Shown here in pieces: positions 1 to 64,000 of a stretch of DNA of 64,000 nucleotides. The notes beneath the pieces were generated by a model. It saw nothing but the letters and a program-made list of their open reading frames with translations, was not told the origin of the DNA and ran no database searches. The position numbers and the translations under genes were made by a program. Source of the stretch: an uncultured Pseudomonadales bacterium (lineage in GTDB: Bacteria; Pseudomonadota; Gammaproteobacteria; Pseudomonadales; Azotimanducaceae); assembly GCA_958296025.1 (NCBI GenBank), contig OY282430.1, positions 3,212,477 through 3,276,476 on the forward strand, written 5' to 3'. Positions within the stretch are counted from its first letter, which is position 1; the number at the start of each line of letters is the position of its first letter.

Positions 1-1
1 G

Positions 2-661
2 TTGCTTTCGGGCAGCATCGGTCTGATGCCCCTAGTGGCGAGGTTGGGAATACCCGACCGCATCAATGACCTCTACAATTTTCGCTTGGAGCCTTGGAGC
101 CGAGAAACCTGCATCCAGTGCTTCGAGCGCCTTGCCGAACACAACGGATTGTTGGCTGATGAAGGCGTGGCGAAAACGGTTTACGAAGCCCTCGGCATCG
201 GCATTCCCCACCATGTGCAGTCATTCTTCGCCCGGCTGCGAGACTTCGCCATGATGAAAGGCCGCGACCGAGTGACCGTGGCGGATGTGGGTGAAGTTTA
301 CCGCACCCAAATGCTCGGCCCCTCGGGGCAAAGCGACTTGTCGCATTACGAAAACCGCCTCAAGCAAGGCTTGGACGACGAGACTTTCCAGATTGCGATG
401 GAAATACTCGCCGAGGCGGCCACCCAAGGTGCGTTCACGGCAAGCGCGAGGCGCTGCCTAGAACGGGGATACGTCAGAATAATCCCAAATGCGCGGGACC
501 GCGTCAGCGAGGCGCTGGAAGTGCTGGTGCATGACGGCTATCTAACCGCCAATAGTGATGGCTACGGTTTTTACTTCCCTCTTCTGAAAGACTGGTGGGC
601 GGCCCGCTTCCGCGACCACCACATTCCCTTGGCAAGCCGATTCCCAGACAAAGACCAATGA
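2..661 (+). CDS. ATP-binding (ORC/Arch_ATPase-like) protein, C-terminal part; 5' end lies outside the window
   Basis: ORF is open to the window edge. Helical region plus winged-helix-like tail (ALEVLVHDGYL...LLKDWW), as in C-terminal halves of ATPase_2-type proteins. Its stop overlaps the next start (ATGA at 658-661). Confidence 0.45.
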   Translation: MLSGSIGLMPLVARLGIPDRINDLYNFRLEPWSRETCIQCFERLAEHNGLLADEGVAKTVYEALGIGIPHHVQSFFARLRDFAMMKGRDRVTVADVGEVYRTQMLGPSGQSDLSHYENRLKQGLDDETFQIAMEILAEAATQGAFTASARRCLERGYVRIIPNARDRVSEALEVLVHDGYLTANSDGYGFYFPLLKDWWAARFRDHHIPLASRFPDKDQ

Positions 662-3060
662 AAACCGCAATGAACGCATCGCCTGAGCGAACTATCCGCA
701 AGTTCAACCCCGGCACCTTCCAGTCAGACGAGGAGCTAATCGAACAGTTCGTGGTCAGGCAAAACGAACTCGGCATGGTGATGGAGACTTTGCGCGGCAA
801 CATTGGCTCGCCCTCGTGCCAGCACCTGCTGATCGTGGCGCCCCGCGGCAGGGGAAAAACAATGCTCCTAGCCCGGACTGCAGCGGAAATAAGGACGAAC
901 AGCGAACTATCAGAACGGCTGCTGCCAGTGCGATTCATGGAGGAAAGCCATGAAGTTTTCAACATGGCCGACTTCTGGCTGGAAACGCTGTTTCACCTAG
1001 CCAGGGAAATCGAGGGCTGCAACACCGACTTAGCGCAAGAATTGCGAGAAACCCACAGCGACTTAGCCCAGCAGTGGCGGGGAGGCGATTTGGAGGAACG
1101 CGCCCGATCCGCAGTTCTAGAAACCGCGGATAGACTAAATAGGCAGCTCGTTCTCATGGTCGAAAACCTGCAGGAAATGAACAACGCCGTGGACGACCGC
1201 TTCGGCTGGAAGCTGCGCCAGACGTTGCAGACGGAACCCCAAATCATGTTGCTCGCCACCGCCACCAGCCATTTCGAGGCATTGGATGACGTAGAACAAC
1301 CATTTTTTGAATTGTTTCGAACCCTTCACCTAGACCCACTGAACACCGAAGAATGCAGACGCCTTTGGCAAATGGCCAGCGGTAATGAGATGAGTGGAGA
1401 GCAAATAAGACCACTGGAAATTTTAACGGGCGGCGACCCGCGCTTACTAGTCATCATATCTCAGTTTTCCCATCATCGATCAGTGCATGACCTAATGGAG
1501 GACCTCGTCAAGTTAATCGACGACCACACCGAGTACTTCCGTACCCATCTAGAAGGCATCCCTAAAACCGAACGCAGAGTCTATCTCGCCCTAATCGACC
1601 TCTGGCAGCCATCCACCACCGATGAAATCACAGCTCGGGCCCGCATGGATATTCGACAAGTATCTACTCTATTGGGACGCCTCGCCAAGCGTGGCGCAGT
1701 AACCGTGAACAAAAGCGGCGGGAAAAGGCTATACGTCACAACTCAACGCCTCTACTGCATCTACTATAAGCTGCGACGACAGCGGGACGAAGCCTCCATT
1801 GTACGAAATCTAATTAGCTTTATGTCAGACTATTTTTTCGGGCCTAACGAATTACTCGAAATTTGGCGAAATATGCAAACGCTTCTTGAAAAATTTCCTG
1901 ATATTGAGAAGGACGTTAGTAACGCCATCGCTGGAACCTTGTATGACAACTGGATAGAAAAGGGAAATGTCGACGCACCTGATTCAGCGATGTCCTTTTT
2001 TGAGAGAGTTATCAAATCTTATGAAGTGCATCCTAATCCAGAAACTCGCGGCCTGGTAGCTAAGGTTTTATATCGAAAAGGTTGTATGCAGAATCATTTA
2101 GGCAATCATCGAGAGGCAATGGAGACCTTAAATGAACTAATTTTCAATTTTTCCCAACATGAAGATCAATCGGAAATCAAAGAAATGGTGGCACGGGCAT
2201 TGATTGAAAAAGGATTCATTCTCTACAGTACGGGGTCCCTTGAATTGGCAATTGAAACTTTCGATATGGTAACGGAGAAGTTTCAAGAGAGTGATGGACA
2301 TCTTTTCGTGGTAAGTTGTGCCAGTGCGATGGCGCTGAAAGGACAAGTGCTAAGTTCGCTGGGCCGATTTGATGAAGTTTTGGAAATTAGCGATAGAGCG
2401 GTCGGTCTCTATCAAAATCATACCCCTGGGGTTCATGCAGCAGCTATTGCACTTTTATTGAAGGCCAAGGCGTCCGCACATATGAACCTTTCAGCCCCCG
2501 AAGCAGCCATCGCAGCGTACAGTCAGATATACGAATGGTTTAGCAGCAGCGACGATTTGTTTGTACGTCGAATGGTGGGCACTTCTCTGGTTGCCAGGGC
2601 TGATATACAATTGCAGATACACCGTATTGAAGACGTTCTACGTAGCTGCGATGCTTTGGAGAAATATTTCGGTGATCTACATGACAACGATGGCGTTCCA
2701 TTTTCATGGTATGCTAAGTGGAAGCGGGTGAAAGTTCTTTCAGCCCAGGGCATGTACCATCAAGCCTTAGACTTGTTTAAAAGAGTATATGATCAATTTG
2801 ACGGCTGTAACAAGAAGATGGTTGCAGACATGCTTGAGGTGATCGATCTGGTTTCCAGAGGAGTATCTGAATCGGATATTGTCGGCATACTGTTAACTGA
2901 CGCAAATAAAAGCGGAAAGCTGCAGCCGCTTGTCGTTGCCTTGGAGATGCGAAGCGGGCGGAATGTACGAGCGCCCGCGGAGGTCATGAGTGTGGCCGAA
3001 GATATTTCAGCCCGCATTGATAAACAGCAGAGGTCGAACCTCTCATCCCGTGGCCGCTAA
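658..3060 (+). CDS. P-loop NTPase with winged-helix and C-terminal TPR-like repeats (STAND/ORC-like architecture)
   Basis: Walker A VAPRGRGKTML, Walker B-like LVLMVENL, wHTH-like segment (RVYLALIDLW...LGRLAKRGAV). The C-terminal ~400 aa are helical-repeat sequence rich in L/A/Y/E. Internal ATG at 658 is in frame with ORF 595..3060 and coupled to the upstream stop. Confidence 0.7.
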   Translation: MKTAMNASPERTIRKFNPGTFQSDEELIEQFVVRQNELGMVMETLRGNIGSPSCQHLLIVAPRGRGKTMLLARTAAEIRTNSELSERLLPVRFMEESHEVFNMADFWLETLFHLAREIEGCNTDLAQELRETHSDLAQQWRGGDLEERARSAVLETADRLNRQLVLMVENLQEMNNAVDDRFGWKLRQTLQTEPQIMLLATATSHFEALDDVEQPFFELFRTLHLDPLNTEECRRLWQMASGNEMSGEQIRPLEILTGGDPRLLVIISQFSHHRSVHDLMEDLVKLIDDHTEYFRTHLEGIPKTERRVYLALIDLWQPSTTDEITARARMDIRQVSTLLGRLAKRGAVTVNKSGGKRLYVTTQRLYCIYYKLRRQRDEASIVRNLISFMSDYFFGPNELLEIWRNMQTLLEKFPDIEKDVSNAIAGTLYDNWIEKGNVDAPDSAMSFFERVIKSYEVHPNPETRGLVAKVLYRKGCMQNHLGNHREAMETLNELIFNFSQHEDQSEIKEMVARALIEKGFILYSTGSLELAIETFDMVTEKFQESDGHLFVVSCASAMALKGQVLSSLGRFDEVLEISDRAVGLYQNHTPGVHAAAIALLLKAKASAHMNLSAPEAAIAAYSQIYEWFSSSDDLFVRRMVGTSLVARADIQLQIHRIEDVLRSCDALEKYFGDLHDNDGVPFSWYAKWKRVKVLSAQGMYHQALDLFKRVYDQFDGCNKKMVADMLEVIDLVSRGVSESDIVGILLTDANKSGKLQPLVVALEMRSGRNVRAPAEVMSVAEDISARIDKQQRSNLSSRGR

Positions 3061-4590
3061 CCGCTTCGAAATTTTGGAAAATTGCTCCTGCGCTGCTTGC
3101 AGATCCCCGGCGATTTCGGCGGCAATCACATCCGGCGGGGCCAGCGAATCCACGTCGGTGATGCTCTGGTCCTTGATCCAGAATAGGTCCAAGCTGAGCT
3201 TGTCCCGCTTCAACAGGTCTTTGTAGTCGTAGTCCCGCCAGCGGCCATTGGGGTTGGCTTGGCTCCAGGTGGGCTTGCGTCTGTGCATTGCGCCGGGGCA
3301 GTAGCAGTCGATGAACTCGTTGAAGTCCTCACGGCGAATGGGCTTTTGCTTCAGAGTGAAGTGCAGGTTGGTGCGCAGGTCGTAGATCCATAGTTTGTCC
3401 GTCCAAGCCTTGGCGCGGCCTTCCTTCTTGTCGAAGAAGATCACGTTGGCCTTCACGCCCGGCGAATACCAGATGCCTGTTGGCAAGCGCAGCAGGGTGT
3501 GGACGCGGCACTTTTCCAGCAGGTTGCGGCGCACCTTCTCCCCTGCCCCACCCTCGAACAACACATTGTCCGGCACCACCACCGCCGCTCGCCCATCGAT
3601 TTTCAACAGGGTGTAAATGTGCTGCACGAAGTTGAGTTGCTTGTTGCTGGTGGAGGTCCAGAAGTCCTCCCGCACCACCACCTGATTTTGCTTCGCCGTT
3701 TCGCCCTCCTCGTTCACGAACGTGAGGCTCTGCTTTTTGCCGAAGGGCGGATTGGCGAGCACCACCGAGTATTCGCCCGGCCAAGCGGCGGCGAGGCTGT
3801 CGTGGCCGGTGTGAACGACCACCTCGTCCGCGCCCTCGCCGCCGATGCCGTGCAGGTAAGCGTTCATGGCGCACATGCGCCCCACCTTCGGCGACAGTTC
3901 CATGCCTTCCACAAGTTCCGTGCGCAGCGCCCGTAGCTGGTCGCGGTCCAACTCGCGCCCAAAGCGACCCAACACATGGCTGTAGGCGGCGCACAGAAAG
4001 CCGCCAGTGCCGGCGGCCGGGTCGCAGATGCGGTCTTGCGGCCTCAGCCGCATCACTTCGCAAAGGGTCTGCACCACGGGCCGCGGCGTGAAGTACTGTC
4101 CAGCGCCCCGGGAGGATTCCTGCGCCGAACGAGCCACCAGCTCTTCGTAGATGGTGCCCTTCACATCGACCGGCAACGACATCCAGTCCACCTCGTCCAG
4201 CAGGTTCACGATGAGCTGCTTGAGCAGCGAAGGATTGTGGATTTCGCAGCGGGCGCTGCGGAAGATCACGCCGAGCATCCCCGGTTGCGTGCCCAGCGCC
4301 TCCAGGCTCTTGCGGTACTGCGCTTCCAGCGCGGCACCGTCCAAGCGCAACAACGGCGGCCAACCAAGTTCGGGCGGCACCAGCGGCTCGCGCTCGTAGG
4401 GCGGTCGAGTGAGCTGATCGGCCATCTTCAGGAACAGCAGGAGCGTGAGCTGCTCCACATACTCAAAGCAGGAGAGGCCGGCATCCTGCAACACGCCGGC
4501 GTAGCTCCAAGCGCGCTTGCCGATCTGGGATGCGTCCATGCGACGGCTACGGTATCGTGAAAGATAGGTCGTATCGACTAGGGCATCCAT
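3043..4590 (-). CDS. hsdM: Type I restriction-modification system N6-adenine DNA methyltransferase subunit
   Basis: SAM-binding motif DPAAGTGGFL and catalytic motif LANPPFGKK. 515 aa. Operon partner of hsdS/hsdR. Confidence 0.95.
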   Translation of the reverse strand: MDALVDTTYLSRYRSRRMDASQIGKRAWSYAGVLQDAGLSCFEYVEQLTLLLFLKMADQLTRPPYEREPLVPPELGWPPLLRLDGAALEAQYRKSLEALGTQPGMLGVIFRSARCEIHNPSLLKQLIVNLLDEVDWMSLPVDVKGTIYEELVARSAQESSRGAGQYFTPRPVVQTLCEVMRLRPQDRICDPAAGTGGFLCAAYSHVLGRFGRELDRDQLRALRTELVEGMELSPKVGRMCAMNAYLHGIGGEGADEVVVHTGHDSLAAAWPGEYSVVLANPPFGKKQSLTFVNEEGETAKQNQVVVREDFWTSTSNKQLNFVQHIYTLLKIDGRAAVVVPDNVLFEGGAGEKVRRNLLEKCRVHTLLRLPTGIWYSPGVKANVIFFDKKEGRAKAWTDKLWIYDLRTNLHFTLKQKPIRREDFNEFIDCYCPGAMHRRKPTWSQANPNGRWRDYDYKDLLKRDKLSLDLFWIKDQSITDVDSLAPPDVIAAEIAGDLQAAQEQFSKISKRLAATG

Positions 4591-4595
4591 CGCCG

Positions 4596-4880
4596 CTAGC
4601 CATCGTCCTCCAACCCAAGCGCCTTGCGGCTGAGTGCCGGATCATGGAAGGCCGCGATCATCTTCTCCGCCACCTCTGGCGGATCTTGGTCGATGCCGAG
4701 GCGCCGAAGGGTCGCCTCGAGCTTCTCGAAGTCGATGCCGCCGCGGCGCTTCCGTTTGGGGCAGGCCACCATTTCCACCGCCGGCTCACCGCGCTTGGTG
4801 ATGATCACTCGTTCGCCGCGCTGGGCGGCGGCGATTAACTCCGAAAGGCGCGGCTTAGCCGCGCTGATGGCGAGTTCCAT
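4596..4880 (-). CDS. Phd/YefM-family type II antitoxin (copy 1)
   Basis: N-terminus MELAISAAKPRLSELIAAAQRGERVIITKRGEPAVEMV is the typical Phd/YefM pattern. ATG at 4880. Ends 5 nt before the hsdM start. Confidence 0.8.
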   Translation of the reverse strand: MELAISAAKPRLSELIAAAQRGERVIITKRGEPAVEMVACPKRKRRGGIDFEKLEATLRRLGIDQDPPEVAEKMIAAFHDPALSRKALGLEDDG

Positions 4881-4940
4881 GCTGCTGCTCCGGTTGTCGT
4901 GGGGCAGTTTACGCTACTTCACCACCGCGGGCGATGCCGA
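4761..4940. repeat. Direct repeat copy 1 (5' half of phd gene plus its upstream leader); partner at 5275-5455
   Basis: Near-identical stretch ...cttggtgatgatcac..gttcgcc.cgctgggc.gcggcgat...gctgatggcgagttccatgctgctgctccggt... read in both places. Confidence 0.8.
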
Positions 4941-4949
4941 TCGCCTGCG

Positions 4950-5054
4950 TCAAGCGCCTTGATGTACGCTCAAAAAGAAGCACTCCCGACGAGAAAACTC
5001 ACCGCTCGACTCGGTCCACTTGAACAGGTAGTAAGTGTCGAGGAGGATCTGCAT
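4950..5054 (-). pseudogene. Truncated PIN/VapC-like toxin N-terminal fragment (34 codons)
   Basis: Hand translation gives MQILLDTYYLFKWTESSGEFSRRECFFLSVHQGA*. The ILLDT start is typical of PIN toxins that follow phd-type antitoxins. Starts 8 nt after the stop of antitoxin copy 2. Far too short for a functional PIN domain. Confidence 0.35.
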
Positions 5055-5061
5055 GCACGGC

Positions 5062-5394
5062 TCACTGGTCATCAACACCTAGCACACGACGACTCAGCGC
5101 TGAGTCATGGAGGGCTTCAGCCGTTGCTTGCGCTTCTTCAGGCAGCACATCTTCAAGGCCCAACTGCTCGCGGGCTGCCGCAAGCCGATCAAAGAAGTCG
5201 CCGTCAAGCTCCTGCTCGATACTGACGGACGTCACCTCTAGCTCCTGATTGCCGGTGTCGCCACTGCACTTGAGACACGCAACCATTTCCACTGCGGGTT
5301 TCCCGTGCTTGGTGATGATCACCCGTTCGCCCCGCTGGGCTGCGGCGATCAGCTCTGAGAGGCGCGATTTTGCCGTGCTGATGGCGAGTTCCAT
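5062..5394 (-). CDS. Phd/YefM-family type II antitoxin (copy 2, longer acidic C-terminus)
   Basis: MELAISTAKSRLSELIAAAQRGERVIITKHGKPAVEMV begins at the internal ATG 5394 of ORF 5062..5481. The first ~40 aa are nearly identical to copy 1. Confidence 0.75.
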   Translation of the reverse strand: MELAISTAKSRLSELIAAAQRGERVIITKHGKPAVEMVACLKCSGDTGNQELEVTSVSIEQELDGDFFDRLAAAREQLGLEDVLPEEAQATAEALHDSALSRRVLGVDDQ

Positions 5395-5455
5395 GCTGCT
5401 GCTCCGGTCCGTCGTTGGGCAATTTACGCCATTCTGTCGCCGCGGGCGAAACCAA
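5275..5455. repeat. Direct repeat copy 2 (partner of 4761-4940)
   Basis: See copy 1. Confidence 0.8.
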
Positions 5456-5477
5456 TGCTGTAAGAGGCTGACTGGAC

Positions 5478-6986
5478 TCACCCAACGGCCTTGGTGGCTC
5501 TAGCACCGGTGTGGCGATGGCGCTTAGCTCCTTTCCGTTTTTGCGTTTCCCGTTCGGCGGCGATGCGTTCGAGCAGTTTCGCTGCCGGCTCGTCGTTGGG
5601 GTCTTGCGGAACCAGTTCGCCAGTGAATGCGCGATGCAGCGTGGACTGGCGGAACCTTTGGCAATCCTTCAGCTTTGCATCAATAACAACCGCGACTGCG
5701 TCAATGGCGGAAAGCTGCTCATCTACTGTCGCCACAATCATGCGCTGTTCCTCCACCGGCGGCAGTGGGACTGCCAGTCCGCGCAAGATATGGTTGTTGA
5801 TGTTTCTCTGAGCGGTTGCAGGGGCATAGGCAGATACTCGACTCTTCGCGCTCTGCATAAAGAGCTCGACGTATCCTACCGAGACGAGAGATGGCTCAAA
5901 GATAACTCCGACAATGCTATCTGGGAAGCAGGCAGGATAAGTCAGAATTGCCGTTTCAGCGATGTTAGCTGCGATAGTTATGCACAAAGTTCCTCGTGGC
6001 CAGAGGCGGCTCTGCCTTAGGCCAGCTTCGCTATAGGTCTGAGTATGTTCTTGAAGAAATCGTGGTGCTCGTCTCACATCGCTTGTTTGCACAAATGGAT
6101 ATGGACCACCGTAGAGAAAGTCAGCGTTTCGCGGCCGGTGCTTTGAGCGTCCACGATCGATCTGTCCAAGTTGATCTAGCGAGACCCAACACCAGCGCTT
6201 CGGCAGCGAAGGCAGGATTGCTGTGTCCGCCAACACCGGTTCCTTGTACTCCGCTTTCCAGTTCTTCGGTGGCGTTTTGCCTTTCTCGGCGTAGGTGCAT
6301 AGCTGATCTTGCTCCCATCGTTGGCGGCGCTCGGCGAGGATGCGTTGCAGGAGTACACTCGTCGGCTCGGCATGGGGATGCTCGTCACGCCAATCAGCGG
6401 TCAGATCGCCTTCCACAGCCGCATTCAGCAGCGAGGCGCGGTAGAGGCCCAGCTTCTCTCGGCAGCGCTCCAAGGCGGCGACGCCGACGGCCAAGTCGTC
6501 GAGCAGCTCACCGAGCAAGTTGGCCATGCGGATTTGCTCGTTCTTTGGAGGTAGCGCCAGCGGGAAGGTGCGTAATTGGCCGAAATCCACCCGCGGGCGA
6601 TCGCCAGCGTTGAGGTGGCTGGCAAAGTCAACGAAGTCGTAGGCGCTCAAGCGGCGCTTGAGGAAAGCACCCGATACCGCGTGGTTCTCGGGCATGACCA
6701 CGAATTCCCCTGAACAGAGGCCGTCGAAGTCTGGCTGATACACCTTGTTCAAGTAGGGGCGCAACCTGCCGTAGAGGACATCGCCTCGTTTGAAGGCGTT
6801 GGCACTGCTTCTCATTGTGGCCGCGGACGTAGTGCCGAGCAACTTCGTGGTGTGCGCTTCAACATGCTCCATGCCAACGAATCTGGCGGTTGGCGTCGCC
6901 TGCGGGTCGGCTTTGACGCGCCTTGGTTCGATCAAATCACCGAGTGTCGTCATTACCCAGCCACTTGGCAGGCCATTTGCGTTCAC
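5478..6986 (-). CDS. hsdS: Type I restriction-modification system specificity subunit
   Basis: Two target-recognition halves, each followed by the conserved spacer motif (LALPPKNEQIRMANLL and VPLPPVEEQRMIVATV). GTG start overlaps the hsdR stop (GTGA). Confidence 0.9.
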   Translation of the reverse strand: MNANGLPSGWVMTTLGDLIEPRRVKADPQATPTARFVGMEHVEAHTTKLLGTTSAATMRSSANAFKRGDVLYGRLRPYLNKVYQPDFDGLCSGEFVVMPENHAVSGAFLKRRLSAYDFVDFASHLNAGDRPRVDFGQLRTFPLALPPKNEQIRMANLLGELLDDLAVGVAALERCREKLGLYRASLLNAAVEGDLTADWRDEHPHAEPTSVLLQRILAERRQRWEQDQLCTYAEKGKTPPKNWKAEYKEPVLADTAILPSLPKRWCWVSLDQLGQIDRGRSKHRPRNADFLYGGPYPFVQTSDVRRAPRFLQEHTQTYSEAGLRQSRLWPRGTLCITIAANIAETAILTYPACFPDSIVGVIFEPSLVSVGYVELFMQSAKSRVSAYAPATAQRNINNHILRGLAVPLPPVEEQRMIVATVDEQLSAIDAVAVVIDAKLKDCQRFRQSTLHRAFTGELVPQDPNDEPAAKLLERIAAERETQKRKGAKRHRHTGARATKAVG

Positions 6987-9820
6987 GCCGCCAGCCTCTC
7001 ATTCAACTCAGCCAGCAACGGCTTGAGCTGGTCACCAAACAAGACATGGGCTCGACCTAGGCTGCCCTGTTGGCCGAACCAGCCGCTCTCGAAGTCCTCC
7101 GGCTCGATGGCGAGGCTGTTGGCGATGTGTTCGGCCATGCGGTCCAACCATTCGCGCTGTGGCGGGGTGAAGGCGTTGTCCGCGTCGCGTTCTTGCAGCC
7201 AAGCCGCGTAGCGTTCGCGCAAGCCGTCTCGGTACGGCACCAGCGTCAACCGGGGCATCAGGGCGCTGCGCACCAGATTCACCAAGTCAGCCAAGGGTTC
7301 GCCGCCGCGGCCCTGCACACGCTCCGGCGCGGTGGTCTCGAATGCGCGCCAAAGTTGCGTCGGCGTCGCGGCAACAGGTGGGCGGGCGATGGCGTCGCGC
7401 AAGCGGCGCAAGTCCGCCAGCGTCAGTTTGAGCGGGCGTGCGCCGGCGTAGATCACTTGGATGGCGGCCATCTCGTCCTTGTTAGCTTGCAGCCAGGCTT
7501 GGAAGTCCGTCACCGTCGTGCGGGCCTTCTCCACCGCCGCGGCGTCAAAGCCGGAGTGGAGCACTTCGTCAACGGTGTGGCGGTCTATCGTCTGCTCGCG
7601 CTGGCGCTGCATTTCAACAAGACGATGGCGCAGCGCAGGCTTGAGGAAGGGCGTCACCGCGTTTCGGGCAAGCTGCTGGGTCGCGGCTTCGATCTGCCCT
7701 GTTGTCGGTGCCGCAGTGTCGAACTGAGTCTTGGCGGCCTCGGCTTGCGCATCCGGCTCGCCGGTGCGGAGCAGGTCGCGGGCTAAGTCCGGCAGCGGCT
7801 TGTTGTTGGCCAGTTCGCGCAACTCGGCCAGTTCGGTGACGCCGAGCCGGCGTTGCAGGCGGGAGAGGCGGCTGGCCAAGGTGGCCAGCGCATCAGGATC
7901 CAGCCCGCCTCGGGCCACATAGTCCAACACTTGCTTGAGAGACTTGGAGGGCTGCCGGTTGAGCGTTCTCGAATCCGTTCGGTCCTGCTCGCAAACGCCT
8001 ACGGCATCCACGACGATGAAGCGGTCCTTCGCCTTGGCGCTGGGGCTCACGGCGCGGAGTTTGTCCGGCGAAATCACGCGTACGCCGCGGCCCTTCATCT
8101 GCTCGAAGAAGCCGGCGGACTTCACATTGCGCAAAAAGAACACGCACTCGATGGGCTTCACGTCCGTGCCCGTGGCGATCATGTCCACCGTCACTGCGAT
8201 GCGCGGGTGGTAGCTGTTGCGAAAGTTGGCGAGGAGCTCCTCCGGCGTCAGGTCAACCGTCTTTTTCCACTCGAAGGATTGGGCTTCGCCGCCATCTTCA
8301 TTCTTCACCGTGACGGGAACTTTGACGAAGCCGGTGCGGTAGGTGATCTTCTGGCAGAACTCGTTGCCTTCGGCGAACTCCTGCCGCGCCAGGCGCACGA
8401 TGTCGTCGGCGTGGGAGTCGTCCTTGGCGAAGATGAGCGTCTTCGGCACTTCTTTCCGGTCTGGGAATGCGGCGGGCAGCACGGCTTTCCGAAACTCACG
8501 CAGCACGGTGCGGATCTGGCTCACGGCCACCACGTCCCGGTCCACTTGGTTGGCCGTGTAGGTGAGGTCGTCCGCCAACAATTGCAGCCGTTCCTTCCGC
8601 GTCAGCTTGTCGCGCTGTTGCACATACACAGCGCCCGGCGCTGCCGGGATGGTGGCGCCTTCCGCGGTGATGCGGGTGGCGATGCGGTACACGTCGAAGT
8701 CCACGTTCACGCCATCCACCACAGCATCCTCGTGGCCGTACTGCATCACCAAATTCTGGTTGAAAAAGCCGAGTGTCTTGCCGGCGGGCGTCGCCGTGAG
8801 GCCAATCAGAAAGGCATCGAAGTAGAGCAGCACCTGGCTCCACAGGTCGTAGATGGAGCGGTGGCACTCGTCAATGACGATGAAGTCGAAGAACTCCGGC
8901 GGCAACTTGGCGTTGTAGGCGACCGTTGGCGGCTCGCCCTGCCACGGTGCAGCGTCAAAGGCGGAGTCGTCCTCGTTTTCCGCGTCGTATTCGGCATCGC
9001 CCTTGAGCATGGAGAACAGCCGTTGGATCGTGGTGACCACCACCTTCGCCGCCGGGTTGATGGCGTTGGCACCGAGGTGCTGCACGGTGTAGAGCTCGGG
9101 GAACTTGCGTGCGTCGTCCGGCGGGGCGAAGTTGGCGAACTCATCATGCGCCTGCCGGCCGAGGTTGTTGCGGTCCACCAAAAACAGGATGCGCTTGGCG
9201 TCCGCGTATTTCAGAAGGCGGTAGGCGATGTTCACGGCGGTGAAGGTCTTGCCGGAACCGGTGGCCATTTGCATCAACGCCCGCTGGTCCGCCTTGGTGA
9301 ACGACTCTTCAAGGCTGCGGATGGCGCGGGCCTGAGCGGACCACAGACGCGATGCGTCCAAAGGCGGCAGCGCCCTTAACCGGGTGCGTAAGGAACTGGT
9401 CTGCGCCACCCGCCCCGCCAGAGTATCGGGCCGCGGAAAGTTGAAAACCTCCCGACTGCGGGGCCTCGGGTCGCGCAGGTCGGTGAAGCGTGTCACGGCG
9501 CCATTGGATTCGAACAGAAAAGGCAAGGGCCGCTCATGAACGGCAAGGCCATCCGGCATTCCCTGGCTGTACTTTAGGGATTGCGGCTCCACCCCAGTCA
9601 AGGTGCCGGCCGCCTTGGCCTCCACAACGCCGACGGCCATGCGGTCAACGTACAGCATGTAGTCGGCGGTGCCGAAACCCTGCTTCAAGGGAAATTCGGC
9701 AACCGCCACGCCGCGCCCGGCACTTAGATCAAGGTCCTGGCGGCCTTGCACCAACCAACCCGCCGCCTCGAGATTGGCGTCTATGGACCGTCGCGCCTGC
9801 CCCTCGGGTGTGTCGGTCAC
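6983..9820 (-). CDS. hsdR: Type I restriction enzyme R subunit (helicase-nuclease)
   Basis: N-terminal nuclease region (ADYMLYVD...VVEAK), Walker A MATGSGKTF, DEAH box VIDECHRS, 945 aa. GTG start. Confidence 0.95.
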   Translation of the reverse strand: MTDTPEGQARRSIDANLEAAGWLVQGRQDLDLSAGRGVAVAEFPLKQGFGTADYMLYVDRMAVGVVEAKAAGTLTGVEPQSLKYSQGMPDGLAVHERPLPFLFESNGAVTRFTDLRDPRPRSREVFNFPRPDTLAGRVAQTSSLRTRLRALPPLDASRLWSAQARAIRSLEESFTKADQRALMQMATGSGKTFTAVNIAYRLLKYADAKRILFLVDRNNLGRQAHDEFANFAPPDDARKFPELYTVQHLGANAINPAAKVVVTTIQRLFSMLKGDAEYDAENEDDSAFDAAPWQGEPPTVAYNAKLPPEFFDFIVIDECHRSIYDLWSQVLLYFDAFLIGLTATPAGKTLGFFNQNLVMQYGHEDAVVDGVNVDFDVYRIATRITAEGATIPAAPGAVYVQQRDKLTRKERLQLLADDLTYTANQVDRDVVAVSQIRTVLREFRKAVLPAAFPDRKEVPKTLIFAKDDSHADDIVRLARQEFAEGNEFCQKITYRTGFVKVPVTVKNEDGGEAQSFEWKKTVDLTPEELLANFRNSYHPRIAVTVDMIATGTDVKPIECVFFLRNVKSAGFFEQMKGRGVRVISPDKLRAVSPSAKAKDRFIVVDAVGVCEQDRTDSRTLNRQPSKSLKQVLDYVARGGLDPDALATLASRLSRLQRRLGVTELAELRELANNKPLPDLARDLLRTGEPDAQAEAAKTQFDTAAPTTGQIEAATQQLARNAVTPFLKPALRHRLVEMQRQREQTIDRHTVDEVLHSGFDAAAVEKARTTVTDFQAWLQANKDEMAAIQVIYAGARPLKLTLADLRRLRDAIARPPVAATPTQLWRAFETTAPERVQGRGGEPLADLVNLVRSALMPRLTLVPYRDGLRERYAAWLQERDADNAFTPPQREWLDRMAEHIANSLAIEPEDFESGWFGQQGSLGRAHVLFGDQLKPLLAELNERLAA

Positions 9821-10213
9821 GGCGGTGCGTTGGGAGGCGGCACTGGGCGATGCACCGGGAACTTCCTGTTGGCGGTGGCGGCCCTACGCAGCAGCATGAC
9901 CATCGTGGCGGAGCGAATGGGCTGCACTCTGTTCATTGCCCCTCTTAAAGCACCTATTTTCCGCCAATTGGCGGGCAGCCAGGCCACTATAAGGACTCTG
10001 GGTGCATATCTCCAATCCTGCCGACGGGCGGCAAAGACTTCATCGAAATCGTTCAGTGGCCAGACGTCGGGATGGGAGGGCATCTCCAAAGCCGGGGGCC
10101 ATTTCGCGCAGCGGCGGTTCTGGATACCTGCCGTGCTCCATCATCGCCAGACGTGCCGACCGGCTCAGCTCTCAACGAGATGGGAAGGCGTCATGCGTAT
10201 TTCAATGTGCTTG

Positions 10214-11269
10214 TCAGGCATCTAAGCGGGCGAGGAATTCCCGCCCCGTCTCGCAGCGCACGATCAGCTCGCCAATTTCCTCAAGGTGGTCGGAGTCCGC
10301 GACGTCCTCCAGCAACTCCGCAGCGCGGTCAGCGGTGTCCTCACCGAACCGCACAGTCGCCAATCGGCGCAGCAGCGCCCGCTGGCGCTCAAGCCCCTGC
10401 TCAAGGCCCTGCTCGCGGCCCTGCTCAAGGCCCTGCTCGCGGCCCTGCTGAATCCACGGCTTGGGCCACTCCGCCACACGCTCCTCAAGGCTCATCTCAT
10501 CAAGCGTCATCCTCACATCCTCCAAGTCCAAGCCCGGAGGCGGCGAATCCGCCGCCTCCGGCTGCAACCGCCGCGCCAGCCGCCACAGCCAGTCCGCAAA
10601 CGCACGGCGCAACTCCGCATCCCCCGGCTCCCGCAGCCAGCCCTGCAGCGACGCCGCCACCAGGCGCAGGTCCTCCGGAGAACGGCTGCGCTCCATCCGC
10701 GACACCGCGCCGACCAGGTTGCGCAGGGGCAAATCATCTTCCCGCAGACGCTGCAGGTCAACCACCAGATAGCGCTGCGAGGGCTGGTGGGGTGCCAGGG
10801 ACAGCCCCGTCGGCGCCACTAGGTCCCGCACGTCCGTGGCCGCCGACCAGCGCGGCCCACCGTTGTACAGCACCACCGGCAGCACCGGCGGGCGCAGGCC
10901 GCCCGGGCCAAGGCCGCTACGGGAAAGCTCCCGGTACAGCAGCACGGTGTATTCCAGAATGCGCAGCGCCATGTCCGGCTCGCTGCGGGACTGAAACTCC
11001 AAGAGGATCAGGACATGCAGCCAGTCCCCGTCCAAGGGCAGCCGCCACACCGAGTCGCCGAGGCGCTTGCGCAGGTCGTCGCCGACGTACTCGGCGGGGG
11101 CCTTGCGCAAGGCGGGGAAGTCCGCCCGCTGAATCCAGTCGCCCTTGGCGAAGCCGCGCAGCAGGTCCTCCACCATGCGCGGGAAGGCGAAGATGCGCTT
11201 GTAGATTGGGTCGTTCACGGGGCCAAAATAGCCCCATGTCAAGGGCGCGTCTGTACGCCAAGGATGCAT
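10214..11269 (-). CDS. Rpn-family recombination-promoting nuclease / putative transposase (YhgA-like PD-(D/E)XK) with DUF4351-type C-terminal tail
   Basis: DPIYKRIFAFPRMVEDLL, HVLILLEFQSRSEPDMALRILEY, LPVVLYNGGPRW. C-terminal ...LLRRLATVRFGEDT...IVRCETGREFLARLDA. Start taken at ATG 11269 (MHPWRTD...). Confidence 0.85.
   Translation of the reverse strand: MHPWRTDAPLTWGYFGPVNDPIYKRIFAFPRMVEDLLRGFAKGDWIQRADFPALRKAPAEYVGDDLRKRLGDSVWRLPLDGDWLHVLILLEFQSRSEPDMALRILEYTVLLYRELSRSGLGPGGLRPPVLPVVLYNGGPRWSAATDVRDLVAPTGLSLAPHQPSQRYLVVDLQRLREDDLPLRNLVGAVSRMERSRSPEDLRLVAASLQGWLREPGDAELRRAFADWLWRLARRLQPEAADSPPPGLDLEDVRMTLDEMSLEERVAEWPKPWIQQGREQGLEQGREQGLEQGLERQRALLRRLATVRFGEDTADRAAELLEDVADSDHLEEIGELIVRCETGREFLARLDA
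10388..10450. repeat. In-frame tandem repeat (24-nt unit ctgctcaaggccctgctcgcggcc, about 2.5 copies) inside rpn
   Basis: Encodes QGREQGLEQGREQGLEQGLE on the minus strand. Confidence 0.85.
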
Positions 11270-11554
11270 TTTGCGTAGGAGATCGGCGCTTTGACGCTGC
11301 AGGAGGCGCATTGAAGGCAGGTGCATGATTGCTGCGAAGGCGCTCCTGCAGGGAGGGGGCATCGACCGTGCCGAGGCAGATGGCGTCACAGCGAATGCCT
11401 TGGGTGACCGGGACGGGAAACCAGCCCACCGCCTTGCGGGTGTGGCTGGGGAGGTGCTCGCTTTTTATGTTGTGCAGGTGGACATGTTCTCCAAGTGTAG
11501 CGCCCCGCCAGCAAAAACAGTCGAAGTCCCCATGCTCCATCGCTGGTCAGCGAT

Positions 11555-12382
11555 TCAGCTTCCTTGGGGTCCACCGAGCGGGCCAGTGGAGGCGCGATGG
11601 CCCAAGGCGTCGGAAATATCTGTTGCGGCTGCGGCCAAGTGTTGCCGGGCCTGCTCAAGGTCAACCTTGTGGGAGCTGTCCAGATGCTCCAGGAAGGGCA
11701 CCACCAAGGCGGCGCTGATGGTGCCGGAGTAATCGAATACCGGGTAGCCGATGTCCTTCACCCCCTGCACCTGCTCGCTTTCGACCACCTCAAAGCCTTG
11801 CTTCAACACAAGGCTGAGGGCCTGTTTCAACTCGGCGCGGTGTACGGGGGGCTTCGGCCTAGCCTCGTTAAGCATCCGCCGCCGCTCCTCCAGGCTGGAG
11901 AAGGCCAGCAGAATGCGACCGGAGCAACTGTTAGCCAAGGACGCATCCGCCCCCAAGCGGACGTTGAGGCCGCGGTCCGCCGGGCTGCTTTGCTGCACCA
12001 CGACGATGCCCCGGCCTTGGTAGTGGATGACCAGATGGCAGGACTGCTCAATGGTTTGGACCAGCTTGGACATGGCCGGCGCGGCGGCGCTGGACAGGCG
12101 CTGAATGCGGGGTTGGCGATGGGTCAGGGCGAACAGCTTCAGCGTCATGCCATAGGTTTCGGACTCGCGGTCCAAGTAGATGTAGTCCCGGTCGTTCAGC
12201 ACCACCAGCATGCGGAAGATCTCGCCCTTGGAGCGCCCCAGTTTGTCAGCGATTTGCCCCAAGGAAAGGCGGCCGGGTTCGGAGGCCATCAGTTCCAAAA
12301 TGTCGAGACCTTTGGCCAAGGCTGGGGCAGTATAGGTTTTTCGTCTTGTTGCCGGGGCTGCCATTGCGGGACCCTCACTCAA
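11555..12382 (-). CDS. IclR-family transcriptional regulator
   Basis: N-terminal wHTH ALAKGLDILELMASEPGRLSLGQIADKLGRSKGEIFRMLVVL plus a C-terminal effector-binding region. Confidence 0.85.
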   Translation of the reverse strand: MSEGPAMAAPATRRKTYTAPALAKGLDILELMASEPGRLSLGQIADKLGRSKGEIFRMLVVLNDRDYIYLDRESETYGMTLKLFALTHRQPRIQRLSSAAAPAMSKLVQTIEQSCHLVIHYQGRGIVVVQQSSPADRGLNVRLGADASLANSCSGRILLAFSSLEERRRMLNEARPKPPVHRAELKQALSLVLKQGFEVVESEQVQGVKDIGYPVFDYSGTISAALVVPFLEHLDSSHKVDLEQARQHLAAAATDISDALGHRASTGPLGGPQGS

Positions 12383-12402
12383 TCCGGGAATCAGCTTAGC
12401 CC

Positions 12403-13560
12403 ATGACCGCCGCCAAGTACATCAACCGGGAGCTCTTGGCCACCTTCGCAGTGACCTTGCTGGTGCTGTTCGCGGTGGCGGTGGGCGGGCGCTTCATCGG
12501 CTACCTGCAGGATGCGGCGGTTGGCAAGTACGCCGCCAACAGCCTGCTCACCGTCATGGGCCTGCGGCTGCCGGGCTTTTTGCAGTTGATCGTCCCCTTC
12601 GCCTCCTACATCGCCCTGCTGCTGACCTTAGGGCGAATGCACGCGGAACAGGAAATGGCCGTGCTGCAAAGCTGCGGCGTCGGCCTCGGGCGGCTGCTGG
12701 GCTGGACCTTGGCGCCCTTGGCGCTGGTGGCGGGCGTGGTGGCCTGGCTTTCCCTGACGCTAACGCCGGCAAACAACGCCGCCTTAGACCGTTTCGTGCT
12801 GGAGCAGCGCACCAAGGCTGGGTTCGACCGTGTGCAGCCGGGCTTGTTTCAAGTCTCCAACGGAGGACGGCGGGTCACCTACGCGGAGAGCCTCGGCGAA
12901 GATGGCCGCACCCTGAACGAAGTGTTCATATCCGAGTATGGCGATGGGGACGCAGTGGCCAGCATCTGGGCCAAGCACGGTGAACAGTATGTGGATGAGG
13001 AAACCGGCAGCCGCTTTCTGGTGCTGGAGGAAGGGATGCGGCTGGCGCTAGGGGGCGGCGCAGCAAAAGACGAAGGCGCTAGCAAACCGCGGCAATTGAT
13101 TCGCTTCGCCTCCTTGGGCCGGAAGATCGACGTAGGGGCGGCAGTGTTGCGGATGAAAGAGGATGCCCAGCCCACCGCCAGCCTTTGGCGCCGCGACGAC
13201 GCGGCGGCGGCGGCGGAACTGCATTGGCGCATCGCCCTGCCCCTGTTTTGCCTCATCAGCGCTCTGATCGCCCTTGGAGTGTCGCCCGTCAAACCCCGCC
13301 AGGGACGGTTTGGCCGCATCGTGCCAGGGGTGCTCATCATGCTCGGTTACTACCTTGCCCTGCTGGCCAATCAAAATGTCCTCGTAGATGGTTATTTGCC
13401 GCCGGCGTTCGGCCTCTGGCCGGCCCATGCGCTGTTTGCGGCGGTGGCCGCGGCTTTGGTTTGGAAGGCGCATCCGATTAGGCCCTTGCGCCCAGACCGT
13501 AGCGCATGGCGTGTCCCGACGACGCACGCGGGATCGACCACTTGCGGAACCAAGGGCTAG
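12403..13560 (+). CDS. lptF: LPS export ABC transporter permease LptF
   Basis: YINRELLATF start, multi-TM profile with a central periplasmic domain, directly followed by lptG. Confidence 0.9.
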   Translation: MTAAKYINRELLATFAVTLLVLFAVAVGGRFIGYLQDAAVGKYAANSLLTVMGLRLPGFLQLIVPFASYIALLLTLGRMHAEQEMAVLQSCGVGLGRLLGWTLAPLALVAGVVAWLSLTLTPANNAALDRFVLEQRTKAGFDRVQPGLFQVSNGGRRVTYAESLGEDGRTLNEVFISEYGDGDAVASIWAKHGEQYVDEETGSRFLVLEEGMRLALGGGAAKDEGASKPRQLIRFASLGRKIDVGAAVLRMKEDAQPTASLWRRDDAAAAAELHWRIALPLFCLISALIALGVSPVKPRQGRFGRIVPGVLIMLGYYLALLANQNVLVDGYLPPAFGLWPAHALFAAVAAALVWKAHPIRPLRPDRSAWRVPTTHAGSTTCGTKG

Positions 13561-13566
13561 GCGTGG

Positions 13567-14658
13567 ATGCAGCCCCTATCCCGACTCGACCGCTACCTGT
13601 GCCGCTCCGCTCTGACCGCGGCGGCGACGGTGCTGTTGGCGCTGCTAAGCCTGATCGCCTGTTTCGCCCTATTCGAGGAGCTTGACGAGAGACAGGGCGC
13701 CTATGGGCTGGCGGCGGCGACTTGGTACGTCCTCCTAACCCTGCCCAGACGCACCTATGAAATTCTGCCCTATGTTCTCTTTCTCGGCAGCCTCATCAGC
13801 CTCGGCCGCTTGGCCGCCCAATCGGAACTGGTGGCGATGCGGGCCGCCGGAGTCTCCGTCCACCGGCTGGGCGGGGCCTTGGCTTGGCCGGTGGGTTTGG
13901 CTTGGCTGCTCGGTGCAGCGGTGGACGAATGGGCGGTACCGGCCAGCGAGGCCCTGGCGGAGTCGCACAAAGCCCGAGTTCTGCACGGCAACCAACACAT
14001 CGAACCACGCGGCGGCTACTGGTACCGGGAAGGTCCGCTGTACATGCATGTGCAAGCCTTGGACGACGATGGTGGCCTGTTGGGCGTGCGCCAATACTGG
14101 CTGAACGAAGACGGTGGGCTCGGGTTGACCCGGCTGGCGGCGCGGGCCGAATACCAAGGCGTGGACGCCGATGGTGGCGGGCGCTGGCTGCTGCGCGACG
14201 GCACCCAAACCACGCTGGGCGACGAACGGGCCGCGCTTGATGCCTTCGGGCAGCTGGCATGGCGCAGCCAGCTCGACCCGGCGCTGCTAAGCGAAAGGGT
14301 CTTGGTGGATGCCGACAAGCTGTCCCTGTCGGACCTGCGCCGGCAAATCCTCTACATGGAGCGCGAAGGGCTGGACGCCACCAGCCAACGCCTCGCCTTG
14401 TGGAGCAAGTATTTTCAACCGGTCGCCACCCTTGGCTTGGCGATGTTAGCCTTGGCCTTCGTGCTGGGGCCCCTGCGCGAATTGGGCGCCGGGGTGCGGG
14501 TCACCGTCGGCGTCATCGTCGGCCTGTGCTTCAAGTACCTACAGGATCTGTTCGCGCCCATGAGCGCCGTTTACGAACTGCCCGCACCACTCGCCGTCGG
14601 CCTGCCCATCGCCTTGTGCTGGGCCGTCGCTATCTGGGGCATCCGCCGCGCGGCTTAA
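13567..14658 (+). CDS. lptG: LPS export ABC transporter permease LptG
   Basis: LSRLDRYLCRS start, same YjgP/YjgQ topology, adjacent to lptF. Confidence 0.9.
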   Translation: MQPLSRLDRYLCRSALTAAATVLLALLSLIACFALFEELDERQGAYGLAAATWYVLLTLPRRTYEILPYVLFLGSLISLGRLAAQSELVAMRAAGVSVHRLGGALAWPVGLAWLLGAAVDEWAVPASEALAESHKARVLHGNQHIEPRGGYWYREGPLYMHVQALDDDGGLLGVRQYWLNEDGGLGLTRLAARAEYQGVDADGGGRWLLRDGTQTTLGDERAALDAFGQLAWRSQLDPALLSERVLVDADKLSLSDLRRQILYMEREGLDATSQRLALWSKYFQPVATLGLAMLALAFVLGPLRELGAGVRVTVGVIVGLCFKYLQDLFAPMSAVYELPAPLAVGLPIALCWAVAIWGIRRAA

Positions 14659-14772
14659 CGGCGGCACATGGTCTAGGGCCTTTTTTTGCCCCATTGCGAC
14701 CAACGAACGCAGCGAAAGCCGCTGCAGGCGATTGATTGGGCTTCGCGCCGATGCACTAGTGGAAACGCCTTG

Positions 14773-15204
14773 TCATGGTGCCTGACGCACAATCCGGCTG
14801 TGGCTGAGCAGGTCCGGCCAAGTTCGTCCCTGGCGGTCAAACAAGGCCCAAAGATAGCCCAGCCCCAAGGCGGCGAAGGCCGCCAAGGCACCGAACAGGC
14901 GCAGCATCGCTTGGTTGAGGCTGATGGGCCCGCCGATATCGGACACCAAGCGCAGCCGCCAAGCCCGCATCCCCGCGGTCTGCCCGCCGGTGCGCCAGAA
15001 ATAGACGAAGAAAGTGACCAACTCCAGGAACAGCAGGCTCTGAACGGGGGCGCCATACACCGCCTCACCGCCGTTGGCGACCACCATGAGCAGTAAGGTC
15101 AGCAGCCAAATGGCCAGCACCAGCAGGCCGTCATAGACCATCGCCGCGACGCGAGGCCAAAGCCCCGCCGGCGCCTCCGGACGAAGCGGTGGCACTGTCG
15201 CCAT
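14773..15204 (-). CDS. RDD-family membrane protein
   Basis: 143 aa, three hydrophobic segments. N-terminal GLWPRVAAMVYDGLLVLAIW and C-terminal ALFDRQGRTWPDLLS are typical of RDD domains. Confidence 0.65.
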   Translation of the reverse strand: MATVPPLRPEAPAGLWPRVAAMVYDGLLVLAIWLLTLLLMVVANGGEAVYGAPVQSLLFLELVTFFVYFWRTGGQTAGMRAWRLRLVSDIGGPISLNQAMLRLFGALAAFAALGLGYLWALFDRQGRTWPDLLSHSRIVRQAP

Positions 15205-15435
15205 CTAAGGCGCCGTCCGGCCGGTGCGCATGATCGCAGAGCGGGCCGCTCGGCCGGCGCCAATTGGGGATGCCCCGCGAAGCCTACCGTCGCTTTGCGG
15301 CCCTTGGTGACGGCGCCAGCCATCTCCTGGGCACCCGGCCTTGCTGCAAAACCGCTGACCGGCGCTAAAACGATACGCATTAACCCGAAAGGACACCCGC
15401 TGATGGGCTGACGCGGTGCCGGTCACAGCAGGGCT

Positions 15436-16896
15436 TCAGGACACAAAATGGGCGCGGCCACCATCCAAGTACACGGAATTGCCGCAGAACTCCTCCCGGG
15501 TCATCGCATCCAAAACATCGGCGTCCCGGCAGTTGGCCCAAGCCCGTTCACCCCCATCCAAGCGGGCGGCGATGTGGGCCAACTCCGGGCCTTCGCCCTG
15601 GTACATGACCGCGTAGCCCTCCACCGTCGCGCCACCCTTGTGGTCCTCCACCAACTGCCGGAACGGCAGAGCGTCCACTTCCGCCTGCGGCGCAGCGTGT
15701 TGAAACGGTTGCCGCGGCGGTTCCGAGCTGTAGATGCCGAAGGCGTGCTTGGTGAGGAAGCCGCCGTTGCCCGATATCAGGCCCTTTTTGCCGGGCGTCG
15801 TGCGCAGCAGTTCCGCCATCCGGGCGATGGAGTGCATGACGTAACTGTTCAGCGGTCCCCCGGCGAAAGTCATGCCGCCGGTCACCGTCAGGGGCTCGGC
15901 GGGGTCCAAACCCAGCTCCGCCGCCGCCACCTGCACGGCGATGGGGAAGCAACTGTAAAGATCCACCCAGTCCAAGTCATGGGGCGCTAGGCCGGCCATC
16001 TCCAAAGCCCGTCCGCCAGCGATGCGGATGGCCGGGGAGCTGTACAGGTTGTCCCGATTGGAGACGAAATTGTGGTCGCGGGCGTCAGCACCCGCCCAAG
16101 GATAAACCCGCTTCTGCCGGTCGATGCCCAGGGCGGAGGCCTTGCGCTCCGAGCAAAGGATCAGCGCGGCGGCCTGATCCACCTTGTTGTTGGAATTCAT
16201 CAGCTTGGGATAGGGGTGGGAGACCGGGCGGTTGGCAGGCGAAGGCGTGCGGATCTCCTCGGCGCTTTTCGCATCGCGCAGCCAAGCATGGGGGTTTTCG
16301 GCGGCCACGGCGCTGAAGCCGGCCCACAGCTGTGCAATGCGCTGCAGGTGCTGCCCAACCCCTTCACCGAGATGATGGCGGTGGGCGGTTTCCATGATCG
16401 GGTACATGTGGGTGGGGCGAACGATGTCCAGCGTCACCTCCCGCGGATGGCTCATCGGGACCTCCTCGCCGATTTGCAGGTCGGGCGTTCCGTTGACATC
16501 CCGCCACTTGACCTTCATCCCCGCCCGCCGCGCCTTGGCTTGGCTGTAACCGCACTCCGCGCTGGTGATGAGGATGACCTCATGCTCCCCGGACTGAATT
16601 TCCAAGGCGGAGCGGTTGACCACGCTTTGCACCATGTTGCCGCCGTAGGGGGTGATGGCGGTCTGCGCCCGGCTGTTGCCGAACGCCTCGCACAGCGCCT
16701 TGGCGGGATTTTGGTAGCGCCACCAGCCGCGAATCACCCGCACAGATCCGGCTTGGGCCAAAAGCGTCGGCTGCCCCGCATCCTCCGCCGCTAGGCGGCA
16801 GGCGTCGATCATCAGATCAATGGGCTCCTTGCCCTCCGCCGGGTTTTGGATGCGCTGACTGACTTGGCCCACGCCCACCAATACCGGTGTTTCCAT
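15436..16896 (-). CDS. Thiolase-like protein (acetyl-CoA acetyltransferase family)
   Basis: METPVLVGVGQVSQR start, thiolase-like fold signatures across ~486 aa (LYSCFPIAVQ, GGMTFAGGPLNSY). ATG 16896 is preferred over TTG 16914. Confidence 0.75.
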   Translation of the reverse strand: METPVLVGVGQVSQRIQNPAEGKEPIDLMIDACRLAAEDAGQPTLLAQAGSVRVIRGWWRYQNPAKALCEAFGNSRAQTAITPYGGNMVQSVVNRSALEIQSGEHEVILITSAECGYSQAKARRAGMKVKWRDVNGTPDLQIGEEVPMSHPREVTLDIVRPTHMYPIMETAHRHHLGEGVGQHLQRIAQLWAGFSAVAAENPHAWLRDAKSAEEIRTPSPANRPVSHPYPKLMNSNNKVDQAAALILCSERKASALGIDRQKRVYPWAGADARDHNFVSNRDNLYSSPAIRIAGGRALEMAGLAPHDLDWVDLYSCFPIAVQVAAAELGLDPAEPLTVTGGMTFAGGPLNSYVMHSIARMAELLRTTPGKKGLISGNGGFLTKHAFGIYSSEPPRQPFQHAAPQAEVDALPFRQLVEDHKGGATVEGYAVMYQGEGPELAHIAARLDGGERAWANCRDADVLDAMTREEFCGNSVYLDGGRAHFVS

Positions 16897-16951
16897 GTAC
16901 GTCCTGACTATCAAGCTAAAGGCGGGAATGATAGCGCCTTACAATTCCCTC

Positions 16952-17767
16952 ATGGCAATAAACGAACTTCTCAACGCCGAAGGTCGGAGCGTCCGCCTCC
17001 AATGGCTGCTGCTCCTGTTGGTGGCGGCACCTTGTTTCCCGGTCGAGAGCGGCCAACCAGCGGCCGCCCCCAAGTTGAACTACCGGGTGGTGGCAAGCTA
17101 TCCGCACGACCCTGCCGCCTTTACCCAAGGGTTGGTGAGCCAAGGCGACAAGTTGTTCGAGAGCACCGGCGGCTACGGTGAATCCACGCTGCGGGTGACG
17201 GACCTCGCCAGCGGGCGGGTTCTTCAGCAGCGTCCCTTGCCAAACCAGTTGTTTGGCGAGGGGCTGGCGCTGGCCGGCGGGCGGCTCTACCAACTCACAT
17301 GGAAGGCCGGCATCGGATTGGTGCATGAGTCCACCACCTTGGAGCAAGTCGGAGAGTTCAGCTATGCCGGTGAGGGCTGGGGCCTCGCCGCCGGCAGCGA
17401 ACACTTGGCGATGAGCGACGGCAGCGCCCAACTGCGTTTCCTCGACCGCACCGACCTGCGGGAATTGCGGCGGGTCGAAGTGCGTGACGGCGGCCGGCCC
17501 GTGGCCGGACTTAACGAACTCGAATACATTGAGGGCAGCCTGTACGCCAACGTCTGGCCCACGGACCGAATCGCCATCATCAACCCAAGCAGCGGCCAAG
17601 TGCAGGGCTGGCTGGACCTGAGCGACATTCTGCCCCTAGTCTTCCGCCATCCGCGCATCGACGTGCTCAACGGCATCGCCTACGACGCAGAGACGAAAAG
17701 GCTGTTCGTCACCGGCAAGCGCTGGCCCAGGCTATTCGAGATTGAGGTGTTGCCAAAGCCCGGCTAG
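16952..17767 (+). CDS. Glutaminyl-peptide cyclotransferase (beta-propeller type), secreted
   Basis: YRVVASYPHDPAAFTQGL...ESTGGYGESTLR...FGEGLA...LYQLTWK is characteristic of the family. Signal-like LLLLLVAAP. Start is ambiguous (16895 or 16952). Confidence 0.8.
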   Translation: MAINELLNAEGRSVRLQWLLLLLVAAPCFPVESGQPAAAPKLNYRVVASYPHDPAAFTQGLVSQGDKLFESTGGYGESTLRVTDLASGRVLQQRPLPNQLFGEGLALAGGRLYQLTWKAGIGLVHESTTLEQVGEFSYAGEGWGLAAGSEHLAMSDGSAQLRFLDRTDLRELRRVEVRDGGRPVAGLNELEYIEGSLYANVWPTDRIAIINPSSGQVQGWLDLSDILPLVFRHPRIDVLNGIAYDAETKRLFVTGKRWPRLFEIEVLPKPG

Positions 17768-19080
17768 CGATAGCCGTAGGGTTTCGACAGGTCCTGGTAG
17801 CGGTCGAACAATTGGGTTTGCCGGGAGCGCATGGGCATCGGTTCGCCGTCGATGACCACCTGTTCCGCCCAGGTGGTGACCTCCAAGGGGTCACCGCTCC
17901 AAATGACCAAGTCCGCATGGGCACCGGGACGGATGACGCCGACATCCTCCATCCCCCAAGTTTCGGCGGCGCGGCGGGTCAGGCCGGCCAAGGCGTCATG
18001 CCAAGGCAGGCCGTGGGCGACGGCGTTGCCGGCCATCTGTCGTAGGTTTGTGGCGCCGCCCAATCCAGCGCCGGTGAAGATTACCCGCACCCCCGCCTCA
18101 TGCAGCAGGGCGGCGTTGTCCAGACGGGCGCCCAAGGCGTCGAAGCTGCGCGGCAGGTTGCCATGCACGCGCACCACCACCGCTGCCCCAGCCGCGGCCA
18201 AGGCTTCCCGAACCCGCCATGCTTCGGCGCCCCCCAAGACCACCAAGCGCAAATCATGGGCCGCCGCCAAGTCGATGGCGCGGCGAATTTCCGCGGCCCG
18301 GTCCGCCGCCAGCACTAGCGGCTTGCCGGAGGTTATGAAACGCTTTAGCGCCGCCATATCGTGGCGGCTGTAGTCCCCCGGCCCAGGCCGATAGCGGCTG
18401 GGGCTGAAGCGGGAGGCCTCGGCGAAGGCCCTGAACAAGCGCTGCAAAGCCGCCGCCCGGCTGCCGCCGGCCAAGTCTGTGGCCGCCGCGTCCAAATATC
18501 CAACCAGCGCAGTTCTCGGTTCGAGCAGAAATTCTCCGCCTAGGCGCACCGCAGCCGCCAACCCGGCCAACGGGTCCACCCCAGCGAGGGGAAAGGCGAT
18601 GGCCCGCGTCACCCCCTCCATGCGGTTGACGGCGATCAGCGTGGAGTTCGGGTTCAGCGCATAGCTGACATCAAAGGCCGGGGCCAAGGGATACTCCAGC
18701 AGGGCGGCGTCATCGGTGCTGGGCTCCAGCTCGATCTCACGCAAACCAAAGTGGCTGTACGACTCGATCAGGCCCGGCGTAACGATCTTGCCGGCCGCGT
18801 CGATGCGCTGGTAGGCAAAGGGCACCGACAGGTTCACGCCCACCGCCTCAATGCGGCCTCCAGCAATCAGAATGGTGGCGTCTTGCAACGGCTCCGGGTT
18901 CTCCAAGGTGTAAACGCGCCCGCCGGCGATGGCGAGGTCCGCCCAGGATGGGGCGGCCAACAGCCATGGAAGAACCGCTAACGCCAATGCCCTAGTCCGC
19001 CCGAAGGCGGCGCCGCGGCGGCACGCACGCCCAACTCCCGCTGCCAAGCGATGTAGGCACAAGAGTCTTCCAAGTTTCAC
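17764..19080 (-). CDS. Amidohydrolase-family protein (periplasmic)
   Basis: Signal-like N-terminus, amidohydrolase fold signatures. GTG 19080 overlaps the stop of the upstream paralog (GTGA). The longer ORF to 19221 would overlap that gene by 145 nt. Confidence 0.75.
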   Translation of the reverse strand: MKLGRLLCLHRLAAGVGRACRRGAAFGRTRALALAVLPWLLAAPSWADLAIAGGRVYTLENPEPLQDATILIAGGRIEAVGVNLSVPFAYQRIDAAGKIVTPGLIESYSHFGLREIELEPSTDDAALLEYPLAPAFDVSYALNPNSTLIAVNRMEGVTRAIAFPLAGVDPLAGLAAAVRLGGEFLLEPRTALVGYLDAAATDLAGGSRAAALQRLFRAFAEASRFSPSRYRPGPGDYSRHDMAALKRFITSGKPLVLAADRAAEIRRAIDLAAAHDLRLVVLGGAEAWRVREALAAAGAAVVVRVHGNLPRSFDALGARLDNAALLHEAGVRVIFTGAGLGGATNLRQMAGNAVAHGLPWHDALAGLTRRAAETWGMEDVGVIRPGAHADLVIWSGDPLEVTTWAEQVVIDGEPMPMRSRQTQLFDRYQDLSKPYGYR

Positions 19081-20510
19081 TGATCTTGCCCCGCGACAGT
19101 CTGGCCGAGGTCGAAGTCGCTTGCCGGCCGGCGGGAGGCATCCTGCCGGTCGTAGTAGAGATGGCCGTCGATCCAGACTTTCTCCGCATGGGCGTAAACG
19201 CTGAACGGCTGCCGGTCCCAAAGCACTAGATCAGCCGCCTTGCCTTCTTCGATGCTGCCGGTCTCATCGGCGATGCCCAGAGCCTCGGCGGCGTTGCTGG
19301 TGATCCAAGCGATGGCTTGGGCGTCGTCGATGGTCATGCCCATGCGCGTTGCGCTGGCCACCGCCTTGGCGGCCTCCTGATTCAACCGCTGAATGCCCTC
19401 GGCGGAGTCTGAGTGGACGATGGCGCAGGCGCCGGCCGCATCCACCAAGGCGACGTTTTGCGGAATGGCGTCAAACGCCTCCAGCTTGAAACCCCACCAA
19501 TCGCTCCACATGGCCGAGCAGACCCCGGCTTCCGCCAGCAAATCCGCGATCTTGTAGGACTCCACCGCGTGGTGGAAGGCGGTGACGGCGTAGCCGAACT
19601 CCCGGGCGACGTCCAGCATCACGGCCATCTCGTCCGCCCGGTAGCAGTGGTTCTGCACCAGAATTTCGCCGTCGAGCACCGCCGCCAAGGTGTCCAAGCC
19701 TAGATCCCGCGGTGGCGCTGCATCGGCGTCCCCGGCTTGGAACTTGCGCCGTTTTTCCCTGTAGGCAGCGGCTGCCGCCCAGGCGGCGCGGTGGCCGGCC
19801 ACGTTGCCCATGCGGGTGGTGGGCGCCTTTTCCTTTTCCCCGTAAATCCGCTTGGGGTTTTCGCCACAAGCCATCTTCAGGCTCTGCGGGGCGCCCGGAA
19901 ACTTCATGCCCTGCACGGTGCGTGAGGGCACGTTCTTGACGGTGACGCCGCGCCCGCCGAAGAGGTTGCCGCTGCCCGGCAGGATGTGCAGAGTGGTGAC
20001 GCCGCCGGCCAAGGCCAAGCCGAATTGCGGGTCCTGAGGCCAGACGGAGTGCTCCACCCAGACGCCGGCGCTGTTCGGGTCCGTCAACTCGTTGCCGTCC
20101 GCCGTGGAGGCCACTTCCGGCGACGGATAGGCACCAAGGTGGGAGTGGACGTCGATGATGCCCGGCGTCAGCCACTTGCCGGCGCCGTTGATGACGCGAA
20201 CGGGCACCGCTTCCGGTCGGCGCTCTTGCCCGCCCCCTGCTTCGTTCCGCCGCCCTGCAGCACTGCCGGCCTGCAAAGCCGCCGAGTCCAAACCGCCAGC
20301 CGCAGCCAGCGCAGCAATGCGCCCCGCCTGCATCAGCACATCCACCCGCGCAAGCCGCTCTCCGGTCCCCGTAAGCACCGCGACGCCTTGGATTAGGGTC
20401 GTTGGCGCCGGGCGCGGAGCGTAGGTGGATTCATGGGGGGCGGCTGCGCGTCCGGCCCTAGAAAAAAGCAGGCAAACCGCCAGCAACAAGACGGCATTCA
20501 ACTTGGGCAT
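19077..20510 (-). CDS. Amidohydrolase-family protein (periplasmic)
   Basis: Signal peptide MPKLNAVLLLAVCLLFSRAGRA, metal-binding GIIDVHSHLG. ATG 20510. Confidence 0.85.
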   Translation of the reverse strand: MPKLNAVLLLAVCLLFSRAGRAAAPHESTYAPRPAPTTLIQGVAVLTGTGERLARVDVLMQAGRIAALAAAGGLDSAALQAGSAAGRRNEAGGGQERRPEAVPVRVINGAGKWLTPGIIDVHSHLGAYPSPEVASTADGNELTDPNSAGVWVEHSVWPQDPQFGLALAGGVTTLHILPGSGNLFGGRGVTVKNVPSRTVQGMKFPGAPQSLKMACGENPKRIYGEKEKAPTTRMGNVAGHRAAWAAAAAYREKRRKFQAGDADAAPPRDLGLDTLAAVLDGEILVQNHCYRADEMAVMLDVAREFGYAVTAFHHAVESYKIADLLAEAGVCSAMWSDWWGFKLEAFDAIPQNVALVDAAGACAIVHSDSAEGIQRLNQEAAKAVASATRMGMTIDDAQAIAWITSNAAEALGIADETGSIEEGKAADLVLWDRQPFSVYAHAEKVWIDGHLYYDRQDASRRPASDFDLGQTVAGQDQ

Positions 20511-20754
20511 GGGGCGCACCACCAGGAATACATGGACAGACTAGGAGACATCGGCCAGCAACAAGACGGCATTCAACGTAGGCATGGAGTCATCCGAAGT
20601 CCTAGACTCGCCCATATCGCGCCAAGCGCCCGAGGCGCACATCGAGCACTGCGGGCTTGCGTCGCTCGGAGCGCGGCAAAGCCGGCGGGCGGGCATCTTG
20701 GGAAGGGGCGGTGCAATGGGCTCGGACCCAGCGGCTGGGACCAGCGGTTTGCCC

Positions 20755-21741
20755 TCACCGCAGCCTCATGAGGAAGTCCGCTTCGGAAGCGCAGGCCAGG
20801 GCTGCTGAGACAATGGCCTGCTCCGAAAGCTCGCCAAGAAAGACTAGGGCGGCGGAAAACTCCGCTGAGACATCGATGCCCCGGGACAACAAAATTTGCC
20901 GCGCCATTTCGGTCCTCGCCTCACCCTTGCCCTGCATACGACCTTCCGCACGCCCCCGCGCCCGGCCATGCTCACGCAACGAACGCAGCAGTGGGTCATC
21001 ATCCGGCCCCGTGCCCTCCCGAGCGCCCAACGCCAGCCCCACCCGCTCCAGCACTGCGCAGGTGGCCGCCGATGGCATCGCCTCGTTCATGGCGGCGTGG
21101 ATTTCCTCCGCCGTCCAGCCAGGAAAGGCGCGGCTTTCCGGCAACTCCCGGTATGCGCCGTCCTCCAAAACATGGATCGTCAGGCCCGGCAGGCGGCTTC
21201 GCGGGCGGCTCGGCGCCCGCCTCTCGGGAACCTCGACCCAAACCTCCGGGAAGCCCCAAGACTCGTATAGCTGCAGCTTGCCGCGGCGAACGTCCGTGGT
21301 GTGGTCCACCTCCAAGACCAGGTCCGGAAAGTCGTTTTCGCCAATCACCATTGCTGAAATTCCCGGCAGATTGGCCCGCCCCGGACGCAGGTACGCGGAT
21401 TGGTCCGCCTGCATGATGCGCTTAGGCTTCCCGCTCCCGTCCCGCACCAGCAGGTCCATGGCGCCGTAGCACTCGATGGGCGAACCGCGCACCGCGGCAA
21501 TTCGCTCCCCCAGCGCGGAGAGTTTCTGCGACGGGCGCTCGTGATAGGGGCTGGTGGGTTCGCAGACCATCCAGGCGGTGGCTGTTTCGGCATCCCAGAA
21601 CTCCAGCCTTCCCTCGAAGTTCACGACCTCCTCCTCCGTCATGGGTACGGGCTCGCATCCCGGAAACTCCAAACCGGACAGTGGGGCGCCCCCCGGCTCA
21701 GTGTCCGCAGAGGTGGTTTGCAAGAGTTCGAGATTGGCCAT
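20755..21741 (-). CDS. Uma2-family (DUF820) restriction-endonuclease-like protein with extra C-terminal helical tail
   Basis: EFWDAE..., PDLVLEVDHTTDVRRGKLQLYESWGFPEVWVEVP is the Uma2 PD-(D/E)XK core. The last ~90 aa (RARGRAEGRMQGKGEAR...SEADFLMRLR) resemble the Rpn DUF4351-type tail. Confidence 0.75.
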   Translation of the reverse strand: MANLELLQTTSADTEPGGAPLSGLEFPGCEPVPMTEEEVVNFEGRLEFWDAETATAWMVCEPTSPYHERPSQKLSALGERIAAVRGSPIECYGAMDLLVRDGSGKPKRIMQADQSAYLRPGRANLPGISAMVIGENDFPDLVLEVDHTTDVRRGKLQLYESWGFPEVWVEVPERRAPSRPRSRLPGLTIHVLEDGAYRELPESRAFPGWTAEEIHAAMNEAMPSAATCAVLERVGLALGAREGTGPDDDPLLRSLREHGRARGRAEGRMQGKGEARTEMARQILLSRGIDVSAEFSAALVFLGELSEQAIVSAALACASEADFLMRLR

Positions 21742-21995
21742 GCCGCGAGTGTAGCCCTTGCCCCCCGCCAACGCCACTTGCCCATCAATGGGCATGGCTT
21801 TCCCCTGACGCTGTTTGCCCGGCAGGGTGGCGTGGCGACGCTTGGTGCGTTAATCAGCAAGCGCATCAGCCGCGAAATTAGATGTGGCTTACCCTCCGCA
21901 GAACGGGATAATGGAGGTTTCGCGTTCGCTTCATGGGCCGAGCGCATCGCCAAGAACGCGGCTGGGAGGCAATCCACTTGACGGCAATCAAGGCA

Positions 21996-22919
21996 ATGAC
22001 GGCAACCGCGGAGGCGGTGCGCAGCCGCTTGGAGGCGCATCGCTACATTTGCAGCGAGCAGATCGCCACGGCGGTTTACCTAGCCTACCACCTGCACAAG
22101 CCGGTGCTGATCGAGGGGCCGCCCGGGGTGGGCAAGACGGAGTTGGCCAAGACTACCGCGACGATGTTCGCCCTGCCGCTGATCCGCCTGCAGTGCTACG
22201 AAGGGCTGGACGAGGCCAAGGCCATCTACGAATGGAAGTACGGCAAGCAACTGCTCTACACCCAAGTGCTCAAGGAGACCTTGGAGGAAGTGCTGCAAGG
22301 GGCCAAGGGCTTCGCCGAGTCCGTTACCCGGCTGCACGAGTTCGGCGACATCTTCTTCTCCGAGGAGTTCATGGAGCCGCGCCCGCTGCTCAAGGCGTTG
22401 CGCGAGAAGGACGGCTGCGTGCTGCTGATCGACGAGGTCGATAAGGCCGACCACGAGTTCGAGTCCCTGCTGCTGGAAATCCTCTCCGACTACCAAGTCT
22501 CCATTCCCGAAATCGGCACCGTCAAGGCGGTCACCGAACCGCCGATGGTGTTCCTGACCAGCAACAACAGCCGCGAGCTATCGGACGCCTTGAAACGCCG
22601 CTGCCTGCACCTGTACATCCCCTTCCCGGACACGGCGCTGGAGCAGCGCATCATTCAGGCGCGGGTGCCCGACATTCCGCCGGAGTTGCGCCGCCAACTG
22701 GTGCAGTTCATCCAAGAGCTGCGCGGGCTTGATCTCAAAAAGGCGCCGGCCATCTCCGAGACCATTGACTGGGCGCGAACCTTGGTGCTGCTGCACAGCG
22801 AGGCGCTGCACCCGGACTTGGTGCGGGAGACGCTGAACGTCATCCTCAAGTTTCAGGAGGACATCGAGAACGTGCAGGGGGAGGTACATATCCTCACCAA
22901 CAAGGCAGTGAAAGGGTAG
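21996..22919 (+). CDS. MoxR-like AAA+ ATPase
   Basis: Walker A GPPGVGKTELAK, Walker B LLIDEVDKA, sensor region typical of the MoxR/CoxD class. Confidence 0.85.
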   Translation: MTATAEAVRSRLEAHRYICSEQIATAVYLAYHLHKPVLIEGPPGVGKTELAKTTATMFALPLIRLQCYEGLDEAKAIYEWKYGKQLLYTQVLKETLEEVLQGAKGFAESVTRLHEFGDIFFSEEFMEPRPLLKALREKDGCVLLIDEVDKADHEFESLLLEILSDYQVSIPEIGTVKAVTEPPMVFLTSNNSRELSDALKRRCLHLYIPFPDTALEQRIIQARVPDIPPELRRQLVQFIQELRGLDLKKAPAISETIDWARTLVLLHSEALHPDLVRETLNVILKFQEDIENVQGEVHILTNKAVKG

Positions 22920-22967
22920 ATGCCTGTGCTCCGCCCTCGGCAGCGCCCTGTTGGGCGCTAAGCGTTC

Positions 22968-24470
22968 ATGGACCGCACCCTCGCCAATTTCATCCACGCC
23001 CTGCGCAACGCCGAGGTGCGCGTCTCCACGGCTGAAACCCTGGACGCCTTCAGCGCCGTGCAGCTGGTCGGCTATCGGGACCGCGCCCTGCTGAAGCGCT
23101 CCCTAGCCTTGGCGCTGCCCAAGACCGCCGACGAGAAGGAGACCTTTGACGCCTGCTTCGATCAATTCTTCGCCTTCCGCGAAGTCAGCGGCAGTCGCCA
23201 AGCCAACGGCGTCCCAGCTAACGCGGGCGAGGACGCACAAGGCGATGGCGAAGGAGAGGGCGGCGCCGGCGGTGGACGCCAAGACAGCGAGCAGCAGTCA
23301 AGCCCCGCTTCAGACCGCCAAGGCAAAAGCAAGCGCAAGCCAAGAACGACGCTGCAAGGCGGGGAGGAGGCTGAGCCGGATCTAGGCACCGGCGAGATGA
23401 GCGCCCCCACCTCCACCCTAGGCGCCCTGCTGATGCAGGACTCCAAGGTGGAGCTTTCCTTGGCGGTGTCCGCCGCCGGCGAAGCGGTCAAAGTGCGGGA
23501 CATCCAAATCTTCACCCAAAAGGGCCTCTACACCCGCCGCATCATGGACGAGATGGGGCTTGCCGAACTGAACCGGGAAATCGCCGACCTGCGCGACAGC
23601 GCCGTGGTTCCCGAAAGACGCTTGGGGCAGGAGTTGCGGCGGCGCCGGGAGTGGCTGCGCGAGCAAGTGCGCGACCATGTGGAGCGGCAGTTCCTGCTGC
23701 ACGCCGACGTCACCGGCCGGCGCCTGCGCGAGGAGCTGTTGCGCAAGGTGAAGCTGTCCAACGTGGAGCACCGCAGCTTCCGCCTGATCCAAGAGATCGT
23801 TTACAGGATGGCCAAGCGCTTGGCGACGCTGCACGCCCGCCGCAAAAAGGTGTACAAGAAGGGCCACCTGCACGTTCCGCGCACGCTGCGCAGCAACATG
23901 TCCTACGACGGCGCCGTCTTCGACCTGCGCTGGCGCTCCGTGAAGATCGACCGCCCCCGGGTGTTCGCCATCTGCGACGTGTCCGGCTCCGTGGCCAACT
24001 ACGCCCGCTTCATGCTGATGTTCCTGTACAGCTTGGAGGAGGTGATGCCCAAGGTGCGCTCCTTCGCCTTCTCCTCGGACTTGGCGGAGGTGACCGAACT
24101 GTTCGAGCGCAACCGCATCGAGGACGCCATCGCCAAGACCCTGCGCGACTACGCCGGCGGCTCCACGGACTACGGCCAAGCCTTCGCCGACTTCAAGCGC
24201 CTGTGCCTGGACGAGGTGGACAACCGCACCACCATCATCATCCTGGGCGACGCCCGCAACAACTACGGCGACCCCAAGGCCGAAGTGCTCAAGGAGATGT
24301 ACGAGCGCTGCAAACGCCTCATCTGGCTAAACCCGGAACCGCGCAACTCCTGGCAAGTGGGAGACGCGGAGATGCGCCGCTACAGCGCCTACTGCCACCA
24401 AGCGGAGGAGTGCAACTCCCTAATGCACCTGGAGCGGGTGGTGGGCAATCTGCTGAAGACGGTGCGGTAA
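22968..24470 (+). CDS. VWA domain protein, CoxE-like
   Basis: CoxE-type N-terminus (FIHALRNAEVRVSTAETLD), low-complexity insert, MIDAS motif ICDVSGSV, C-terminal ...WLNPE.... Confidence 0.85.
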   Translation: MDRTLANFIHALRNAEVRVSTAETLDAFSAVQLVGYRDRALLKRSLALALPKTADEKETFDACFDQFFAFREVSGSRQANGVPANAGEDAQGDGEGEGGAGGGRQDSEQQSSPASDRQGKSKRKPRTTLQGGEEAEPDLGTGEMSAPTSTLGALLMQDSKVELSLAVSAAGEAVKVRDIQIFTQKGLYTRRIMDEMGLAELNREIADLRDSAVVPERRLGQELRRRREWLREQVRDHVERQFLLHADVTGRRLREELLRKVKLSNVEHRSFRLIQEIVYRMAKRLATLHARRKKVYKKGHLHVPRTLRSNMSYDGAVFDLRWRSVKIDRPRVFAICDVSGSVANYARFMLMFLYSLEEVMPKVRSFAFSSDLAEVTELFERNRIEDAIAKTLRDYAGGSTDYGQAFADFKRLCLDEVDNRTTIIILGDARNNYGDPKAEVLKEMYERCKRLIWLNPEPRNSWQVGDAEMRRYSAYCHQAEECNSLMHLERVVGNLLKTVR

Positions 24471-24651
24471 GCGCAAGCAACCGCCCCGACAAAACCCGCC
24501 GAACCCCTAGCGGGGGACTAGGATGCTATGCTTTGACTGTCAGAATTTTCCTCAGAGCTAGGGGAACATCGGGAAGTGGCCGAGAACTACGAAACTGAAC
24601 ATCCGCTATGCCCTCTCGAAAAAATCAGCAGATGGTGGGGATAGCTGAGGA

Positions 24652-25701
24652 ATGGCGCAAGTCCAAGCCCTACTGTCTGACCTGTTGCCCCGACAGGCAC
24701 CGGAAGCGCACCAGGAATACGCTCGGGGGGCGGTGTCGATCCGCTTCGGGTTGGCGGAAAACTACTATGCGGATTGGCCGGCGCCCACCTGCGTCATCGC
24801 CGATGGCCCCTACGGCGTCAGTGGCTTTCCGGGTGATGCACACACCCCAGCCTCGTTGGCGGACTGGTACGAACCCCATATCAAGGCTTGGAGCGAGCGG
24901 GCGACGCCGGAAACGACGCTTTGGTTCTGGAACACCGAAGCCGGCTGGGCGGCGGTGCATCCGCTGCTGATCGCCAATGGCTGGGAGTACCGCTGCTGCA
25001 ACATCTGGGACAAGGGATTGGGGCACATCGCCGGCAACGCCAATACGCGCACCCTAAGAAAGTACCCGGTGGTGACGGAGGTGTGCGTTCACTACGTCAA
25101 AGCCGCCCAGTTCAAGGTTGGCGGCGAAACCCTTTCCATGCAGGCTTGGCTGCGGCATGAGTGGAAGCGATCCGGCCTGCCTCTGCGCCTAGCCAATGCG
25201 GCCTGCGGCACATTGAACGCCGCGACGCGCAAATACCTAACCGCCGACCACCTTTGGTACTACCCGCCGCCGGAGGCGTTTGCAAAACTGGCCGCCTACG
25301 CCAGTCAGCACGGCGACCCGCAAGGCCGCCCCTACTTCAGCATGGACGGCAAGTCCCCGATCTCGGCAAGGAAGTGGGCCAAGCTGCGCGCCAAGTTCAA
25401 GTGCGAGTTGGGCGTGACCAACGTTTGGCGCGAGCCGCAAGTCAGCGGAGCGGAGCGCATTCAGGGCGCACGGAGCGGCATGAAGTACAAGTTCCGCAGC
25501 CTGCACGGCAGCCAAAAGCCACTGAAATTCATCGACCGGATCATCCGCGCCTCCACGGACAAGGGCGACGCCGTGTGGGAGCCTTTCGGCGGTCTGTGCC
25601 CTGGCGCGGTGGTCTCCCATCTCCTTGGCCGAAAATACAACGCGGCGGAGATGAACAACGAATTCTACGAAGCCGCCGTCAAGCGGCTGGCGGCGCTATG
25701 A
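24652..25701 (+). CDS. Beta-class DNA methyltransferase (N6-adenine or N4-cytosine)
   Basis: Catalytic motif IV variant VIADGPYGV lies near the N-terminus. SAM motif I VWEPFGGLCPGAV lies near the C-terminus. This order defines the beta class. GAGG RBS precedes ATG 24652. Confidence 0.85.
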   Translation: MAQVQALLSDLLPRQAPEAHQEYARGAVSIRFGLAENYYADWPAPTCVIADGPYGVSGFPGDAHTPASLADWYEPHIKAWSERATPETTLWFWNTEAGWAAVHPLLIANGWEYRCCNIWDKGLGHIAGNANTRTLRKYPVVTEVCVHYVKAAQFKVGGETLSMQAWLRHEWKRSGLPLRLANAACGTLNAATRKYLTADHLWYYPPPEAFAKLAAYASQHGDPQGRPYFSMDGKSPISARKWAKLRAKFKCELGVTNVWREPQVSGAERIQGARSGMKYKFRSLHGSQKPLKFIDRIIRASTDKGDAVWEPFGGLCPGAVVSHLLGRKYNAAEMNNEFYEAAVKRLAAL

Positions 25702-26621
25702 CGAACGGCAACCGTGAAGATTTGGCAGCGGAAAGGTCGCCGGCGGTGGGATCGGAGCACACCCAACTGCACAAGGACGTCCGGGAAGCCATTGCCTGCT
25801 TACCGATACATTTCCGCACGGAGACCCAAGTATCGGGAATCATGGCCACCGATCTGCACACGCTGCACACCGTGCTCGGCGCGACCATCGAGGAGCAGGT
25901 GGTGAGGACGCTCAACCTCGTTCGCAACACATGGGACCCGCATGACAAATACGCGCTGTACAGTTTCGTCCGCCAAGCGCAAACCTTTCCCGACGTTCTG
26001 TTGCGCAGGATGTCCGATGGCGACGTGCTGTTGGGAATTGAGCTGAAGGGATGGTATCTACTAGCCAAGGAAAAGGAGCCCAGCTTGCGCTTCCAAGTGA
26101 CCGCAGCAGCCTGTGCCGAGCAAGACCTGATTGTCGTAGTGCCTTGGGTGCTCAGCAACGTCATCAGCGGTTCGCCCGTGGTTTTTGAACCGTTTATCCA
26201 TTCAGCCAAAGCTGCCGCAGCGCACCGGAACCATCACTGGCAAGACGTCAGATCGACGCAACTCAATTCCCGCATTGAAATTCCACAGGGCATCACGCCC
26301 TATCCCAGCAAGTCAGACCGAATTCTAGATAAGCCGGTTGCGGACAGAGGCGGCAACTTTGGCAGATTAGCGCGGACGGGCTTGATGGACTCCTACATCA
26401 AAAGGCTGGACGACGCGCCTTTGTGCGGAATCAAAACAGTGTTCTGGCGAGACTTTTTGCGCACATTCCAACAAAGCAGCACGGACGACCAAGTGAGAAC
26501 CGCCTTGGAGAGATTGAGGCGGCGCATTGAAGGTGCGGGAAATGCTCCGTCCTCAAAGACCCAAGCGGCATTGACCATCATCGGCGAGGTCGAACGGCTG
26601 CTTGAAATCGCGGAACCCTGA
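25698..26621 (+). CDS. Candidate type II restriction endonuclease (PD-(D/E)XK)
   Basis: ATG 25698 overlaps the methylase stop (ATGA). FPDVLL...VLLGIELKGW fits PD...(D/E)XK. No recognisable family beyond that. Confidence 0.5.
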   Translation: MTNGNREDLAAERSPAVGSEHTQLHKDVREAIACLPIHFRTETQVSGIMATDLHTLHTVLGATIEEQVVRTLNLVRNTWDPHDKYALYSFVRQAQTFPDVLLRRMSDGDVLLGIELKGWYLLAKEKEPSLRFQVTAAACAEQDLIVVVPWVLSNVISGSPVVFEPFIHSAKAAAAHRNHHWQDVRSTQLNSRIEIPQGITPYPSKSDRILDKPVADRGGNFGRLARTGLMDSYIKRLDDAPLCGIKTVFWRDFLRTFQQSSTDDQVRTALERLRRRIEGAGNAPSSKTQAALTIIGEVERLLEIAEP

Positions 26622-26641
26622 ACCGAAAGGCAACCGAACCC

Positions 26642-28330
26642 ATGACAACCAAGGCAATCTCATCCACCAGTTTAGCCATTCGCCAGCTTGGGCTGTTCGC
26701 CTTTGCCGCAGTGGCCGGGCTGGCCGCGCTGATGTGGGGCCTGAACCTGCTGGCCAACCTGACCGCCTCCGCCAGCGGCGCCAACAGCGCGGTGGACGCC
26801 GCCAGCAACGCCATCACCGTGCTGATTTCCTCAGAGCCGCCGCAGCTGGACAGCAGCCTGTCCACCGACCAGGTGAGCGGCATGGTCCTCGGCCATGTCA
26901 TGGAGGGCCTGCTGCGCTACGACGAGAACAACGAACTGGCGCCCGGCGTGGCGGAAAGCTGGCGCATCAACGCCGACAGCGCGGTCTTTCGGCTGCGGGA
27001 GAACGCCCTGTGGAGCGACGGCAAACCGGTCACGGCGCAGGACTTCGTGTTCGCCTGGCGCTTGGCCCTTGCCCCGGACAACGCCTCCCAATACGCCTTC
27101 ATCCTCTATCCGGTGAAGAACGCCGAGGCCATAAACCAAGGGACCCAGCCACCCGAGGCGCTGGGCGCCCGCGCCTTGGACGACCGCACCCTTGAGATCG
27201 AATTCGAGCGGCCCATCGCTTTCTTCGACAAGCTCACCGCCTTCTCCACCTACTACCCGGTGCGGCAGGACTTCTACGAGTCCACCGACGGCACCTATGG
27301 CGCTGACGCCGACAAGCTGCTTTACAACGGGCCTTTCGTCATCGCCAGTTGGGTGCATGGGCAGTCCTTGGACATGCGCCGCAATCCCCTCTACTGGAAC
27401 CAAGGGCGCATCCACCTGGATCGCATCAATGCGGGCTACATCACCTCGGACCCCAACACTAGCCTCAACCTGTTCAAGGACGACAAGATCGTCTTGACCG
27501 GGCTGACGCCGGAAAACCTGACCAGCGCCCTGGAGCAGCGCTGGCAAATCCATCGCTTCATGGACGGTTCCCTGTTCTTCCTGGAGCTCAACCACCGGCC
27601 CGACCGCCTGACGAGCAACCTCAACCTGCGCAAGGCCCTTTACCTCGCCCAAGACCCGAACGAACTGGTTTACAAGGTCATCAAGCTGCCCGGCTACCTG
27701 CCCGGCGTTTCGCTGTTTCCCAGCTTCCTGGACGGCCCGCACGGCAGGTTCCGGGACGACCATCCCCCGCCAGCGCACCGCATTGACGTGGCGGCCGCCC
27801 GCCGGCATTTGGCGCTGGCCCAGGCGGAGTTGGGGTTGGACGAATTTCCGTCCTTGGTGCTGTTGACCGGCGACAACACGGTGTCCAACGTGCAGAGCGA
27901 GTATTTTCAGGCCGTGTTTAAGAAGAACCTGGGCTTGGACATCAAGATCGACCGGCAGATCTTCAAGCAGCGGCTGGCCAAGATGACCTCCGGGGAATTC
28001 GACATCGTGATGGCCGGCTGGGGGCCGGACTACGACGACCCGCTCACCTTCGGCGACCTGTTCGCCTCTTGGAACCTGAACAACCGAGGGCGCTACAGCA
28101 ATCCCGCCTATGACGAGCAGGTGCGCATCGCCCAAAACGCCTTGGATGCGGAGGTGCGCATGGCGGCCTTTGCCAACATGCAGCGCATCATCCACGAGGA
28201 CGTGGTCATCATCCCCAGCTACGATCGGGGGGTCGCCTACGTCACCCATCCCCGCCTGCAGGGCGTTCGGCGCAGGGTGGTGGGCGCGGACCCAGACTAC
28301 AGCAACGCCTACATCGTGCCGGAGGCCTAA
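26642..28330 (+). CDS. ABC transporter substrate-binding protein, family 5 (peptide/nickel type)
   Basis: 562 aa, signal/TM start, family-5 SBP profile, first gene of a 5-gene ABC operon. Confidence 0.9.
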   Translation: MTTKAISSTSLAIRQLGLFAFAAVAGLAALMWGLNLLANLTASASGANSAVDAASNAITVLISSEPPQLDSSLSTDQVSGMVLGHVMEGLLRYDENNELAPGVAESWRINADSAVFRLRENALWSDGKPVTAQDFVFAWRLALAPDNASQYAFILYPVKNAEAINQGTQPPEALGARALDDRTLEIEFERPIAFFDKLTAFSTYYPVRQDFYESTDGTYGADADKLLYNGPFVIASWVHGQSLDMRRNPLYWNQGRIHLDRINAGYITSDPNTSLNLFKDDKIVLTGLTPENLTSALEQRWQIHRFMDGSLFFLELNHRPDRLTSNLNLRKALYLAQDPNELVYKVIKLPGYLPGVSLFPSFLDGPHGRFRDDHPPPAHRIDVAAARRHLALAQAELGLDEFPSLVLLTGDNTVSNVQSEYFQAVFKKNLGLDIKIDRQIFKQRLAKMTSGEFDIVMAGWGPDYDDPLTFGDLFASWNLNNRGRYSNPAYDEQVRIAQNALDAEVRMAAFANMQRIIHEDVVIIPSYDRGVAYVTHPRLQGVRRRVVGADPDYSNAYIVPEA

Positions 28331-28340
28331 GGGGGCTGGA

Positions 28341-29273
28341 ATGCTGCGCTACGCCTTCAAGCGCCTGATGCAGGGGATCATCACGGTCTTCTTCATCGCC
28401 ACCGCCACCTTCTTCGGCATGCACAGCGTACCTGGCGACCCCTTGGCCAACGACAAGGCCATGACCGAAAAGATCCGCGCCAACCTAGAAGTCAAGTACG
28501 GGCTGGACAAGCCCCTGCTGTCCCAATACGGCATCTACATGGGCAACCTGCTGCGCGGCGATTTCGGCATTTCCTACACCCAGGAGAACCGGCGGGTGAA
28601 CGACATCATCCGCGAGCACTTCCCGGTGTCCGCCACCTTGGGCATTCTGGCCATCGCCTTCGCCGGCCTCGGCGGAGTGCTCTGGGGGGCGCTGACCGCG
28701 CTGTACCGCAACCGGCTGCCGGACCTCGTCATCATGCTGCTGGTGATTCTGGGCATCTCCGTGCCCAGCTTCGTCTTCGCCGCCTTGGGACAACTGCTGC
28801 TGGTCAACCTGAACGATCAGTTCGGCTTCTCCCTGCTGCCGGTGGCCGGTTGGGGCACGGTGGCGCACATGCTGGCGCCCTCCTTGGTGCTGGGCCTTGG
28901 CACCATGGCCTACTTAACCCGCTTGATGCGCTCCTCCATGCTGGAGATCATCAACGCGGACTTCATCCGCACCGCCAAGTCCAAGGGGCTGCCAGCCACC
29001 CGCATCTTCACCCACCATCAGCTGCGCAACGCCATCCTGCCGGTCATCACCGTGCTGGGGCCTTCCATCGCCGCCATCACCACCGGCGGCTTCGTGGTGG
29101 AGATGCTGTTCGCCATCCCCGGCCTCGGCCGCTACTTCGTGCAGGCGGTGCAGCAGCTGGACTACACCGTCATCATGGGCACCACGGTGTTCTACGGCGC
29201 CTTTCTGGTGTTCATGGTGATCGTGGTGGACTTGCTTTACGGGCTGATCGACCCCCGGGTAAGGCTGGAATAG
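28341..29273 (+). CDS. ABC transporter permease (OppB/DppB type)
   Basis: MLRYAFKRLMQGIITVFFIATATFF start and EAA-loop region FIRTAKSKGL. Confidence 0.9.
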   Translation: MLRYAFKRLMQGIITVFFIATATFFGMHSVPGDPLANDKAMTEKIRANLEVKYGLDKPLLSQYGIYMGNLLRGDFGISYTQENRRVNDIIREHFPVSATLGILAIAFAGLGGVLWGALTALYRNRLPDLVIMLLVILGISVPSFVFAALGQLLLVNLNDQFGFSLLPVAGWGTVAHMLAPSLVLGLGTMAYLTRLMRSSMLEIINADFIRTAKSKGLPATRIFTHHQLRNAILPVITVLGPSIAAITTGGFVVEMLFAIPGLGRYFVQAVQQLDYTVIMGTTVFYGAFLVFMVIVVDLLYGLIDPRVRLE

Positions 29274-29275
29274 CG

Positions 29276-30646
29276 ATGGCCGAGACCACCTACTCAGCAG
29301 AGGACTTCGCACCGGCGCCGGCGCTGGCCTCGGTGCAGGGCATCTCCCGCCCTTCCCTATCCTACTGGCAGGATGCTTGGTTACGCCTGAAGGCCAACCG
29401 CCGGGCGCTTTACTCCCTATACATTGTGATCGCCCTGTTGGCGTTCACCTTGGTTGGCCCGGTGGTTTGGAACATCGATCCGGCCTTGCAGGACTTGCAG
29501 CAGATCAGCCAAGCACCACAGGCGGACCGCAACGCCACCATCATCGAACCTTATAAACCTTGGGACGGCGCCGATGCGCCAATGGTTGCCCGCCTGCGCC
29601 TAGCCGAGCCCCCCACCACCCAAGCGGTGCGGCTGGTTTGGGGGGCTTTGCCGGGTGCCGCCGGCTACCGCCTGTATCGCAACATCTTCCCCGTCGGCGA
29701 GGAACGGGCTTACGGACTGCCGCTGTTCGAGACCCTTGACCCCGCCAAGCACCACTTTGAGGACCGCTTGGACCTTCGCCCGCAAACCTACTTCTACAGC
29801 GTGGTGGCCCTAGACGGCCAAGGGCGGTTGACGGACGCCTTCGAGACTGTGGAAGCCGAGGTGCGGCGGGTCATCACCGTCGAGGAAGCCGAAGCGATGG
29901 GCTTGGCCGAAGCAGGGCAGGCGTTGGCGCCGGGAGATCGAATCAAGCTGCAAGCCCATCCCCTGGGCACCGACTACCTGGGCCGGGACATGCTGGCCCG
30001 GCTGATGGCGGGGGCGCGGGTGTCGCTGTTCATCGGCTTGGTTGCGCCGCTGATCTTCATCGCCTTCGGGGTGGCCTACGGGGCCGCCGCCGGCTTCTTC
30101 GGCGGCTGGATGGACCAAGCGCTGATGCGCTTCTCCGACTTCGTCGTCGCCCTGCCCTTCCTACTGTTCATGATTCTAATCCGGGTGATCTCCGGGGTGC
30201 AGCCGGGGGAGTCCGGCGTCGCCCCCATGGTGCTGGCGATGGTGCTGCTCAGCTGGCCGGCGACAGCGCGGCTGGTGCGCGGGCAGATTCTGCAAATCCG
30301 CGAGGAGGGCTACATCAGCGCCTCCCAGCTGCTGGGCGCCGGCGCCCCCTACCTGGTGCTGCGGCACATGATTCCCAACACCCTAGGCGTCATTCTGGTG
30401 ACCCTGACCTTCGCCGTGCCGACAGCCATCTTCACCGAAGCCTTCCTCTCCTTCATCGGCATGGGGGTGGCGCCGCCGACGGCCTCCTGGGGCAGCATGT
30501 GCAACGAGGGCATCAAGACCATGCTGACCCATCCCCACGAACTGATCTTTCCGGCGCTGTTCATCAGCATCACCGTGCTGGCCTTCAACCTGTTGGGGGA
30601 CGGCCTGCGCGACGCGCTGGATGCGCGAATGAGGTCACGGGAGTAG
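29276..30646 (+). CDS. ABC transporter permease (OppC/DppC type) with enlarged periplasmic insert
   Basis: OppC-like N-terminus and C-terminal TM bundle. A ~170-aa insert includes an FN3-like stretch VRLVWGALPGAAGYRLYRN...YFYSVVALDGQG. Confidence 0.85.
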   Translation: MAETTYSAEDFAPAPALASVQGISRPSLSYWQDAWLRLKANRRALYSLYIVIALLAFTLVGPVVWNIDPALQDLQQISQAPQADRNATIIEPYKPWDGADAPMVARLRLAEPPTTQAVRLVWGALPGAAGYRLYRNIFPVGEERAYGLPLFETLDPAKHHFEDRLDLRPQTYFYSVVALDGQGRLTDAFETVEAEVRRVITVEEAEAMGLAEAGQALAPGDRIKLQAHPLGTDYLGRDMLARLMAGARVSLFIGLVAPLIFIAFGVAYGAAAGFFGGWMDQALMRFSDFVVALPFLLFMILIRVISGVQPGESGVAPMVLAMVLLSWPATARLVRGQILQIREEGYISASQLLGAGAPYLVLRHMIPNTLGVILVTLTFAVPTAIFTEAFLSFIGMGVAPPTASWGSMCNEGIKTMLTHPHELIFPALFISITVLAFNLLGDGLRDALDARMRSRE

Positions 30647-30708
30647 CAGATGGACCCGAGAATTCACGGCAGCGACGAGTGGGGATCAAAACGCAAGCGA
30701 GGGAAGGC

Positions 30709-31881
30709 ATGAGCGCCTTGCTGGAAGTGCGCGACTTGGAGGTCGAGTTCGACACCTACGGCGGCACCGTGCATGCCGTGCGCGGCGTGTCGTTCGACGT
30801 TCGGGCCGGCAAGACCCTCGCCATCGTCGGCGAGTCCGGCTGCGGCAAGTCCGTGACCGTGCAGTCGATCATGGGGCTGATTCCCATACCGCCGGGGCGC
30901 ATCGTCGCCGGCACCGCCAAACTGCGCGGCGTGGATATTCTCGGGCGGCCGGAAGTCGATGGCAGGGACGTGCGCGGCGACACCATCGGCATGATCTTCC
31001 AAGACCCCATGACGTCCTTGAACCCCACCATGACCATCGGCGATCAGATCGCGGAGACCTTGCAGACCCACCGCGGCCAGGCCCGCCCTCAAGCCCGCGC
31101 CCGGGCCGTGGAGTTGCTGGAAATGACTCGCATTCCCGAAGCCGAAGAGCGCGCCGGACAATACCCCTTCGAGTTCTCCGGCGGCATGCTGCAACGGGCC
31201 ATGATCGCCATGGCCATCGCCTGCGAACCGGCCATCCTAGTCGCCGACGAACCCAGCACCGCCTTGGACGTGACCATTCAGGCGCAAATCCTGGACCTGC
31301 TGGGCGACCTGCAGGCCAAGACCGGCATGGCCATCATTCTCATCACCCACGACCTCGGCGTGGTGGCGCGGCTGGCCGACGAAGTGGCTGTGATGTACGC
31401 CGGGCGCATCGTCGAGCACGGCACGGCGGACGCGGTGTTCCACCAGTCCGGCCATCCCTACACCCAAGGCTTGAAGGCGGCGATGCCCACCCGCAACTCC
31501 CGCCGCGACGACCCCTTGCAGCCCATCGACGGCAGCCCGCCGGACCTGTTCGCCCCGCCGCCGGGCTGCGCCTACCGGCCACGCTGCCCAAACGCCATGC
31601 GCATCTGCGAGCGGCGCGACCCGCCGGCTTTTCCGCTTGAGCCAAGCGACGCATCCCGCCCATCCGCCGCCGTAGATGTGGTTTCCCACGCCAGCCGGGG
31701 GGACGCCGCATCAGGTTCCCAAGCCCCGGCCCCAAGGACGCCGCCAAAGGAAACTGAGGCCCATCCCGCCAAGGACGCAACGGCTGCGCCGCATCACAGG
31801 GACCACTTCTCCCGTTGCTGGCTGCACAGGGCCGAAGCCAGCGCACATCGGGGCACCGTCAATCCCGGAGCTTCACAATGA
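30709..31881 (+). CDS. ABC transporter ATP-binding protein (OppD/DppD type) with low-complexity insert near the C-terminus
   Basis: Walker A GESGCGKS, signature FSGGMLQR, Walker B LVADEPSTALD. Stop overlaps the next start (ATGA). Confidence 0.9.
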   Translation: MSALLEVRDLEVEFDTYGGTVHAVRGVSFDVRAGKTLAIVGESGCGKSVTVQSIMGLIPIPPGRIVAGTAKLRGVDILGRPEVDGRDVRGDTIGMIFQDPMTSLNPTMTIGDQIAETLQTHRGQARPQARARAVELLEMTRIPEAEERAGQYPFEFSGGMLQRAMIAMAIACEPAILVADEPSTALDVTIQAQILDLLGDLQAKTGMAIILITHDLGVVARLADEVAVMYAGRIVEHGTADAVFHQSGHPYTQGLKAAMPTRNSRRDDPLQPIDGSPPDLFAPPPGCAYRPRCPNAMRICERRDPPAFPLEPSDASRPSAAVDVVSHASRGDAASGSQAPAPRTPPKETEAHPAKDATAAPHHRDHFSRCWLHRAEASAHRGTVNPGASQ

Positions 31882-32840
31882 CGACGCTGCTGGAAACCCG
31901 CAACCTGACCAAGCACTTCGACCTCGGCCGCGGGCGGCGGGTCCATGCCGTGGACGGCCTAAGCCTCACCATTGACGAGCGGGAGATCGTCGGCTTGGTG
32001 GGCGAGAGCGGCTCCGGCAAATCCACTTTCGGCAAGGCCATCCTGGGCCTGCACGACAAGACCGCCGGGCTCGTCACCTTCAAGGGCGAGGAGTTGCCGG
32101 GCCGCTACCGGCAGCGGGACTTTCGCCGCTACGCGCCGCACATGCAGATGATCTTTCAGGACCCGTACTCATCCCTGAACCCGCGCATGACCGTGGGCGA
32201 AATCGTTGGCGAGGGGTTGAAGCTGCACTCCGACCTGTCCGGCCGGGAAGTCCGCGAGCGCAGCGCCGACTGGCTGCAACGGGTGGGCCTGGAGCCGGCG
32301 CACATGTCCCGCTATCCGCACGAGTTCTCCGGCGGCCAGCGGCAGCGCATCGGCGTCGCCCGGGCGCTGATCCTGGAGCCGGAGTTCGTGGTCTGCGACG
32401 AACCCATCTCCGCCTTGGACGTGTCCGTGCAAGCCCAGGTCATCAATCTGCTCGACGACCTGAAGGCGTCCCTCGGCCTCACCCTGCTGTTCATCGCCCA
32501 CGACCTTTCGATGGTGCGCTACGTCAGCGACCGCATGGCGGTGATGTACCTCGGCGCTCTAGTGGAGGTGGGCAAGGCCAACGACGTCTTCTTCGACCCG
32601 CAACACCCCTACACCCAATTCCTAGTCGCCGCCAACCCGGAGCCGGACCCCAGAACCGAACGCCGCCGCGCCTTCTCCGCCATCCAAGGCGAAATACCCT
32701 CCCCCATCAACGTCCCCCCCGGCTGCCGCTTCGCCAACCGCTGCCCCCAAGTCATGCCGCAGTGCCGGGAGCAGACGCCGCAATTGATTCCGTTGCAGGA
32801 GAAAGGCGGACGGGAGGTGGCCTGCCACTTGTTTGGGTAG
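31878..32840 (+). CDS. ABC transporter ATP-binding protein (OppF/DppF type)
   Basis: Walker A GESGSGKS, signature FSGGQRQR, Walker B VVCDEPISALD, C-terminal oligopeptide-type Cys motif. Confidence 0.9.
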   Translation: MTTLLETRNLTKHFDLGRGRRVHAVDGLSLTIDEREIVGLVGESGSGKSTFGKAILGLHDKTAGLVTFKGEELPGRYRQRDFRRYAPHMQMIFQDPYSSLNPRMTVGEIVGEGLKLHSDLSGREVRERSADWLQRVGLEPAHMSRYPHEFSGGQRQRIGVARALILEPEFVVCDEPISALDVSVQAQVINLLDDLKASLGLTLLFIAHDLSMVRYVSDRMAVMYLGALVEVGKANDVFFDPQHPYTQFLVAANPEPDPRTERRRAFSAIQGEIPSPINVPPGCRFANRCPQVMPQCREQTPQLIPLQEKGGREVACHLFG

Positions 32841-32892
32841 GGAGTAGTGTTGCGGAGACACTGACGGCTTCCGGCCAGCAACAAGGCTGATT

Positions 32893-33534
32893 TTGGTTGG
32901 AGGCAGCGGAGGGGAACCTGTCGCAGCCGTGCTGGTACCAACCCAGCGTAAGGGTTCAGGCATTGCGGAGGACCGATTGACAACAAAACCAACTTTGTCC
33001 ATTCATGACATGGAACAACGACACCACGGGCTGACAAAGGCCATCGCGGACATGTACACCGAAGCGGCGACCGTCTGCTTAGATCGGCATCATCAATCGC
33101 CAACGGATTTCAATTTGAACGGAAGTGGTGTGCGGTCCGAAGCGGCCGTGGAGTGGCGGCGATCCGATGCGCGAACCCGTGGTGCATGGGCGAACGAGAT
33201 CGACGCAACAGAGGCGGGCGCTTGTGCTTGCGCTCTCGCAGCGGTTGAACTCATTGATGGCCTAGTCGCCATTCACAGGGCGGAAACCAAAACCGGTGCC
33301 GACTACTACATCGCTCCCAAGGGCACACCTGCGGAGGACCTACAAAAGTGGTTGCGCTTTGAAGTTTCCGGCGTGGACAGCGGATCGGAAAGCACTGTCA
33401 AAAGACGCCTCAAAGACAAACTGACTCAAGCCGCAACAGGCAAAAGTGATCTCCCGGCGATGGCCGGCGTGGTAGGATTCAGAGCCAAGTTAATTCTGTT
33501 GGCCGATCTCCAAAACAGCCAGGCGAGCAACTGA
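32893..33534 (+). CDS. Hypothetical protein, possible degenerate PD-(D/E)XK-like fold
   Basis: ORF with TTG 32893 or ATG 33010 start. Contains EIDATEAGACACALAAVE ... TGADYYI ... LRFEVSGV (E / D / ExS spacing). 10 nt upstream of the next ORF. Confidence 0.5.
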   Translation: MVGGSGGEPVAAVLVPTQRKGSGIAEDRLTTKPTLSIHDMEQRHHGLTKAIADMYTEAATVCLDRHHQSPTDFNLNGSGVRSEAAVEWRRSDARTRGAWANEIDATEAGACACALAAVELIDGLVAIHRAETKTGADYYIAPKGTPAEDLQKWLRFEVSGVDSGSESTVKRRLKDKLTQAATGKSDLPAMAGVVGFRAKLILLADLQNSQASN

Positions 33535-33544
33535 GAACGGCGCT

Positions 33545-34660
33545 ATGACTTGGGTCGAGCACCATAAGATCAGCGAGCAGTTTGCCTCGCAAGCACAAGT
33601 TGCCGTGTGGGAAGGCCGACATACGGAAGCACTGCCCCTGTACGCCCTTGCTGCCGACGCCGAAAACAAAGCTCTTGCGGGTCTGGATACCTCCAAAGCC
33701 CGCACCATCGGCATAACCGCTGTGAGTGCGGCTGCTCTCTATTACAAAGCGGAAGACTTCACCCGAGCGGAAGAGATAGCGGGCTATTGGCTCGGGTTCG
33801 GTTTGCTCCCCGCCTTCGCCAAGGAGCAACTGCGCAGCTTGCTTCAATCCATCTGGTGCGAACAAGTTCGAACGCGAACGGACCCTAGGTTTGCGCCGGG
33901 CCAAGTTCTGATCTCCGTGAAGGGCGGGGAAGTCGTCCACGGCGGCGCCCCGCTTGACCTCATCGTGGATAAGGTAAAGATCGTCCAATCCATCCTGCAC
34001 AGAACCGCCGAGTTCATGAGCAACCTGACGCATCGCAAACGCGGCGGCCCAAGCAAGGACATACAGGAAATCTGCCGCCCGTGGCTATTTCAAACCGAAC
34101 CGGGCAGCTATCAATTCGCTGTCGCAATTCAAGAGAAGAAGCAACTCGAATTGCTCCGCGAACTACCTTCATCAAGAGGTATATCGGATTGCTTCTTGAA
34201 GATTCTTCGCGTAGGGATCGAAGATCCCGAACAACGTTTTGCGGAGATAGTTCCCGATCCTGACTACCGTAATACGTTTTTGAAGTTGACGCGAAACCTC
34301 GCTCCGCAAGGAGAAGTATGCAATAGCGTGGAACTTAAATCTCAGGAACAGACGCAAGCCATTAGGCTCGATTCCAAAGTCCGACATGACTTAGGAAAAG
34401 CCATTCGCAGCGCTAAGGAGAGGGAAACAGCACCAACAAGTCACCCTGAATCATTGCATGGAACACTTCGGGCGATCCATCTGGACAAGGATTGGCTTGA
34501 ACTCACTGTGGGGGAAAAACCTCTTCGCGTGGTTCAAGTCGGCGAACAAGTTGACGACGTGATTGGTCCCATGATTAACAAGCCAGTGATTGTCCATGTA
34601 TCCGTGGATGAAGACCAGTATAAGTTTCTGGACATCGAGCCGGATGAATCAAGTTGCTAA
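33545..34660 (+). CDS. Hypothetical protein (371 aa), helical N-terminus, no recognisable motif
   Basis: Long uninterrupted ORF in an AT-richer segment, co-oriented and nearly abutting 32893..33534. Confidence 0.55.
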   Translation: MTWVEHHKISEQFASQAQVAVWEGRHTEALPLYALAADAENKALAGLDTSKARTIGITAVSAAALYYKAEDFTRAEEIAGYWLGFGLLPAFAKEQLRSLLQSIWCEQVRTRTDPRFAPGQVLISVKGGEVVHGGAPLDLIVDKVKIVQSILHRTAEFMSNLTHRKRGGPSKDIQEICRPWLFQTEPGSYQFAVAIQEKKQLELLRELPSSRGISDCFLKILRVGIEDPEQRFAEIVPDPDYRNTFLKLTRNLAPQGEVCNSVELKSQEQTQAIRLDSKVRHDLGKAIRSAKERETAPTSHPESLHGTLRAIHLDKDWLELTVGEKPLRVVQVGEQVDDVIGPMINKPVIVHVSVDEDQYKFLDIEPDESSC

Positions 34661-34705
34661 ACCTGCATCGTCGATCGCTGGCCTTTCTATAGCAGGGCAA
34701 GATTG

Positions 34706-34840
34706 ATGGCCAGCGACTACAACGCGATACCAATCGAGAACTAGCGTCGGGATGGAACCGACGTGGGTCGGTATGGAAAGAACCTGTTAACCGACCTCTA
34801 CGATGATAAAACTCACTTCATCCATGAGTTGCTTGAACGG
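34706..34840 (+). pseudogene. Fragment of a second sacsin-like GHKL gene (N-terminal ~45 codons, in-frame TAG)
   Basis: MASDYNAIPIEN*RRDGTDVGRYGKNLLTDLYDDKTHFIHELLE parallels the start of gene 35503 (MASDYKAIKANNERRYGTDVGRYGKRLLTDLYDDRTHFIYELLQ). Confidence 0.7.
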
Positions 34841-34949
34841 GCATGGCGGAGGACACAGCCGCGAACTGCAAATCTGGACCTTCACCGTCGCTCGTTTCCC
34901 GCTGCCCGGCTAAAGGTTGAGGTGCAAAGGAAGGGCGCCGTCAATGTGA

Positions 34950-35196
34950 GTTCGCCGATCTTGGCGCGCAGGTGGCGGATGGTGGCCTCGTGCTCGGCAC
35001 CCCGCTTGGCCCGGTTCTGGAGGGCGGCCTTGCCGCCTTCCAGAAAAAGCCGGCGCTAGTCCCGCACTTGGTTGGGGTGGATGCCGAGTCGGGCTGCCAC
35101 TGCGCTCAGCGTGTCCACCTCACCCATCGCGCCACGGACCACGCGAGCCTTGAAATCCGCCGTGCAACGGTGCCTTGTCGTGGTCTTTCCAGCCAT
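34950..35196 (-). mobile_element. IS3-family transposase OrfA remnant (HTH part only, in-frame TAG)
   Basis: Hand translation from ATG 35196 gives MAGKTTTRHRCTADFKARVVRGAMGEVDTLSAVAARLGIHPNQVRD*RRLFLEGGKAALQNRAKRG...RHLRAKIGELTL. No OrfB and no inverted repeats seen. Confidence 0.6.
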
Positions 35197-35296
35197 CTCA
35201 GGTCCTCCCGAATGGACGGAAAGTCTACCTTAAGCAGTTATCGCGAAAACCCAGACCACATCTATCACTTCTCAGCTTCAGGCATGCGGAGTTGCT

Positions 35297-35503
35297 GTGA
35301 AAGTAGCTCCCCGCATTCTAGAGGTGTTACCCTATCGCCCAGAGCGCGTGGATGCCGCCGGCCGCCACTTCGACGCGACGATGCGGCGCATCCAAGCTGG
35401 TGAGTTCGCCGTGGCGGTGCCACCGGAACCAGGCATTTGTGGGGAGTGCGATTTGCGGACGCTCTGCCGAGCCGAAGGCGTTATCCAGGAAGAGGCAGGC
35501 TGA
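35297..35503 (+). pseudogene. C-terminal fragment of a Cas4/AddB-type PD-(D/E)XK nuclease domain (Cys-cluster tail)
   Basis: ...IQAGEFAVAVPPEPGICGECDLRTLCRAEG is the typical C-terminal CxxC-x5-C tail of helicase-nuclease fusions. No upstream body is present. Its stop overlaps the start of the next gene (ATGA... tgATG at 35501-35505). Confidence 0.4.
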
Positions 35504-38500
35504 TGGCCAGCGATTACAAGGCAATAAAGGCTAACAACGAACGGCGTTACGGCACCGATGTCGGCCGCTACGGCAAGAGGTTGCTGACCGATCTCTACGA
35601 CGACCGAACGCACTTTATCTATGAGCTTCTGCAGAACGCGGAAGACGCCCTCCGTAGGCGTACCGAAAGTCCGCCTTCCCGTACTGTCAGATTTGACCTC
35701 TCGGAGTACGCGCTGCGTATTAGCCACCACGGCAAGCCTTTTGATCGAGGGGATGTGGAGGGAGTGTGCGGTATCGCGTTAGGAACGAAGCAAGAGGACG
35801 TTACTCAGATCGGTCGCTTCGGAATCGGCTTCAAGTCCGTGTATGGCTTCACCGAACGACCCGAGATCCACTCCGGCGACGAGGACTTCGGCATCGACAG
35901 CTTCGTTTGGCCGTCGGCCCAATCGGCCATCGAACGTGACCCAGACCAGACTGTCTTCATCATGCCGCTACGCAACCCTGATGTTGATGGTGAAGAAATC
36001 GCCAAAGGGCTTCGACGTATTAGCCTCGACACCCTGCTGTTTCTACGCGAGATCGACACCATAGAGTGGTCGATCCCAGACGGCGAATCCGGTACATATA
36101 TTCGGCAGTCAGTCCCCTGGGACAAGCACAAGCATGTCCGACGAGTGACGGTCATCGGAGTGTCCACCGACCACGACGACGTCGAGAGAGATTGGCTCGT
36201 ATTCTCGAGGCCTACATATGGGGCCGCTGATGTGCTCGCAGGGCATGTCGAAGTCGCATTCCTCATGAAGGATGAACGCATCGTACCTGTATCTCACTCG
36301 CCGCTGGTGGTGTTCTTCCCCACGGTGGTGGAGACTAATCTGGGCTTCCGAATCCAAGGTCCATATCGCACGACACCAAGTCGAGATAGCGTCCCCGAAG
36401 CCGACGAGTGGAACCAACAATGCGTGGAGAATACCGGTGACGTACTTGTAGATGCGCTCGTATGGCTGCGCGACCACGAAATGCTTGATGTGGACGTACT
36501 CCGATGCCTTCCCATCGACCAGCGCAAGTTCGATGACGAAAGCAGGTTCGCGCCGCTGTATGAGAGCGTAAAAGAAGCTTTCCGTTCCCAAGAGCTGCTG
36601 CCTATATTCGGTGGGGGGTACGCGACAGCGGCTGGCGTGAAGCTCGCCCGCACGCAAGAGCTTCGGGAGCTATTCGACCGCAAGCAGCTTGAGCGGTTGT
36701 TCAAGAGTAAACACTCCATATCGTGGCTGACTGATACCATCTCCCAAGATCGAACGCCCGATCTTCGGGCGTATCTTATGGAAGATCTGGGCGTCGATGA
36801 GATCACACCGCAGACAATACTTCGGAAACTCAATACTTCGTATCTCCAGCACCAGAGCAATGGGTGGATGTGTCGGCTCTATGAGTTCCTGAAAGGGCAA
36901 GCGGCATTGCACCGGCAGGCCAAGGATGTGCCAATCATTCGGCTGTCCGATGACACACATGTACCGGCCTTCGTCGGCGATGCACCACAGGCATTCCTGC
37001 CTGGACCAGTTAAGACAGAGTTTCCGACCGTTCATGAAGGGGCATGCCGGTCAGCGGACGCAAAGCAATTCCTCCGCATGATTTGCCTCTCGGAACCACA
37101 CCTCGTTGATGACGTGATACTGTACGTGCTGCCGAAGTATGGCGAGGAAAAACTCCATATATCCGACTCCGATTACGCCGCAGACATTGATCGCATCTTG
37201 GCCGCGTCGCAAACGAAGGAAATCGACAAGCGCGGAGAGTTGATACAGCGTCTCCGCCGGACTCGATTCGTCCGTGCGGTGAATGCCGGAGACGGTGCGA
37301 CGTTCTTTGCCTCACCGGACGGACTTTACTTGGCAACGGAGCGCCTCAAGGCGTTGTTTGCCGGCATCTCTGGCATCGAAATGGTGGATGACGGTTGTGA
37401 TGCGCTTCGGCGCGGCGGCATCAGGGATCTGCTTGAGTCCTGCGGGGCCGTTCGGCATTTGCTACCAAGCAAGAAAGAGTATAGGACGTTGAACAGTCCG
37501 CTGTCAGCGGAGTTCCTAGCGAAACTGCGGGGGCAAAGCGGCCATGCCGCGACTTCCGGTTACAGTGACACCGTTACTGACTGGGCTTTGCGCGGCCTTG
37601 ACGATGTGCTGGCGCAGCTACCCTCTCTTGATGCCGAAGATCAACGCAACAGAGCAAGGTGCATCTGGGAAGAGCTAATCCAATTGGAAGAGCAGCGAGG
37701 AAGGGCAGTATTCCGCAGCGAGTACCGTTGGACGCACTATGGCAGCCATAGGCAGGAGTTCGATTCGGCCTTTGTCCGACAGCTCAACGACAGCGCCTGG
37801 ATCCCCGATCAGGAAGGAGGATTGCGGCGGCCGGATATGGTACTGTTCGATTCCCTAGATTGGCGCGATGATCCGTTCCTGCTATCCAAAATTAGCTTCA
37901 AACGGCCAGTTGTTGAGGAGCTAGCAGCGGAGGCCGGTTTCGAGCCGGCGATGCTGGACAAACTGAAAGAGCTTGGCATAACAAGCATGGTGGAACTTGA
38001 GAAGCGAGGACTGCTGGAAGACCAGGCTGGTGCGACCGGAGATGTGAGCTTGGTCAAGGATGCAGTGAATGATCTGGGCACCAATCACGAGGGCGGTAGT
38101 GGTTCGTCAAACAGCCCGTATGATGGGCCTTCAAAGAGCAACAGCCATCCTAGATCGGAGTCTGGCGGATACACGCAGCAGAAGAGACACGGGGCTGCAC
38201 CCTTCATTTCCTATGTGGCGGTTGACCGGGAAGGCGGCACGGACGATCCTGACGGGGTGAATCACGAGGAGCGCATGGCGTTGGAGGAGGCCGCCATCAA
38301 GCGAATTCTGAACCGCGAGCCGGACTGGCAAAGGACATCCATGAACAATGAAGGATTCGATCTAGTCAAGGTTGCGGAGGGCCAGCCTGTTAGCTGGTGC
38401 GAGGTGAAATCCATGAAGGGCGACCTCGAAGGACGTCCCGTAGGGCTCTCCCGCGCACAGTTCGATTGCGCTCGCGAGTATGGTGATGCCTACTGGCTCT

Positions 38501-38619
38501 ATGTAGTGGAACGGGCGGACACTGAGGACGCTCGCATCGTCCGTATTCAGAACCCGGCTGGCAAGGCGCGAACCTTCACCTTCGACAAGGGCTGGCTTGC
38601 GGTGGCGGAGTGCGATTGA
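35503..38619 (+). CDS. Sacsin-like GHKL ATPase (HATPase_c_3 type) fused to a C-terminal DUF3883 restriction-endonuclease-like domain (1038 aa)
   Basis: N-box FIYELLQNAEDAL and GRFGIGFKSVY at the N-terminus. C-terminal EEAAIKRIL...EGFDLVKV...SWCEVKSMKG...YWLYVV matches the DUF3883 pattern with D...EVK. Confidence 0.8.
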   Translation: MASDYKAIKANNERRYGTDVGRYGKRLLTDLYDDRTHFIYELLQNAEDALRRRTESPPSRTVRFDLSEYALRISHHGKPFDRGDVEGVCGIALGTKQEDVTQIGRFGIGFKSVYGFTERPEIHSGDEDFGIDSFVWPSAQSAIERDPDQTVFIMPLRNPDVDGEEIAKGLRRISLDTLLFLREIDTIEWSIPDGESGTYIRQSVPWDKHKHVRRVTVIGVSTDHDDVERDWLVFSRPTYGAADVLAGHVEVAFLMKDERIVPVSHSPLVVFFPTVVETNLGFRIQGPYRTTPSRDSVPEADEWNQQCVENTGDVLVDALVWLRDHEMLDVDVLRCLPIDQRKFDDESRFAPLYESVKEAFRSQELLPIFGGGYATAAGVKLARTQELRELFDRKQLERLFKSKHSISWLTDTISQDRTPDLRAYLMEDLGVDEITPQTILRKLNTSYLQHQSNGWMCRLYEFLKGQAALHRQAKDVPIIRLSDDTHVPAFVGDAPQAFLPGPVKTEFPTVHEGACRSADAKQFLRMICLSEPHLVDDVILYVLPKYGEEKLHISDSDYAADIDRILAASQTKEIDKRGELIQRLRRTRFVRAVNAGDGATFFASPDGLYLATERLKALFAGISGIEMVDDGCDALRRGGIRDLLESCGAVRHLLPSKKEYRTLNSPLSAEFLAKLRGQSGHAATSGYSDTVTDWALRGLDDVLAQLPSLDAEDQRNRARCIWEELIQLEEQRGRAVFRSEYRWTHYGSHRQEFDSAFVRQLNDSAWIPDQEGGLRRPDMVLFDSLDWRDDPFLLSKISFKRPVVEELAAEAGFEPAMLDKLKELGITSMVELEKRGLLEDQAGATGDVSLVKDAVNDLGTNHEGGSGSSNSPYDGPSKSNSHPRSESGGYTQQKRHGAAPFISYVAVDREGGTDDPDGVNHEERMALEEAAIKRILNREPDWQRTSMNNEGFDLVKVAEGQPVSWCEVKSMKGDLEGRPVGLSRAQFDCAREYGDAYWLYVVERADTEDARIVRIQNPAGKARTFTFDKGWLAVAECD

Positions 38620-40124
38620 CGATGGTAGTTGCCGCATCCGACATCGACATCATGATCCAGCAGGGCGAGGGCACCACGCTGGAGTTCAAGGAGGCCCTCT
38701 CGGCTGGCTTTGCTCGGGAATTGGTGGCGTTGGCGAACACCATTGGGGGCCGGATACTGCTTGGCGTGGCCGACGATGGCACGGTGAAGGGCGTCAAGGA
38801 CACCAACGCTCTGCGTGCTCGCATTCAGGACATCGCCCGTAATTGCGATCCTTCGGTGAAGGTGCTGGTAGAGCCGGTGGACGGGGTGCTCGCGGTCCAT
38901 GTGCGGGAAAGCGATGCCAAGCCGGTGCAGTGCAGCGACGGCTTCTTCTGGCGTCAGGGCGCGGTGACGCAGAAGCTCAGCCGTGATGAAATCCGGGATT
39001 TCTTCCGCGAGGAAGGGGTGATCCGGTTCGATCTTTCGCCCTGCCCCCGCTTCAGCTACCCGGAAGATTTCGACCGCGACAAGTTCGACGCCTGGCTGCG
39101 GCTATCCGGCATCACCAATAGCCCGTCGGTGGAGGATGTGCTGGTCAACATCGAGGTAGCCGAGCGGGCCGGCGACCGCTTGCTGTTCCGCAACGTCGGA
39201 GTGCTTTTCTTCGCTAAGAAGGTGCGCCGCTTCTTCTCGGAAGCCTACATTACCTGCCTGCTTGGCAGGGGCACGGACAAGGTGCATATCCTGGACCGCA
39301 AGGACTTCGACGGCGGCATCGTGGCGGACATTGAAGACGCCATGCGCTTCATCGAGCGCAACACCCGCACCGCTTACCGCATCGAGAGCCTGAGACGGCA
39401 GAACATACCGGAGTACCCGATGGAAGCGCTACGCGAGGCGATCACCAACGCCGTGATGCACCGCGACTGGTTTCTCCAAGGTGCCAACGTCTTCGTCGAA
39501 CTGTACGCCGACCGCATTGAGGTGATCAGTCCGGGCAGCCTGCCGAAGGGCGTGACCTTGGCCGATCTGGGCCACAAGAGCCTGCGGCGCAACCCGCTCG
39601 TCGCCGACCTGCTGCATCGCATCGACTTCATCGAGAAGGCGGGCACCGGCATCCGGCGCATCCGTGACGGCGCCAAGGCCGTGGACTGCCCTGAACCAGA
39701 GTTCGAGGCCGACAGCTTTGTCACGGTGACCTTCCGGCCTAACCCGGAGGTGCGACAAGCCGCTGGGGGAGAACTGCTAGCCACCCCCGAAGTCACTGGC
39801 CAAGTCACCCCGGAAGTCACCGACCAAGTCACCGGGCAAGTCACCGGGCAAGTCACCGACCAAGTCACCGGGCAAGTCACCGGGCAAGTCGCCCCGGAAG
39901 TCCGACTGCTACGGGTATTATCTGGTGAAATGACCAGGCAGGATATCCAGGAAGCCCTTGGCCTGAAACATCGGGACCACTTCAACCAAGCCTATCTGCT
40001 CCCCGCTCTTCAGGGTGGCCTGATCGAAATGACCATCCCGGACAAGCCGCGCAGCAGCAAGCAGCGATACCGTCTGACGCCCGCGGGAAGCGAATACCTG
40101 AAACGAATCGAAGAGGGACAGTAG
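38610..40124 (+). CDS. Schlafen/AlbA_2 domain protein with HATPase_c_4 (RecG-C-like) and C-terminal wHTH
   Basis: QGEGTTLEFKEALS...LANTIGGRILLGVADDGTVKGV (AlbA_2); EALREAITNAVMHRDW...IEVISPGSLP...IEKAGTGIRRI; tail MTIPDKPRSSKQRYRLT. The start is 38610 (10-nt overlap) or 38622. Confidence 0.85.
   Translation: MRLTMVVAASDIDIMIQQGEGTTLEFKEALSAGFARELVALANTIGGRILLGVADDGTVKGVKDTNALRARIQDIARNCDPSVKVLVEPVDGVLAVHVRESDAKPVQCSDGFFWRQGAVTQKLSRDEIRDFFREEGVIRFDLSPCPRFSYPEDFDRDKFDAWLRLSGITNSPSVEDVLVNIEVAERAGDRLLFRNVGVLFFAKKVRRFFSEAYITCLLGRGTDKVHILDRKDFDGGIVADIEDAMRFIERNTRTAYRIESLRRQNIPEYPMEALREAITNAVMHRDWFLQGANVFVELYADRIEVISPGSLPKGVTLADLGHKSLRRNPLVADLLHRIDFIEKAGTGIRRIRDGAKAVDCPEPEFEADSFVTVTFRPNPEVRQAAGGELLATPEVTGQVTPEVTDQVTGQVTGQVTDQVTGQVTGQVAPEVRLLRVLSGEMTRQDIQEALGLKHRDHFNQAYLLPALQGGLIEMTIPDKPRSSKQRYRLTPAGSEYLKRIEEGQ
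39789..39905. repeat. In-frame 12-nt tandem repeat (caagtcaccggg-like, about 9-10 units)
   Basis: Encodes EVTGQVTPEVTDQVTGQVTGQVTDQVTGQVTGQVAPEV within the AlbA_2 gene. Confidence 0.9.
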
Positions 40125-40310
40125 ATGCCGAAGATCGACATCACGAAGACCGAATTGGTCTGGCCCGGCAAGTACGACGAGGACGGGGCCTTGCGTGAAG
40201 CGCCCAGAGCAAGCTTACCGTTCCAAGTGATTGAGACGGTGAACGAAAGCCGCGCCACTCGTGACGCTACGCGGCCTAATAAAATGTCGCCTCCTTTGCC
40301 ATGGACTTGA
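40125..40310 (+). pseudogene. N-terminal stub of a Mod-type (type III-like) DNA methyltransferase
   Basis: MPKIDITKTELVWPGKYDEDGALREAPRASLPFQVIETVNESRATRDA is the conserved N-terminus of COG2189-type methylases. The reading frame ends after 61 codons with no catalytic domain. Confidence 0.6.
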
Positions 40311-40388
40311 TGGAAACGTCCGGGTCCTGGAACTTGAGCGCTACGCCGGGTTCGCGGAGCGACTTGGGAATTGCGGAAAGGGGGTCCA

Positions 40389-41522
40389 TCAGCCGGCATG
40401 GGCCGCGATATAGGCCATCAGGCTAGGGATGCCCGGCCGCCACAGGTCTTCCTCGTTCGGCGAGTTCCAGACATAGCCCAATTCGGCTAAGCCGTCACGA
40501 TGCTCATCCACATTCTGGGCGGACGCATCGGCCGGCAAGGCCGCGGCGATGGCAGCGTCAAGTTCATGCTCCCTGAGCTGTCGCCTGGCGTCGAAGGCCC
40601 CAGCCAGTTGCGCCGCCGTGCGGAGCAGCCCCAAACGCTTCAACTCCTCGCGCCGATCGTCGTAGTAGGCTGACCGCTCCATGTCGAAGCGCGGTTTCGC
40701 CTTGGCAACCAAGGCTTCATCGATCCGGGTTGCCCCGCTTTCGTGCGCCATCACCCACAGGGCCGCGCCCCAAAGTTGCAGGAAATAGGGGTAACACTGA
40801 CTTTCCCCAACCACTTGCCGCAAAGCGCCACTGTCGAAGGAGATCGGCGGTTTTTGCTCCGCCAGCGGCTGCGCCAACGCTTGGGCGGACGCCACCTCGT
40901 CAAGCAAGCCGATTCCCAGCTTTTGACCCCGGCTCCAAAAAGTGGCCGACATGCCGTTCAAGTGCGTCTGCAACCCAGGGGTGCCGGCCATGACGAGCAT
41001 AAACGGCGCTTCGGCGCTAACCGACTGGCTGGCGTTGAGCAGGACTTGACCCACATCCTCCCTCAGCGTATGGGCTTCGTCGAGCAGCAAAACCAGAGGT
41101 CGCCGCTGGCAGCGCACAGCCAACAACCGGGTTAAGGAGCTAGGACGGTTGCCTAGCTTCCAGCCAAGCCGCCCGATGCCGATGGCGAAGGACAGGGCAG
41201 CCGGGCGCAACGAGTTGAATCGACTAGGCGGCGCCAATAGAGTGGCCAACTCGTCGAGACTCGGTATTTCAGCGGGCGTTAGCCAAACCACGTCCACCTT
41301 TTGCTTCGCCGCCTCGAGTTGATGTTGGAACCAACGCAGCAGGGCTGTTTTGCCGTTGCCTCGGGGGCCGGACAAAACCAAGTTTCGGGGTGCGCCTTTG
41401 CCGGCCTTTAGGTAAGCCAGCAAGGCGTTCAATGCGCTTTGCTCGGTGCCCCTGCCGGCCAAACAGGGCGGTAATTGACCGTGGCCCGGCACAAACGGAT
41501 TGACGGCGGATGATGCGCTCAT
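40389..41522 (-). CDS. ORC/Cdc6-like AAA ATPase (ATPase_2-type)
   Basis: FVPGHGQLPPCLAGRGTEQ..., Walker A LSGPRGNGKTALL, Walker B LVLLLDEAH, YPYFLQLWG lid motif. Confidence 0.75.
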   Translation of the reverse strand: MSASSAVNPFVPGHGQLPPCLAGRGTEQSALNALLAYLKAGKGAPRNLVLSGPRGNGKTALLRWFQHQLEAAKQKVDVVWLTPAEIPSLDELATLLAPPSRFNSLRPAALSFAIGIGRLGWKLGNRPSSLTRLLAVRCQRRPLVLLLDEAHTLREDVGQVLLNASQSVSAEAPFMLVMAGTPGLQTHLNGMSATFWSRGQKLGIGLLDEVASAQALAQPLAEQKPPISFDSGALRQVVGESQCYPYFLQLWGAALWVMAHESGATRIDEALVAKAKPRFDMERSAYYDDRREELKRLGLLRTAAQLAGAFDARRQLREHELDAAIAAALPADASAQNVDEHRDGLAELGYVWNSPNEEDLWRPGIPSLMAYIAAHAG

Positions 41523-41845
41523 GCCTTGAGAATAGCAGACAAGTCCCTTGGCTGGTTATTTCCACTAAAGCCGTCGACAATCTCCTATGCCCCCGGTCAG
41601 CCGAAGGGAGACCCCTTGGAAAGGGATGGAGACCTTGCCGGGCCGACTACTCTACTCCACCAATTGTCCGCCGAAGCCGACCCGCCCCTTGGCATCTGGC
41701 GCGTAGAGCACATGCACGTTCTCGCACGGACGCTTAAGTGTTCGCGGGTTCGCTGTTGAACAAATCACCCAGTTCGTCGGCGATAACCTGCAACAGCTCC
41801 CGGCGCGGCGGCCCGCCGTCGGCAGCGCTTGCGACAAGTTCAATG

Positions 41846-41995
41846 TCAATGATTGGCATGTCGTTCGTCGAACTGATCGAAATAGTAGGTGTTGCCGTCC
41901 GTGTCGCGAAACATGGACATGAATCCGCCCCAGGGCTGTCTCTCGGGCAGCATGGAAAACTCGACGCCCCGCAGCAAGTACCGGAAAACCTTGCT
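41846..41995 (-). pseudogene. C-terminal fragment of a VOC/glyoxalase-family protein
   Basis: Hand translation gives ...LRGVEFSMLPERQPWGGFMSMFRDTDGNTYYFDQFDERHANH*. Only ~50 codons, with no plausible full-length start. Confidence 0.4.
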
Positions 41996-42002
41996 AGCTC
42001 CG

Positions 42003-42608
42003 CTACGGCATCGGCTGGCCAAGAAACTCCATCAGTCCATTCACCACATATTTCTCTGAAGGTGCAACTTTGCGCTGCTTGCGCTTGTCGATATCCGCGA
42101 ACATCGTCAGGCCCTCCAAGGTGGCCATGACGAAGATGGTGCGCCGCCGCGCCTCGGCGTTCGACAGGCCGGCGTTGAACTCGCCCACCATGTCCGCCAG
42201 GATGGCGACGTTGCGCTCGTAGAATTCATCCATCAGTTCGGCGGCGAACTCGGCCAGTCTGGCCCGCGCCCAAAGCTGGTAGAAGAAGCCCGCCGTCTCG
42301 TCGTGCAAGTTCGCCTTGTAGTGGCCGGATATTCTGGCCCTTAGGATGCTGTCCGGCGAATCACCGGCGCGTACCACCATGCGGTTGATCTGTTCGCGCT
42401 CCTTCGCCAGCGCATCCTCAAAGGCAGCCCGGAACAACTGCTGCTTGGTCTTGTAGTAATACTGCAGGGTGGCCAGCCGAATGTCCGACTCCTCCGCCAC
42501 ATAGCGCAGGCTGAGGGCGGAGAAGCCCTCGCTGACCAGTATGCGTTTGGCCACGTCAAGGATGATTCGGTTGCGCTCATGCGCCTTCAGGCGCTTGGTG
42601 GGCTTCAC
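42003..42608 (-). CDS. TetR/AcrR-family transcriptional regulator
   Basis: HTH region RNRIILDVAKRILVSEGFSALSLRYVAEESDIRLATLQYYYKTKQQLF. GTG 42608 overlaps the receptor stop (GTGA). Confidence 0.85.
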   Translation of the reverse strand: MKPTKRLKAHERNRIILDVAKRILVSEGFSALSLRYVAEESDIRLATLQYYYKTKQQLFRAAFEDALAKEREQINRMVVRAGDSPDSILRARISGHYKANLHDETAGFFYQLWARARLAEFAAELMDEFYERNVAILADMVGEFNAGLSNAEARRRTIFVMATLEGLTMFADIDKRKQRKVAPSEKYVVNGLMEFLGQPMP

Positions 42609-44827
42609 CGAAGGCTCGCGTAAACCGTGACGCCGTAGGTTCTGGGGTTGCCGTAAATATCGTTGGCGATGCCAAGCCCGGAAACGTCCACGGAATACAG
42701 GCGGTATTCCTCCTCCGCCAAGTTGTTGACGAACGCGGCCAGCGACCACCGACCGCCGGGGAAAGCGTACTGCGCCCGCGCATTGGCCACCATGTAGGAA
42801 CCTTCCCGGTCAAGCGGAGCGCAGAGCACGGAAAAGCAAAAGCCGTCGCTGTAGTTGAAGTCCGCCTGCACGGAGGCGGTGCCGCCGCCAAGCGGCCAGC
42901 TGAAACGCGCTAGACCGTTGAAGGAGAAGTCCGGCGCATAGGGCAGTTCCGTGTTCCGCACCGTGGCGCCATCCGGAAACACCACGTCCTTGACCTTGCT
43001 GTCCATCCAGGCCGCGCCCAGCGACAAGTCCAAGCCGCTGAACGGGCTGGCGGCCAATTCCACTTCGACGCCGGCCGCCTCCGCATCCACGTTGACGATG
43101 TCCAAGGCGGCGATAACGCCGGTGGTGGGGTCCACCACGAACGCTTGGTAGTCCGCATAGTCGTAGAAGAATGCGGCGGCGTTCAGCCGCGCTCGACCAT
43201 CGGCGAAGTTCGCCTTTAAGCCGATCTCGACGCTTCTAAGCTCCTCCTCGTCGTGCGGGGTCAGCAGGTTCGGGGCGCCTATGCCCAACCTGAAGTTGCC
43301 GGCCTTGTGGGTCTGAGTGATGCCGGCGTAGGCCAAAACGCCGTTGCCCGAGCGCCAATTCAATTGCGCCTTGTAGGAGAAATTGTTGAAGCCCAAGTCC
43401 CCAGAGTGCGGAATGTTGGGGCCGCCGCCGAAATTGTCGAAGCCCACATAGTCCGCCTTGCGGTCGTCCTCCGTGTAGCGAACGCCCAAGGTTGCGGACA
43501 GCTGCTCGCCAAGGTCGTATTCGCCTTGCGCGAACAACGCCCAAGACTGGGTTTTGATGGTGGAATCATGCCCGCCAGTGTTCACCACCTGGCCGAAGTC
43601 ATCGCCTTCCCCGAAGGTGAAGAAGTCCAAGTCGAAAAACGCGCCGACGTCCGTGTCGATGTTGAGGTAGTAAACCCCCGTCTGCCAATTTAGGCGCTCA
43701 TTCGCCCCGTGCAGGCGCAGTTCCTGGGAGAATTGGTCGAAATCCTGCGTGGTCTCAAAGATGAAGTAGGGAAACGGGCTGCTGTCCGCGTCCTCCCGAT
43801 AGTCCTTCTCCATGCCCAACAGGTTGCTCACGGAGGTGAGCGCCACCGAATCGTTGAGGTCCCAAGTAATTTGCAGGTTGCCGCCGACGATTTCCCTTGT
43901 AAAAAAGCCGCTGTCGTCGTATTCGCCGGCGAATGGGTCGCCGTCCGCATCCCGGTAGCCGTTGAAGTCGGTGCCTGGGCCGAGGCCGAAGCCGTTGTAG
44001 TCCTCGTCGTCCGGTATGCGCTCGCCTAGGCCCAAGGCGTTCTGCAAGGTGGCGTCATGCTGGTAGGCGTTGCCGTTGCTGTCGTCTTGGGAGTAATGGA
44101 CCTTGGCCAGCACATCGACGGTGTCGGACGGTTGCCATGCCACTTGCAGGCGCACCGCGAAGGAGTCCGCATCGCGCAGGTCGTCCCCGGCGGCGTTTTC
44201 CAAGTAGCCGTCGTTTTTGTCCAGCGCTGCGGAGAGCCTAGCCTGCAAGCCCTCCGCCAAGCCGCCGCCGATGGCGCCTTCCAGCTGGGTGGCGCCGTAG
44301 TTGCCCAGGGTTGCGCTGGCGTAGCCGTCCGCCTCCTCCGTGGGGGCGGCGCTGATGAAGTGGACCAGGCCGCCAGTGGCGTTGCGCCCGAACAGGGTGC
44401 CTTGCGGGCCGCGCAGCACCTCCACCCGCTCAATGTCGAACAGCTGCACATGGGCACCGCCCATGGCGCTGACGTAAGCGTCGTCCACAAACATGGCGAT
44501 GGGCGGCTCAAGGTGGTCGGCAAACTCGTTCTGGGACACCCCCCGGATGTTGATGTTGGTGACGGAAGGATGGAATTGGATGATGTTCAAACTGGGCGCT
44601 TGGGCGGCGATGTCGATGGAGTCCGTATAGCCCAGCTCCCGCAGCGCCTCACCGGAAAAGGCCGTCACCGCAAGGCCCACGTCCTGCAGATTCTGCTCGC
44701 GCTTTTGCGCCGTGACGACGATTTCCTCCAGAGTTTCGCCCTGCGCGTAAGCGGCCCCGCCCCAAGGCGCCGCAAGCAGCAGCACGGCGGTGGCCAAGGA
44801 GTTTCTGAGTCGATTGGGTTGCTGCAT
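42605..44827 (-). CDS. TonB-dependent receptor
   Basis: Signal peptide, plug domain start EEIVVTAQKREQNLQDV, 740 aa beta-barrel profile. Confidence 0.9.
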   Translation of the reverse strand: MQQPNRLRNSLATAVLLLAAPWGGAAYAQGETLEEIVVTAQKREQNLQDVGLAVTAFSGEALRELGYTDSIDIAAQAPSLNIIQFHPSVTNINIRGVSQNEFADHLEPPIAMFVDDAYVSAMGGAHVQLFDIERVEVLRGPQGTLFGRNATGGLVHFISAAPTEEADGYASATLGNYGATQLEGAIGGGLAEGLQARLSAALDKNDGYLENAAGDDLRDADSFAVRLQVAWQPSDTVDVLAKVHYSQDDSNGNAYQHDATLQNALGLGERIPDDEDYNGFGLGPGTDFNGYRDADGDPFAGEYDDSGFFTREIVGGNLQITWDLNDSVALTSVSNLLGMEKDYREDADSSPFPYFIFETTQDFDQFSQELRLHGANERLNWQTGVYYLNIDTDVGAFFDLDFFTFGEGDDFGQVVNTGGHDSTIKTQSWALFAQGEYDLGEQLSATLGVRYTEDDRKADYVGFDNFGGGPNIPHSGDLGFNNFSYKAQLNWRSGNGVLAYAGITQTHKAGNFRLGIGAPNLLTPHDEEELRSVEIGLKANFADGRARLNAAAFFYDYADYQAFVVDPTTGVIAALDIVNVDAEAAGVEVELAASPFSGLDLSLGAAWMDSKVKDVVFPDGATVRNTELPYAPDFSFNGLARFSWPLGGGTASVQADFNYSDGFCFSVLCAPLDREGSYMVANARAQYAFPGGRWSLAAFVNNLAEEEYRLYSVDVSGLGIANDIYGNPRTYGVTVYASLR

Positions 44828-44916
44828 TGTCCACCTCCTCGTCCTGTCGAACGGTTAGTCCATCGCGTTCAAGCCGGTTGCCCGGCGGCAAGCGCCGCCA
44901 ACATAGAGGATTTGCT

Positions 44917-44940
44917 ATTCTCTGTCAAATGACAGAGAAT
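44917..44940. promoter_or_regulatory. Perfect 11-bp inverted repeat (ATTCTCTGTCA-AA-TGACAGAGAAT), candidate operator
   Basis: Read directly. Lies in the 413-bp divergent intergenic region between the TonB receptor/TetR operon and the acyl-CoA ligase gene. Confidence 0.5.
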
Positions 44941-45240
44941 TTTCCAATCCGGCCCGCTGGCTGCCGGATGGCTTGGAGATCGTCTTGCGCCGCGGAAAAA
45001 CTCGCCACTGGCACCGGTCACCGCACGGGGGATGGCTGCGCCCTGTTGCACCCTCGGCAGATGGAGAGCGCAGCCGCAGCGCGGGCGTGGTCGGCGGCGA
45101 AATCCCCCGCCCGCATATTTGGCTGCGCCGTTCCTGCAAGCCACCCAGCCGCTTGCCGAATAGATGAAACGCAGCAGCCAAACATGCCGGGCGGCAGGTG
45201 CGCGGCTTTGGAAGCTAGGGCGTAGCCGCGCTGGGTCTCG

Positions 45241-46815
45241 ATGATGCCGGTTGCGCCGCAATTCCACCGCTCCTACCAGTATTTGGAGCACTACGCCCGG
45301 CAGCAGCCGGATGCGGAAGCCGTGGTGTCCGGCAACGAGCGGTGGTCCTACGCCACGCTGAAACGCCAAGTTGACGGCTGCGCCCGCGCTCTGCTCGCCC
45401 ACGACATTCGACCCGGCGACCGCATCGCCTACCTCACGCCTCCCAACGCAGGGTTCGTCGCTCTGCTGCTGGCGGCGCAGGCGATCGGCGGCATCGCGGT
45501 GGGCGTCAATCCACGCTATCGGCAACGTGAAATCCTCCATATTCTGCGGGATTCCGCGCCGAAATTGCTGTTTTGCCGGCAGCCGGCCCGGAGCGGGAAC
45601 AATCTTGACGACATCGCCGCCAGCTTGACGGACTTGCCCGAACCTTGCCGTCTTGTCGAGCTCGGCACCGGCGGGAGTTCCGCACACTTCTCCGCATGGG
45701 AAGAATTTTTATCATCGGCGTCGAGTTCGACAGCCGGAGATATCCGCCACAGGGCACGGGCCATTGACCCCGATGCGCCCAGCCTGATCGTCTATACCTC
45801 CGGCACCACGGGGGCGCCAAAGGGCGCTCTTCTGCGCCAAAGCGCCGCCTTGCGCCACGGGAGGCTGGCATTGGACAGCTTTCGCCCGCAACCTTTGCGG
45901 GTGCTCAACTACTATCCGACCAACCACATTTCCGGCTTGGTCGCCAACACCCTCTATGCGTTGGTCGGCGGCGGCGTCCTTGTGTGCATGGAGCGGTTCG
46001 ACCCGGCGGAGGTTCTGGCCACCATCGAAGCGGAGCGGATCAGCTATTGGGGGGGCGTGCCGACCATGCTGCAACTGTGCGTAGCAGAGCAGCGATTCGG
46101 GGAAACGGACCTGTCCAGCGTGCAGTTGGTGGCCTGGGGCGGCAGCCCGGCGGCGGCGGACTTGATTCAAGCGCTGGCGGCGCGGGTTCCGCGCCTGACC
46201 ACCCTGTACGCGATGACCGAAACCACCGGCGCCGTCACTGCGGTTGCCCCCACCGCCAACATCGACCTGCTTGCCCGCACCGTGGGCAAGCCGTTGCCGG
46301 ACGTTGAGATGCGCTTGGTGGATGATGCAGGCAAGGATGCGGGCGGCGGCGAAGCCGGGGAGATCCTCGTCCGCGGCCCCTTCCTCATGGCGGGCTATTG
46401 GCGCAACCGGCTGGCGACCAAGCAAGCCTTCACCGAGGACGGCTGGTTGCGCACCGGGGACCTCGCCCGGTTCAACGCCAATGGGTTTGTGGAGATCGTG
46501 GGCAGAAAGACGGAGATGTACAAGTCCGGCGGCTACAACGTTTACCCGAAGGAAGTGGAGGCGGTCATCAGGGCGCACCCCAAAGTGCGTGACGCAGCCG
46601 TTGTCGGAGTGTCTGACCACCTCTTTGGCGAAGTGGGGATAGCCTTCGTGATGGGCGATTTCGGGGCGGTTGCGCAGGGCGAAGCGGAGTTGGCCGAACA
46701 CTGCCGCCAACGGCTGGCCAACTACAAAGTGCCGAAACGGATCCGCTTGGTCGATGCCCTGCCGCTCCTGCCCGGCGGCAAGGTCGATAGAAAAGCCTTA
46801 GGGCGGGTACACTGA
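45241..46815 (+). CDS. AMP-dependent synthetase/ligase (acyl-CoA synthetase family)
   Basis: AMP-binding motif IVYTSGTTGAPKGA, GEILVRGP, TGDLAR, C-terminal ...LPGGKVDRKAL. Confidence 0.85.
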   Translation: MMPVAPQFHRSYQYLEHYARQQPDAEAVVSGNERWSYATLKRQVDGCARALLAHDIRPGDRIAYLTPPNAGFVALLLAAQAIGGIAVGVNPRYRQREILHILRDSAPKLLFCRQPARSGNNLDDIAASLTDLPEPCRLVELGTGGSSAHFSAWEEFLSSASSSTAGDIRHRARAIDPDAPSLIVYTSGTTGAPKGALLRQSAALRHGRLALDSFRPQPLRVLNYYPTNHISGLVANTLYALVGGGVLVCMERFDPAEVLATIEAERISYWGGVPTMLQLCVAEQRFGETDLSSVQLVAWGGSPAAADLIQALAARVPRLTTLYAMTETTGAVTAVAPTANIDLLARTVGKPLPDVEMRLVDDAGKDAGGGEAGEILVRGPFLMAGYWRNRLATKQAFTEDGWLRTGDLARFNANGFVEIVGRKTEMYKSGGYNVYPKEVEAVIRAHPKVRDAAVVGVSDHLFGEVGIAFVMGDFGAVAQGEAELAEHCRQRLANYKVPKRIRLVDALPLLPGGKVDRKALGRVH

Positions 46816-46885
46816 TCTGCGTTTCGTTGAGGGGCTTTGGTGATTCGTCGGATCGGCGCAACCAAGGCGCTGCCGAATAGGCGGC

Positions 46886-48244
46886 CTAAGTTTGCAGCTT
46901 CACCCGGGACAGGGCGCCGTCCAAGGCGGCCGCCAACTCATCCACGTTCTCCTTGCTGAAGGTCAGCGGCGGGGAGAGGATGATCCTCGGCCCCACCGGC
47001 CGGACCATGACCCCGTTCGCTTGGCAGTCCGCCGCCAGTTGGCGGGAAAAGCCGGAGGCGGGAGCGACCGGCGCCTTCGTCCCCTTGTCCGCCACGAGGT
47101 CGAGGGCCAGCATCAGGCCCTTGCCGCGCACTTCACCGACGTTGGGGTATTTTTCAACCAAGGGCGCCAGCCGCTGCAGACAGTAGGCGCCGACTTCGGC
47201 GGCGTTATCGACAAGATTCTCCCGTTCGACGAGCTCCAAGGACTGCAACCCAGCCGCGCAGGCCAGCGGATGACCGGAGTAGGTGTAGCCGTGGGCCACG
47301 AAACCGGCCGCCGCGGCCTGCTCCCAGACTGCGGCGATGCGCTCGTTGACCGCGGTGGCGCCCAAGGGCACATAGCCAGAGGTCAACCCCTTCGCAAAGC
47401 ACATGACGTCCGGCTTCACCTCCCAACCGCGCGCTCCGAACAGGCAGCCGCTGCGCCCGAAGCCGGTGACCACTTCGTCGGCGATCAACAGCACGTCGTG
47501 CCTGCTGCACACCTCCCGCACCAACGGCCAGTAGTTGGCCGGGGGCACGATGACGCCGCCGGCGCCCTGAATGGGCTCGGCGATGAACGCCGCCACGTTT
47601 TGCGGCCCTAGGTATTGGATTTCCCGGTCCAGGATGGCGGCGCATATCCGCCCGAGCTCGTCTGGGTCTTCGCTCCACGGATTGCGGTAGGGGAAGGGGT
47701 TGTCGATCTGGGAGCAGCCCGGCACCAGGGGTTCGTAGGGGTCCTTGTAACCGGGAATGCCGTTGAGCGAGGTGCCGCCGAACTGCACCCCGTGGTAGGC
47801 GTATTTCAGGGAGATGAAGCGGGTTTTGGAAGGTTGCCCGGACAACCGCCAGAACTGCCGGACCAGCTTCAGCGCGGTCTCCACCGCGTCCGAGCCGCCG
47901 AGCCCGAAAAACACCTTGGCCATGCCCTCCGGCCGCAGCAGGGACTTTATTTTGGTGGCCAGCTTGGCGGAGGGTTCATTGGAGACTTCCCCAAAGGTGG
48001 TGAAGTAGGCCAGCTTGCCGAGCTGCTCCTGAATGGCTTGGTTCATCTCCTCCCGGTTGTGGCCGACGTTGACGCACCAAAGCCCGCCCATCCCGTCCAA
48101 GTAGGCTTTGCCCTCGCTGTCGAAGACCCGCACGCCCTGGCCGCGGGCCATGAACAGCGGCTTTTCGCCATCATGCGCGGGAACGCTCATGGGGTGCAGC
48201 ACGTTGCCGTTGAGTTCCTTCAATTCCGCGTAATTGGCGCTCAT
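46886..48244 (-). CDS. Class III (omega) aminotransferase, PLP-dependent
   Basis: GLGGSDAVE, LLIADEVVTGFGRSG, FAKGLTSGYVPLG (PLP lysine region). Confidence 0.9.
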   Translation of the reverse strand: MSANYAELKELNGNVLHPMSVPAHDGEKPLFMARGQGVRVFDSEGKAYLDGMGGLWCVNVGHNREEMNQAIQEQLGKLAYFTTFGEVSNEPSAKLATKIKSLLRPEGMAKVFFGLGGSDAVETALKLVRQFWRLSGQPSKTRFISLKYAYHGVQFGGTSLNGIPGYKDPYEPLVPGCSQIDNPFPYRNPWSEDPDELGRICAAILDREIQYLGPQNVAAFIAEPIQGAGGVIVPPANYWPLVREVCSRHDVLLIADEVVTGFGRSGCLFGARGWEVKPDVMCFAKGLTSGYVPLGATAVNERIAAVWEQAAAAGFVAHGYTYSGHPLACAAGLQSLELVERENLVDNAAEVGAYCLQRLAPLVEKYPNVGEVRGKGLMLALDLVADKGTKAPVAPASGFSRQLAADCQANGVMVRPVGPRIILSPPLTFSKENVDELAAALDGALSRVKLQT

Positions 48245-48292
48245 TCGCTTTCCTTATGCGCAGTGTTTGCACCGCTTGGCCGACGCCTTGAG

Positions 48293-48312
48293 TATCTGTC
48301 GCGCAACAGATA
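48293..48312. promoter_or_regulatory. Inverted repeat TATCTGT-N6-ACAGATA in a divergent promoter region
   Basis: Read directly. Shares the TCTGT/ACAGA core with the 44917 palindrome. Lies between the aminotransferase and oxidoreductase starts. Confidence 0.3.
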
Positions 48313-48465
48313 ATGTCAACGAGTGCAAAATGGGTGCGCCGGCGGGCCAAGACGCCAATGAGGCGAGTTCGGCAAGGGCGGCAGGATGTCGGCACTGATC
48401 TCCGCCCTGGCGTTGGCCTTGCTGCACAGCTTGTTTTGGGATCAACACGAGGACCGGGAAGACAC

Positions 48466-50460
48466 ATGGCGATGCAAACCAAACTGACCGAGGAGGAAGT
48501 CCGCCTAGGCATGGCGGCCGACATTACCCGCCGGGATTTCGTGAACGCCGCCTTGGTTGGCGCCGGCGCCGCGCTCTTGGGCACCGCCGGCTGCTCGGAA
48601 GCCGGCAATGCCCCGCGCTCGCCCACTAGCCCCAGAAAATACGGCAGCCTTGGGCCGGAATGGACCGGGCCAGGCGGCGTCGGGGACTATCGGGAGTCGA
48701 ACGGGGACACGGCGGAAGTGGTCAACGCCGCCCACGCGGTGCGGGACGGCTTCGTCGAGGAGATTCTCGAGGGCGTCATCGACACGGGCGAAATCTATGA
48801 TCTGGTCGTGGTCGGCGGCGGGTTTGCCGGCTTGAGCGCCGCCTACACCCTGTTTCGGGAACATGGGGCGCAGAAGTCCTGCTTGGTGTTGGACAACCAC
48901 CCCATCTTCGGCGGCGAGGCGAAGCAGAACGAATTCGCGGTCGATGGCCACCGCCTGCTGGCGCCGCAAGGCTCCAACGGCTTCGTCTGGCCGCCGGGAC
49001 CGGCCGAGCAGGCCGGCCTGTTCCATCGCTACTGGGACGAGATCGGCCTGCCCCGCGAACTGTCATGGAAGGACCGGGCCGACGGCACCGACAAGAACCT
49101 GCGTTTTCCGAAGGACCACTTCACCGCCATGGGCGCAGAGGAAGGCAACGCCACCACCGGCTTTTTTTACGGAGACAACGGCGGTGACGACGCCCAATGG
49201 GTGATCGATCCGCATGGCGATGGGTTTGCCCGGGCACCCATCCCGCCAAGGCTGCGCCAGGACCTGCAGGCCCTGTACAGCAACGAACCACTGGAAAATC
49301 TGCCGGAGGATTGGCGCACCTGGTTGGACAGCATGACGCTTAGGGAGTTTCTGCTCGACAAGATGGGCCTTGACGCCGGCGTCCTGGACTATGTGAACGG
49401 CACCATTGCAACCTCCGGCGGCGGCTTGAGCGCCAGCGTGGTCTCCGCCTATTCCGTCGTTCAATACTATGCGCCGCCGGCCAACCGCATTTGGGCGGCA
49501 GTGGCCGGCCAACAGGATGCATCGGACCCGGAAGGCTTCACGTTGGTGAGCTTTCCCGGCGGCAACACTGGCATTGCCCGGGCCTTCGTGAAGAAGATGC
49601 TGCCCAACGCCTTGCAGGGCGGCAGCGGCCTGCATGACATCCTATGGGCGCCGCTCAATTGGGGGGAGTTAGACAAGCCAGGCGCCTCGGTCCGCCTGCG
49701 CATGAGGTCCATGGTGGTCTCCGTGGAGCACGAGGGCCGCCCGGAAAGCGCTGACCACGTGAACGTCGCCTACACCGACACGGCAACAGGGCAGGCGCAT
49801 CGCGTCAAAGCGCGGGCGGTGATGATGGGCACGGGGGGCTGGATCAACAAGCATGTGGTGCGGGACTTGCCGGCCCATCTGCAAGCCGCCTTCGCCGAAT
49901 TCTTCTACGGTCCGATTTTGACTGTCAACGTCGCCGTGCGCCATTGGCGCTTCATGGAGAAGCTCGGCATCTCCGCGGCGCAGTGGTTTGACGGCTTCGG
50001 CTGGTTCGTCAACCTGCGCGCCCAATTGAATCTAGGCGAACGGACCGCGCCCCTGCACCCGGACAAGCCGGCGGTGCTGACCTTCTATGTGCCGTTCCTG
50101 AAGCCGGAGTTGGACCTCGCCGCGCAGTCGGTGGTGACCCGCACCGAACTGCTGGCCACGCCCTACCGGGACTTTGAACGGCGGGTGCGCCGTCAACTGG
50201 TGAAGCTGTTCGGCGGCGCCGGCTTCGATGCCGAAAGGGACATCGCCGGAATCATCACCAACCGCTGGGGACACGCCTACATCGTGCCGCAGCCCGGCTA
50301 CTACTTCGGCAAGGACGGCAATCCGGCGCCGCGGGAGATCGTTCGCCAAGGCTTCGGCCGGGTGGCCTTCGGCCACTCCGAACTAAGCGGCGAACAGCTC
50401 TGGAGCACCGCCGTGGCCGAAGGCGAACGCGCCGCCCGCCAACTCATGGCCATGCTGTAG
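48466..50460 (+). CDS. FAD-dependent oxidoreductase (amine-oxidase-like), Tat-exported
   Basis: Twin-arginine signal ITRRDFVNAALVGAGAALL, Rossmann motif DLVVVGGGFAGLSAA. Start at ATG 48466. Confidence 0.8.
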   Translation: MAMQTKLTEEEVRLGMAADITRRDFVNAALVGAGAALLGTAGCSEAGNAPRSPTSPRKYGSLGPEWTGPGGVGDYRESNGDTAEVVNAAHAVRDGFVEEILEGVIDTGEIYDLVVVGGGFAGLSAAYTLFREHGAQKSCLVLDNHPIFGGEAKQNEFAVDGHRLLAPQGSNGFVWPPGPAEQAGLFHRYWDEIGLPRELSWKDRADGTDKNLRFPKDHFTAMGAEEGNATTGFFYGDNGGDDAQWVIDPHGDGFARAPIPPRLRQDLQALYSNEPLENLPEDWRTWLDSMTLREFLLDKMGLDAGVLDYVNGTIATSGGGLSASVVSAYSVVQYYAPPANRIWAAVAGQQDASDPEGFTLVSFPGGNTGIARAFVKKMLPNALQGGSGLHDILWAPLNWGELDKPGASVRLRMRSMVVSVEHEGRPESADHVNVAYTDTATGQAHRVKARAVMMGTGGWINKHVVRDLPAHLQAAFAEFFYGPILTVNVAVRHWRFMEKLGISAAQWFDGFGWFVNLRAQLNLGERTAPLHPDKPAVLTFYVPFLKPELDLAAQSVVTRTELLATPYRDFERRVRRQLVKLFGGAGFDAERDIAGIITNRWGHAYIVPQPGYYFGKDGNPAPREIVRQGFGRVAFGHSELSGEQLWSTAVAEGERAARQLMAML

Positions 50461-50676
50461 CCCCCTTGCAGCGCAGCAACTTTGGCAAATTGATGTACAG
50501 TGTTTCCGTTTGTCAAGGGAGAGGCCGAGTTGCGGCTTAGCGGCGCTTGGCCCAAGCCAAAATGTTCTTTTCTTCAACAAGTTGCTCAGCCATTGTTCGG
50601 GAACGCCCCCAAGCGCAATGTGTACTGGCCGCGCCCTCGCTTGTCTTTTGGCGATCATCGCGGCCCTTGGTGCAGT

Positions 50677-52917
50677 ATGCGGGTTAACCGAAGGGGCCTG
50701 CTGCTTGCCGCACTCTTAGTGGCTGGGCTTGTTCCAGCCGCGGCCGGTGCCCAGCGCCCGCAGCTTGAAGAAGTCGTTGTCACCGCCCAAAAGCGCGTTG
50801 AGCCTTTGCAGGAAGCGCCGCTTTCGGTGGTTGCCCTCGACGAATCCATGCTGGTGAACCAAGGTGTTGCAACGCTGACCGATCTGTCGATTCAGGCGGC
50901 CAGCTTGCAGCTCTACGACTTCCCCACTTCCAGCAGCAACATCGCCTTGTTCCTGCGCGGCTTCGGCAATCCGGACTCCCAAACCCTGACCATCGACAAC
51001 CCGGTGGGGCTGTACATCGACGGCGTTTACATCTCCCGCACGTCTGGGGCCACGCTGAACCTGTTGGACCTCGAACGGGTGGAGATTCTGCGCGGTCCTC
51101 AGGGTACGCTGTTCGGCAGGAACTCCTCCGCCGGCGCCGTCAACTTCATCAGCGCCAAGCCGGGTGCGGAGTTCCGGGGCGTGGTCAACGCCGGCATGGG
51201 CAATTTTGGCCGGCGGCGGGCTGGTTTTTCCATAGACTTGCCGGTGGCCGAGAGCTTGCGCACCAAGCTCACCTACGACGCCGCCACCGTTCGCGGCTGG
51301 GTGAGGAACGAAGGTCCGCAGGACGGGCGGCCAAGCGAGGACTTCTACGCCAACGAGCAGCATGGGCTGCGCCTAGCCGTTGCTTGGGATCTGACCGACA
51401 GCCTGACCCTGGACTACAGCCACGACCGTTCGGAGGTTGAGGGCACCGGGCCTTACTACCAGCAAAATCCTGATGAACGGCAGGAAAGGACCACCCACCT
51501 TTTCCTGCAGGGAGGCCCCTATCGCTATGTGCTGCCCGAGTCCGCCACCGAGCAATCCGGCCACAACCTGACCGTCAACTGGAGCTTTGGCGACAGCCTG
51601 TCCTTGAAATCCATAACCGGCTATCGGGAGATGGAGGAGCTGGCGGTTCAGAACTGGTCCGACACCCTGTTCTTCGCAACCGACCTGGAATGGTCCACAA
51701 AGGCTTTCAGCCAAGAGGTTCAGCTATTGGGCAACGCCTTTGGCGAGAAGCTGGAGTACATCCTAGGTCTCTACTACCTTGACGAAGAAGGCGCCAAGGA
51801 GGAGGAGCAATACACCAACGCCGCCGGCGGGGTTCCGATCTTCGACGCACTGCAAAGGCCGCTGACGGCTGCCTCGGTGCTTGCGGGAGGCACCAGCTTG
51901 GGCGCTCACGCCATCGACGCCCAATCCCAATCCAAGGCGGTTTTCGCCCAAGCCGCCTACACCCCGGATGTGCTCGGCGCCCGGCTGCGCATTACAGCAG
52001 GCGTCCGCTACAGCAAGGAAAAGCGGGACGCGGAGCGCGGCGTCATCCCATCCAAGCCCTCCATCTTGTTTCCGCCGGGGCGCAACGAGCTCGACTACGC
52101 CCAGGCGGACTACACATTCGCCTTGGACTACGCCTTCACCGACCTCCTGAACGGCTACCTGCGCATTGCCACCGGCCACCGGGCCGGCGGGTCCGGGGAG
52201 CGCACGCTGGATTTTGCGCAAACCTTCGCGGAAGAGAGGAACGTCGGCTATGAATTCGGCCTGAAGTCAGAGCTGTTCCAGCGCCGGCTGCGCATCAACG
52301 GAGTTCTGTTCCTGACCGACTACGACGACCTGTTGGTCACCCTTGCCGGCCGCCCGCCGCTGTTCGCCTCCTATGCGGAGAATGTGAACGCCGGGGAGGC
52401 GCGCGTGGACGGGGTTGAGTTCGATCTGGTCGGCCTGCTTGGTCCGGCAACCAGGTTCACCATCAACTATGTGTACCTCAGCACCCGAATCAAAGACGTC
52501 GTGGTGCCAAATGACAGCTTTTTGTTGGGCGGTCCGCCAGCCAGCGAACAAAATCTGCGCGGGATGGACATTTCCGACGCCACCTACATGGCCTTTGCGC
52601 CGAAGCATGCGTTTTCGCTGGCGTTTGACCAGGGCTGGGCGTTGCGCAATGGCGCCGGGTTGGACTTTCACCTGAACTACAGCTGGCGGGATGCGGCGTA
52701 TTCCCAGCAGGGGATGGGGCTTCCGGTGCCGTCCCTCGGCCAGCTCGGCGCCCGAATCGCGCTTTCGGATTGGCCGGTCGGCGGCGCTCGTCTGACCGTA
52801 GCGGCTTGGGGCAAAAACCTCGCCGATGCGCAGGAGGTGATCTACAACCTCTCCAATTTCGGCTACCAGTACAATCGACCCCGCACCTTTGGCTTGGACC
52901 TCAAGCTGAACTTCTGA
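50677..52917 (+). CDS. TonB-dependent receptor
   Basis: Signal peptide MRVNRRGLLLAALLVAGLVPAAAGA, plug EEVVVTAQKRVEPLQEAP, terminal ...LDLKLNF. Confidence 0.9.
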   Translation: MRVNRRGLLLAALLVAGLVPAAAGAQRPQLEEVVVTAQKRVEPLQEAPLSVVALDESMLVNQGVATLTDLSIQAASLQLYDFPTSSSNIALFLRGFGNPDSQTLTIDNPVGLYIDGVYISRTSGATLNLLDLERVEILRGPQGTLFGRNSSAGAVNFISAKPGAEFRGVVNAGMGNFGRRRAGFSIDLPVAESLRTKLTYDAATVRGWVRNEGPQDGRPSEDFYANEQHGLRLAVAWDLTDSLTLDYSHDRSEVEGTGPYYQQNPDERQERTTHLFLQGGPYRYVLPESATEQSGHNLTVNWSFGDSLSLKSITGYREMEELAVQNWSDTLFFATDLEWSTKAFSQEVQLLGNAFGEKLEYILGLYYLDEEGAKEEEQYTNAAGGVPIFDALQRPLTAASVLAGGTSLGAHAIDAQSQSKAVFAQAAYTPDVLGARLRITAGVRYSKEKRDAERGVIPSKPSILFPPGRNELDYAQADYTFALDYAFTDLLNGYLRIATGHRAGGSGERTLDFAQTFAEERNVGYEFGLKSELFQRRLRINGVLFLTDYDDLLVTLAGRPPLFASYAENVNAGEARVDGVEFDLVGLLGPATRFTINYVYLSTRIKDVVVPNDSFLLGGPPASEQNLRGMDISDATYMAFAPKHAFSLAFDQGWALRNGAGLDFHLNYSWRDAAYSQQGMGLPVPSLGQLGARIALSDWPVGGARLTVAAWGKNLADAQEVIYNLSNFGYQYNRPRTFGLDLKLNF

Positions 52918-52976
52918 ACGTTAGCGTCTCACGTCAGCCTGTCAGCCCACAACGCTGGCTTTTGTGGGTATTGTCT

Positions 52977-53426
52977 TCAAACCGCCCGCGCCTCCACCAC
53001 CACTGCGACGGCCGCCGCACGGGTGAGGTCGGCGGCGTTCGGGGTCCGATCCTTGTTCAGCTTGACCTCATGGTAGGCGGCGTCTTGCGGGTATTCGGCG
53101 AGGTACGCCTTCAGCAGTTCCTCAATGCGCTGCGGGTCGTCCAAGATGACGTCGGCCCGGTAGCGCCCTTCGGCACCGCGGATGGCGAGTGTCACTTCCG
53201 CGCCACCCACTAGGTTGCGCCACCAACGGGTGTGGCGGGAAGTGAAGCAGCGCACCGTTGCGCCGTCCCGAACATAGCGCACCGGCGTGGTGTAGGAACG
53301 GCCCGTGCGCCTGCCGACGAAGGTGATCAGCAGCAGGCTGCCGCTCATCAGGAAATGCAGCGGGGAGCGCAACAGCAGGGCCATCATCGGGTTGATGAAC
53401 TTGAACAGAGGTTCGGGAATTTTCAT
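52977..53426 (-). CDS. DUF385 / deazaflavin-dependent nitroreductase-family (split-barrel) protein, copy 1
   Basis: MKIPEPLFKFINPMM..., FVGRRTGRSYTTPVRYV, TRWWRNL. ATG 53426. Confidence 0.65.
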   Translation of the reverse strand: MKIPEPLFKFINPMMALLLRSPLHFLMSGSLLLITFVGRRTGRSYTTPVRYVRDGATVRCFTSRHTRWWRNLVGGAEVTLAIRGAEGRYRADVILDDPQRIEELLKAYLAEYPQDAAYHEVKLNKDRTPNAADLTRAAAVAVVVEARAV

Positions 53427-53595
53427 GGCGCATCCTGATCTTGCTGAGGGGGAGTAATGGTAGCAGCCAATCCCGGCGCCCTGCCCAACGGCATGACCAT
53501 CGAAAAGATGAAGAGCGGATAGCAAACGCCGCGCAACTTCAACAGGGTCCGCATCCTACCGAACTACGGCGTGGCGGGTGGAGCGCCGGGATGGG

Positions 53596-53655
53596 GCGTC
53601 GCTGGCGGACTACGAACGGATGTTGGCGCAGGAGAAGGGAGCAAGAGAGATGACG
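53596..53655. repeat. Short fourth copy of the rpn-derived repeat (LADYERMLAQEKGAREMTTL segment) at the tandem-duplication junction
   Basis: ctggcggactacgaacggatgttggcgcaggagaagggagcaagagagatgacgacgtt also occurs at 54622 and 56954. Confidence 0.8.
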
Positions 53656-53677
53656 ACGTTGATTCGGCCAAAACCCC

Positions 53678-54127
53678 TCAAACCGCTCGCGCCTCCACCA
53701 CCACCGCAGCGACCGCCGCACGGGTTAGGTCGGCGGCGTTCGGGGTCCTGTCCTTGTTCAGCTTGACCTCATAGAAGGCGGCGTCCTGCGGGTATTGGGT
53801 GAGGTACGCCTTCAGCAGCTCCTCGATGCGCGGCGGGTCGTCCAGGATGACGTTGACCCGGTAGCGCCCTTCGGCACCGCGGAGTGCGAGCACCACTTCC
53901 GTGCCGTCCGCGAGGTCGCGCCACCAGCGGGTTTTGCGGGAACTGAAGCAGCGCACCGTTGCGCCGTCCTGAACATAGCGCACCAGCTTGGTGTAGGGGC
54001 GGTTCGTGTATTTGCTGACTAAGGTCATCAGTAGCAGGCTGCCGCTCATCAGGAAGTGCAGCGGGGAGCGCAGCAGCCGAACCATCATCGGGTTGATGAA
54101 TTTAAGCAGAGGTTGGGGAATTTTCAT
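53678..54127 (-). CDS. DUF385 / deazaflavin-dependent nitroreductase-family protein, copy 2
   Basis: Paralog of 52977..53426 (MKIPQPLLKFINPMM...). ATG 54127. Confidence 0.65.
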   Translation of the reverse strand: MKIPQPLLKFINPMMVRLLRSPLHFLMSGSLLLMTLVSKYTNRPYTKLVRYVQDGATVRCFSSRKTRWWRDLADGTEVVLALRGAEGRYRVNVILDDPPRIEELLKAYLTQYPQDAAFYEVKLNKDRTPNAADLTRAAVAAVVVEARAV

Positions 54128-54289
54128 GGCACATCCTGATCTCGCTGAGGGGAAGTGATGATAGCAGCCAACCCCAGCACCCTGCCCAACGGCATGACCA
54201 TCAAAAAGATGAAGAGCGGGTAGCAAGCGTCGCGCAACTCCAACAGGGTCCGCATCCTACGGGACTACGGCGTCACGGACGACCGCGGC

Positions 54290-54997
54290 ATGGGCATCCG
54301 CCGCAAGGTCATTCCGCTGATGCGGGAACACAACGGCTGCGAGCCGGAGTTCGAGGCGGCGGAAGACTACTTCCGATGGCGGGCCTATGTTGTGATTGAC
54401 TATCCGAAGCTTGCCGGCGACCATGCGCTCATGCGCCGGCTGCTGCCGGACAACCGCCAGGCGGCGCTGATCCGCTTGGAGAGCGCCTCCGGCGACGACG
54501 TGCCTAGGCTGCTGGCGGCGGCGTTCCAGCGGTGGAGCGGGCCGGAGTCAGGGGGGCTGCGTCGGGGCTTCCACGCCCGGGCCGAGCATTTGCTGCGGCG
54601 GCGGGGATTGGCGCTGCCGCCGCTGGCGGACTACGAACGGATGTTGGCGCAGGAGAAAGGAGCAAGAGAGATGACGACGTTAATGGAGGCGAGGCTGCAG
54701 GAATGGCACGACAACGCCATTGCGCAGGGTGTGCGGCAAGGTGTGCAACAGGGGATGCAGCAAGGGGTGCGGCAAGGCTTACAGCAGGGGGTGCGGCAAG
54801 GCGTCCACCAAGGCCAAACGGACCTGCTGCGCCGCCAAGCGGAGCGGCGCTTTGACGCGGAAACCGCCCGGCGGCTGTCGGCCCTGCTGGACGGCGCCGA
54901 CGCGGACCGCTTGATTGAGGTGGGCGATTGGATTGTCGAGTGCAGCAGCGGCGACGAACTGCTGGAGCGGCTCCGCCAAGCCGGCGGGTTGGCCTAG
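54290..54997 (+). pseudogene. 5'-truncated rpn paralog lacking the PD-(D/E)XK core; retains the middle region and DUF4351-type tail
   Basis: Aligns by eye to the intact Rpn from VIPLMREHNG (= LPVVLYNGG) to the tail. Rpn-like sequence (RVRILRDYG = LRILEYT) continues upstream of the ATG to a stop at 54221. The catalytic EFQ strand and everything before it are missing. Confidence 0.55.
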
Positions 54998-55125
54998 CGA
55001 CTCCCCGTTAATAGGTCCGCGACCACCTCGCTGCCGCATGCGTCAAAACGACCGCGACGTCCTTAAGACGTGCTCGCCGATGTAGCTGAGGATCAGGTTG
55101 GTCGATATGGGGGCGAATTCCCCGC
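54615..55125. repeat. Direct repeat A (~510 bp): rpn 3' part, spacer, and the 3' end of a convergent unknown gene
   Basis: Collinear with 56947-57455, with only scattered mismatches. Confidence 0.9.
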
Positions 55126-55197
55126 GAAGGCGAACCTTGTCAATGGGGAAGGGAGTGGCGGTTGTGGCCTGCATACGGAGTTGTACACTGCGTTCTC

Positions 55198-55947
55198 ATG
55201 AAACAACCTTCACGATTCAGCGCCGCTGAGCGTCCGCGAGACTCATCCATCGTCTTAAGGCCGCTTTGGGAGCGCACTGAGGTCATTCCCATGCGGCATC
55301 CACCTGTTGAACCCCAAGACGGGCGGTGGGACTTGAGCGACACCGAAAACCAGTTGCTGCCGGATGGATACTGGGGCATTTGGGTGCCGCCCACCACTGT
55401 GGAACGGCATGTCACTGGGCTGGAGATGCTAAACCTTCCCGGCGAGCCTTGCGGCGATTGGCGAGGGCATGGGGTATGGCTGTCGCGCAACTTTGCCGAC
55501 GACATGGGGCGCCGTCTGTGCGTCACCTTGTCCAAGGCGGGGCCCTTGTCCGTCCATGCGTTGTTGGGTGCGCAGGGCGTCGCGGACATCCGCCCGCGCT
55601 TGGCGCTGGCCGGGCATCCCGCCGCCCGCCGCAGCGTTCCCGTATGGGGGGCGTCACATGCCCGGGCGGCTTTGGAGTGGGCTTGGGATGCGTTAGTGGA
55701 GACCGCGGAGGGAAGTGCGCCCGACGGCAGTGAGTTGGCGGAATGGCTGTCCGATGCGCAGGCCGATGAGTTGACGCACATGGCGCATAGGTTAGTCCGG
55801 GCGCATCCCGACCCGGACATCGCCGCCGTTTGGCTGCAATGGGTGGAGCAGTCGTTGCATCCTCCAGACCGTCGCGGGGCGGCGGCGGTCGGCGTCCAAC
55901 CGCGCAGGATCAATTTGCCACCTCGAAAAACTGAGGTTGTCACATGA
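55198..55947 (+). CDS. Hypothetical protein, upstream partner of the AbiEii-like gene
   Basis: ORF with ATG 55198 (TTG 55162 also possible). Its stop overlaps the next start (ATGA at 55944-55947). No HTH or other motif recognised. Confidence 0.55.
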   Translation: MKQPSRFSAAERPRDSSIVLRPLWERTEVIPMRHPPVEPQDGRWDLSDTENQLLPDGYWGIWVPPTTVERHVTGLEMLNLPGEPCGDWRGHGVWLSRNFADDMGRRLCVTLSKAGPLSVHALLGAQGVADIRPRLALAGHPAARRSVPVWGASHARAALEWAWDALVETAEGSAPDGSELAEWLSDAQADELTHMAHRLVRAHPDPDIAAVWLQWVEQSLHPPDRRGAAAVGVQPRRINLPPRKTEVVT

Positions 55948-56921
55948 CGGCGGCGATGGACTTGCCGTCACTGCTGCCGCCCGTACCAGAGTCGCCTGAC
56001 GGCCGGGACGCATGGTGGGAAGGCGTCCTGCATCGGGCCATTGCGCTGGCGCAGCACCAATTGGAAGGGCAAGGCTCGCCCGCCATCCTGCTCGGCGGCA
56101 CCGCTGCCCGCCTATGCTACGGATTGTCGAGGCCATCCCAGGACATCGATTTGGACCTGCTTCACCAAGATGGGGATGTGGCGTCAGCAATCAGCACAGG
56201 CTTCACGCAAGCCCAAAAGGAGCTGGCTGCGTCGGTGCATTGGCCAAAGCGCCGCCATGGACGGGGCTTTGAGGTGCGGTTGTCGCATCCTCGCTTTGGC
56301 GGGCGCACCTGCTCAGTGGACACTAGAGTGTTGCGCGGCGATGCTGCCGAGACGGCGGAACATCAGCTGTCCATATTGGCGGCGGGCCTGCGAGTGTATC
56401 GGCCCGATGAACTGGTGCGTCAAAAAATGGCGCTGGCAATCGATACCAAAGAGCGTCGGCGGGGGCGGGACCGATATGACCTGGCGTGGTGGCTGACGAA
56501 TCGAATGGAGTGCGCGGCACCCAACGACCGCATTGCACTGAGCCATGCACTGTCCGAAAGCTCCATCTTGCAAGAGGCTTGGGACCGTTCCCATCGTAAG
56601 GACGCCATCCTGAGCCGCGTTCCTCCCCAAGCGGTGCAGGCGGCGCTGGATGCCGCCTTGGCGTCCGACCCAATCGTGCTGCTGAGCCGTCATCCGCAAG
56701 GCTCCGTCACCATCGACGCATCCATGCAAGAGGGGTGCCGTCTTCTCTGGCGGGACGAGCCGCATGCCACGAAGCGTTTGTTGCGGCAGTTCCCTTCCGC
56801 ACAAAGGTGCATTCGCCATCTGCAGGCGATTGGCTGGTGCGACGAGGGGGATGCGAATTCGTTGCTGCGTCAATCCCTAGGGCAGGCGGGCACACCCTTA
56901 GTTGCGCCGTCGCCTTCATAA
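55944..56921 (+). CDS. Nucleotidyltransferase of the AbiEii/AbiGii toxin family
   Basis: LLGGTAARLCYGLSRPSQDIDLDL (GGTA...S.DIDL NTase motif) and KMALAIDTKERRRGRDRYDLAWWL (K...R.RD.YDL). Confidence 0.7.
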   Translation: MTAAMDLPSLLPPVPESPDGRDAWWEGVLHRAIALAQHQLEGQGSPAILLGGTAARLCYGLSRPSQDIDLDLLHQDGDVASAISTGFTQAQKELAASVHWPKRRHGRGFEVRLSHPRFGGRTCSVDTRVLRGDAAETAEHQLSILAAGLRVYRPDELVRQKMALAIDTKERRRGRDRYDLAWWLTNRMECAAPNDRIALSHALSESSILQEAWDRSHRKDAILSRVPPQAVQAALDAALASDPIVLLSRHPQGSVTIDASMQEGCRLLWRDEPHATKRLLRQFPSAQRCIRHLQAIGWCDEGDANSLLRQSLGQAGTPLVAPSPS

Positions 56922-56946
56922 AGCCCGGCACCCAACTACTGGCCCG

Positions 56947-57455
56947 GCCGCCGCTAGCGGACTACGAACGGATGTTGGCGCAGGAGAAAGGAGCAAGAGA
57001 GATGACGACGTTGATGGAGGCGAGGCTGCAGGAATGGCACGACAACGCCATCGCGCAGGGGGTGCGGCAAGGTGTGCAGCAAGGCTTGCAGCAGGGAGTG
57101 CGGCAAGGCTTACAGCAGGGGGTGCGGCAAGGCGTCCACCAAGGCCAAGCGGACCTGCTGCGCCGCCAAGCGGAGCGGCGCTTTGACGCGGAAACCGCCA
57201 GGCGGCTGTCGGCCCTGCTGGAAGGCGCCGACGCGGACCGCTTGATTGAGGTGGGCGACTGGATTGTCGAGTGCGGCAGCGGCAACGAACTGCTGGAGCG
57301 GCTCCGCCAAGCCAGCGGGTTGGTCTAGGCACTGCCTCTCAATCAGGCCGCGACCACCCCACTGTCGCATCCGCGTCAAAACGACCGCGGCCTACCCAAG
57401 ACTTGCTCTCCGATGGAGCTGAGGATCAGGTTGGTGGAGATGCGGGCGGTCCGGT
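56947..57455. repeat. Direct repeat B (~510 bp), partner of 54615-55125
   Basis: See repeat A. Confidence 0.9.
56972..57328 (+). pseudogene. Free-standing rpn 3' fragment (DUF4351-type tail only, 118 codons from an internal ATG)
   Basis: MLAQEKGAREMTTLMEARLQEWHDNAIAQGVRQG...RLIEVGDWIVECGSGNELLERLRQASGLV. About 95% identical to the tail of 54290..54997. Confidence 0.5.
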
Positions 57456-57504
57456 AGAGGCGGATTTCGCGGAAAATGGCCAAGATCGGCCAAAAAAGAC
57501 CTTG

Positions 57505-57696
57505 ATGCCGGCTCGGGTCAACGAAATCGTCCGCGGCCGTCGCGGCACTACCGCTGGAACGGCGTTGCGCCTTGCCCGGTACTTCAACACCGACGCGCAA
57601 AGCTGGATGAACCTTCAGAGTCAGTATGAACTGGCACTTGCGGCCCGGGAGGCCGACGACTCGCTGGCGGCAATCCGGCCGCTGCAAGTAGCCTAA
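57505..57696 (+). pseudogene. higA: HigA-type (XRE HTH) antitoxin, N-terminally degraded
   Basis: ARVNEIVRGRRGTTAGTALRLARYFNTDAQSWMNLQSQYELALAA matches the C-terminal two-thirds of HigA. The expected PxHPGEIL...LGxSQ part is scrambled, and no higB is present. Confidence 0.5.
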
Positions 57697-57879
57697 GCGG
57701 CGGCGCTTTCGCTAAGCAAGCAACGCCCCGCGGGCTTTGATGGCCCTACTCCTCGCTTTCACACTACTACCGGCAGCCAGAAAGCGCCCAAAAGCGCCCT
57801 AAGGCGTGTCTAGGATCTTCCTTGCCGGCAGTTTGCTTTGCGCGGCTTGGCTATAATTGTGCTTCCGTCAACCTGGAGA

Positions 57880-58530
57880 ATGACCTTGAAAAAGCTACTG
57901 GCCAATTTGCTGCTTGCCACCGTGCTGCCGGCTTTAGGCCATGCTCAAACCGTGGACATTTGCGGCAGAACGCCGCAAGTGCGCGACGCCATCATGGGGG
58001 ACCTTGGCGCGGAAGACTGCGCCGCCGTGGATTCCGCACAGATGGCCGAATTGCGACTATTTATATTTAGTCGAAACAGGTTGACGGCCTTGCCGGCGGG
58101 CGTGTCCGAAGGCCTGACCAACTTGAACACACTGGAGTTGACGAACAACCGCCTTGTGGGATCGAGCCGGAATGACCCATTGTTTGCCATGCTTCCCAGC
58201 GAGGTTGACTCGGAATCGGAGTGGCAAACCGAAGAGCCGGATGGGCTAGAACCTCCGGCAACACGCCTTGCCAACACCGGGGCGAACGCCGCAAGCGTGA
58301 GCACTGAAGGTGTCGACGGCCAAGGCAACACCGCCGGGCCGGTCACCTTGACGCTGGCCGCCCCAGCCAAGCGGAAAACGACCCTTCCGCCCCTCCCGGA
58401 ATCCGCCCTCGCCCGACTTCCCGGGTCCCAAAAACACAGGATCGAACGCAACAGCTTCGCCAGCAAACGACTCTATAATCACCCCGGCGATCCCATACAT
58501 TCAATTGACTTGAATGCGAAACTCACCTAG
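57880..58530 (+). CDS. Secreted protein with two leucine-rich repeats and a low-complexity C-terminus
   Basis: GGAGA RBS, signal peptide MTLKKLLANLLLATVLPALGHA, LRR units NRLTALPAGVSEGLTNLNTLELTNNRL. Confidence 0.55.
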   Translation: MTLKKLLANLLLATVLPALGHAQTVDICGRTPQVRDAIMGDLGAEDCAAVDSAQMAELRLFIFSRNRLTALPAGVSEGLTNLNTLELTNNRLVGSSRNDPLFAMLPSEVDSESEWQTEEPDGLEPPATRLANTGANAASVSTEGVDGQGNTAGPVTLTLAAPAKRKTTLPPLPESALARLPGSQKHRIERNSFASKRLYNHPGDPIHSIDLNAKLT

Positions 58531-58577
58531 AGTCCACCAGTGCGCCATTTTCCAACCAGCTTGCAAGGAGGCCGCTA

Positions 58578-59933
58578 ATGTCTTCGACCCATACGACAGC
58601 GACGAAAACCCTAAAAAGGCATTTTCTTATACCCATGTGTTGCGTATTTCTTCTCGCTGCATGTGTTGAAAATCCCGAAATCAAATCTGCAAGGGCCAGC
58701 TTGGAGCTTGCAGAAATGAAGGGTGATCTTGACGGCATGTTTCTGTCACTACGGCAGCTAGTAGAACTTGGTGATGAAGCAGCAGCAAATAGCTTGCCTT
58801 TGGTGCGCACAGCCATTGCAGAGCGCGAACGCATGCTTCAATCCCTCGCCGACCACGACCACGAAGGAGCAATCCAGGCAGCAGAGGAGCTGTTGAATAT
58901 AGTTCCGAAGCATAAAGAGGGTCTAAAGGTTCTTCGGGAGTCTGGGCAGATATTTTTCTACCTTAGAGAAGCGAAGCACCTCGTGGTCTCGATCTTTGAT
59001 CAAAGCAATTCTCAAGCAGTTACTATAGAGCCCTTAATGGTTGATGAGTCGCTGCCTGAGGAACAACGTCATGCTTTTATTGTAACGACAATCCAGACGC
59101 TTCTCGAAGAATTGGGCTACTACCACGGCGAAGTCGACGGTGTGGCGGGCCCCGATACGGAAAATGCGCTTGAAGCCTTCCAAAAGGAGCAAAATGAGGA
59201 GGAGACTTTCGACCTTTCTGTGGAAACTGCAAACATGCTGAAGTCCGAACATAGGAAGAGGGAGATGGAAGATAAGGATATCGAAAAGCGGTTTTACGCC
59301 TTTTCTCGTTCACGCAAACTCGTTGACTTAGCAAAAAAACTTGATCCAAACTTCCCGAACGCTATCGAATTTGGAGAGATTATTGACCGTGGACATTCGA
59401 GCCTAGTGTATATAGAGGCTCAAAGGATTATAGCGAAAGGTGCCTTGATGATGGTGAAGGCTGAAATGGTCCATTCCTTAATATCATCGACTCTAGGCAT
59501 CGCTGCTTCTTCTCCTTACGGATCTGTCCAAGATACTTGGAGAAGAATTTCTCCACTTGTTGATGAAATAAGGCAGCCACTAAAGATGGACAAGGAAAAA
59601 TTGGACAATGGTCTGGCTCTTCTCTCCACTTACGAGTCTGGTAGATCCCTTGAATTTGTATCAAATCTCAAGGAATACGTCGTGACAGTCCATGTAGCGA
59701 CAATGGCCTTTTTGGAGCCAAGTGGAAGTCTGGTCGACTTTCGACAAGCAGCAAGCGACGCTACTAGCGAGTATTCACGCGTCAGTGCTAGACTCAATGG
59801 GTCCATGCCTAGTGAAACTCAGATACAGGAGGACTATGAAGGTCTAGCCGCGATCCTTAGTAACCACGCAGTAGTTTCTGACCCGAGAACTGACCAAATC
59901 ATCGCTCGCCATGAAGGGCTTTATACTCTGTGA
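58578..59933 (+). CDS. Lipoprotein with a peptidoglycan-binding (PG_binding_1-like) domain
   Basis: Lipobox VFLLAAC; IQTLLEELGYYHGEVDGVAGPDTENALEAFQ. AT-rich codon usage unlike the core genes. Confidence 0.6.
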   Translation: MSSTHTTATKTLKRHFLIPMCCVFLLAACVENPEIKSARASLELAEMKGDLDGMFLSLRQLVELGDEAAANSLPLVRTAIAERERMLQSLADHDHEGAIQAAEELLNIVPKHKEGLKVLRESGQIFFYLREAKHLVVSIFDQSNSQAVTIEPLMVDESLPEEQRHAFIVTTIQTLLEELGYYHGEVDGVAGPDTENALEAFQKEQNEEETFDLSVETANMLKSEHRKREMEDKDIEKRFYAFSRSRKLVDLAKKLDPNFPNAIEFGEIIDRGHSSLVYIEAQRIIAKGALMMVKAEMVHSLISSTLGIAASSPYGSVQDTWRRISPLVDEIRQPLKMDKEKLDNGLALLSTYESGRSLEFVSNLKEYVVTVHVATMAFLEPSGSLVDFRQAASDATSEYSRVSARLNGSMPSETQIQEDYEGLAAILSNHAVVSDPRTDQIIARHEGLYTL

Positions 59934-59988
59934 GGAATTTTGCAAAATCCTTCTACTTCCGTGGAGTGCGAAGAGGGCGAGAGGTCGT

Positions 59989-60306
59989 ATGAAGGCTAAG
60001 GCATGGAATAACGGAAGATGGTATCCAACCGGAGCAGGGTATGGTATCAAGATATCTGCTGCGGATCGTGATAGGTATTTTCGCCGATGTTGGCCTAACG
60101 TGGACATTGAGCTGCCAAACGGCAACCAAGTCACAGTTAATACCAGTAAGAGGTCCTTCTGGGACGGAACATGCAGGGAGCTAATTCACAAGGATATTGG
60201 TCGATGGTTGATCGATAGCGGTAGAGCCCGATGGCTCCCTGGAAGTTCGCCGGAGTTTCAACTGGTTCCTATGCAAATGAGATGCTTTGTTTTAAAAATG
60301 GGCTAA
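59989..60306 (+). CDS. Small hypothetical protein (105 aa)
   Basis: MKAKAWNNGRWYPTGAGYGIKISAADRDRYF...SFWDGTCRELIHKDIGRWL. Pattern recalled from conserved hypothetical proteins. No function known to me. Confidence 0.45.
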   Translation: MKAKAWNNGRWYPTGAGYGIKISAADRDRYFRRCWPNVDIELPNGNQVTVNTSKRSFWDGTCRELIHKDIGRWLIDSGRARWLPGSSPEFQLVPMQMRCFVLKMG

Positions 60307-60343
60307 AAGCTAGTGTTCTGTTCCATAAATAACTAATATAACT

Positions 60344-60547
60344 ATGAGCGTGTTTAATCCAGAGAATACGCTTATGTCTCGCGATCGATCCACTGTTCCG
60401 ATTGTCCTCGACAATGACGAAAAACACGAATTGCTCGGTATCGTACGCTCCCGCTCACTGCCTCACGCAGTCTTGCGGAAGCGCTTCTGGCAACCAACCA
60501 CATTCTCGCTGGGCAAATTGCCGGCATCGAATTCGAGCAACATGTGA
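60344..60547 (+). pseudogene. Possible IS630-type transposase N-terminal (HTH) fragment
   Basis: PIVLDNDEKHELLGIVRSRSLPHA resembles the start of IS630-family transposases. Similarity is lost afterwards. Confidence 0.3.
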
Positions 60548-60798
60548 GGAACCTAACCAATGCGAAATCGAAAGATTCACTGGGATGGCTGGTTTACCAT
60601 AAGTTGCCCGATATCATTCGGGTACGCTGTTCGGGTCAGAATCAAAGTGAGGAAATTATCAAAAAGTGCAAGATGGCGCACGACGTCCGAAATCAAGCGA
60701 TTCATTTGGATCCTGTGCCAGAAGCGGAGGCCGTCGGGCAGCTACTCGAAGCCATGAAGCTGGTTGGACGGATGAGAATACCTATATCCCAACGGTAA
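60460..60798 (+). pseudogene. HEPN/DUF4145-like remnant (Rx4H motif), 5' end lost
   Basis: In the frame of ORF 60544..60798: ...AEALLATNHILAGQIAGIEFEQHVRNL...CKMAHDVRNQAIHLDP...AVGQLLEAMKLV. The RNQAIH motif fits the HEPN Rx4-6H signature. Only a GTG start at 60544. Confidence 0.3.
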
Positions 60799-60964
60799 AA
60801 GGTTGCCAAAAACCCAACTTCCCCAACGATGAAACCGAGGAAATAGCGGTGCCTTGGGCAGGTACTCTTAGGAATATAAGCGTAGATGAACTCGGCGCTG
60901 AACAGGGGATTAGAGAGGCGATGCTGGTAGAGCGATTTAGCCTGTATTGAGCATTTGCCGCTGG

Positions 60965-62086
60965 TTAGCTGTCCAAGCCCTTGTAAACATCCCGGCGAAG
61001 GCCGAACCGCTCCAAAACAACCCTATGTTCGTGCTTGTCCAGCCAATAGATTATGCGGTAGTCGCCAAGGCGATAGCGCCATCTGCGCCGCTGTCCCTGG
61101 AGCCGCTTAATCGGTTTCCGGGGTGTTGTCGGGTCGCGGCATATGCTCAAAGTCGCCTGACTTATCCTCGTGAACTCACCCATATTCCCATACACCTCAC
61201 TTTGGAAGCGACTGGTGTATGCAAGCTGCCAAGGAAGGCTGTCCGGGCCGATGTCCTGTATTGGCATGCTCTCCGGCGCTTGTTCCGCAACTTCAACCTC
61301 AGCGCTCTCCGAGGGCAACCCCGCCACAGTTTCGCGTAGCGACCGCAGGATTACGGTGCCAAGCTGGTGTTCCGATGGCAAATCGCAGATCCCGTCTTCG
61401 GACAGGCCAAGCAGTTCCGTGGCCACGCACTTTCCGAAGGCAGTGAGCGCATAGTCGCCAGCGGCCATCGCATCGAAGCAGTGCAGCACGTCCGTTTTCG
61501 TCGCCGCGACCTTCTCCCAATCGATCAACCGCCGATAGGCGTCGATAGCAGTCAAGTCGATGATGCGGGCAATTCCGAATCGCTTGATGTAGTCGCACAG
61601 AACATCCGTAAGCAAGGCGTCCTTCCGCCACAGCTCCGCAACCGGCGGTGCCATCGGACAGCTATACAGTTGAATTGGCTCCGTTGGCCGCAGCAGACCG
61701 TACAGACCGGAGATGAACAGGGTGTGGTGTTCGGATTCCGCCAGCCTTTGCTTGCCTTCCGCACCCAACGCCTGGAAGAACCGGCCCTCGTAGCGGTCAA
61801 GCGTCGGCAGATAGGTGGCGGTGTGCCGGCCGCCAAGGTCCGGACCACTGGTGAGTTCCTGGTTGAATGCAAGCTCCGAGACGGGGGCACCCTGCCAACA
61901 AAAATCAGAGGCGCTTTTCACGAGCTGGAAAATTCTTGCTCGCCGCTTGAGAAGCCGGTCTCCTAGGGAGTTCGGCAAAACGGAAGTGATCGCCTGCCCT
62001 GCATCGTACTCGGCGCTGCCGCCTGGCGCCTTGGTGAGTGAGCAGTTGGTCAGGAACAGCACCATGCTCGATGGCTGGTATGGCAT
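60965..62086 (-). CDS. Fusion protein: YaaA/DUF328-DUF6884-like N-terminal module + acidic linker + RelE/ParE-fold C-terminal domain
   Basis: GGAGG RBS 7 nt before ATG 62086. LFLTNCSLTK..., RYEGRFFQAL, LFISGLYGLLRPTEPIQLY (YaaA-type signature). C-terminal WQLAYTSRF...IKRLQGQRRRWRYRLGDYRIIYWLDKHEHRVVLERFGLRRDVY (RelE/ParE signature). Confidence 0.7.
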   Translation of the reverse strand: MPYQPSSMVLFLTNCSLTKAPGGSAEYDAGQAITSVLPNSLGDRLLKRRARIFQLVKSASDFCWQGAPVSELAFNQELTSGPDLGGRHTATYLPTLDRYEGRFFQALGAEGKQRLAESEHHTLFISGLYGLLRPTEPIQLYSCPMAPPVAELWRKDALLTDVLCDYIKRFGIARIIDLTAIDAYRRLIDWEKVAATKTDVLHCFDAMAAGDYALTAFGKCVATELLGLSEDGICDLPSEHQLGTVILRSLRETVAGLPSESAEVEVAEQAPESMPIQDIGPDSLPWQLAYTSRFQSEVYGNMGEFTRISQATLSICRDPTTPRKPIKRLQGQRRRWRYRLGDYRIIYWLDKHEHRVVLERFGLRRDVYKGLDS

Positions 62087-62143
62087 GAGGACGCCTCCAA
62101 CAGGAATTGAGAGCCTTGCATTTTACCTCGCGTCCAACGAGGA

Positions 62144-62887
62144 CTATACCCATGCCTCCACCAGCGCCTCCATCCTGTCCAGAAAGGCGACGTCGTAGTC
62201 CTCTTCAACGTGGTTGTTGTTCCACAGCCCGGAGGCGCGAACCCGCGGCCGGTCGCTGCAAGCGCCCAGCCAACGACCGGAGGGCGCATCGGCACCGACG
62301 CTTCGCGCATGGCTGAGCAAGGCGATGGCGTTGCGCTCGATGACCCCCCGGTCGCTGTGCGGGCTTGGATTGTCGGGGATGTTCAACCACAGAAACGGCA
62401 TCCGCCCGATGTGGGCGCTGACGCGGCGCTCCAAGTCCGCTTCCGCGTCTTTCACCGCTACGCGAGTCATGCCTAGTTTGCGGGCCGCGGCACCGGGGTC
62501 GCCGCCAATGCCCCAAGACCGCGGCGGTGGGCAATCGCCGCGCTCGGCCAGCGCCCTGCCCACCAACAGCCGGAAGATGGAGCCGCGGTGGTGGCCGCCC
62601 CCGCTCTTGGCGCTGCCGCGATGCTGGGAAAGCCGTGCCCACAGCGTTGTCCTTGAACGGTCTGTCAGCGCATGGGTGCCAACCCGCACCAAGCGGTCAC
62701 CGCGGCCCGACAAACTGCGCTGCTCGCCCTCTTCAAAGAAAAAATAGACGCCGCGTTGCGGCCAATCCATGCGGCCATCGCAGACGCCGAGGGTGCGGCG
62801 CCCGCCAGCCCGATCTTCAATGCGGGCCAGAAGATCGTAGAAGCGTATGGTGTCGGCAACGCGGCTCGGTGAGGGCTTTGTGGTCAA
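62144..62887 (-). CDS. GIY-YIG-like nuclease-family protein
   Basis: RGVYFFFEEGE ... LVRVGTHA ... LWARLSQHRG ... SIFRLLVG ... GVIERNAIALLS follows the GIY / YIG / R / E-N order. TTG start overlaps the upstream stop (TTGA). Confidence 0.6.
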   Translation of the reverse strand: MTTKPSPSRVADTIRFYDLLARIEDRAGGRRTLGVCDGRMDWPQRGVYFFFEEGEQRSLSGRGDRLVRVGTHALTDRSRTTLWARLSQHRGSAKSGGGHHRGSIFRLLVGRALAERGDCPPPRSWGIGGDPGAAARKLGMTRVAVKDAEADLERRVSAHIGRMPFLWLNIPDNPSPHSDRGVIERNAIALLSHARSVGADAPSGRWLGACSDRPRVRASGLWNNNHVEEDYDVAFLDRMEALVEAWV

Positions 62888-63687
62888 CGCTTAATCCGGT
62901 CGTTTAGCCAAGCCAACTGTTCGCCGATCTTCAGGCCTTCCATTGGCACCTCAACCCGAACGCCGCGCTTGCGCATTTCCGGGACCAAGAACTCGCGGTA
63001 GCGCTGGCCGGCAAAAACCACGACGGTTTGCACACCACCCAAATGGCACGCGAGCGCCTGCATAACGTCACTCGCCCAAGCCCGCCGCTCGGCCACCCGC
63101 ATCGTGTTCAGCGTCTTCTCGTAGGGAGCGATCTCCTTGTCGGGATGCACCAAACCATGCTTTGCGGAAAGGATGAACCAAGGCCAGCCTTGGGCTTCAA
63201 CCAATTTGCGCACCTTGGCAAACCAAACCGATATGTAAAGATCCCTAGCCAGCGCCTGATGAGATTGCTTCGTCCAAACGCAGGAAACAAGGCAGAGATC
63301 TGCGGCCGGCAGCTTGGCGTTCCTTGCGGACGGTGCCTTCGGGCGCGGGGTCGCTACGGTTTTCGGTGGCGGTCGGTCGGGCTGTTGCTTCTCTGCGCAC
63401 ATCTTGATCAAGGTTTTAGACGAACCCTTCCGCTTGTAGTGGAACCTGGTTGTAGTGCTTTCAGGGGGTCCCGTTCGGTCCAAGTACTCAAGCCCTACAT
63501 GCTCAGCTTCCCGTTGGAACTTCCGACCTTCAAGGGCGCTGCATACGGCTCGAGTCCTGTTGACAAGACCCATGCTGCGCACGACATCCCCGGTGCAAAT
63601 GGAAAGCGTAGCCTCATTGGCATCTAGAAAGGGCCGAACATAGCGTTCCATCACATGCTGTCGGATTCTGTCTGCTTGCGACGCCAT
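62884..63687 (-). CDS. DUF6884-domain protein with a ~90-aa N-terminal domain of unknown function
   Basis: AAGGGAG RBS before ATG 63687. C-terminal LCLVSCVWTKQ...ARDLYISVWF...WFILSAKHGLVHPDKEIAPYEKTL...FAGQRY...LKIGEQLAWL fits the DUF6884 pattern. Confidence 0.65.
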   Translation of the reverse strand: MASQADRIRQHVMERYVRPFLDANEATLSICTGDVVRSMGLVNRTRAVCSALEGRKFQREAEHVGLEYLDRTGPPESTTTRFHYKRKGSSKTLIKMCAEKQQPDRPPPKTVATPRPKAPSARNAKLPAADLCLVSCVWTKQSHQALARDLYISVWFAKVRKLVEAQGWPWFILSAKHGLVHPDKEIAPYEKTLNTMRVAERRAWASDVMQALACHLGGVQTVVVFAGQRYREFLVPEMRKRGVRVEVPMEGLKIGEQLAWLNDRIKR

Positions 63688-63774
63688 TTCGTGCTCCCTT
63701 GCGGCGGGCTTAGGTCTGCCGGCACTTATATCCAATTTGGCGATGGTTGTCTAAACGGCGTCAAGCCTCGGACT

Positions 63775-63900
63775 GCGCCGGCCGCCCGGTTGGCCCGCAA
63801 CCAGCCTCGCCATCGCATCCGTCTCAAAACGACCGCGACATCCCCAAAACGTGCTCGCCGATGTAGCTTAGGATCAGGTTGGTGGAGATGGGGGCGATGA
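63775..63900. repeat. Third copy (3' part only) of the rpn-derived repeat
   Basis: ...ccgcaaccagcctcgccatcgcatccgtctcaaaacgaccgcgacatccccaaaacgtgctcgccgatgtagcttaggatcaggttggtggagatggggg matches 55017-55125 and 57347-57450. Confidence 0.8.
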
Positions 63901-64000
63901 TCCCTCAATCTGAGGAGCGCCGGCCCTCCGCCGGCATGATGCGCCGCATGAATGCATCGAAAAGGGGTGCTGTGAAGGCGGTGTCGCCGTGGCTTGGGCT

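What the first reader, a model, noticed from the sequence alone, without database searches (positions are those of the whole stretch)
35503..40124. Overlapping gene pair: sacsin-like GHKL ATPase-DUF3883 giant protein plus Schlafen/AlbA_2-HATPase_c_4 protein
The 1038-aa protein combines a GHKL ATPase head (ELLQNAEDA, GRFGIGFKSVY) with a C-terminal restriction-endonuclease-like DUF3883 domain (GFDLV...WCEVKS). That is an ATP-driven sensor plus a nuclease-fold effector in one chain.

Its stop overlaps, or lies 2 nt before, the start of an AlbA_2 (Schlafen-type) protein. That protein is in turn followed without a gap by the stub of a Mod methylase.

A degenerate second copy of the GHKL gene's 5' end lies at 34706 in another gene context, so this gene behaves as a mobile module. 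GHKL (MORC/paraMORC-type) ATPases and Schlafen-like domains are known components of conflict systems. As far as I know, this specific pair has not been characterised as a defence system.
Basis: partly seen in the sequence, partly recalled or inferred. Interest (0 to 1): 0.75.

Follow-up and report, generated by a model that had tools for sequence, protein, structure and literature searches.

The report
Remnant of a phage-defence island
The two genes are real and intact, but each belongs to an already described family of bacterial anti-virus genes (a Tiamat-like ATP-driven nuclease and a bacterial Schlafen), and here they are what is left of a larger seven-gene defence island rather than a new two-gene system.

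Summary
An intact 1038-aa ORF (35503-38619) has a sacsin/Hsp90-type GHKL head and a C-terminal DUF3883/NOV_C nuclease. Two nt later comes an intact 500-aa AlbA_2/HATPase_c_4/wHTH ORF (38622-40124), then a 50-codon type III Mod stub. A decayed 5' copy lies at 34706.

- The big protein hits all nine PADLOC TmtA (Tiamat) profiles (best 4.5e-67, partial coverage). It is a short, distinct subfamily of a known single-gene defence family.
- The second protein has the commonest prokaryotic Schlafen architecture ('pSlfn-HisKinase-HTH', 'Schlatpase'). Its Ex4ExK nuclease motif is intact.
- The pairing is not general. AlbA_2 lies next to the GHKL gene in 2 of 80 species-representative genomes, and each gene also occurs alone.
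- The recurrent partners are a UvrD/PD-(D/E)XK helicase-nuclease, a type III Mod and a Res: all three in 28 of 84 loci.
- The closest relatives carry RadC-UvrD/PDDEXK-GHKL-(Schlafen)-Mod-Res-PIN. In the window UvrD is cut to 61 codons beside an IS3 remnant, Mod to 50 codons, and Res is gone.

Most likely these are two autonomous defence modules surviving in a decayed island. Three other reduced loci also keep both genes, so a functional pair is not excluded. Interest is moderate.

The parts
34706..34882 (+). Pseudogene fragment: the 5' end of a second, diverged GHKL-DUF3883 paralogue. It has an in-frame TAG at codon 13. Clear DNA homology ends near 34835.
   Evidence: tblastn matches residues 1-66 at 63.6% identity.
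34910..35278 (-). IS3-family transposase OrfA remnant. Its ATG is at 35197 on the minus strand and it has an in-frame stop. It lies between the pseudogene fragment and the UvrD remnant.
   Evidence: NCBIfam transpos_IS3 2.8e-11 on the conceptual translation with the stop replaced. The sequence was read. The outer end near 35278 is my reading of the sequence (inference).
35318..35503 (+). 3' remnant (last 61 codons) of a UvrD-helicase/PD-(D/E)XK nuclease gene. Its TGA overlaps the ATG of the next gene.
   Evidence: 83.6% identity to residues 892-952 of the 952-aa UvrD/PDDEXK_1 protein of L081. Pfam PDDEXK_1 C-terminus, 9.5e-4. The same stretch lies directly upstream of the GHKL gene in 15 of 80 loci.
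35503..38619 (+). Intact 1038-aa TmtA-like protein, in four parts: a sacsin/Hsp90-type GHKL ATPase with its beta-rich domain (about residues 1-290); a middle region of about 540 aa with no known fold relative (about 300-835); a low-confidence linker (836-914); and a DUF3883/NOV_C PD-(D/E)XK nuclease (about 916-1038).
   Evidence: dN/dS is 0.23-0.27 against four relatives.
38622..40124 (+). Intact 500-aa prokaryotic Schlafen with three domains: AlbA_2 nuclease domain (E16-x4-E21-x-K23), HATPase_c_4 GHKL domain and Fic-like_C winged helix.
   Evidence: dN/dS is 0.13-0.19.
39790..39890 (+). 12-nt tandem repeat, 8.4 copies. It encodes the (T[G/D]QV)n linker between the HATPase_c_4 domain and the winged helix. 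Its length varies among relatives.
   Evidence: Tandem Repeats Finder. Alignment of seven relatives.
40125..40274 (+). 5' stub (50 codons) of a type III Mod methyltransferase gene. The ORF runs on out of homology to 40310.
   Evidence: PADLOC MTase_III 2.6e-6. 74% identity to residues 1-50 of the L081 Mod. Nucleotide homology to L081 ends at 40267.
40389..41522 (-). Convergent 377-aa AAA_16/AAA_22 P-loop ATPase at the right-hand deletion junction. Its relation to the pair is unknown.
   Evidence: Pfam. No PADLOC hit. No homologue in any related locus.

Best explanation
The locus is the decayed core of a composite anti-phage island, and two autonomous single-gene defence modules survive in it.

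Gene 1 (35503-38619) is a short-form relative of TmtA of the Tiamat system.
- Shown: an N-terminal sacsin/Hsp90-type GHKL ATPase; a conserved but fast-evolving middle region of about 540 aa with no known fold relative; a low-confidence linker; a C-terminal DUF3883 PD-(D/E)XK nuclease. All catalytic residues are kept.
- Inferred mechanism: ATP binding closes or dimerises the GHKL heads, as in Hsp90, MutL and the GHKL-nuclease Shedu protein VcSduA. The variable middle region senses the invader. The tethered nuclease then cuts DNA.

Gene 2 (38622-40124) is a stand-alone prokaryotic Schlafen.
- Shown: AlbA_2 nuclease domain with an intact E-x4-E-x-K motif, a HATPase_c_4 GHKL domain and a winged helix.
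- Inferred mechanism, by analogy with Schlafen-Argonaute: ATP-driven oligomerisation assembles an active tRNA-cleaving nuclease that stops translation in infected cells.

In the closest relatives both genes sit inside RadC - UvrD/PD-(D/E)XK helicase-nuclease - GHKL-DUF3883 - Schlafen - type III Mod - Res - PIN. In the window an IS3-associated deletion removed RadC and nearly all of UvrD. A second deletion removed Mod after codon 50 together with Res and PIN. The close spacing of the pair reflects shared descent in that operon, not an obligate partnership.
For: Identity of gene 1:
- SACS + NOV_C; P_loop_sacsin.
- Nine TmtA profiles hit, from 4.5e-67 down to 2.5e-10. The N-terminal about 780 residues and the C-terminal 180 residues are both matched.
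- Best solved relatives are the sacsin SR1 domain and Hsp90.
- Invariant N-box, G-box and E-D-ExK residues.

Identity of gene 2:
- Three Pfam domains.
- Ex4ExK conserved in seven relatives.
- The architecture is described as pSlfn-HisKinase-HTH (19.2% of prokaryotic Schlafens) and as 'Schlatpase'.

Island:
- Intact seven-gene operons in L005, L081, L082 and L087. L084 and L085 carry the same operon without a Schlafen gene between GHKL and Mod.
- Window 35323-40267 is 85% identical in DNA to L081 9821-14779 and homology stops there.
- UvrD and Mod are reduced to 61 and 50 codons, and there is no Res, RadC or PIN anywhere in the window.
- IS3 remnant at the left junction.

Autonomy:
- The GHKL gene lacks an AlbA_2 neighbour in 78 of 80 species-representative loci.
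- It has none of UvrD, Mod or Res within four genes in 36 of 84 loci.
- AlbA_2 homologues of 76% and 90% identity stand alone in L089 and L091.
- Synonymous divergence differs between the two genes: against L086, dS is 0.91 for GHKL and 0.31 for AlbA_2. This indicates separate recombination histories.

Both genes are under purifying selection (dN/dS 0.23-0.27 and 0.13-0.19) while their flanks are wrecked.
Against: - The 2-nt spacing with a GGAG upstream is conserved in relatives that carry both genes (gaps of 2-8 nt). This is what a co-translated pair looks like.
- At least three further loci (L083, L086, L088) have lost UvrD, Mod and Res, with different boundaries, yet keep GHKL next to AlbA_2. 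That could mean selection for the pair.
- The TmtA profile matches are partial: at most 53% of any profile, with bit scores near 200. Membership of Tiamat proper is therefore not secured.
- No promoter-like site was found upstream, so expression after loss of the operon's 5' part is unproven.
- HisKinase-type Schlafen fusions tested in E. coli gave no protection in the one published screen.
- No activity of either protein was or could be tested here.
Confidence: 0.62

Rival explanations
1. The two genes form a genuine two-gene defence module. The Tiamat-like ATPase-nuclease might act as sensor or first line and the Schlafen tRNase as effector or abortive-infection back-up, or the two proteins might form a complex. 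That module is selectable on its own once the R-M part is lost.
For: - Conserved 2-8 nt spacing in the window, L005, L081, L082, L083, L086 and L087.
- Four reduced loci with different deletion boundaries keep both genes: the window, L083, L086 and L088.
- AlbA_2 relatives of this subfamily recur beside sacsin-type GHKL proteins, including a 1489-aa GHKL-helicase fusion in L090.
- Both genes are under purifying selection.
Against: - Only 2 of 80 species-representative loci have the pair.
- Close island relatives L084 and L085 have no Schlafen between GHKL and Mod.
- AlbA_2 stands alone in L089 and L091, the latter at the same chromosomal hotspot.
- In L088 the GHKL gene is split into two ORFs while the AlbA_2 gene is whole.
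- dS differs threefold between the two genes against L086.
- In L086 the loss of Mod-Res is explained mechanically by recombination between two AlbA_2 copies, without invoking selection.
Confidence: 0.2
2. The genes are inert relics. The operon lost its promoter-proximal part and its R-M partner, so the two ORFs are no longer expressed or useful and have simply not yet accumulated disabling mutations.
For: - Both flanking genes are destroyed, and an IS remnant and a pseudogene copy lie immediately upstream.
- No sigma-70-like promoter was found upstream.
- About half of the relatives sit in operons with UvrD, Mod and Res, so the GHKL protein may depend on them.
Against: - There are 4.6 kb of uninterrupted reading frame with every invariant catalytic residue kept, while the neighbours are reduced to stubs.
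- dN/dS is well below 1. This averages over the whole divergence, not only the time since the decay.
- Similar reduced loci recur in other genomes.
- Tiamat-type genes are treated as single-gene systems.
Confidence: 0.12
3. The AlbA_2/HATPase_c_4/wHTH protein is a DNA-binding regulator of the island, as older annotations imply ('transcriptional regulator', 'RecG-like'), rather than an effector. The GHKL-DUF3883 protein would then be the only defence enzyme.
For: - C-terminal winged helix (Fic-like_C, 2.1e-26).
- Its position just upstream of Mod in the intact islands.
- The published HisKinase-type Schlafens gave no protection in a screen.
- Sources name relatives 'ATP-dependent DNA helicase RecG' or 'ATP-binding protein'.
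Against: - The Schlafen catalytic motif E-x4-E-x-K is intact and conserved.
- The same Schlafen + GHKL supradomain is an ATP-gated tRNase in Schlafen-Argonaute.
- The gene persists alone, with nothing nearby to regulate, in L089 and L091.
Confidence: 0.06

Closest known systems
Tiamat (TmtA), single-gene anti-phage system (Millman et al. 2022, cited from memory; listed)
   Same: The window protein is homologous to all nine PADLOC TmtA profiles, over both the N-terminal GHKL + middle part and the C-terminal PD-(D/E)XK nuclease. It is one large polypeptide found in defence islands, and the mechanism of the family is unknown.
   Different: - It is 1038 aa, against 1063-1782 profile positions.
- No profile is covered by more than 53%, and bit scores are near 200.
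- The subfamily sits within four genes of UvrD/PDDEXK, type III Mod and Res in about a third to a half of loci, whereas Tiamat is defined as one gene.
Shedu type I-D / paraMORC3 (VcSduA of Vibrio cholerae), PMC12137116
   Same: A GHKL ATPase at the N-terminus and a PD-(D/E)XK nuclease at the C-terminus of one chain. Defence needs both the ATPase glutamate and the nuclease lysine. This is the best experimental precedent for the proposed mechanism.
   Different: - The nuclease domain is DUF4263, not DUF3883.
- The GHKL domain is of a different family.
- VcSduA is much shorter.
- There was no Shedu hit in PADLOC.
HmaA of the Hma system (Snf2 helicase + NOV_C), PMC11232893
   Same: It has the same C-terminal NOV_C/DUF3883 nuclease domain, which that study proposed HmaA relies on to block T4 infection.
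   Different: The motor is an Snf2 helicase rather than a GHKL ATPase. No Hma profile was hit.
Prokaryotic MORC/paraMORC GHKL ATPases in R-M operons (Iyer, Abhiman and Aravind 2008, PMC2292703)
   Same: The same theme: a GHKL ATPase, sometimes with its own restriction-fold nuclease, encoded with methylases, SF2 helicases and nucleases. The proposed analogy is to MutL-UvrD.
   Different: The head here is sacsin/Hsp90-type, not MORC-type. The sacsin-type family and the UvrD/PDDEXK partner are not among the families described there ('sacsin' occurs 0 times in the text).
Prokaryotic Schlafens: pSlfn-HisKinase-HTH (PMC13056530) and the 'Schlatpase' supradomain of Schlafen-Argonaute (bioRxiv 10.64898/2026.05.29.728809)
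   Same: - The same AlbA_2 + PF13749 GHKL + C-terminal HTH architecture.
- The same Ex4(E/D)xK motif.
- Residence in defence islands and by R-M operons.
   Different: - No Argonaute, DUF262 or Ig-like sensor is present.
- The stand-alone HisKinase form has no demonstrated phage protection yet.
- There is a length-variable tetrapeptide repeat linker.
Eukaryotic sacsin and plant NO VEIN
   Same: The GHKL head is closest to the sacsin SR1 domain (3.3e-12). The C-terminal domain is the Pfam family named after NO VEIN.
   Different: These are eukaryotic proteins with chaperone and developmental roles. The homology is at domain level only and no functional equivalence is implied.

Membership tests
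Tiamat (TmtA) | Significant match to TmtA profile HMMs | tested here: met
   Nine PADLOC TmtA profiles are hit, from 4.5e-67 to 2.5e-10. The same holds for relatives L005, L041 and L051.
Tiamat (TmtA) | Full-length collinear match to a TmtA profile, as expected of a member of one of the defining clusters | tested here: not met
   The best coverage is residues 19-779 against profile positions 59-851 of 1486 (53%). The C-terminal nuclease matches a different profile (1323-1505 of 1563). Bit scores are about 150-225 for a 1038-aa protein. The tool thresholds of PADLOC and DefenseFinder could not be applied here.
Tiamat (TmtA) | One polypeptide with an N-terminal ATPase and a C-terminal PD-(D/E)XK nuclease | tested here: met
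   SACS + NOV_C. Tiamat is listed among single-gene PD-(D/E)XK systems.
Tiamat (TmtA) | Acts as a single gene, with no conserved partner | tested here: inconclusive
   36 of 84 loci have none of UvrD, Mod or Res within four genes. 45 have UvrD/PDDEXK, and 28 have UvrD, Mod and Res together.
Tiamat (TmtA) | Protects against phage | not testable with these tools
   This needs plaque assays.
GHKL (Bergerat-fold) ATPases, sacsin/Hsp90 branch | N-box E-x3-N-x2-D and glycine-rich ATP-lid motifs | tested here: met
   E41, N45, D48, G104, G107, G109 and K111 are invariant in 31 sequences.
GHKL (Bergerat-fold) ATPases, sacsin/Hsp90 branch | Sequence and fold similarity to solved GHKL domains | tested here: met
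   Sacsin SR1 3.3e-12 and Hsp90 N-domains about 1e-6 by profile. Foldseek gives Hsp90 3e-9, TRAP1, sacsin and GyrB.
MORC / paraMORC | MORC-type GHKL + S5 module (Pfam HATPase_c_3 and MORC signatures) | tested here: not met
   There was no MORC or HATPase_c_3 hit in Pfam or NCBIfam. The best relatives are sacsin and Hsp90.
PD-(D/E)XK nucleases, NOV_C/DUF3883 | Pfam match above the gathering score, and E...D...ExK catalytic residues | tested here: met
   NOV_C scores 35.7 bits against 22.1. E928, D953, E967 and K969 are invariant.
Prokaryotic Schlafen (pSlfn-HisKinase-HTH / Schlatpase) | AlbA_2 domain with the Ex4(E/D)xK motif | tested here: met
   SLFN_AlbA_2 scores 66 bits against 25.3. E16-GTTL-E21-F-K23 is conserved in seven relatives.
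Prokaryotic Schlafen (pSlfn-HisKinase-HTH / Schlatpase) | PF13749 GHKL domain and C-terminal HTH | tested here: met
   HATPase_c_4 scores 80.2 bits and Fic-like_C 92 bits. PDB relatives are 3lmm and 4rgl.
Prokaryotic Schlafen (pSlfn-HisKinase-HTH / Schlatpase) | ATP-dependent tRNA cleavage | not testable with these tools
   This is a biochemical assay.
Type III restriction-modification system | Intact Mod and Res genes | tested here: not met
   Only Mod codons 1-50 remain, and there is no Res homologue anywhere in the window. Relatives have 608-730 aa Mod and about 950 aa Res proteins.

The most novel reading that the evidence does not exclude
The sacsin-type GHKL-DUF3883 subfamily is not a solitary 'Tiamat' gene. 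It would be the ATP-driven nuclease subunit of an undescribed composite system that couples a type III-like Mod/Res pair to a UvrD/PD-(D/E)XK helicase-nuclease, a MutL-UvrD-like module grafted onto restriction-modification. Together with the stand-alone Schlafen it would form a two-tier core (DNA cutting plus tRNA-cleaving abortive infection) that stays functional and is selectively kept when the R-M part is lost, as in this window.
Probability: 0.2. Interest if true: 0.65.

Novelty: new variant of a known kind. Interest (0 to 1): 0.4.

Why it matters
Tiamat is a validated defence system with no known mechanism. Stand-alone Schlafen-GHKL proteins are the commonest but least understood bacterial Schlafens.

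This locus and its relatives offer three things:
- a compact (about 1040 aa) TmtA-like subfamily with clear catalytic motifs;
- a well-modelled middle region of about 540 aa with no known fold relative, which evolves faster than any neighbouring gene and is therefore a candidate invader sensor;
- natural 'deletion series' (full island, GHKL + Schlafen, Schlafen alone) at one chromosomal hotspot.

The frequent linkage to UvrD/PDDEXK, Mod and Res suggests a testable hypothesis: these ATPase-nucleases work with methylation-based self-marking and a helicase-nuclease, much as MutL works with UvrD.

For the window itself the practical message is more modest. It holds two known kinds of defence genes in a broken island.

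Tried and rejected
- Host contig of the window protein. The exact-sequence look-up of P0001 found nothing on record, so I used relatives instead.
- Text of the Millman preprint. It does not contain 'Tiamat' or any domain description. What I say about the original validation of Tiamat rests on memory plus the secondary mentions. No mechanistic Tiamat paper is in the library.
- MORC/paraMORC assignment. Rejected, because the head is sacsin/Hsp90-type.
- Hma, Shedu, DISARM, BREX, MADS and Gabija. No PADLOC hit of the GHKL protein to any of them. The mad3/mad8 hits of the neighbouring ABC-transporter ATPase are generic P-loop matches.
- Promoter and terminator scan of 32.8-41.8 kb. Fewer promoter-like sites than in shuffles, so uninformative.
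- Fold search of the middle region alone (model pLDDT 86.7). No PDB match better than E = 0.11.
- The 213-aa and 371-aa ORFs upstream (32893-34660) and the AAA_16 ATPase downstream. No Pfam, NCBIfam or PADLOC family for the first two, and no homologues in any of 91 related loci. I could not tie them to the pair.
- 'Recent duplication' for the 34706 copy. Rejected on roughly 70% DNA identity.
- The ~1500-aa relatives (L042, L048). I tested whether they are canonical TmtA. They also match the profiles only over their N-terminal ~780 residues, so they do not calibrate membership.

Full report
**1. The observation**

The window has about 64% G+C, dipping to 52-60% between 33 and 39 kb. On the + strand an ATG at 35503 opens a 1038-codon frame that ends with TGA at 38617-38619.
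- Two bases later, ATG 38622 opens a 500-codon frame that ends with TAG at 40122-40124. A GGAG lies 11 nt upstream of that ATG.
- A GTG at 38610 is an alternative start. Relatives all begin at the ATG, and the 500-aa product is the one on record in public collections.
- ATG 40125 follows the TAG directly and opens a 61-codon ORF.

**2. Gene 1**

Family and fold assignments:
- Pfam gives a sacsin domain (residues 31-127, 6.2e-14) and NOV_C/DUF3883 (934-1011, 9.4e-9), both above the curated cut-offs.
- NCBIfam gives 'sacsin N-terminal ATP-binding-like domain' (1.9e-23).
- A profile of 31 family members finds the sacsin SR1 crystal structures (3.3e-12) and then Hsp90 N-domains. It finds nothing MORC-like and no solved close relative.

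Structure prediction:
- An AlphaFold2 model (mean pLDDT 78.9) has four parts: a GHKL head with a beta-rich domain; a long helical/mixed middle; a low-confidence linker (836-914); and an alpha/beta nuclease domain.
- Foldseek against the PDB returns Hsp90, TRAP1, sacsin and GyrB.
- The middle 536 residues modelled on their own are confident (pLDDT 86.7) but have no PDB match better than E = 0.11.

Conservation: in the 31-sequence alignment the ATP-binding residues (E41, N45, D48, G104, G107, G109, K111) and the nuclease residues (E928, D953, E967, K969) are invariant.

Relation to Tiamat:
- PADLOC's library matches only TmtA, the protein of the Tiamat system, with all nine of its profiles. The best is 4.5e-67. 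One profile aligns residues 19-779 and another aligns the C-terminal 861-1037.
- Tiamat is listed in the literature as a single-gene PD-(D/E)XK system of unknown mechanism. Its original experimental validation (Millman et al. 2022) I cite from memory, because the preprint text held here does not name it.
- The matches are partial: at most 53% of a profile, with bit scores of about 150-225. Relatives from other phyla behave the same way.
- I therefore call the protein TmtA-like, a short and distinct subfamily, rather than a proven Tiamat member.

**3. Gene 2**

- Pfam gives SLFN_AlbA_2, HATPase_c_4 and Fic-like_C, a winged helix.
- The N-terminus reads E16-GTTL-E21-F-K23, which fits the Schlafen catalytic motif Ex4(E/D)xK. 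The motif is conserved in seven relatives.
- The architecture is the second most frequent among 5,930 prokaryotic Schlafens ('HisKinase-HTH', 19.2%). Schlafens with other fusions protect E. coli from phages by cutting tRNA, but the HisKinase fusions tested gave no protection in that screen.
- A 2026 preprint names the AlbA_2 + PF13749 combination 'Schlatpase'. It finds the combination in 58.6% of prokaryotic Schlafen proteins, mostly small proteins with or without a C-terminal HTH, and shows examples in operons with type I R-M. [quoted passage not shown] That fusion also explains the PADLOC 'pAgo' hit of gene 2.
- The linker before the winged helix is encoded by a 12-nt tandem repeat (39790-39890, 8.4 copies), and its length differs in every relative.

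**4. The neighbourhood in relatives**

I collected 80 loci from species-representative genomes with up to 10-kb flanks. I added eleven more loci around the nearest protein relatives of either gene.

Intact islands:
- The nearest relatives of the GHKL gene are L081 (about 80-82% identity), L082 (76-78%), and L005 and L087 (about 60-62%).
- They carry a co-directional, abutting operon: RadC-like JAB protein; UvrD-helicase/PDDEXK_1 nuclease (about 950-980 aa); GHKL-DUF3883; AlbA_2 Schlafen; type III Mod; ResIII helicase (949 aa). A PIN protein follows in L081 and L082.
- L084 and L085 (65-72% identity) have the same operon with no Schlafen between GHKL and Mod. In L084 a 288-aa 3' fragment of the Schlafen gene lies after PIN.

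Counts across 84 loci with a called GHKL ORF, within four genes:

| Neighbour | Loci |
|---|---|
| UvrD/PDDEXK | 45 |
| Mod | 38 |
| Res | 31 |
| all three | 28 |
| AlbA_2 | 6 (only 2 from the unbiased 80) |

- Without the five loci I picked on purpose, I derive about 41, 34, 27 and 24 of 79 for the first four rows (my subtraction).
- The 28 complete sets fall into two main layouts: UvrD-GHKL-Mod-Res on one strand (13 loci), or Res-Mod-UvrD divergent from GHKL (12 loci).
- In the divergent layout the Res carries a TnsA-like endonuclease domain.
- Other contexts are an SNF2 helicase directly downstream (Chloroflexota), HerA-like ATPases and ABC-3C components.
- Distances among UvrD, Mod and Res are tightly correlated (Spearman 0.72-0.88). 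Those of the GHKL protein are less so (0.41-0.52).

**5. What happened in the window**

- Nucleotide homology to L081 runs from 35323 to 40267 (85% over 5 kb) and stops at both ends.
- On the left, only the last 61 codons of the UvrD/PDDEXK gene remain (83.6% identical to L081 residues 892-952). Their TGA overlaps the GHKL ATG.
- Immediately upstream lies an IS3-family OrfA remnant on the minus strand with an internal stop.
- Beyond that lies the 5' end of another GHKL-DUF3883 gene: 63.6% amino-acid identity over 66 residues, roughly 70% DNA identity, and TAG at codon 13.
- On the right, Mod stops matching after codon 50, and a convergent AAA_16 ATPase gene follows.
- No RadC, Res or PIN homologue exists anywhere in the 64 kb.
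- So the window holds the surviving middle of the island. The '34706 copy' is the wreck of a different paralogue at the same hotspot, not evidence that the present gene has moved.

**6. Is the pair a unit?**

For:
- The 2-8 nt spacing is conserved.
- Three other loci (L083, L086, L088) have also lost UvrD, Mod and Res, with different boundaries, yet keep GHKL next to the Schlafen.
- A 77%-identical Schlafen sits beside a different sacsin-type GHKL protein, one fused to a helicase, in an island with RadC, Mod, Res and PIN (L090).

Against:
- The pair is rare in the family (2 of 80).
- The GHKL gene is usually without a Schlafen. The Schlafen stands alone in L089 and L091.
- L091 is the same chromosomal hotspot as three other arrangements. 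All lie between a 249-aa ORF and a 191-aa ORF next to a 3-hydroxyacyl-CoA dehydrogenase gene. L086 holds GHKL + Schlafen there, L087 and L005 the full island, and L084 the island without an in-slot Schlafen.
- In L087 a second, 234-aa Schlafen 3' fragment lies after Res. It is 97% identical to the C-terminus of the L086 Schlafen, so recombination between the two copies would delete Mod-Res and give the L086 arrangement with no need for selection.
- Within the clade, UvrD (87-95%), Res (74-95%), RadC (78-90%) and the Schlafen (80-94%) are much more conserved than the GHKL protein (53-82%) and Mod (63-77%).
- Synonymous divergence differs between the two genes (against L086, 0.91 versus 0.31) and even within the GHKL gene. 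Against L005/L087 the stretch 36563-38190 has no blastn match while both ends are 84-91% identical. The genes therefore have mosaic, partly separate histories.

Both genes are under purifying selection: dN/dS is 0.23-0.27 for GHKL and 0.13-0.19 for the Schlafen.

**7. Mechanism**

Shown:
- intact and conserved ATPase and nuclease motifs in both proteins;
- Hsp90-like fold of the head;
- a fast-evolving middle region, least conserved at residues 661-750 and in the linker at 841-900;
- operon context with a helicase-nuclease and a type III R-M in many relatives.

Inferred:
- Gene 1 is an ATP-gated DNA nuclease whose variable middle senses the invader. The precedents are VcSduA, a GHKL + PD-(D/E)XK Shedu protein that needs both activities; HmaA, whose NOV_C nuclease domain was proposed to be what blocks T4; and the MutL-UvrD analogy proposed for GHKL ATPases in R-M operons.
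- Gene 2 is an ATP-dependent oligomerising tRNase that causes abortive infection.
- In the window, without Mod or Res, any activity of gene 1 must be independent of that methylation system.

**8. Verdict**

The finding is real and lies in a defence context. It is not a new two-gene system.
- It consists of a new, short variant of the Tiamat-type ATPase-nuclease and an ordinary member of the commonest bacterial Schlafen class, left over from a decayed seven-gene island.
- The more interesting lead lies outside the window: the frequent, multi-phylum linkage of this GHKL-DUF3883 subfamily to UvrD/PDDEXK + Mod + Res. I did not find this linkage described in the papers searched.
- Interest is 0.4.

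Noticed in passing
window 595-9820: There is a second defence cluster about 25 kb upstream. It holds an 821-aa AAA_16 + TrmB + TPR protein (595-3060, +) and a type I R-M system: N6_Mtase HsdM (3043-4590, -), a 502-aa ORF that is probably HsdS (5478-6986, -; not scanned), and a ResIII/EcoEI_R_C HsdR (6983-9820, -). G+C falls to 46-50% at 1-3 kb.
   Followed up: partly
window 39790-39890, and relatives L005, L081-L083, L086, L087: A 12-nt tandem repeat (8.4 copies) encodes a (T[G/D]QV)n or (ATPE)n linker between the GHKL domain and the winged helix of the Schlafen. Copy number and unit differ in every relative, which suggests slippage-driven length variation.
   Followed up: partly
L084, L086, L087, L005, L091 (between a 249-aa ORF and a 191-aa ORF next to a 3-hydroxyacyl-CoA dehydrogenase gene): One chromosomal hotspot holds, in different genomes, the Schlafen alone, GHKL + Schlafen, or the full RadC-UvrD-GHKL-(Schlafen)-Mod-Res(-PIN) island. 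Truncated 3' Schlafen copies (234 and 288 aa) lie after Res or PIN in L087 and L084. They could act as recombination arms that delete or swap Mod-Res.
   Followed up: partly
L001-L087, 28 loci: UvrD/PDDEXK_1 helicase-nuclease, type III-like Mod and Res form a tightly co-varying trio (Spearman 0.72-0.88) next to GHKL-DUF3883, in two fixed layouts across many phyla. I found no named system for this four-gene set in PADLOC or in the papers searched.
   Followed up: partly
L090 4281-8750: A 1489-aa protein combines a faint sacsin-type GHKL match with a DEAD/ResIII helicase. It lies directly upstream of a 77%-identical Schlafen, in an island that also has NTP_transf_2, RadC, Mod, Res and PIN. This is a different way of joining the same parts.
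   Followed up: no
L051, L061, L066, L073, L079, L080 (Chloroflexota): In these loci the GHKL-DUF3883 gene is followed directly by an SNF2/Helicase_C protein of about 1000 aa instead of Mod and Res.
   Followed up: partly
window 32893-34660: Two co-directional ORFs (213 and 371 aa) in the lowest-G+C part of the island (52-58%) end 46 nt before the pseudogene copy at 34706. They have no Pfam, NCBIfam or PADLOC family and no homologue in 91 related loci. They may be the former partners of the destroyed paralogue.
   Followed up: partly
window 41637-41970 and 32738-32842, against L081 5402-5897 and 6353-6458: Short stretches flanking the window's island on both sides are 79-90% identical to DNA that lies together on the left side of the island in L081. 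This points to a rearrangement or a shared insertion-site sequence.
   Followed up: no
window 58000-61000: Another low-G+C stretch (46-55%) holds a 451-aa protein with peptidoglycan-binding domains and a weak LRR-like 230-aa ORF. It may be another horizontally acquired segment.
   Followed up: no

What the first reader, a model, noticed from the sequence alone, without database searches (positions are those of the whole stretch)
54615..57455. ~510-bp direct repeats precisely bracket a two-gene AbiEii-type cassette
Repeat A (54615-55125) and repeat B (56947-57455) are collinear with only scattered mismatches. Each contains the rpn tail coding region, a ~45-nt spacer and the last ~25 codons of a convergent gene. 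The 1.8-kb segment between them holds exactly two ATGA-coupled genes (55198..55947 and 55944..56921). The arrangement looks like a cassette captured or duplicated by recombination between rpn 3' regions. It is also prone to excision by homologous recombination, giving an on/off defence cassette.
Basis: seen in the sequence. Interest (0 to 1): 0.6.

Follow-up and report, generated by a model that had tools for sequence, protein, structure and literature searches.

The report
Rpn gene-tail repeats flanking AbiE cassette
The two 510-bp repeats are real: each is the antitoxin-coding end of an Rpn defence gene plus a scrap of a neighbouring metabolic gene, and related genomes show that recombination between such copies duplicates, deletes and reshuffles the defence genes lying between them.

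Summary
Window 54609-55115 and 56940-57448 are direct repeats, 91.4% identical over 510 nt. They bracket an ATGA-coupled abiEi/abiEii pair.

Each repeat has three parts:
- the last 128 codons of an Rpn/YhgA-type nuclease gene, meaning the RpnS intragenic-antitoxin part, with a Shine-Dalgarno site, an ATG and QGxx four-residue repeats;
- a 45-nt spacer;
- a dead 3' fragment of an acyl-CoA dehydrogenase (ACAD) gene, whose intact copy lies 14 kb downstream.

The genome holds about 21 rpn tails. Ten independent assemblies carry rpn(-tail) / AbiE / rpn-tail, and in five of them the left copy is an intact rpn, so this is not an assembly artefact. More distant relatives of the cassette lack the repeats.

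Recombination between the repeats is documented on an evolutionary scale:
- G000 itself holds an AbiE-less single-repeat paralogue.
- One relative holds a duplicated unit.
- The DNA following repeat B differs in nearly every genome.

The closest known arrangement is rpn plus a downstream rpnSs copy (E. coli rpnE-ypaA; Zhong et al. 2023). Here the duplicated interval holds defence cargo. The same layout recurs around a type I-G cas module, a Phd/PIN pair and a PD-T4-4-like pair.

I class this as a new variant of a known kind, of moderate interest.

The parts
54609..55115 (+). Repeat A. It comprises the rpn 3' part (last 128 codons), a 45-nt spacer and ACAD 3' fragment type alpha.
   Evidence: BLASTN 91.4% over 510 nt to repeat B. 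The alpha haplotype and its junction to the cassette are identical in G000, G013 and L037.
54373..54997 (+). 5'-truncated rpn (copy A). It starts at about codon 173 of a full-length paralogue and lacks the PD-(D/E)XK nuclease domain. The ORF from ATG 54290 (235 aa) begins with about 28 residues that are not rpn.
   Evidence: DNA homology to full-length rpn starts at 54373. There is no PF04754 match for this ORF, whereas the full-length paralogue matches PF04754 at 5e-9. The left copy is an intact 354-397-aa rpn in L037 and L052-L055.
54671..54997 (+). Candidate RpnS-type small ORF of copy A (108 aa). An internal ATG is preceded by AAAGGAG, and the ORF holds 8 QGxx repeats.
   Evidence: The Shine-Dalgarno site and ATG are conserved in all 8 aligned copies. 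Repeats start about 18 residues after the Met. dN/dS is about 0.3. Translation itself is inferred, not shown.
55043..55144 (-). Dead 3' fragment of an acyl-CoA dehydrogenase (type alpha). It comprises the stop plus about 23 codons, an internal deletion, then a further short ACAD piece ending in CCTTGTCAA.
   Evidence: Alignment with the intact ACAD 3' end and five other copies. The intact gene has all Pfam Acyl-CoA_dh domains.
55198..55947 (+). abiEi-like antitoxin gene (249 aa). An alternative start at 55291 gives 218 aa, as called in relatives.
   Evidence: PADLOC AbiEi 6.7e-13; no Pfam family. dN/dS is 0.14-0.41 against five relatives.
55944..56921 (+). abiEii nucleotidyltransferase toxin gene (325 aa), overlapping abiEi by ATGA.
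   Evidence: Pfam PF08843 1.8e-13; PADLOC AbiEii 1e-17. GGT...DIDLD motif is visible in the translation. dN/dS is 0.13-0.24.
56940..57448 (+). Repeat B. It comprises the rpn tail only (last 128 codons), a spacer and ACAD 3' fragment type beta. The left junction lies 18 nt after the abiEii stop.
   Evidence: The left junction is shared by G000 and L037 and lies at the same point in G013. The right end and its flank differ between genomes.
57002..57328 (+). Candidate stand-alone RpnS-type ORF (rpnSs-like, 108 aa, 8 QGxx repeats). It lies 80 nt downstream of abiEii on the same strand.
   Evidence: The ORF is open in all 10 assemblies (8 distinct arrangements), with 3-8 repeats. No terminator-like site lies between abiEii and the ORF. 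The AF2 model is all-helical with pLDDT 78.
57376..57474 (-). Dead ACAD 3' fragment, type beta (stop plus about 33 codons).
57480..57728 (+). HigA C-terminal fragment (profile positions 34-79 of 81) plus 32 nt of its 3' flank. It is a remnant of a HigBA-rpn module.
   Evidence: NCBIfam TIGR02607 5.3e-14, partial match. It is 95% identical to the full higA at genome 3278066-3278359.
53568..53663 (+). rpn scar between the two DUF385 gene copies. An N-terminal rpn piece is joined to the start of the tail through a 10-nt microhomology (CGCCGCTGGC). The joint lies about 14 nt from the left end of repeat B.
63792..63897 (-). A further ACAD 3' fragment (R3). It lies between the DUF6884/GIY-YIG/YaaA-RelE operon and the ATPase-HigBA-rpn module. 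In L037 this position is the intact ACAD gene.

Best explanation
The two repeats are paralogous copies of one unit: the rpn 3' end (its RpnS coding part), the native ACAD downstream spacer, and an ACAD 3' fragment.

How the unit arose (inferred). An rpn gene lay convergent to the intact ACAD gene. Segmental duplications with ragged ends then copied rpn, together with a piece of ACAD, into an array. Defence or toxin-antitoxin cargo genes sit between successive rpn copies.

What the copies are now. Repeat A is the tail of an rpn. That rpn is still intact in five relatives and 5'-truncated in this genome. Repeat B is what remains of a downstream rpn copy reduced to its RpnS part. It is equivalent to the 'rpnSs' genes described downstream of E. 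coli rpnC and rpnE. The AbiEi/AbiEii pair is an independent two-gene module lodged in the interval.

Shown:
- the anatomy;
- the multi-copy family;
- conservation of the arrangement in ten assemblies;
- mosaic tails and swapped flanks;
- one deletion-type and one duplication-type derivative.

Inferred:
- The tails persist because RpnS antitoxin is still made from the internal start. Copy B is probably co-transcribed with abiE.
- Losing the toxin half is tolerated, whereas losing the antitoxin half is not.
- Homologous recombination and gene conversion between tails drive the reshuffling. Stimulation by Rpn nuclease itself is possible but has no evidence here.
- Excision of AbiE is therefore possible but rare. 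It is not a dedicated switch.
For: The rpn family
- The full-length paralogue matches PF04754 Transposase_31 and aligns end to end with E. coli RpnE (E = 7e-8).
- The genome has 16 loci with the N-terminal domain and 21 tail loci. Five loci are tail-only and none is head-only.
- Every paralogue has an internal Met about 18 residues before a block of four-residue repeats.
- AAAGGAG plus ATG is conserved in all A, B and full-length copies.
- Repeat number varies from 3 to 8 between orthologous copies, always in frame.

Selection
- The orphan tails have dN/dS of about 0.3, like tails inside intact genes.
- The pooled excess of synonymous changes gives p = 0.0015.

Origin of the ACAD scrap
- ACAD fragments end at different depths in the gene: 4, about 17, about 25, about 35 and about 52 codons. 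On the other side they always carry the rpn end or the native spacer.
- In AbiE-less relative L059, an intact rpn sits tail to tail with the intact ACAD.

Conservation and reshuffling
- The arrangement is present in G013 (94-95% nt), L037 (96.6%) and L052-L056.
- Spacer and ACAD haplotypes alpha, beta and gamma combine with different left and right modules in different genomes.
- The informative-site strings are mosaic.
- The G000 R4 locus is collinear with an in-silico single-repeat form of L037.
- L056 has two alpha-AbiE units and four tails in a row.

The same layout elsewhere
- rpn::IS / type I-G cas3g-cas8g2-cas7g-csb2 / rpn tail in G000: 438 nt at 83%. In G013 both flanking copies are full-length.
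- rpn / Phd-PIN pair / truncated rpn in G000: 894 nt at 93%.
- rpn / PD-T4-4-like pair / rpn tail in G002: 516 nt at 92%.
- rpn / rpn tail with no cargo in G001.

Published precedent
- PMC10400941 describes RpnS intragenic antitoxins and downstream rpnSs copies.
- It reports loss of rpnSs by deletion or fusion, and rpn arrays made by tandem duplication.
- The E. coli rpnE-ypaA duplication was re-measured here and starts at the Shine-Dalgarno site of the internal start.
Against: - Translation of RpnS from either copy is not shown.
- The tails match Pfam DUF4351 only weakly (4 of 20 paralogue tails, best E = 0.005).
- Profile comparison with E. coli RpnE-S is not significant.
- Foldseek found no PDB match for the model.
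- The low dN/dS of the orphan tails could come from gene conversion from intact paralogues and not from selection on the orphans themselves.
- In G000 both orphans carry 8 repeats, while the closest full-length rpn copies carry 3, 4 and 6. Under the published matching rule they would neutralise none of these.
- The direction of change is unresolved: insertion of AbiE plus a repeat, or its deletion.
- The repeat pairs at the other loci are 83-93% identical. They could be independent paralogues that simply cluster in defence islands. About 1.3 pairs within 12.5 kb are expected by chance against about 6 seen.
Confidence: 0.7

Rival explanations
1. A circular or incoming piece carrying 'rpn tail plus AbiE' integrated Campbell-style by homologous recombination into a resident rpn. 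That created the repeats. The cassette now flips on and off in populations through RecA-mediated excision.
For: - The unit 'one repeat plus cassette' (2331 bp) behaves as an indel between the G000 R4 locus and L037.
- Identical runs of 35-56 nt would support RecA recombination.
- The layout rpn / single cargo / rpn-tail is the exact product of a single crossover.
- An rpn with an AbiE fragment attached occurs at a distant locus in G013 and again inside the island of L056.
Against: - All ten AbiE-bearing assemblies keep the occupied form.
- The repeats are 9% diverged, and the spacer 29%.
- At two parallel loci the downstream copy is full-length in G013. This points to truncation of a second rpn and not to a crossover product.
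- No read-level variants could be examined.
- The first such circle would still need an illegitimate joint.
Confidence: 0.2
2. The ACAD 3' fragments are att sites. The modules are integrative elements that inserted one after another into the 3' end of the ACAD gene through a site-specific recombinase. The rpn tail merely rides along.
For: - Five or more copies of the same gene's 3' end lie in one 17-kb stretch next to the intact gene. This resembles tandem accretion at a gene-3' att site.
- One relative (L055) has a P4-type integrase in the island.
Against: - No PF00589 match lies in the G000 island. The nearest are about 18 kb beyond ACAD and about 95 kb upstream.
- The fragments end at five different depths in ACAD, not at one crossover point.
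- Except at the native ACAD-operon junction (R3), and apart from the gene's own 3' end, they are fused to an rpn end.
- The same unit occurs 2.9 Mb away, next to a SnoaL-like gene, with no ACAD gene present.
Confidence: 0.04
3. The repeats are an assembly artefact, such as a mis-joined or duplicated segment.
For: None was found. The only general ground is that repeats can be mis-assembled.
Against: - The two copies differ at 44 of 510 aligned columns, including a 2-nt indel.
- G000 is a single 3.9-Mb contig.
- The same order is seen in ten assemblies from several samples, eight of them independent of G000 and G013.
Confidence: 0.01

Closest known systems
rpn genes with a downstream rpnSs copy (E. 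coli rpnE-ypaA, rpnC-rpnCSs; Zhong et al. 2023, PMC10400941)
   Same: - The RpnS-coding 3' part of an rpn is directly duplicated, starting shortly upstream of the internal Shine-Dalgarno site and ATG.
- The copies share four-residue repeats of variable number.
- The paper reports loss by deletion or fusion between the two copies, and rpn arrays made by tandem duplication.
- I re-measured rpnE-ypaA. About 167 nt are duplicated head to tail, 84-97% identical, starting at AAAAGGAG.
- A cargo-free example exists in this genus, in G001 (367 nt at 94%).
   Different: - Here the duplicated unit is 2331 bp, not about 190 bp.
- The unit encloses a complete AbiEi/AbiEii pair.
- The repeat carries a scrap of a neighbouring gene (ACAD).
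- In G000, G013 and L056 the upstream rpn has lost its nuclease domain, so both copies are antitoxin-only.
- Tail-to-tail sequence similarity to E. coli RpnS is not detectable.
AbiE (AbiEi/AbiEii) type IV toxin-antitoxin / abortive-infection system
   Same: It is a two-gene operon with overlapping stop and start. The downstream gene matches PF08843 and PADLOC AbiEii and has a GG[ST]...DxD nucleotidyltransferase motif. The upstream gene matches PADLOC AbiEi.
   Different: - The upstream partner has no Pfam AbiEi family match.
- The subfamily is rare: 6 clusters at E <= 1e-5 among 5.8 billion sequences.
- No function was tested.
Variable defence-island hotspots between conserved flanking genes
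   Same: The island lies between a TonB receptor/DUF385 gene and the ACAD gene. Its content differs in nearly every relative: AbiE, HigBA, an AAA ATPase, a PDC-M57-like operon, a 706-aa gene, a 332-aa gene and an integrase element.
   Different: The internal boundaries between modules are not core genes. They are copies of a defence gene's own 3' end, and crossovers map inside them.
Composite transposons (cargo between two IS copies)
   Same: Two copies of a 'putative transposase'-annotated gene lie in direct orientation and flank the cargo. The unit 'rpn plus flank' is found at distant loci.
   Different: - No terminal inverted repeats or target-site duplications are present.
- The 3' limits of the unit are ragged.
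- The published analysis finds no evidence that Rpn proteins transpose.
- Movement here is better explained by homologous recombination.

Membership tests
Rpn / YhgA-like (PF04754 Transposase_31, COG5464) | N-terminal PD-(D/E)XK nuclease domain matching PF04754 | tested here: not met
   Copies A and B have no PF04754 match. Their homology to rpn starts at about codon 173 (A) and about codon 240 (B). The full-length paralogue beside them (genome 3278608-3279660) scores 36.5 bits against a cut-off of 21. Sixteen genome loci pass the cut-off. A and B are therefore fragments of family members, not members in their own right.
Rpn / YhgA-like (PF04754 Transposase_31, COG5464) | End-to-end homology of the parent gene to a characterised Rpn | tested here: met
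   BLASTP of E. coli K-12 RpnE against the full-length paralogue gives 23% identity over 311 columns, E = 7e-8. The alignment covers the N-terminal domain through to the repeat region.
RpnS intragenic antitoxin / rpnSs stand-alone copy (PMC10400941) | Internal translation start with a ribosome-binding site inside the rpn 3' part | tested here: met
   AAAGGAG lies 8 nt before the ATG at 54671 and at 57002. It is conserved in 8 of 8 aligned copies. An internal Met is present in all 20 paralogue tails. This is sequence evidence only.
RpnS intragenic antitoxin / rpnSs stand-alone copy (PMC10400941) | Four-residue repeats that begin 8-20 residues after the initiating Met and vary in number between strains | tested here: met
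   QGxx repeats begin at residue 19. The count is 3-8 among orthologous A and B copies in 8 genomes, always in frame.
RpnS intragenic antitoxin / rpnSs stand-alone copy (PMC10400941) | Sequence or fold likeness to known RpnS (DUF4351, PF14261; three-helix bundle) | tested here: inconclusive
   - PF14261 is hit by 4 of 20 paralogue tails at E >= 0.005, and not by A or B.
- hhalign against E. coli RpnE-S gives probability 7%.
- The AF2 model has one long helix plus three short ones, pLDDT 78.
- Foldseek against the PDB gives nothing with E < 3.
RpnS intragenic antitoxin / rpnSs stand-alone copy (PMC10400941) | The small protein is made and blocks the toxic long form | not testable with these tools
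   This needs tagging or ribosome profiling and a toxicity assay.
AbiE type IV TA / Abi system | AbiEii nucleotidyltransferase (PF08843) with an upstream AbiEi partner in one operon | tested here: met
   PF08843 at 1.8e-13, 51.4 bits against a cut-off of 22.5. PADLOC AbiEii 1e-17 and AbiEi 6.7e-13. The genes overlap by ATGA. Both are under purifying selection.
AbiE type IV TA / Abi system | Toxicity, neutralisation and phage abortive infection | not testable with these tools
   No experiment was possible.
Site-specific integrative element with att in a gene's 3' end | A recombinase gene in the element, and repeats with one precise common boundary | tested here: not met
   There is no PF00589 match in the island. 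The ACAD fragments end at five different depths.

The most novel reading that the evidence does not exclude
Rpn genes, or just their RpnS tails, act as portable homology arms. Pairs of rpn copies in direct orientation form composite units of rpn, cargo and rpn. These units capture, duplicate, delete and exchange defence or toxin-antitoxin cassettes (AbiE, Phd/PIN, PD-T4-4-like, type I-G cas genes) by homologous recombination. The exchange occurs within and between genomes, possibly stimulated by the Rpn nuclease itself. This would be a recombination-based cassette array, distinct from integrons and transposons. The tail-only copies would be kept because they still supply antitoxin.
Probability: 0.2. 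Interest if true: 0.8.

Novelty: new variant of a known kind. Interest (0 to 1): 0.5.

Why it matters
Rpn proteins were only recently shown to be toxin-antitoxin defence genes with an antitoxin encoded inside the toxin gene. How their arrays and extra antitoxin copies arise was left open. The authors speculated that Rpn itself might start the recombination events.

This locus, with its ten sequenced relatives, is a natural time series of those events.
- A scrap of a neighbouring gene marks where the unit came from.
- Crossovers can be mapped inside the tails.
- Both deletion-type and duplication-type products exist.

The locus also shows that other defence systems sit inside the duplicated interval, and this happens repeatedly. 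If the pattern is general, rpn tails would be a source of modular reshuffling of defence islands. Tail-only copies would be a common class of orphan antitoxin genes that annotation pipelines miss or call pseudogenes.

Tried and rejected
- **Assembly artefact:** rejected. The copies differ at 9% of positions and the order recurs in ten assemblies.
- **att-site model:** rejected. There is no integrase in the island, the fragment ends are ragged, and there are no tRNA genes.
- **Known RNA element in the spacer or repeat:** none found. Rfam at E <= 1 gave only a chance snoRNA-like hit. The promoter/terminator scan found nothing useful.
- **Direct proof that the tail is RpnS-like:** not obtained.
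  - Pfam DUF4351 is weak.
  - A sequence search of the PDB found nothing relevant.
  - Foldseek on the AF2 model found nothing.
  - hhalign against E. coli RpnE-S is not significant.
- **Searches that returned nothing:**
  - An exact look-up of the window's AbiEii found no record.
  - The JGI metagenome scan found no relative.
  - Genome contigs gave only G013.
- **Literature:** a search beyond Zhong et al. 2023 for rpn-flanked cargo gave nothing relevant.
- **Matching repeat numbers between A and B:** rejected as a rule. The (A, B) counts are 8/8, 7/5, 5/3, 5/3, 5/8, 5/8, 8/8 and 5/5 across genomes.

Full report
**1. The observation**

A self-comparison of the region gives one strong direct repeat. 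Window 54609-55115 matches 56940-57448 at 91.4% identity over 510 columns.

Identity is uneven:
- rpn-derived coding part: 94.9% (369/389)
- 45-nt spacer: 70.8%
- following 72 nt: 84.7%
- beyond that: noise

Between the repeats lie two ORFs that overlap by ATGA, at 55198-55947 and 55944-56921. The second matches Pfam AbiEii (1.8e-13, above the cut-off) and PADLOC AbiEii (1e-17). The first matches PADLOC AbiEi (6.7e-13) and no Pfam family. The description stands.

**2. What the repeat is made of**

*The coding part.* This is the last 128 codons of a multi-copy gene.
- The genome is one 3.9-Mb contig. It has 21 loci encoding this tail and 16 loci with the matching N-terminal domain.
- A full-length neighbour (genome 3278608-3279660, just beyond the window) matches PF04754 (Transposase_31, YhgA-like) above the cut-off.
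- That neighbour aligns from end to end with E. coli RpnE (E = 7e-8). The family is therefore Rpn.
- Copy A starts at about codon 173 of such a gene and lacks the nuclease domain. Copy B starts at about codon 240.

*Features of the tail.* Both copies keep an internal AAAGGAG plus ATG (at 54671 and 57002) and a block of QGxx four-residue repeats starting 18 residues later. This is the anatomy published for RpnS, the antitoxin translated from inside rpn (PMC10400941).

*Limits of the RpnS assignment.* Direct likeness of the tail to known RpnS could not be shown.
- Pfam DUF4351 is weak.
- hhalign against E. coli RpnE-S is not significant.
- Foldseek found nothing for the AF2 model, which is all-helical with pLDDT 78.

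*The 'convergent gene' end.* This is a dead 3' fragment of an acyl-CoA dehydrogenase.
- The intact 403-aa gene ends with the same residues (...ISTNLILSYIGEHVLGMPRSF). It lies at genome 3283749-3284960, about 14 kb downstream of repeat B.
- The spacer is the native sequence downstream of that gene.
- Including the gene's own 3' end, at least six copies of this piece exist in the genome. Most are fused to an rpn end. They run 4, about 17, about 25, about 35 or about 52 codons into ACAD.
- One copy lies 2.9 Mb away, next to a SnoaL-like gene.
- In a more distant, AbiE-less relative (L059), an intact rpn lies tail to tail with the intact ACAD.

I infer that the unit arose at the ACAD gene and was copied with ragged ends. 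No integrase is present in the island, so an att-site explanation is rejected.

**3. Relatives**

*Where the arrangement is found.*
- G013 is a different species of the genus (OY282455.1, an uncultured Pseudomonadales MAG). It has the arrangement at 94-95% identity.
- The 90%-identity cluster of the AbiEii protein has 17 members on long contigs. I read six of these loci: L037 and L052-L056.
- Every one has rpn or an rpn tail, the alpha-type ACAD scrap, abiEi-abiEii, and then an rpn tail.
- The left copy is an intact 354-397-aa rpn in five genomes. It is truncated in G000, G013 and L056.
- The left junction of B, 18 nt after the abiEii stop, is the same in the genomes aligned base by base.

*What varies.* The right end of B and whatever follows it differ in almost every genome:
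- beta-type scrap plus a HigA fragment (G000, G013)
- gamma-type scrap plus a 332-aa gene (L037, L052)
- no scrap and other genes (L053, L054, L055)
- beta-type scrap plus a 706-aa gene plus yet another tail (L056)

*The cassette on its own.* More distant relatives of the cassette lie in unrelated contexts without any rpn or ACAD sequence. These are L036, L038 and L039, at 77-89% nt, with homology limits of about 55158-56907. The cassette is an independent module, and the repeats belong to the rpn array.

**4. Evidence that the repeats recombine**

- G000's own full-length rpn (R4) is followed by the gamma scrap and a 295-aa gene. In L037 the same two pieces follow repeat B. From the first base of the repeat onward, R4 carries the L037-B variants.
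- An in-silico join of L037's flanks, removing one repeat plus AbiE, aligns with the R4 region as a single HSP across the joint. G000 thus holds both an occupied form and a paralogous single-repeat form.
- L056 holds the opposite product. It has two alpha-AbiE units, the first degraded, and four tails in a row.
- Tails are mosaic between genomes.
- G0_A is closer to G0_B (95.8%) than to its positional orthologue in G013 (93.4%).
- The coding part of the repeat is far more alike than the neutral spacer. Both of these last two points suggest gene conversion.
- A 57-nt remnant of the abiEii 3' end lies upstream of the full-length R4 rpn and of L037's rpn. AbiE therefore once stood upstream of a full-length rpn too, as expected for a tandem array of rpn, scrap and AbiE.

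**5. Are the orphan tails functional?**

For function:
- Both tails stay open in all genomes, despite 12-nt repeat gains and losses.
- dN/dS is about 0.3, like tails in intact genes. The pooled excess of synonymous change gives p = 0.0015.
- In G000, five loci are tail-only and none is head-only. This is the asymmetry expected if losing the toxin is tolerated and losing the antitoxin is not.
- B lies 80 nt after abiEii on the same strand, with no predicted terminator.

Against:
- Gene conversion from intact copies could mimic selection.
- The 8-repeat orphans of G000 match none of its closest full-length copies (3, 4 and 6 repeats). The published work found that repeat number must match for neutralisation.

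**6. The pattern recurs**

| Genome | Left copy | Cargo | Right copy | Repeat |
|---|---|---|---|---|
| G000 | IS-disrupted rpn | type I-G cas3g-cas8g2-cas7g-csb2 | rpn tail | 438 nt, 83% |
| G000 | intact rpn | Phd/PIN pair | 5'-truncated rpn | 894 nt, 93% |
| G002 | rpn | PD-T4-4-like ATPase plus a 157-aa gene, same strand | rpn tail | 516 nt, 92% |
| G001 | rpn | none (as E. coli rpnE-ypaA) | rpn tail | 367 nt, 94% |

- In G013 the cas module is flanked by two full-length rpn copies.
- At the Phd/PIN locus, G013 has Phd/PIN followed by a full-length rpn. That rpn is the orthologue of G000's truncated copy.
- Both comparisons point to an ancestral rpn-cargo-rpn state followed by 5' truncation.
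- G000 has about six tail pairs within 12.5 kb, against 1.3 expected by chance. Clustering in defence islands explains part of this.

**7. Verdict**

The best explanation (confidence 0.7) is as follows.
- A and B are paralogous 'rpn tail plus ACAD scrap' units of a recombining rpn array.
- B is an rpnSs-type remnant of a downstream rpn.
- AbiE is cargo in the duplicated interval.
- Recombination between tails occurs on an evolutionary scale.

Compared with the literature, this is a new variant of the rpn-rpnSs arrangement. It carries cargo, it carries a traceable scar, and its population series shows both reciprocal products. The wider idea, that rpn copies serve as homology arms for defence-cassette exchange, is not excluded. 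I give it a probability of about 0.2.

Noticed in passing
window 52977-54273: There is a tandem duplication (701-bp period, 88% identity) of a 182-aa DUF385/F420H2-quinone-reductase-like gene. The joint holds an rpn scar (53568-53663), in which an N-terminal rpn piece is fused to the tail start through the 10-nt microhomology CGCCGCTGGC. L037, L052-L054 and L056 have one DUF385 copy. L055 has two, like G000.
   Followed up: partly
G000 genome 468206-481168 (locus L041), outside the window: A type I-G CRISPR-Cas locus is split by an rpn gene that is itself disrupted by an rve-type IS. The cas4g/cas1g gene lies on one side. The cas3g-cas8g2-cas7g-csb2 genes lie on the other side and are bracketed by a second rpn tail (438 nt, 83%, direct). 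In G013 (L050) the second copy is a full-length rpn.
   Followed up: partly
G000 genome 3686892-3690083 (locus L042), outside the window: An intact rpn and a 5'-truncated copy (894 nt, 93.3%, direct) bracket a Phd/YefM-PIN toxin-antitoxin pair on the opposite strand. G013 has only Phd/PIN followed by a full-length rpn. That rpn is 97% identical to G000's truncated copy.
   Followed up: partly
L049 (G002:C1:3921000-3927415): An rpn is followed on the same strand by a PD-T4-4_A-like ATPase (PADLOC 7e-37), a 157-aa gene, and then an internally deleted rpn tail (516-nt repeat, 92%). The deletion in that tail starts right after the conserved GDxAW motif, near where the scar in window 53568-53663 starts.
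   Followed up: partly
window 54718-54816 and 57049-57147; loci L037, L052-L056, G013: The number of QGxx four-residue repeats in orthologous rpn tails changes between closely related genomes (3, 5, 7 or 8), always in frame. Within G000 the two orphan tails both have 8, with one residue different. This suggests recent homogenisation.
   Followed up: yes
L024 1937-1993 (window-equivalent 65937-65993) and L037 5799-5853: A 57-nt remnant of the abiEii 3' end (89-91% identical to window 56858-56914) lies between higA and the full-length rpn. It sits about 37 nt before the shared left boundary of the dispersed rpn unit (window-equivalent about 66030).
   Followed up: partly
L023 (G013:C1:1842000-1848000) and L056 6268-6675: An rpn is followed by only 4 codons of ACAD and a 206-258-bp AbiE fragment (window-equivalent 55837-56094). 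In L056 and L053 this AbiE fragment is fused to an ATPase fragment. The same composite scar occurs at a distant chromosomal locus in G013 and inside the island in L056 and L053. 'rpn plus flank' units are therefore copied between loci.
   Followed up: partly
window 57838-61000: An LRR-protein fragment (57838-58530) is followed by a low-GC stretch (43-50% GC against about 63%). The stretch holds a 451-aa protein with a peptidoglycan-binding domain (58578-59933). This block is absent from L037 and looks like a separate foreign insertion after repeat B.
   Followed up: no
L055 11264-15992: In one relative, the DNA after repeat B holds a highly repetitive 938-aa ORF (72-nt period repeats) and a P4-type tyrosine integrase. 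This is the only recombinase seen in any version of the island.
   Followed up: no
window 10223-11464 (-): Another full-length rpn paralogue lies inside the window (genome 3222690-3223940; PF04754 at 6.6e-19). It belongs to a different subfamily, with EQGL-type repeats.
   Followed up: no

Follow-up and report, generated by a model that had tools for sequence, protein, structure and literature searches.

A PDC-M57-type DUF6884 and GIY-YIG-like gene pair adjoining a gene for a YaaA-like domain fused to a RelE fold

Cami1, a CARF-RelE protein, is a ribosome-dependent RNase of type III CRISPR signalling. DpdC, a member of DUF328 (PF03883), is an enzyme that acts on a base within DNA, converting preQ0-DNA to ADG-DNA. 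DUF6884 and YaaA proteins have a DNA-binding cleft in common, and the literature ties YaaA, a peroxide-stress DNA-binding protein, and YfjM, a DUF6884 member, to oxidative stress and DNA lesions; YfjM binds lesion DNA and was recovered in pull-downs with abasic and RNA-base lesions (PMC11701544). The GIY-YIG protein YhbQ of E. coli is annotated as a DNA damage response nuclease, and the PDC-x systems of PADLOC are described as unpublished candidates. The locus analysed here lies in a window of 64,000 nucleotides (the whole stretch of DNA under study) and consists of three closely packed genes related to these families. Neither the composition of the trio nor the family of YaaA-like-RelE fusions to which gene 3 belongs was found in the literature searched.

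Gene layout and the PDC-M57 pair

The genes and their translation signals are as follows.

Gene 1, 62884..63687, minus strand: open reading frame of 267 aa; the longest open reading frame reaches a TTG at 63735
Gene 2, 62144..62887, minus strand: 247 aa; its TTG start overlaps the gene 1 stop as TTGA
Gene 3, 60965..62086, minus strand: open reading frame with its ATG at 62086
Shine-Dalgarno AAGGGAG of gene 1, 63694..63700, minus strand: read from the sequence, 6 nt before the ATG at 63687
Shine-Dalgarno GGAGG of gene 3, 62094..62098, minus strand: read from the sequence

An earlier sequence-only reading had reported three minus-strand genes with these ribosome-binding sites, the TTGA overlap and a spacer of 57 nt between genes 2 and 3, all of which are confirmed in the sequence. 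The starts of all three genes are borne out by homologues, as well as by a database protein of 267 aa that is 100% identical, and all three fall into conserved families. Neither a promoter nor a terminator signal was detected inside the packed gene cluster, and genes 1-2 and gene 3 are probably co-transcribed in this genome.

Gene 1 encodes a DUF6884 protein, as had been proposed. It matches Pfam DUF6884 (PF21818) at 1.3e-49 (168 bits; gathering cut-off 30) and carries both motifs of DUF6884 as defined in PMC11701544, namely CxxxK (C136..K140) and LSAxxG (L173-G178), each invariant in an alignment of homologues, of which 678 were gathered. Its parts are listed below; the N-terminal domain has no match in Pfam or PDB.

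N-terminal domain, 63424-63687, minus strand: about 88 aa, conserved in most of the 678 homologues
Linker between the N-terminal and DUF6884 domains, minus strand: low-complexity, Pro-rich
DUF6884 'cantaloupe-fold' domain, approximately 62902-63294, minus strand: carries CxxxK and LSAxxG

The operon had been taken for an undescribed system, which does not hold for genes 1 and 2. These are adjacent, overlapping genes that match the PADLOC models PDC-M57A (gene 1, 5.3e-38) and PDC-M57B (gene 2, 5.6e-78) with near-full model coverage, and by these matches they are already catalogued in PADLOC-DB as candidate system PDC-M57A/B, which is unpublished and unvalidated; PDC-M57 is likewise absent from the literature searched. 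Of the 56 gene-2 loci with sufficient flank, 36 have a DUF6884 gene immediately upstream, and most of the others have a divergent DUF6884 gene just downstream. Among 52 long proteins of the gene 2 family, 33 also contain DUF6884 or YaaA within one chain, and fusion of the pair into a single protein is frequent. With 2,711 representative clusters at 50% identity in the gene 2 family, the DUF6884 and GIY_YIG_3 pair is extremely common and widespread.

Gene 2 is a putative GIY-YIG-like endonuclease, an assignment made from the Pfam family name and from resemblance at the level of motifs. The name comes from PF26468 'GIY_YIG_3', a precomputed Pfam annotation (not a direct model score) found on every listed gene 2 homologue. 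Its sequence shows the motif order GVY...RVG...R...E-N, and conserved residues include G46-V-Y48, R68-V-G70, R85, H89, H100-R101, E184-R-N186 and W222-N223. In the AF2 model (pLDDT 87.6), the beta-beta-alpha-alpha...beta-alpha order of secondary structure is the sole feature compatible with a GIY-YIG fold. Foldseek searches of this model against PDB and BFVD returned nothing at E <= 0.001 and no solved GIY-YIG match, and hhalign comparisons with UvrC, I-TevI and YhbQ gave E values of 0.058 to 0.9, none significant; in the best local alignment with UvrC (E 0.15-0.24), GVY, RVG and R85 are aligned to the GVY, YVG and Arg of UvrC. The motif order and the family name agree with the GIY-YIG nuclease proposed by the sequence-only reading, whereas the fold was confirmed by neither Foldseek nor hhalign.

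Gene 3 as a YaaA-like and RelE-fold fusion

Gene 3 had been read as a YaaA/DUF6884-like protein ending in a RelE-fold domain, and both folds are borne out by profile and structure searches, with the following domain boundaries.

YaaA-like (DUF328/cantaloupe) N-domain, 61334..62086, minus strand: aa 1-251, from Pfam, Foldseek and the family alignment
Disordered linker, 61238..61333, minus strand: aa 252-283, AF2 pLDDT below 50, with a recombination breakpoint at about 61302
RelE-fold C-domain, 60965..61237, minus strand: aa 284-373, from the family profile, Foldseek and the RelE alignment

The N-domain matches Pfam H2O2_YaaD (YaaA, PF03883) at 7.9e-9 (35.8 bits; cut-off 29.6), over model positions 72-178 only, and Foldseek places it on the YaaA structure 5caj (E 3.8e-7, TM 0.52). 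It contains a motif pair like that of gene 1 (NCSLTK and ISGLYG), so that the DUF6884/YaaA signature said to be shared by genes 1 and 3 is indeed present in both. The predicted pocket is intact, comprising C15-S-x-x-K19, R98-Y99-x-G101, S126-G-L-Y-G130, E136, Q139 and Y141, all invariant columns of the family alignment. With a profile of the N-domain, YaaA-like domains that are fused to gene-2 proteins or come after them score 46-47 bits, and E. coli YaaA scores 19; its nearest kin within the tested set are the YaaA-like domains fused to gene-2-family proteins. Orthology with the peroxide-stress protein YaaA is ruled out, the best score being 18.5 bits against NCBIfam equivalog cut-offs of 204-392.

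For the C-domain, the gene 3 family profile matches the solved RelE toxins Rv2866, RelE and aRelE at 8.6e-8 (Rv2866), 2.4e-6 and 3e-6, with values ranging to 3.6e-6, and Foldseek aligns the domain with RelE folds at TM 0.74-0.80, probability 1.0 and rmsd 2.2-3.3. Residues K52/K54/R61/R81/Y87 of E. coli RelE align to R335/R337/R344/R364/Y368 of gene 3; of these, R344 is invariant, and at least 90% of family sequences keep R364 and Y368. Judged by this alignment, gene 3 retains the basic and aromatic RelE catalytic-type residues of ribosome-dependent mRNA endonucleases. Against Pfam ParE_toxin (PF05016, cut-off 23), gene 3 falls just short, with 19.2 bits for the full-length protein and 22.8 for the domain alone, and precomputed PF05016 annotation is present on many of its homologues. 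Gene 3 has no match among PADLOC models.

The sequence-only reading had remarked on the lack of an adjacent antitoxin, and the wider comparison agrees: across 30 gene 3 loci there is no conserved antitoxin and no recurrent small neighbour, the only recurrent neighbours being genes 1 and 2. The AF2 model of gene 3 (pTM 0.67) contains no confident inter-domain contact that would explain autoinhibition.

Association of gene 3 with the pair and genomic surroundings

Although the three genes had been presented as one system, they are not an obligate one, with gene 3 absent from the 29 gene-2 loci having enough downstream flank and solo in 19 of 25 systematically sampled loci of its own (~75%). The co-occurrence expected of the trio is partial: genes 1-2 adjoin gene 3 in about a quarter of its loci (6 of the 25 sampled systematically, in addition to L002, L122 and the window), in three different arrangements with gaps under 400 bp. 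A gene-2 remnant is kept beside gene 3 in L004, and next to one solo gene 3 homologue stands another protein that bears a GIY-YIG-like motif. Gene 3 does not belong to the core of the genes 1-2 pair, yet the association is non-random. Functional coupling of gene 3 to PDC-M57 is optional at best, because gene 3 is mostly solo and is absent from the sampled PDC-M57 loci.

A blastn comparison with L005, the closest relative locus, shows that gene 1, gene 2 and the gene 3 N-domain form one 2.5-kb block with 91% nucleotide identity, whereas the flanks differ. The similarity stops at 61302, inside the gene 3 linker, and relative to L005 the RelE module has been swapped by recombination within this linker. 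In some relatives a HicA is appended; together with the RelE swap, this is typical of exchangeable effectors.

The operon lies in a 6.4-kb block bracketed by a repeat that is also multi-copy in L005.

Upstream copy of the repeat (~100 nt), 63792..63897, plus strand: brackets the 6.4-kb block holding the operon
Downstream copy, 57365..57448, plus strand: 87% identical over 84 nt to the copy at 63813-63896

The repeat-bracketed block adjoins a low-GC insert. Defence genes abound around the locus and its relatives, as had been suspected: AbiEi/AbiEii lie ~4 kb from the operon in the window, gene 3 homologues have strong BREX, MADS, DRT, R-M, AbiE, Lamassu and PARIS matches within 10 kb, and L001-L003 have TA or NACHT neighbours. 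This signal, compared without a genome-wide background, showed no near-versus-far contrast around gene 3 homologues. The 'IS and HEPN debris' of the sequence-only reading, at 60344-60798, has no profile match. More broadly, the gene families are patchily distributed and are carried on megaplasmids and ICE-like regions; the genome of OY282353 has three gene-3 copies, and in L122 the operon sits among housekeeping genes.

Possible roles and comparison with known systems

The interpretation that we favour, tentatively and at somewhat less than even probability, is a modular conflict locus in which PDC-M57 (genes 1-2) is accompanied by an optional sensor-RelE effector (gene 3). In the first module, the cantaloupe-fold protein of gene 1 presumably acts by nucleic-acid binding and base flipping, and this reader would work with the putative GIY-YIG-like endonuclease of gene 2, to which it is fused in many organisms. 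Foreign or abnormal DNA may be recognised by gene 1 through a modified base, a lesion or a hybrid, and gene 2 would then be directed to cut it. The second module, gene 3, would be a single-chain sensor-effector composed of a YaaA-like domain, a flexible linker and a RelE-type domain, the YaaA-like subfamily being a recurrent partner of the gene 2 nuclease family. Its sensor domain may restrain RelE without a separate antitoxin; ligand binding would then free RelE, leading to mRNA cleavage on the ribosome and a stop to translation. The outcome could be abortive infection or dormancy, by analogy with Cami1, and gene 3 probably serves as an optional second line of defence and not as a core subunit.

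It is possible, if doubtful, that the two modules share only an address, gene 3 being an autonomous, cis-neutralised RelE (an addiction or abortive-infection gene) that stands beside PDC-M57 since both gather in the same recombination hot spots. The solo gene 3 copies at 19 of the 25 sampled loci, the PDC-M57 loci without gene 3, the repeats bracketing the block next to a low-GC insert and the varying orientation of gene 3 relative to genes 1-2 are consistent with such co-residence. However, chance is a very unlikely cause of finding the pair within 400 bp of gene 3 at about a quarter of loci, and the adjacency is retained through three rearranged layouts. In addition, the gene 3 N-domain subfamily is covalently fused to gene-2-family proteins, a solo homologue has found a different GIY-YIG-like-motif neighbour, and the 2.5-kb block from gene 1 to the gene 3 N-domain is conserved as a unit at 91% nucleotide identity, all of which argue for a closer relationship.

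The ties of YaaA and YfjM to oxidative stress and DNA lesions suit a repair or stress role equally well and count against the defence reading. In a DNA-damage or stress-response module, the cantaloupe proteins would read endogenous lesions (abasic sites, ribonucleotides, oxidised bases), gene 2 would incise alongside, like UvrC, Cho or YhbQ, and gene 3 would halt translation while the damage lasts. The peroxide-stress function of YaaA, the pull-down of the DUF6884 protein YfjM on abasic and RNA-base lesions (PMC11701544), the annotation of the GIY-YIG protein YhbQ and the housekeeping setting of the L122 operon point in this direction. We nevertheless regard it as unlikely, given the patchy distribution, the carriage on megaplasmids and ICE-like regions, the swapping of effector modules between relatives, the occurrence of several paralogues in one genome (three gene-3 copies in OY282353), the defence-gene-rich neighbourhoods and a gene 3 score far under the NCBIfam YaaA equivalog cut-offs (18 bits vs 204-392). 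Very unlikely is a restriction-modification-like arrangement in which the cantaloupe domains modify a DNA base, as DpdC does, to mark self and gene 2 restricts unmarked DNA. DpdC does belong to DUF328/PF03883, gene 1 has a weak match to the PADLOC DpdC model (5e-6), and the invariant Cys/Lys/Ser/Tyr/Glu residues look catalytic; however, a scan of 20 large ORFs between 40 and 60 kb found no DpdA/TGT, DpdB/ParB-like or deazaguanine-synthesis gene, the RelE fusion is left unexplained, and a pair so often fused resembles a reader and nuclease more than a modification-restriction pair.

A bolder version of the modular conflict locus, which we consider speculative and rather improbable as a whole, is that the cantaloupe fold is an unrecognised class of nucleic-acid sensor in prokaryotic immunity. 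Gene 3 would sense a modified or damaged base in its flipped-out state, or else some unusual nucleic acid that arises during infection, and allosterically license RelE, while gene 1, as a paralogous sensor, would direct gene 2 at the same signal, giving two layers that share a single principle of sensing and that cut first and abort if that fails. The YaaA-like-RelE fusion would give a sensor fold a readable output (translation arrest or toxicity), which could help to reveal the targets that cantaloupe-fold domains recognise. If the locus does act in defence, it would offer a new sensor class, another antitoxin-free, sensor-fused RelE effector alongside Cami1, and a natural example of modular layering with a nuclease arm and an abortive arm.

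Among known systems, Cami1 (PDB 8phj) is one of the Foldseek structural matches of gene 3 and, like it, joins a sensor and a RelE-fold effector in a single chain without a separate antitoxin. The likeness is one of architecture alone, since Cami1 has a CARF domain where gene 3 has a YaaA-like cantaloupe domain, and Cami1 works in type III CRISPR signalling, whereas there is no CRISPR or cyclic-oligoadenylate context here. Type II RelBE and ParDE toxins have the RelE fold and catalytic-type residues in common with the gene 3 C-domain, but in gene 3 the toxin is fused to a 250-aa domain, and neither an adjacent nor a conserved RelB-like or ParD-like gene accompanies it. YaaA/DUF328 (E. coli, 5caj) and DpdC have the same fold and motif pattern as the gene 3 N-domain. 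The Dpd 7-deazaguanine system differs from the locus in that no dpd genes lie nearby, and identity with this modification-restriction system was rejected on the weakness of the DpdC match (5e-6) and the lack of DpdA or DpdB among the scanned ORFs. The GIY-YIG nucleases UvrC, I-TevI, YhbQ and Eco29kI have the motif order GVY...(R/Y)VG...R...E-N in common with gene 2, which differs in having an invariant R68 instead of the second-motif Tyr, as well as long insertions. Closest of all is PDC-M57, whose adjacent, translationally coupled genes matching both models are genes 1-2 here; PDC-M57 is a two-gene candidate without a third gene, to which the present locus adds gene 3.

Gene structure and protein domains

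The three minus-strand ORFs proposed in the sequence-only reading are present, and each protein has hundreds to thousands of full-length homologues, so all three are real genes:

62884..63687, minus strand: gene 1, encoding a DUF6884 protein
62144..62887, minus strand: gene 2, encoding a PF26468 (GIY_YIG_3) protein
60965..62086, minus strand: gene 3, encoding a YaaA-like N-terminal domain (residues 1-251), a linker and a RelE-fold C-terminal domain (residues 284-373)

Their translation signals are also as described: AAGGGAG at 63694-63700 lies 6 nt ahead of the gene 1 ATG (63687), the TTG start of gene 2 and the TGA stop of gene 1 form the TTGA overlap at 62884-62887, and GGAGG at 62094-62098 precedes the gene 3 ATG (62086), with a 57-nt spacer between genes 2 and 3. 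The longest gene 1 ORF begins at a TTG at 63735, and the ATG is the start used by homologues and by a 100%-identical 267-aa database protein. No sigma-70-like promoter was found within 60700-64000. Terminator-like hairpins within the operon occur only inside coding sequence, at a count not above chance, and one weak hairpin lies 3' of gene 3. The operon signals are compatible with one transcript, and no Rfam families or tRNAs were found at the locus.

Gene 1 matches Pfam DUF6884 at 1.3e-49, in agreement with its initial assignment. The homologue alignment shows that it carries the CxxxK and LSAxxG motifs, which Pfam curators give for the YaaA-related DUF6884 family of the "cantaloupe fold", the fold common to YaaA/DUF328 and DUF6884 (PMC11701544). 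Ahead of DUF6884 come a conserved ~88-aa N-terminal domain and a Pro-rich linker, without a Pfam or PDB-profile match for either; DUF7662, present in some relatives, is not detectable in this N-terminal domain. The idea that this domain and linker serve gene 3 as a RelB-like antitoxin was rejected, since the same domain occurs without gene 3 in loci of PDC-M57, the two-gene PADLOC candidate matched by genes 1 and 2.

For gene 2, the motif order and the Pfam family name agree with its earlier description as a GIY-YIG nuclease, whereas the fold was not confirmed by profile, Foldseek or hhalign tests. Its conserved core follows the GIY-YIG motif order (wP.RGVYFFFE ... RVVRVGTHA ... TLW.RL..HRG ... 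GNHR.S.FR ... LWL ... IERN ... SGLWN), precomputed annotation places PF26468 on every homologue, and the AF2 model (pLDDT 87.6) has a beta-beta-alpha-alpha...beta-alpha order. However, gene 2 has no match in the local Pfam copy, and no GIY-YIG match came from scanning 35 family members permissively, or 52 long ones, against Pfam. The family profile found no match among PDB sequences, and Foldseek of the model against PDB and BFVD returned no significant match. In hhalign, neither a 35-sequence nor a 120-representative family profile aligned significantly with E. coli UvrC-N, I-TevI, YhbQ or a three-sequence GIY profile; the best alignment, itself non-significant (E 0.15-0.24), sets GVY, RVG and R85 of gene 2 on GVY, YVG and Arg of UvrC. 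"GIY-YIG-like nuclease" is used here as a curated, putative label, with no independent claim to the fold.

Both domain calls for gene 3 were upheld. The N-terminal domain exceeds the Pfam YaaA gathering score (7.9e-9) and matches E. coli YaaA (5caj) in Foldseek (E 3.8e-7), while the C-terminal domain matches many solved RelE-family toxins (TM 0.74-0.80, probability 1.0). In the AF2 model (pLDDT 85.7), residues 252-283 form a disordered linker between two well-folded domains. Matches of the family profile, each over the entire toxin length, are to Rv2866/RelG (8.6e-8), RelE1, archaeal RelE and YoeB-like toxins, and Pfam ParE_toxin scores 19.2 bits on the full protein and 22.8 bits on the domain alone, against a cut-off of 23. 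The catalytic residues K52/K54/R61/R81/Y87 of E. coli RelE align to R335/R337/R344/R364/Y368 of gene 3, of which R344 is invariant in the family alignment and R364 and Y368 are nearly so. Some gene 3 relatives of 428-431 aa (P0048, P0050; L003 8001-9287) carry an extra HicA toxin domain after RelE.

Genes 1 and 2 as a candidate pair

The system had been proposed as undescribed, but genes 1 and 2 match PDC-M57A (5.3e-38) and PDC-M57B (5.6e-78) in PADLOC-DB v2, where PDC-x entries are unpublished candidate systems. None of the papers searched mentions PDC-M57, PF26468 or DUF7662. The pair also occurs on a Deinococcus megaplasmid, annotated there as "DUF6884 domain-containing protein" and "hypothetical protein". 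The gene 2 family has 2,711 representatives at 50% identity. Of 80 metagenome loci anchored on gene 2, 56 had enough flank, and 36 of these have a DUF6884 gene of the gene 1 type directly upstream. Most remaining loci have a divergent DUF6884 ORF immediately downstream ("type B" arrangement), with VIQCAAxK and ILSAGWG motifs and a Pfam DUF6884 match of 3e-5; this protein measures 220-250 aa in L082, L086, L089, L091, L094, L096, L097, L099 and L111. L093 differs in having a MarR-like wHTH plus a YaaA-like domain as the downstream partner. Long gene-2-family members are fused to DUF6884 (29 of 52) or to a YaaA domain (4 of 52). Because upstream or downstream pairing and fusions recur, the gene 2 protein almost certainly forms one functional unit with its cantaloupe-fold partner.

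Genomic setting of the operon

The operon sits in a variable region of the window, which includes the following features:

54373-55115 and 56940-57478: two paralogous ~540-bp units, each holding an ORF
55162-55947 and 55944-56921, plus strand: AbiEi and AbiEii, overlapping genes of an abortive-infection/type IV TA pair
~58500-60900: low-GC insert (47% vs ~62%) encoding a 451-aa peptidoglycan-binding-domain protein (58578-59933)

The AbiEi/AbiEii region shares 94.6% nucleotide identity with L005, the closest relative locus. The ORFs of the ~540-bp units (54290-54997, 56735-57328) weakly match a PADLOC "putative invertase", and a 12-nt tandem repeat lies in the second (57055-57145). A third copy of the units' ~100-nt 3' flank is found at 63792-63897, just upstream of gene 1, and two copies bracket a 6.4-kb block holding the operon; in L005 this repeat is also multi-copy (about 14677, 16970 and 20138). 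An attC/integron cassette was rejected, as the repeats flank a ~540-bp paralogous gene unit on its 3' side and the bracketed block is of mixed gene orientation. The IS and HEPN debris reported beside the operon gained no profile support. At 57271-57696 (plus strand), the C-terminal part of an ORF resembles a HigA-type HTH antitoxin (Pfam HTH_3, E 0.012 only), with no intact toxin partner seen, and a 377-aa AAA_16/STAND-like ATPase with a weak nSTAND_NTPase5 match lies ~20 kb from the operon (40389-41522, minus strand).

Window 61302-63780 shares 91% nucleotide identity with L005 and takes in genes 1 and 2 together with the first 261 residues of gene 3. The similarity stops within the gene 3 linker (~61302; L005 10785), and the sequences are not alignable beyond it. 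The segment without a counterpart in L005 (58361-61302) contains the low-GC insert and the RelE-coding end of gene 3 (60965-61301), and the two RelE domains share 47% amino-acid identity. This alignment indicates that the RelE module of gene 3 is exchanged relative to L005. In L122, the same trio stands beside housekeeping genes that the window has at 45-53 kb; the locus is therefore a conserved hot spot.

In a PADLOC scan of 21 reference gene 3 loci, strong matches occur both within 4 kb and at 6-10 kb from gene 3, including BrxL, PglZ (1.5e-294), MADS, DRT reverse transcriptases, type II and III methyltransferases, AbiE, LmuB, AriA and Cas1. The near and far sets show no contrast, both being defence-rich and hence uninformative as a control. 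Judged by genes within 10 kb of these 21 loci, the gene 3 family appears to lie in large defence islands.

Linkage of gene 3 and possible function

The gene 3 family comprises at least 235 clusters, and its 29 reference-genome loci are all in MAGs of uncultured organisms, mainly Gamma- and Alphaproteobacteria. Gene-3-like genes also occur on archaeal-binned contigs, L022 (Heimdallarchaeota MAG) and L026 (Methanobacteriota MAG; no RelE-domain match in the tblastn survey), which suggests horizontal transfer or binning contamination. Neither plasmid records nor 2.9 M viral contigs contain the gene 3 protein, and megablast of the locus against plasmids returned no match. A solo homologue (L119, on the same contig as L015) lies in an ICE-like region that also encodes a TraG/T4SS coupling protein, AlpA, SSB and a DDE transposase. 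A gene of 325-355 aa without a Pfam match is convergent just downstream of gene 3 in L001 (9353-10330, minus strand) and L122 (8207-9274, minus strand), the two being 40% identical.

Genes 1-2 are immediately adjacent to gene 3 in 6 of the 25 reference loci having a complete copy of it, and likewise adjoin it in L002 and L122. Conversely, no YaaA-RelE gene is present in the 29 gene-2 loci whose downstream flank reaches 1.3 kb or more. The layouts are g1-g2-g3 in one direction (window, L005, L021, L024, L122), g3 convergent with g2-g1 (L002, L009, L011; a gene-2 remnant in L004) and g3 followed by g1-g2 (L017). Genes 1-2 are the only recurrent neighbours of gene 3, and no antitoxin-like gene recurs beside it, in line with the initial remark. 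These counts leave room for mere co-residence of two independent elements, a rather unlikely reading when set against three lines of evidence. With the profile of the gene 3 N-domain, YaaA-like domains at the C-terminal end of gene-2-family fusion proteins (P0422, P0473, P0386, P0407) score 46-47 bits, as does the downstream partner in L093, compared with 19 bits for E. coli YaaA and <1 bit for gene 1 DUF6884. The 91% block shared with L005 extends into gene 3. In L120, a solo gene 3 homologue is convergent with a DUF7662 protein (8210-9031, minus strand) whose C-terminus, PGVYAVVV...VAYVGMAKKDLRRRW, contains what looks like a canonical GIY-YIG motif (sub-threshold match to Pfam GIY_YIG_2, E 0.017). 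Of the 52 long gene-2-family proteins, 7 also carry a fused DUF7662, and the domain is present in one gene 1 relative (P0307). All three favour a functional link over an accidental one. Gene 3 is a separate module whose link to genes 1-2 is real but optional.

The function and mechanism of genes 1-3 we infer entirely. YaaA, a DNA-binding protein, and YfjM, which binds lesions and has a predicted pocket for base flipping, belong to the YaaA/DUF6884 superfamily (PMC11701544), as does DpdC, which hydrolyses preQ0 to ADG on DNA. Because the superfamily holds these members, gene 1 may be a base-flipping reader that targets the putative gene 2 nuclease, and gene 3 may contain a paralogous reader that gates its covalently attached RelE. 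The absent antitoxin, flexible linker and exchangeable C-terminal modules all fit such a self-contained sensor-effector. Lesion binding by YfjM would also suit a DNA-damage or stress role, which we consider unlikely for a family found in defence islands, and the chemistry of DpdC would suit an R-M-like role with the cantaloupe domains as modifying enzymes, which appears very improbable.

The families are widespread and uncharacterised, and gene 3 offers a way to probe experimentally what is sensed by the cantaloupe fold. Cami1, a CARF-RelE protein among the Foldseek structure matches of gene 3, provides an architectural precedent. The pair of genes 1 and 2 is a listed candidate, to which gene 3 is an undescribed addition, optional and outside the core.
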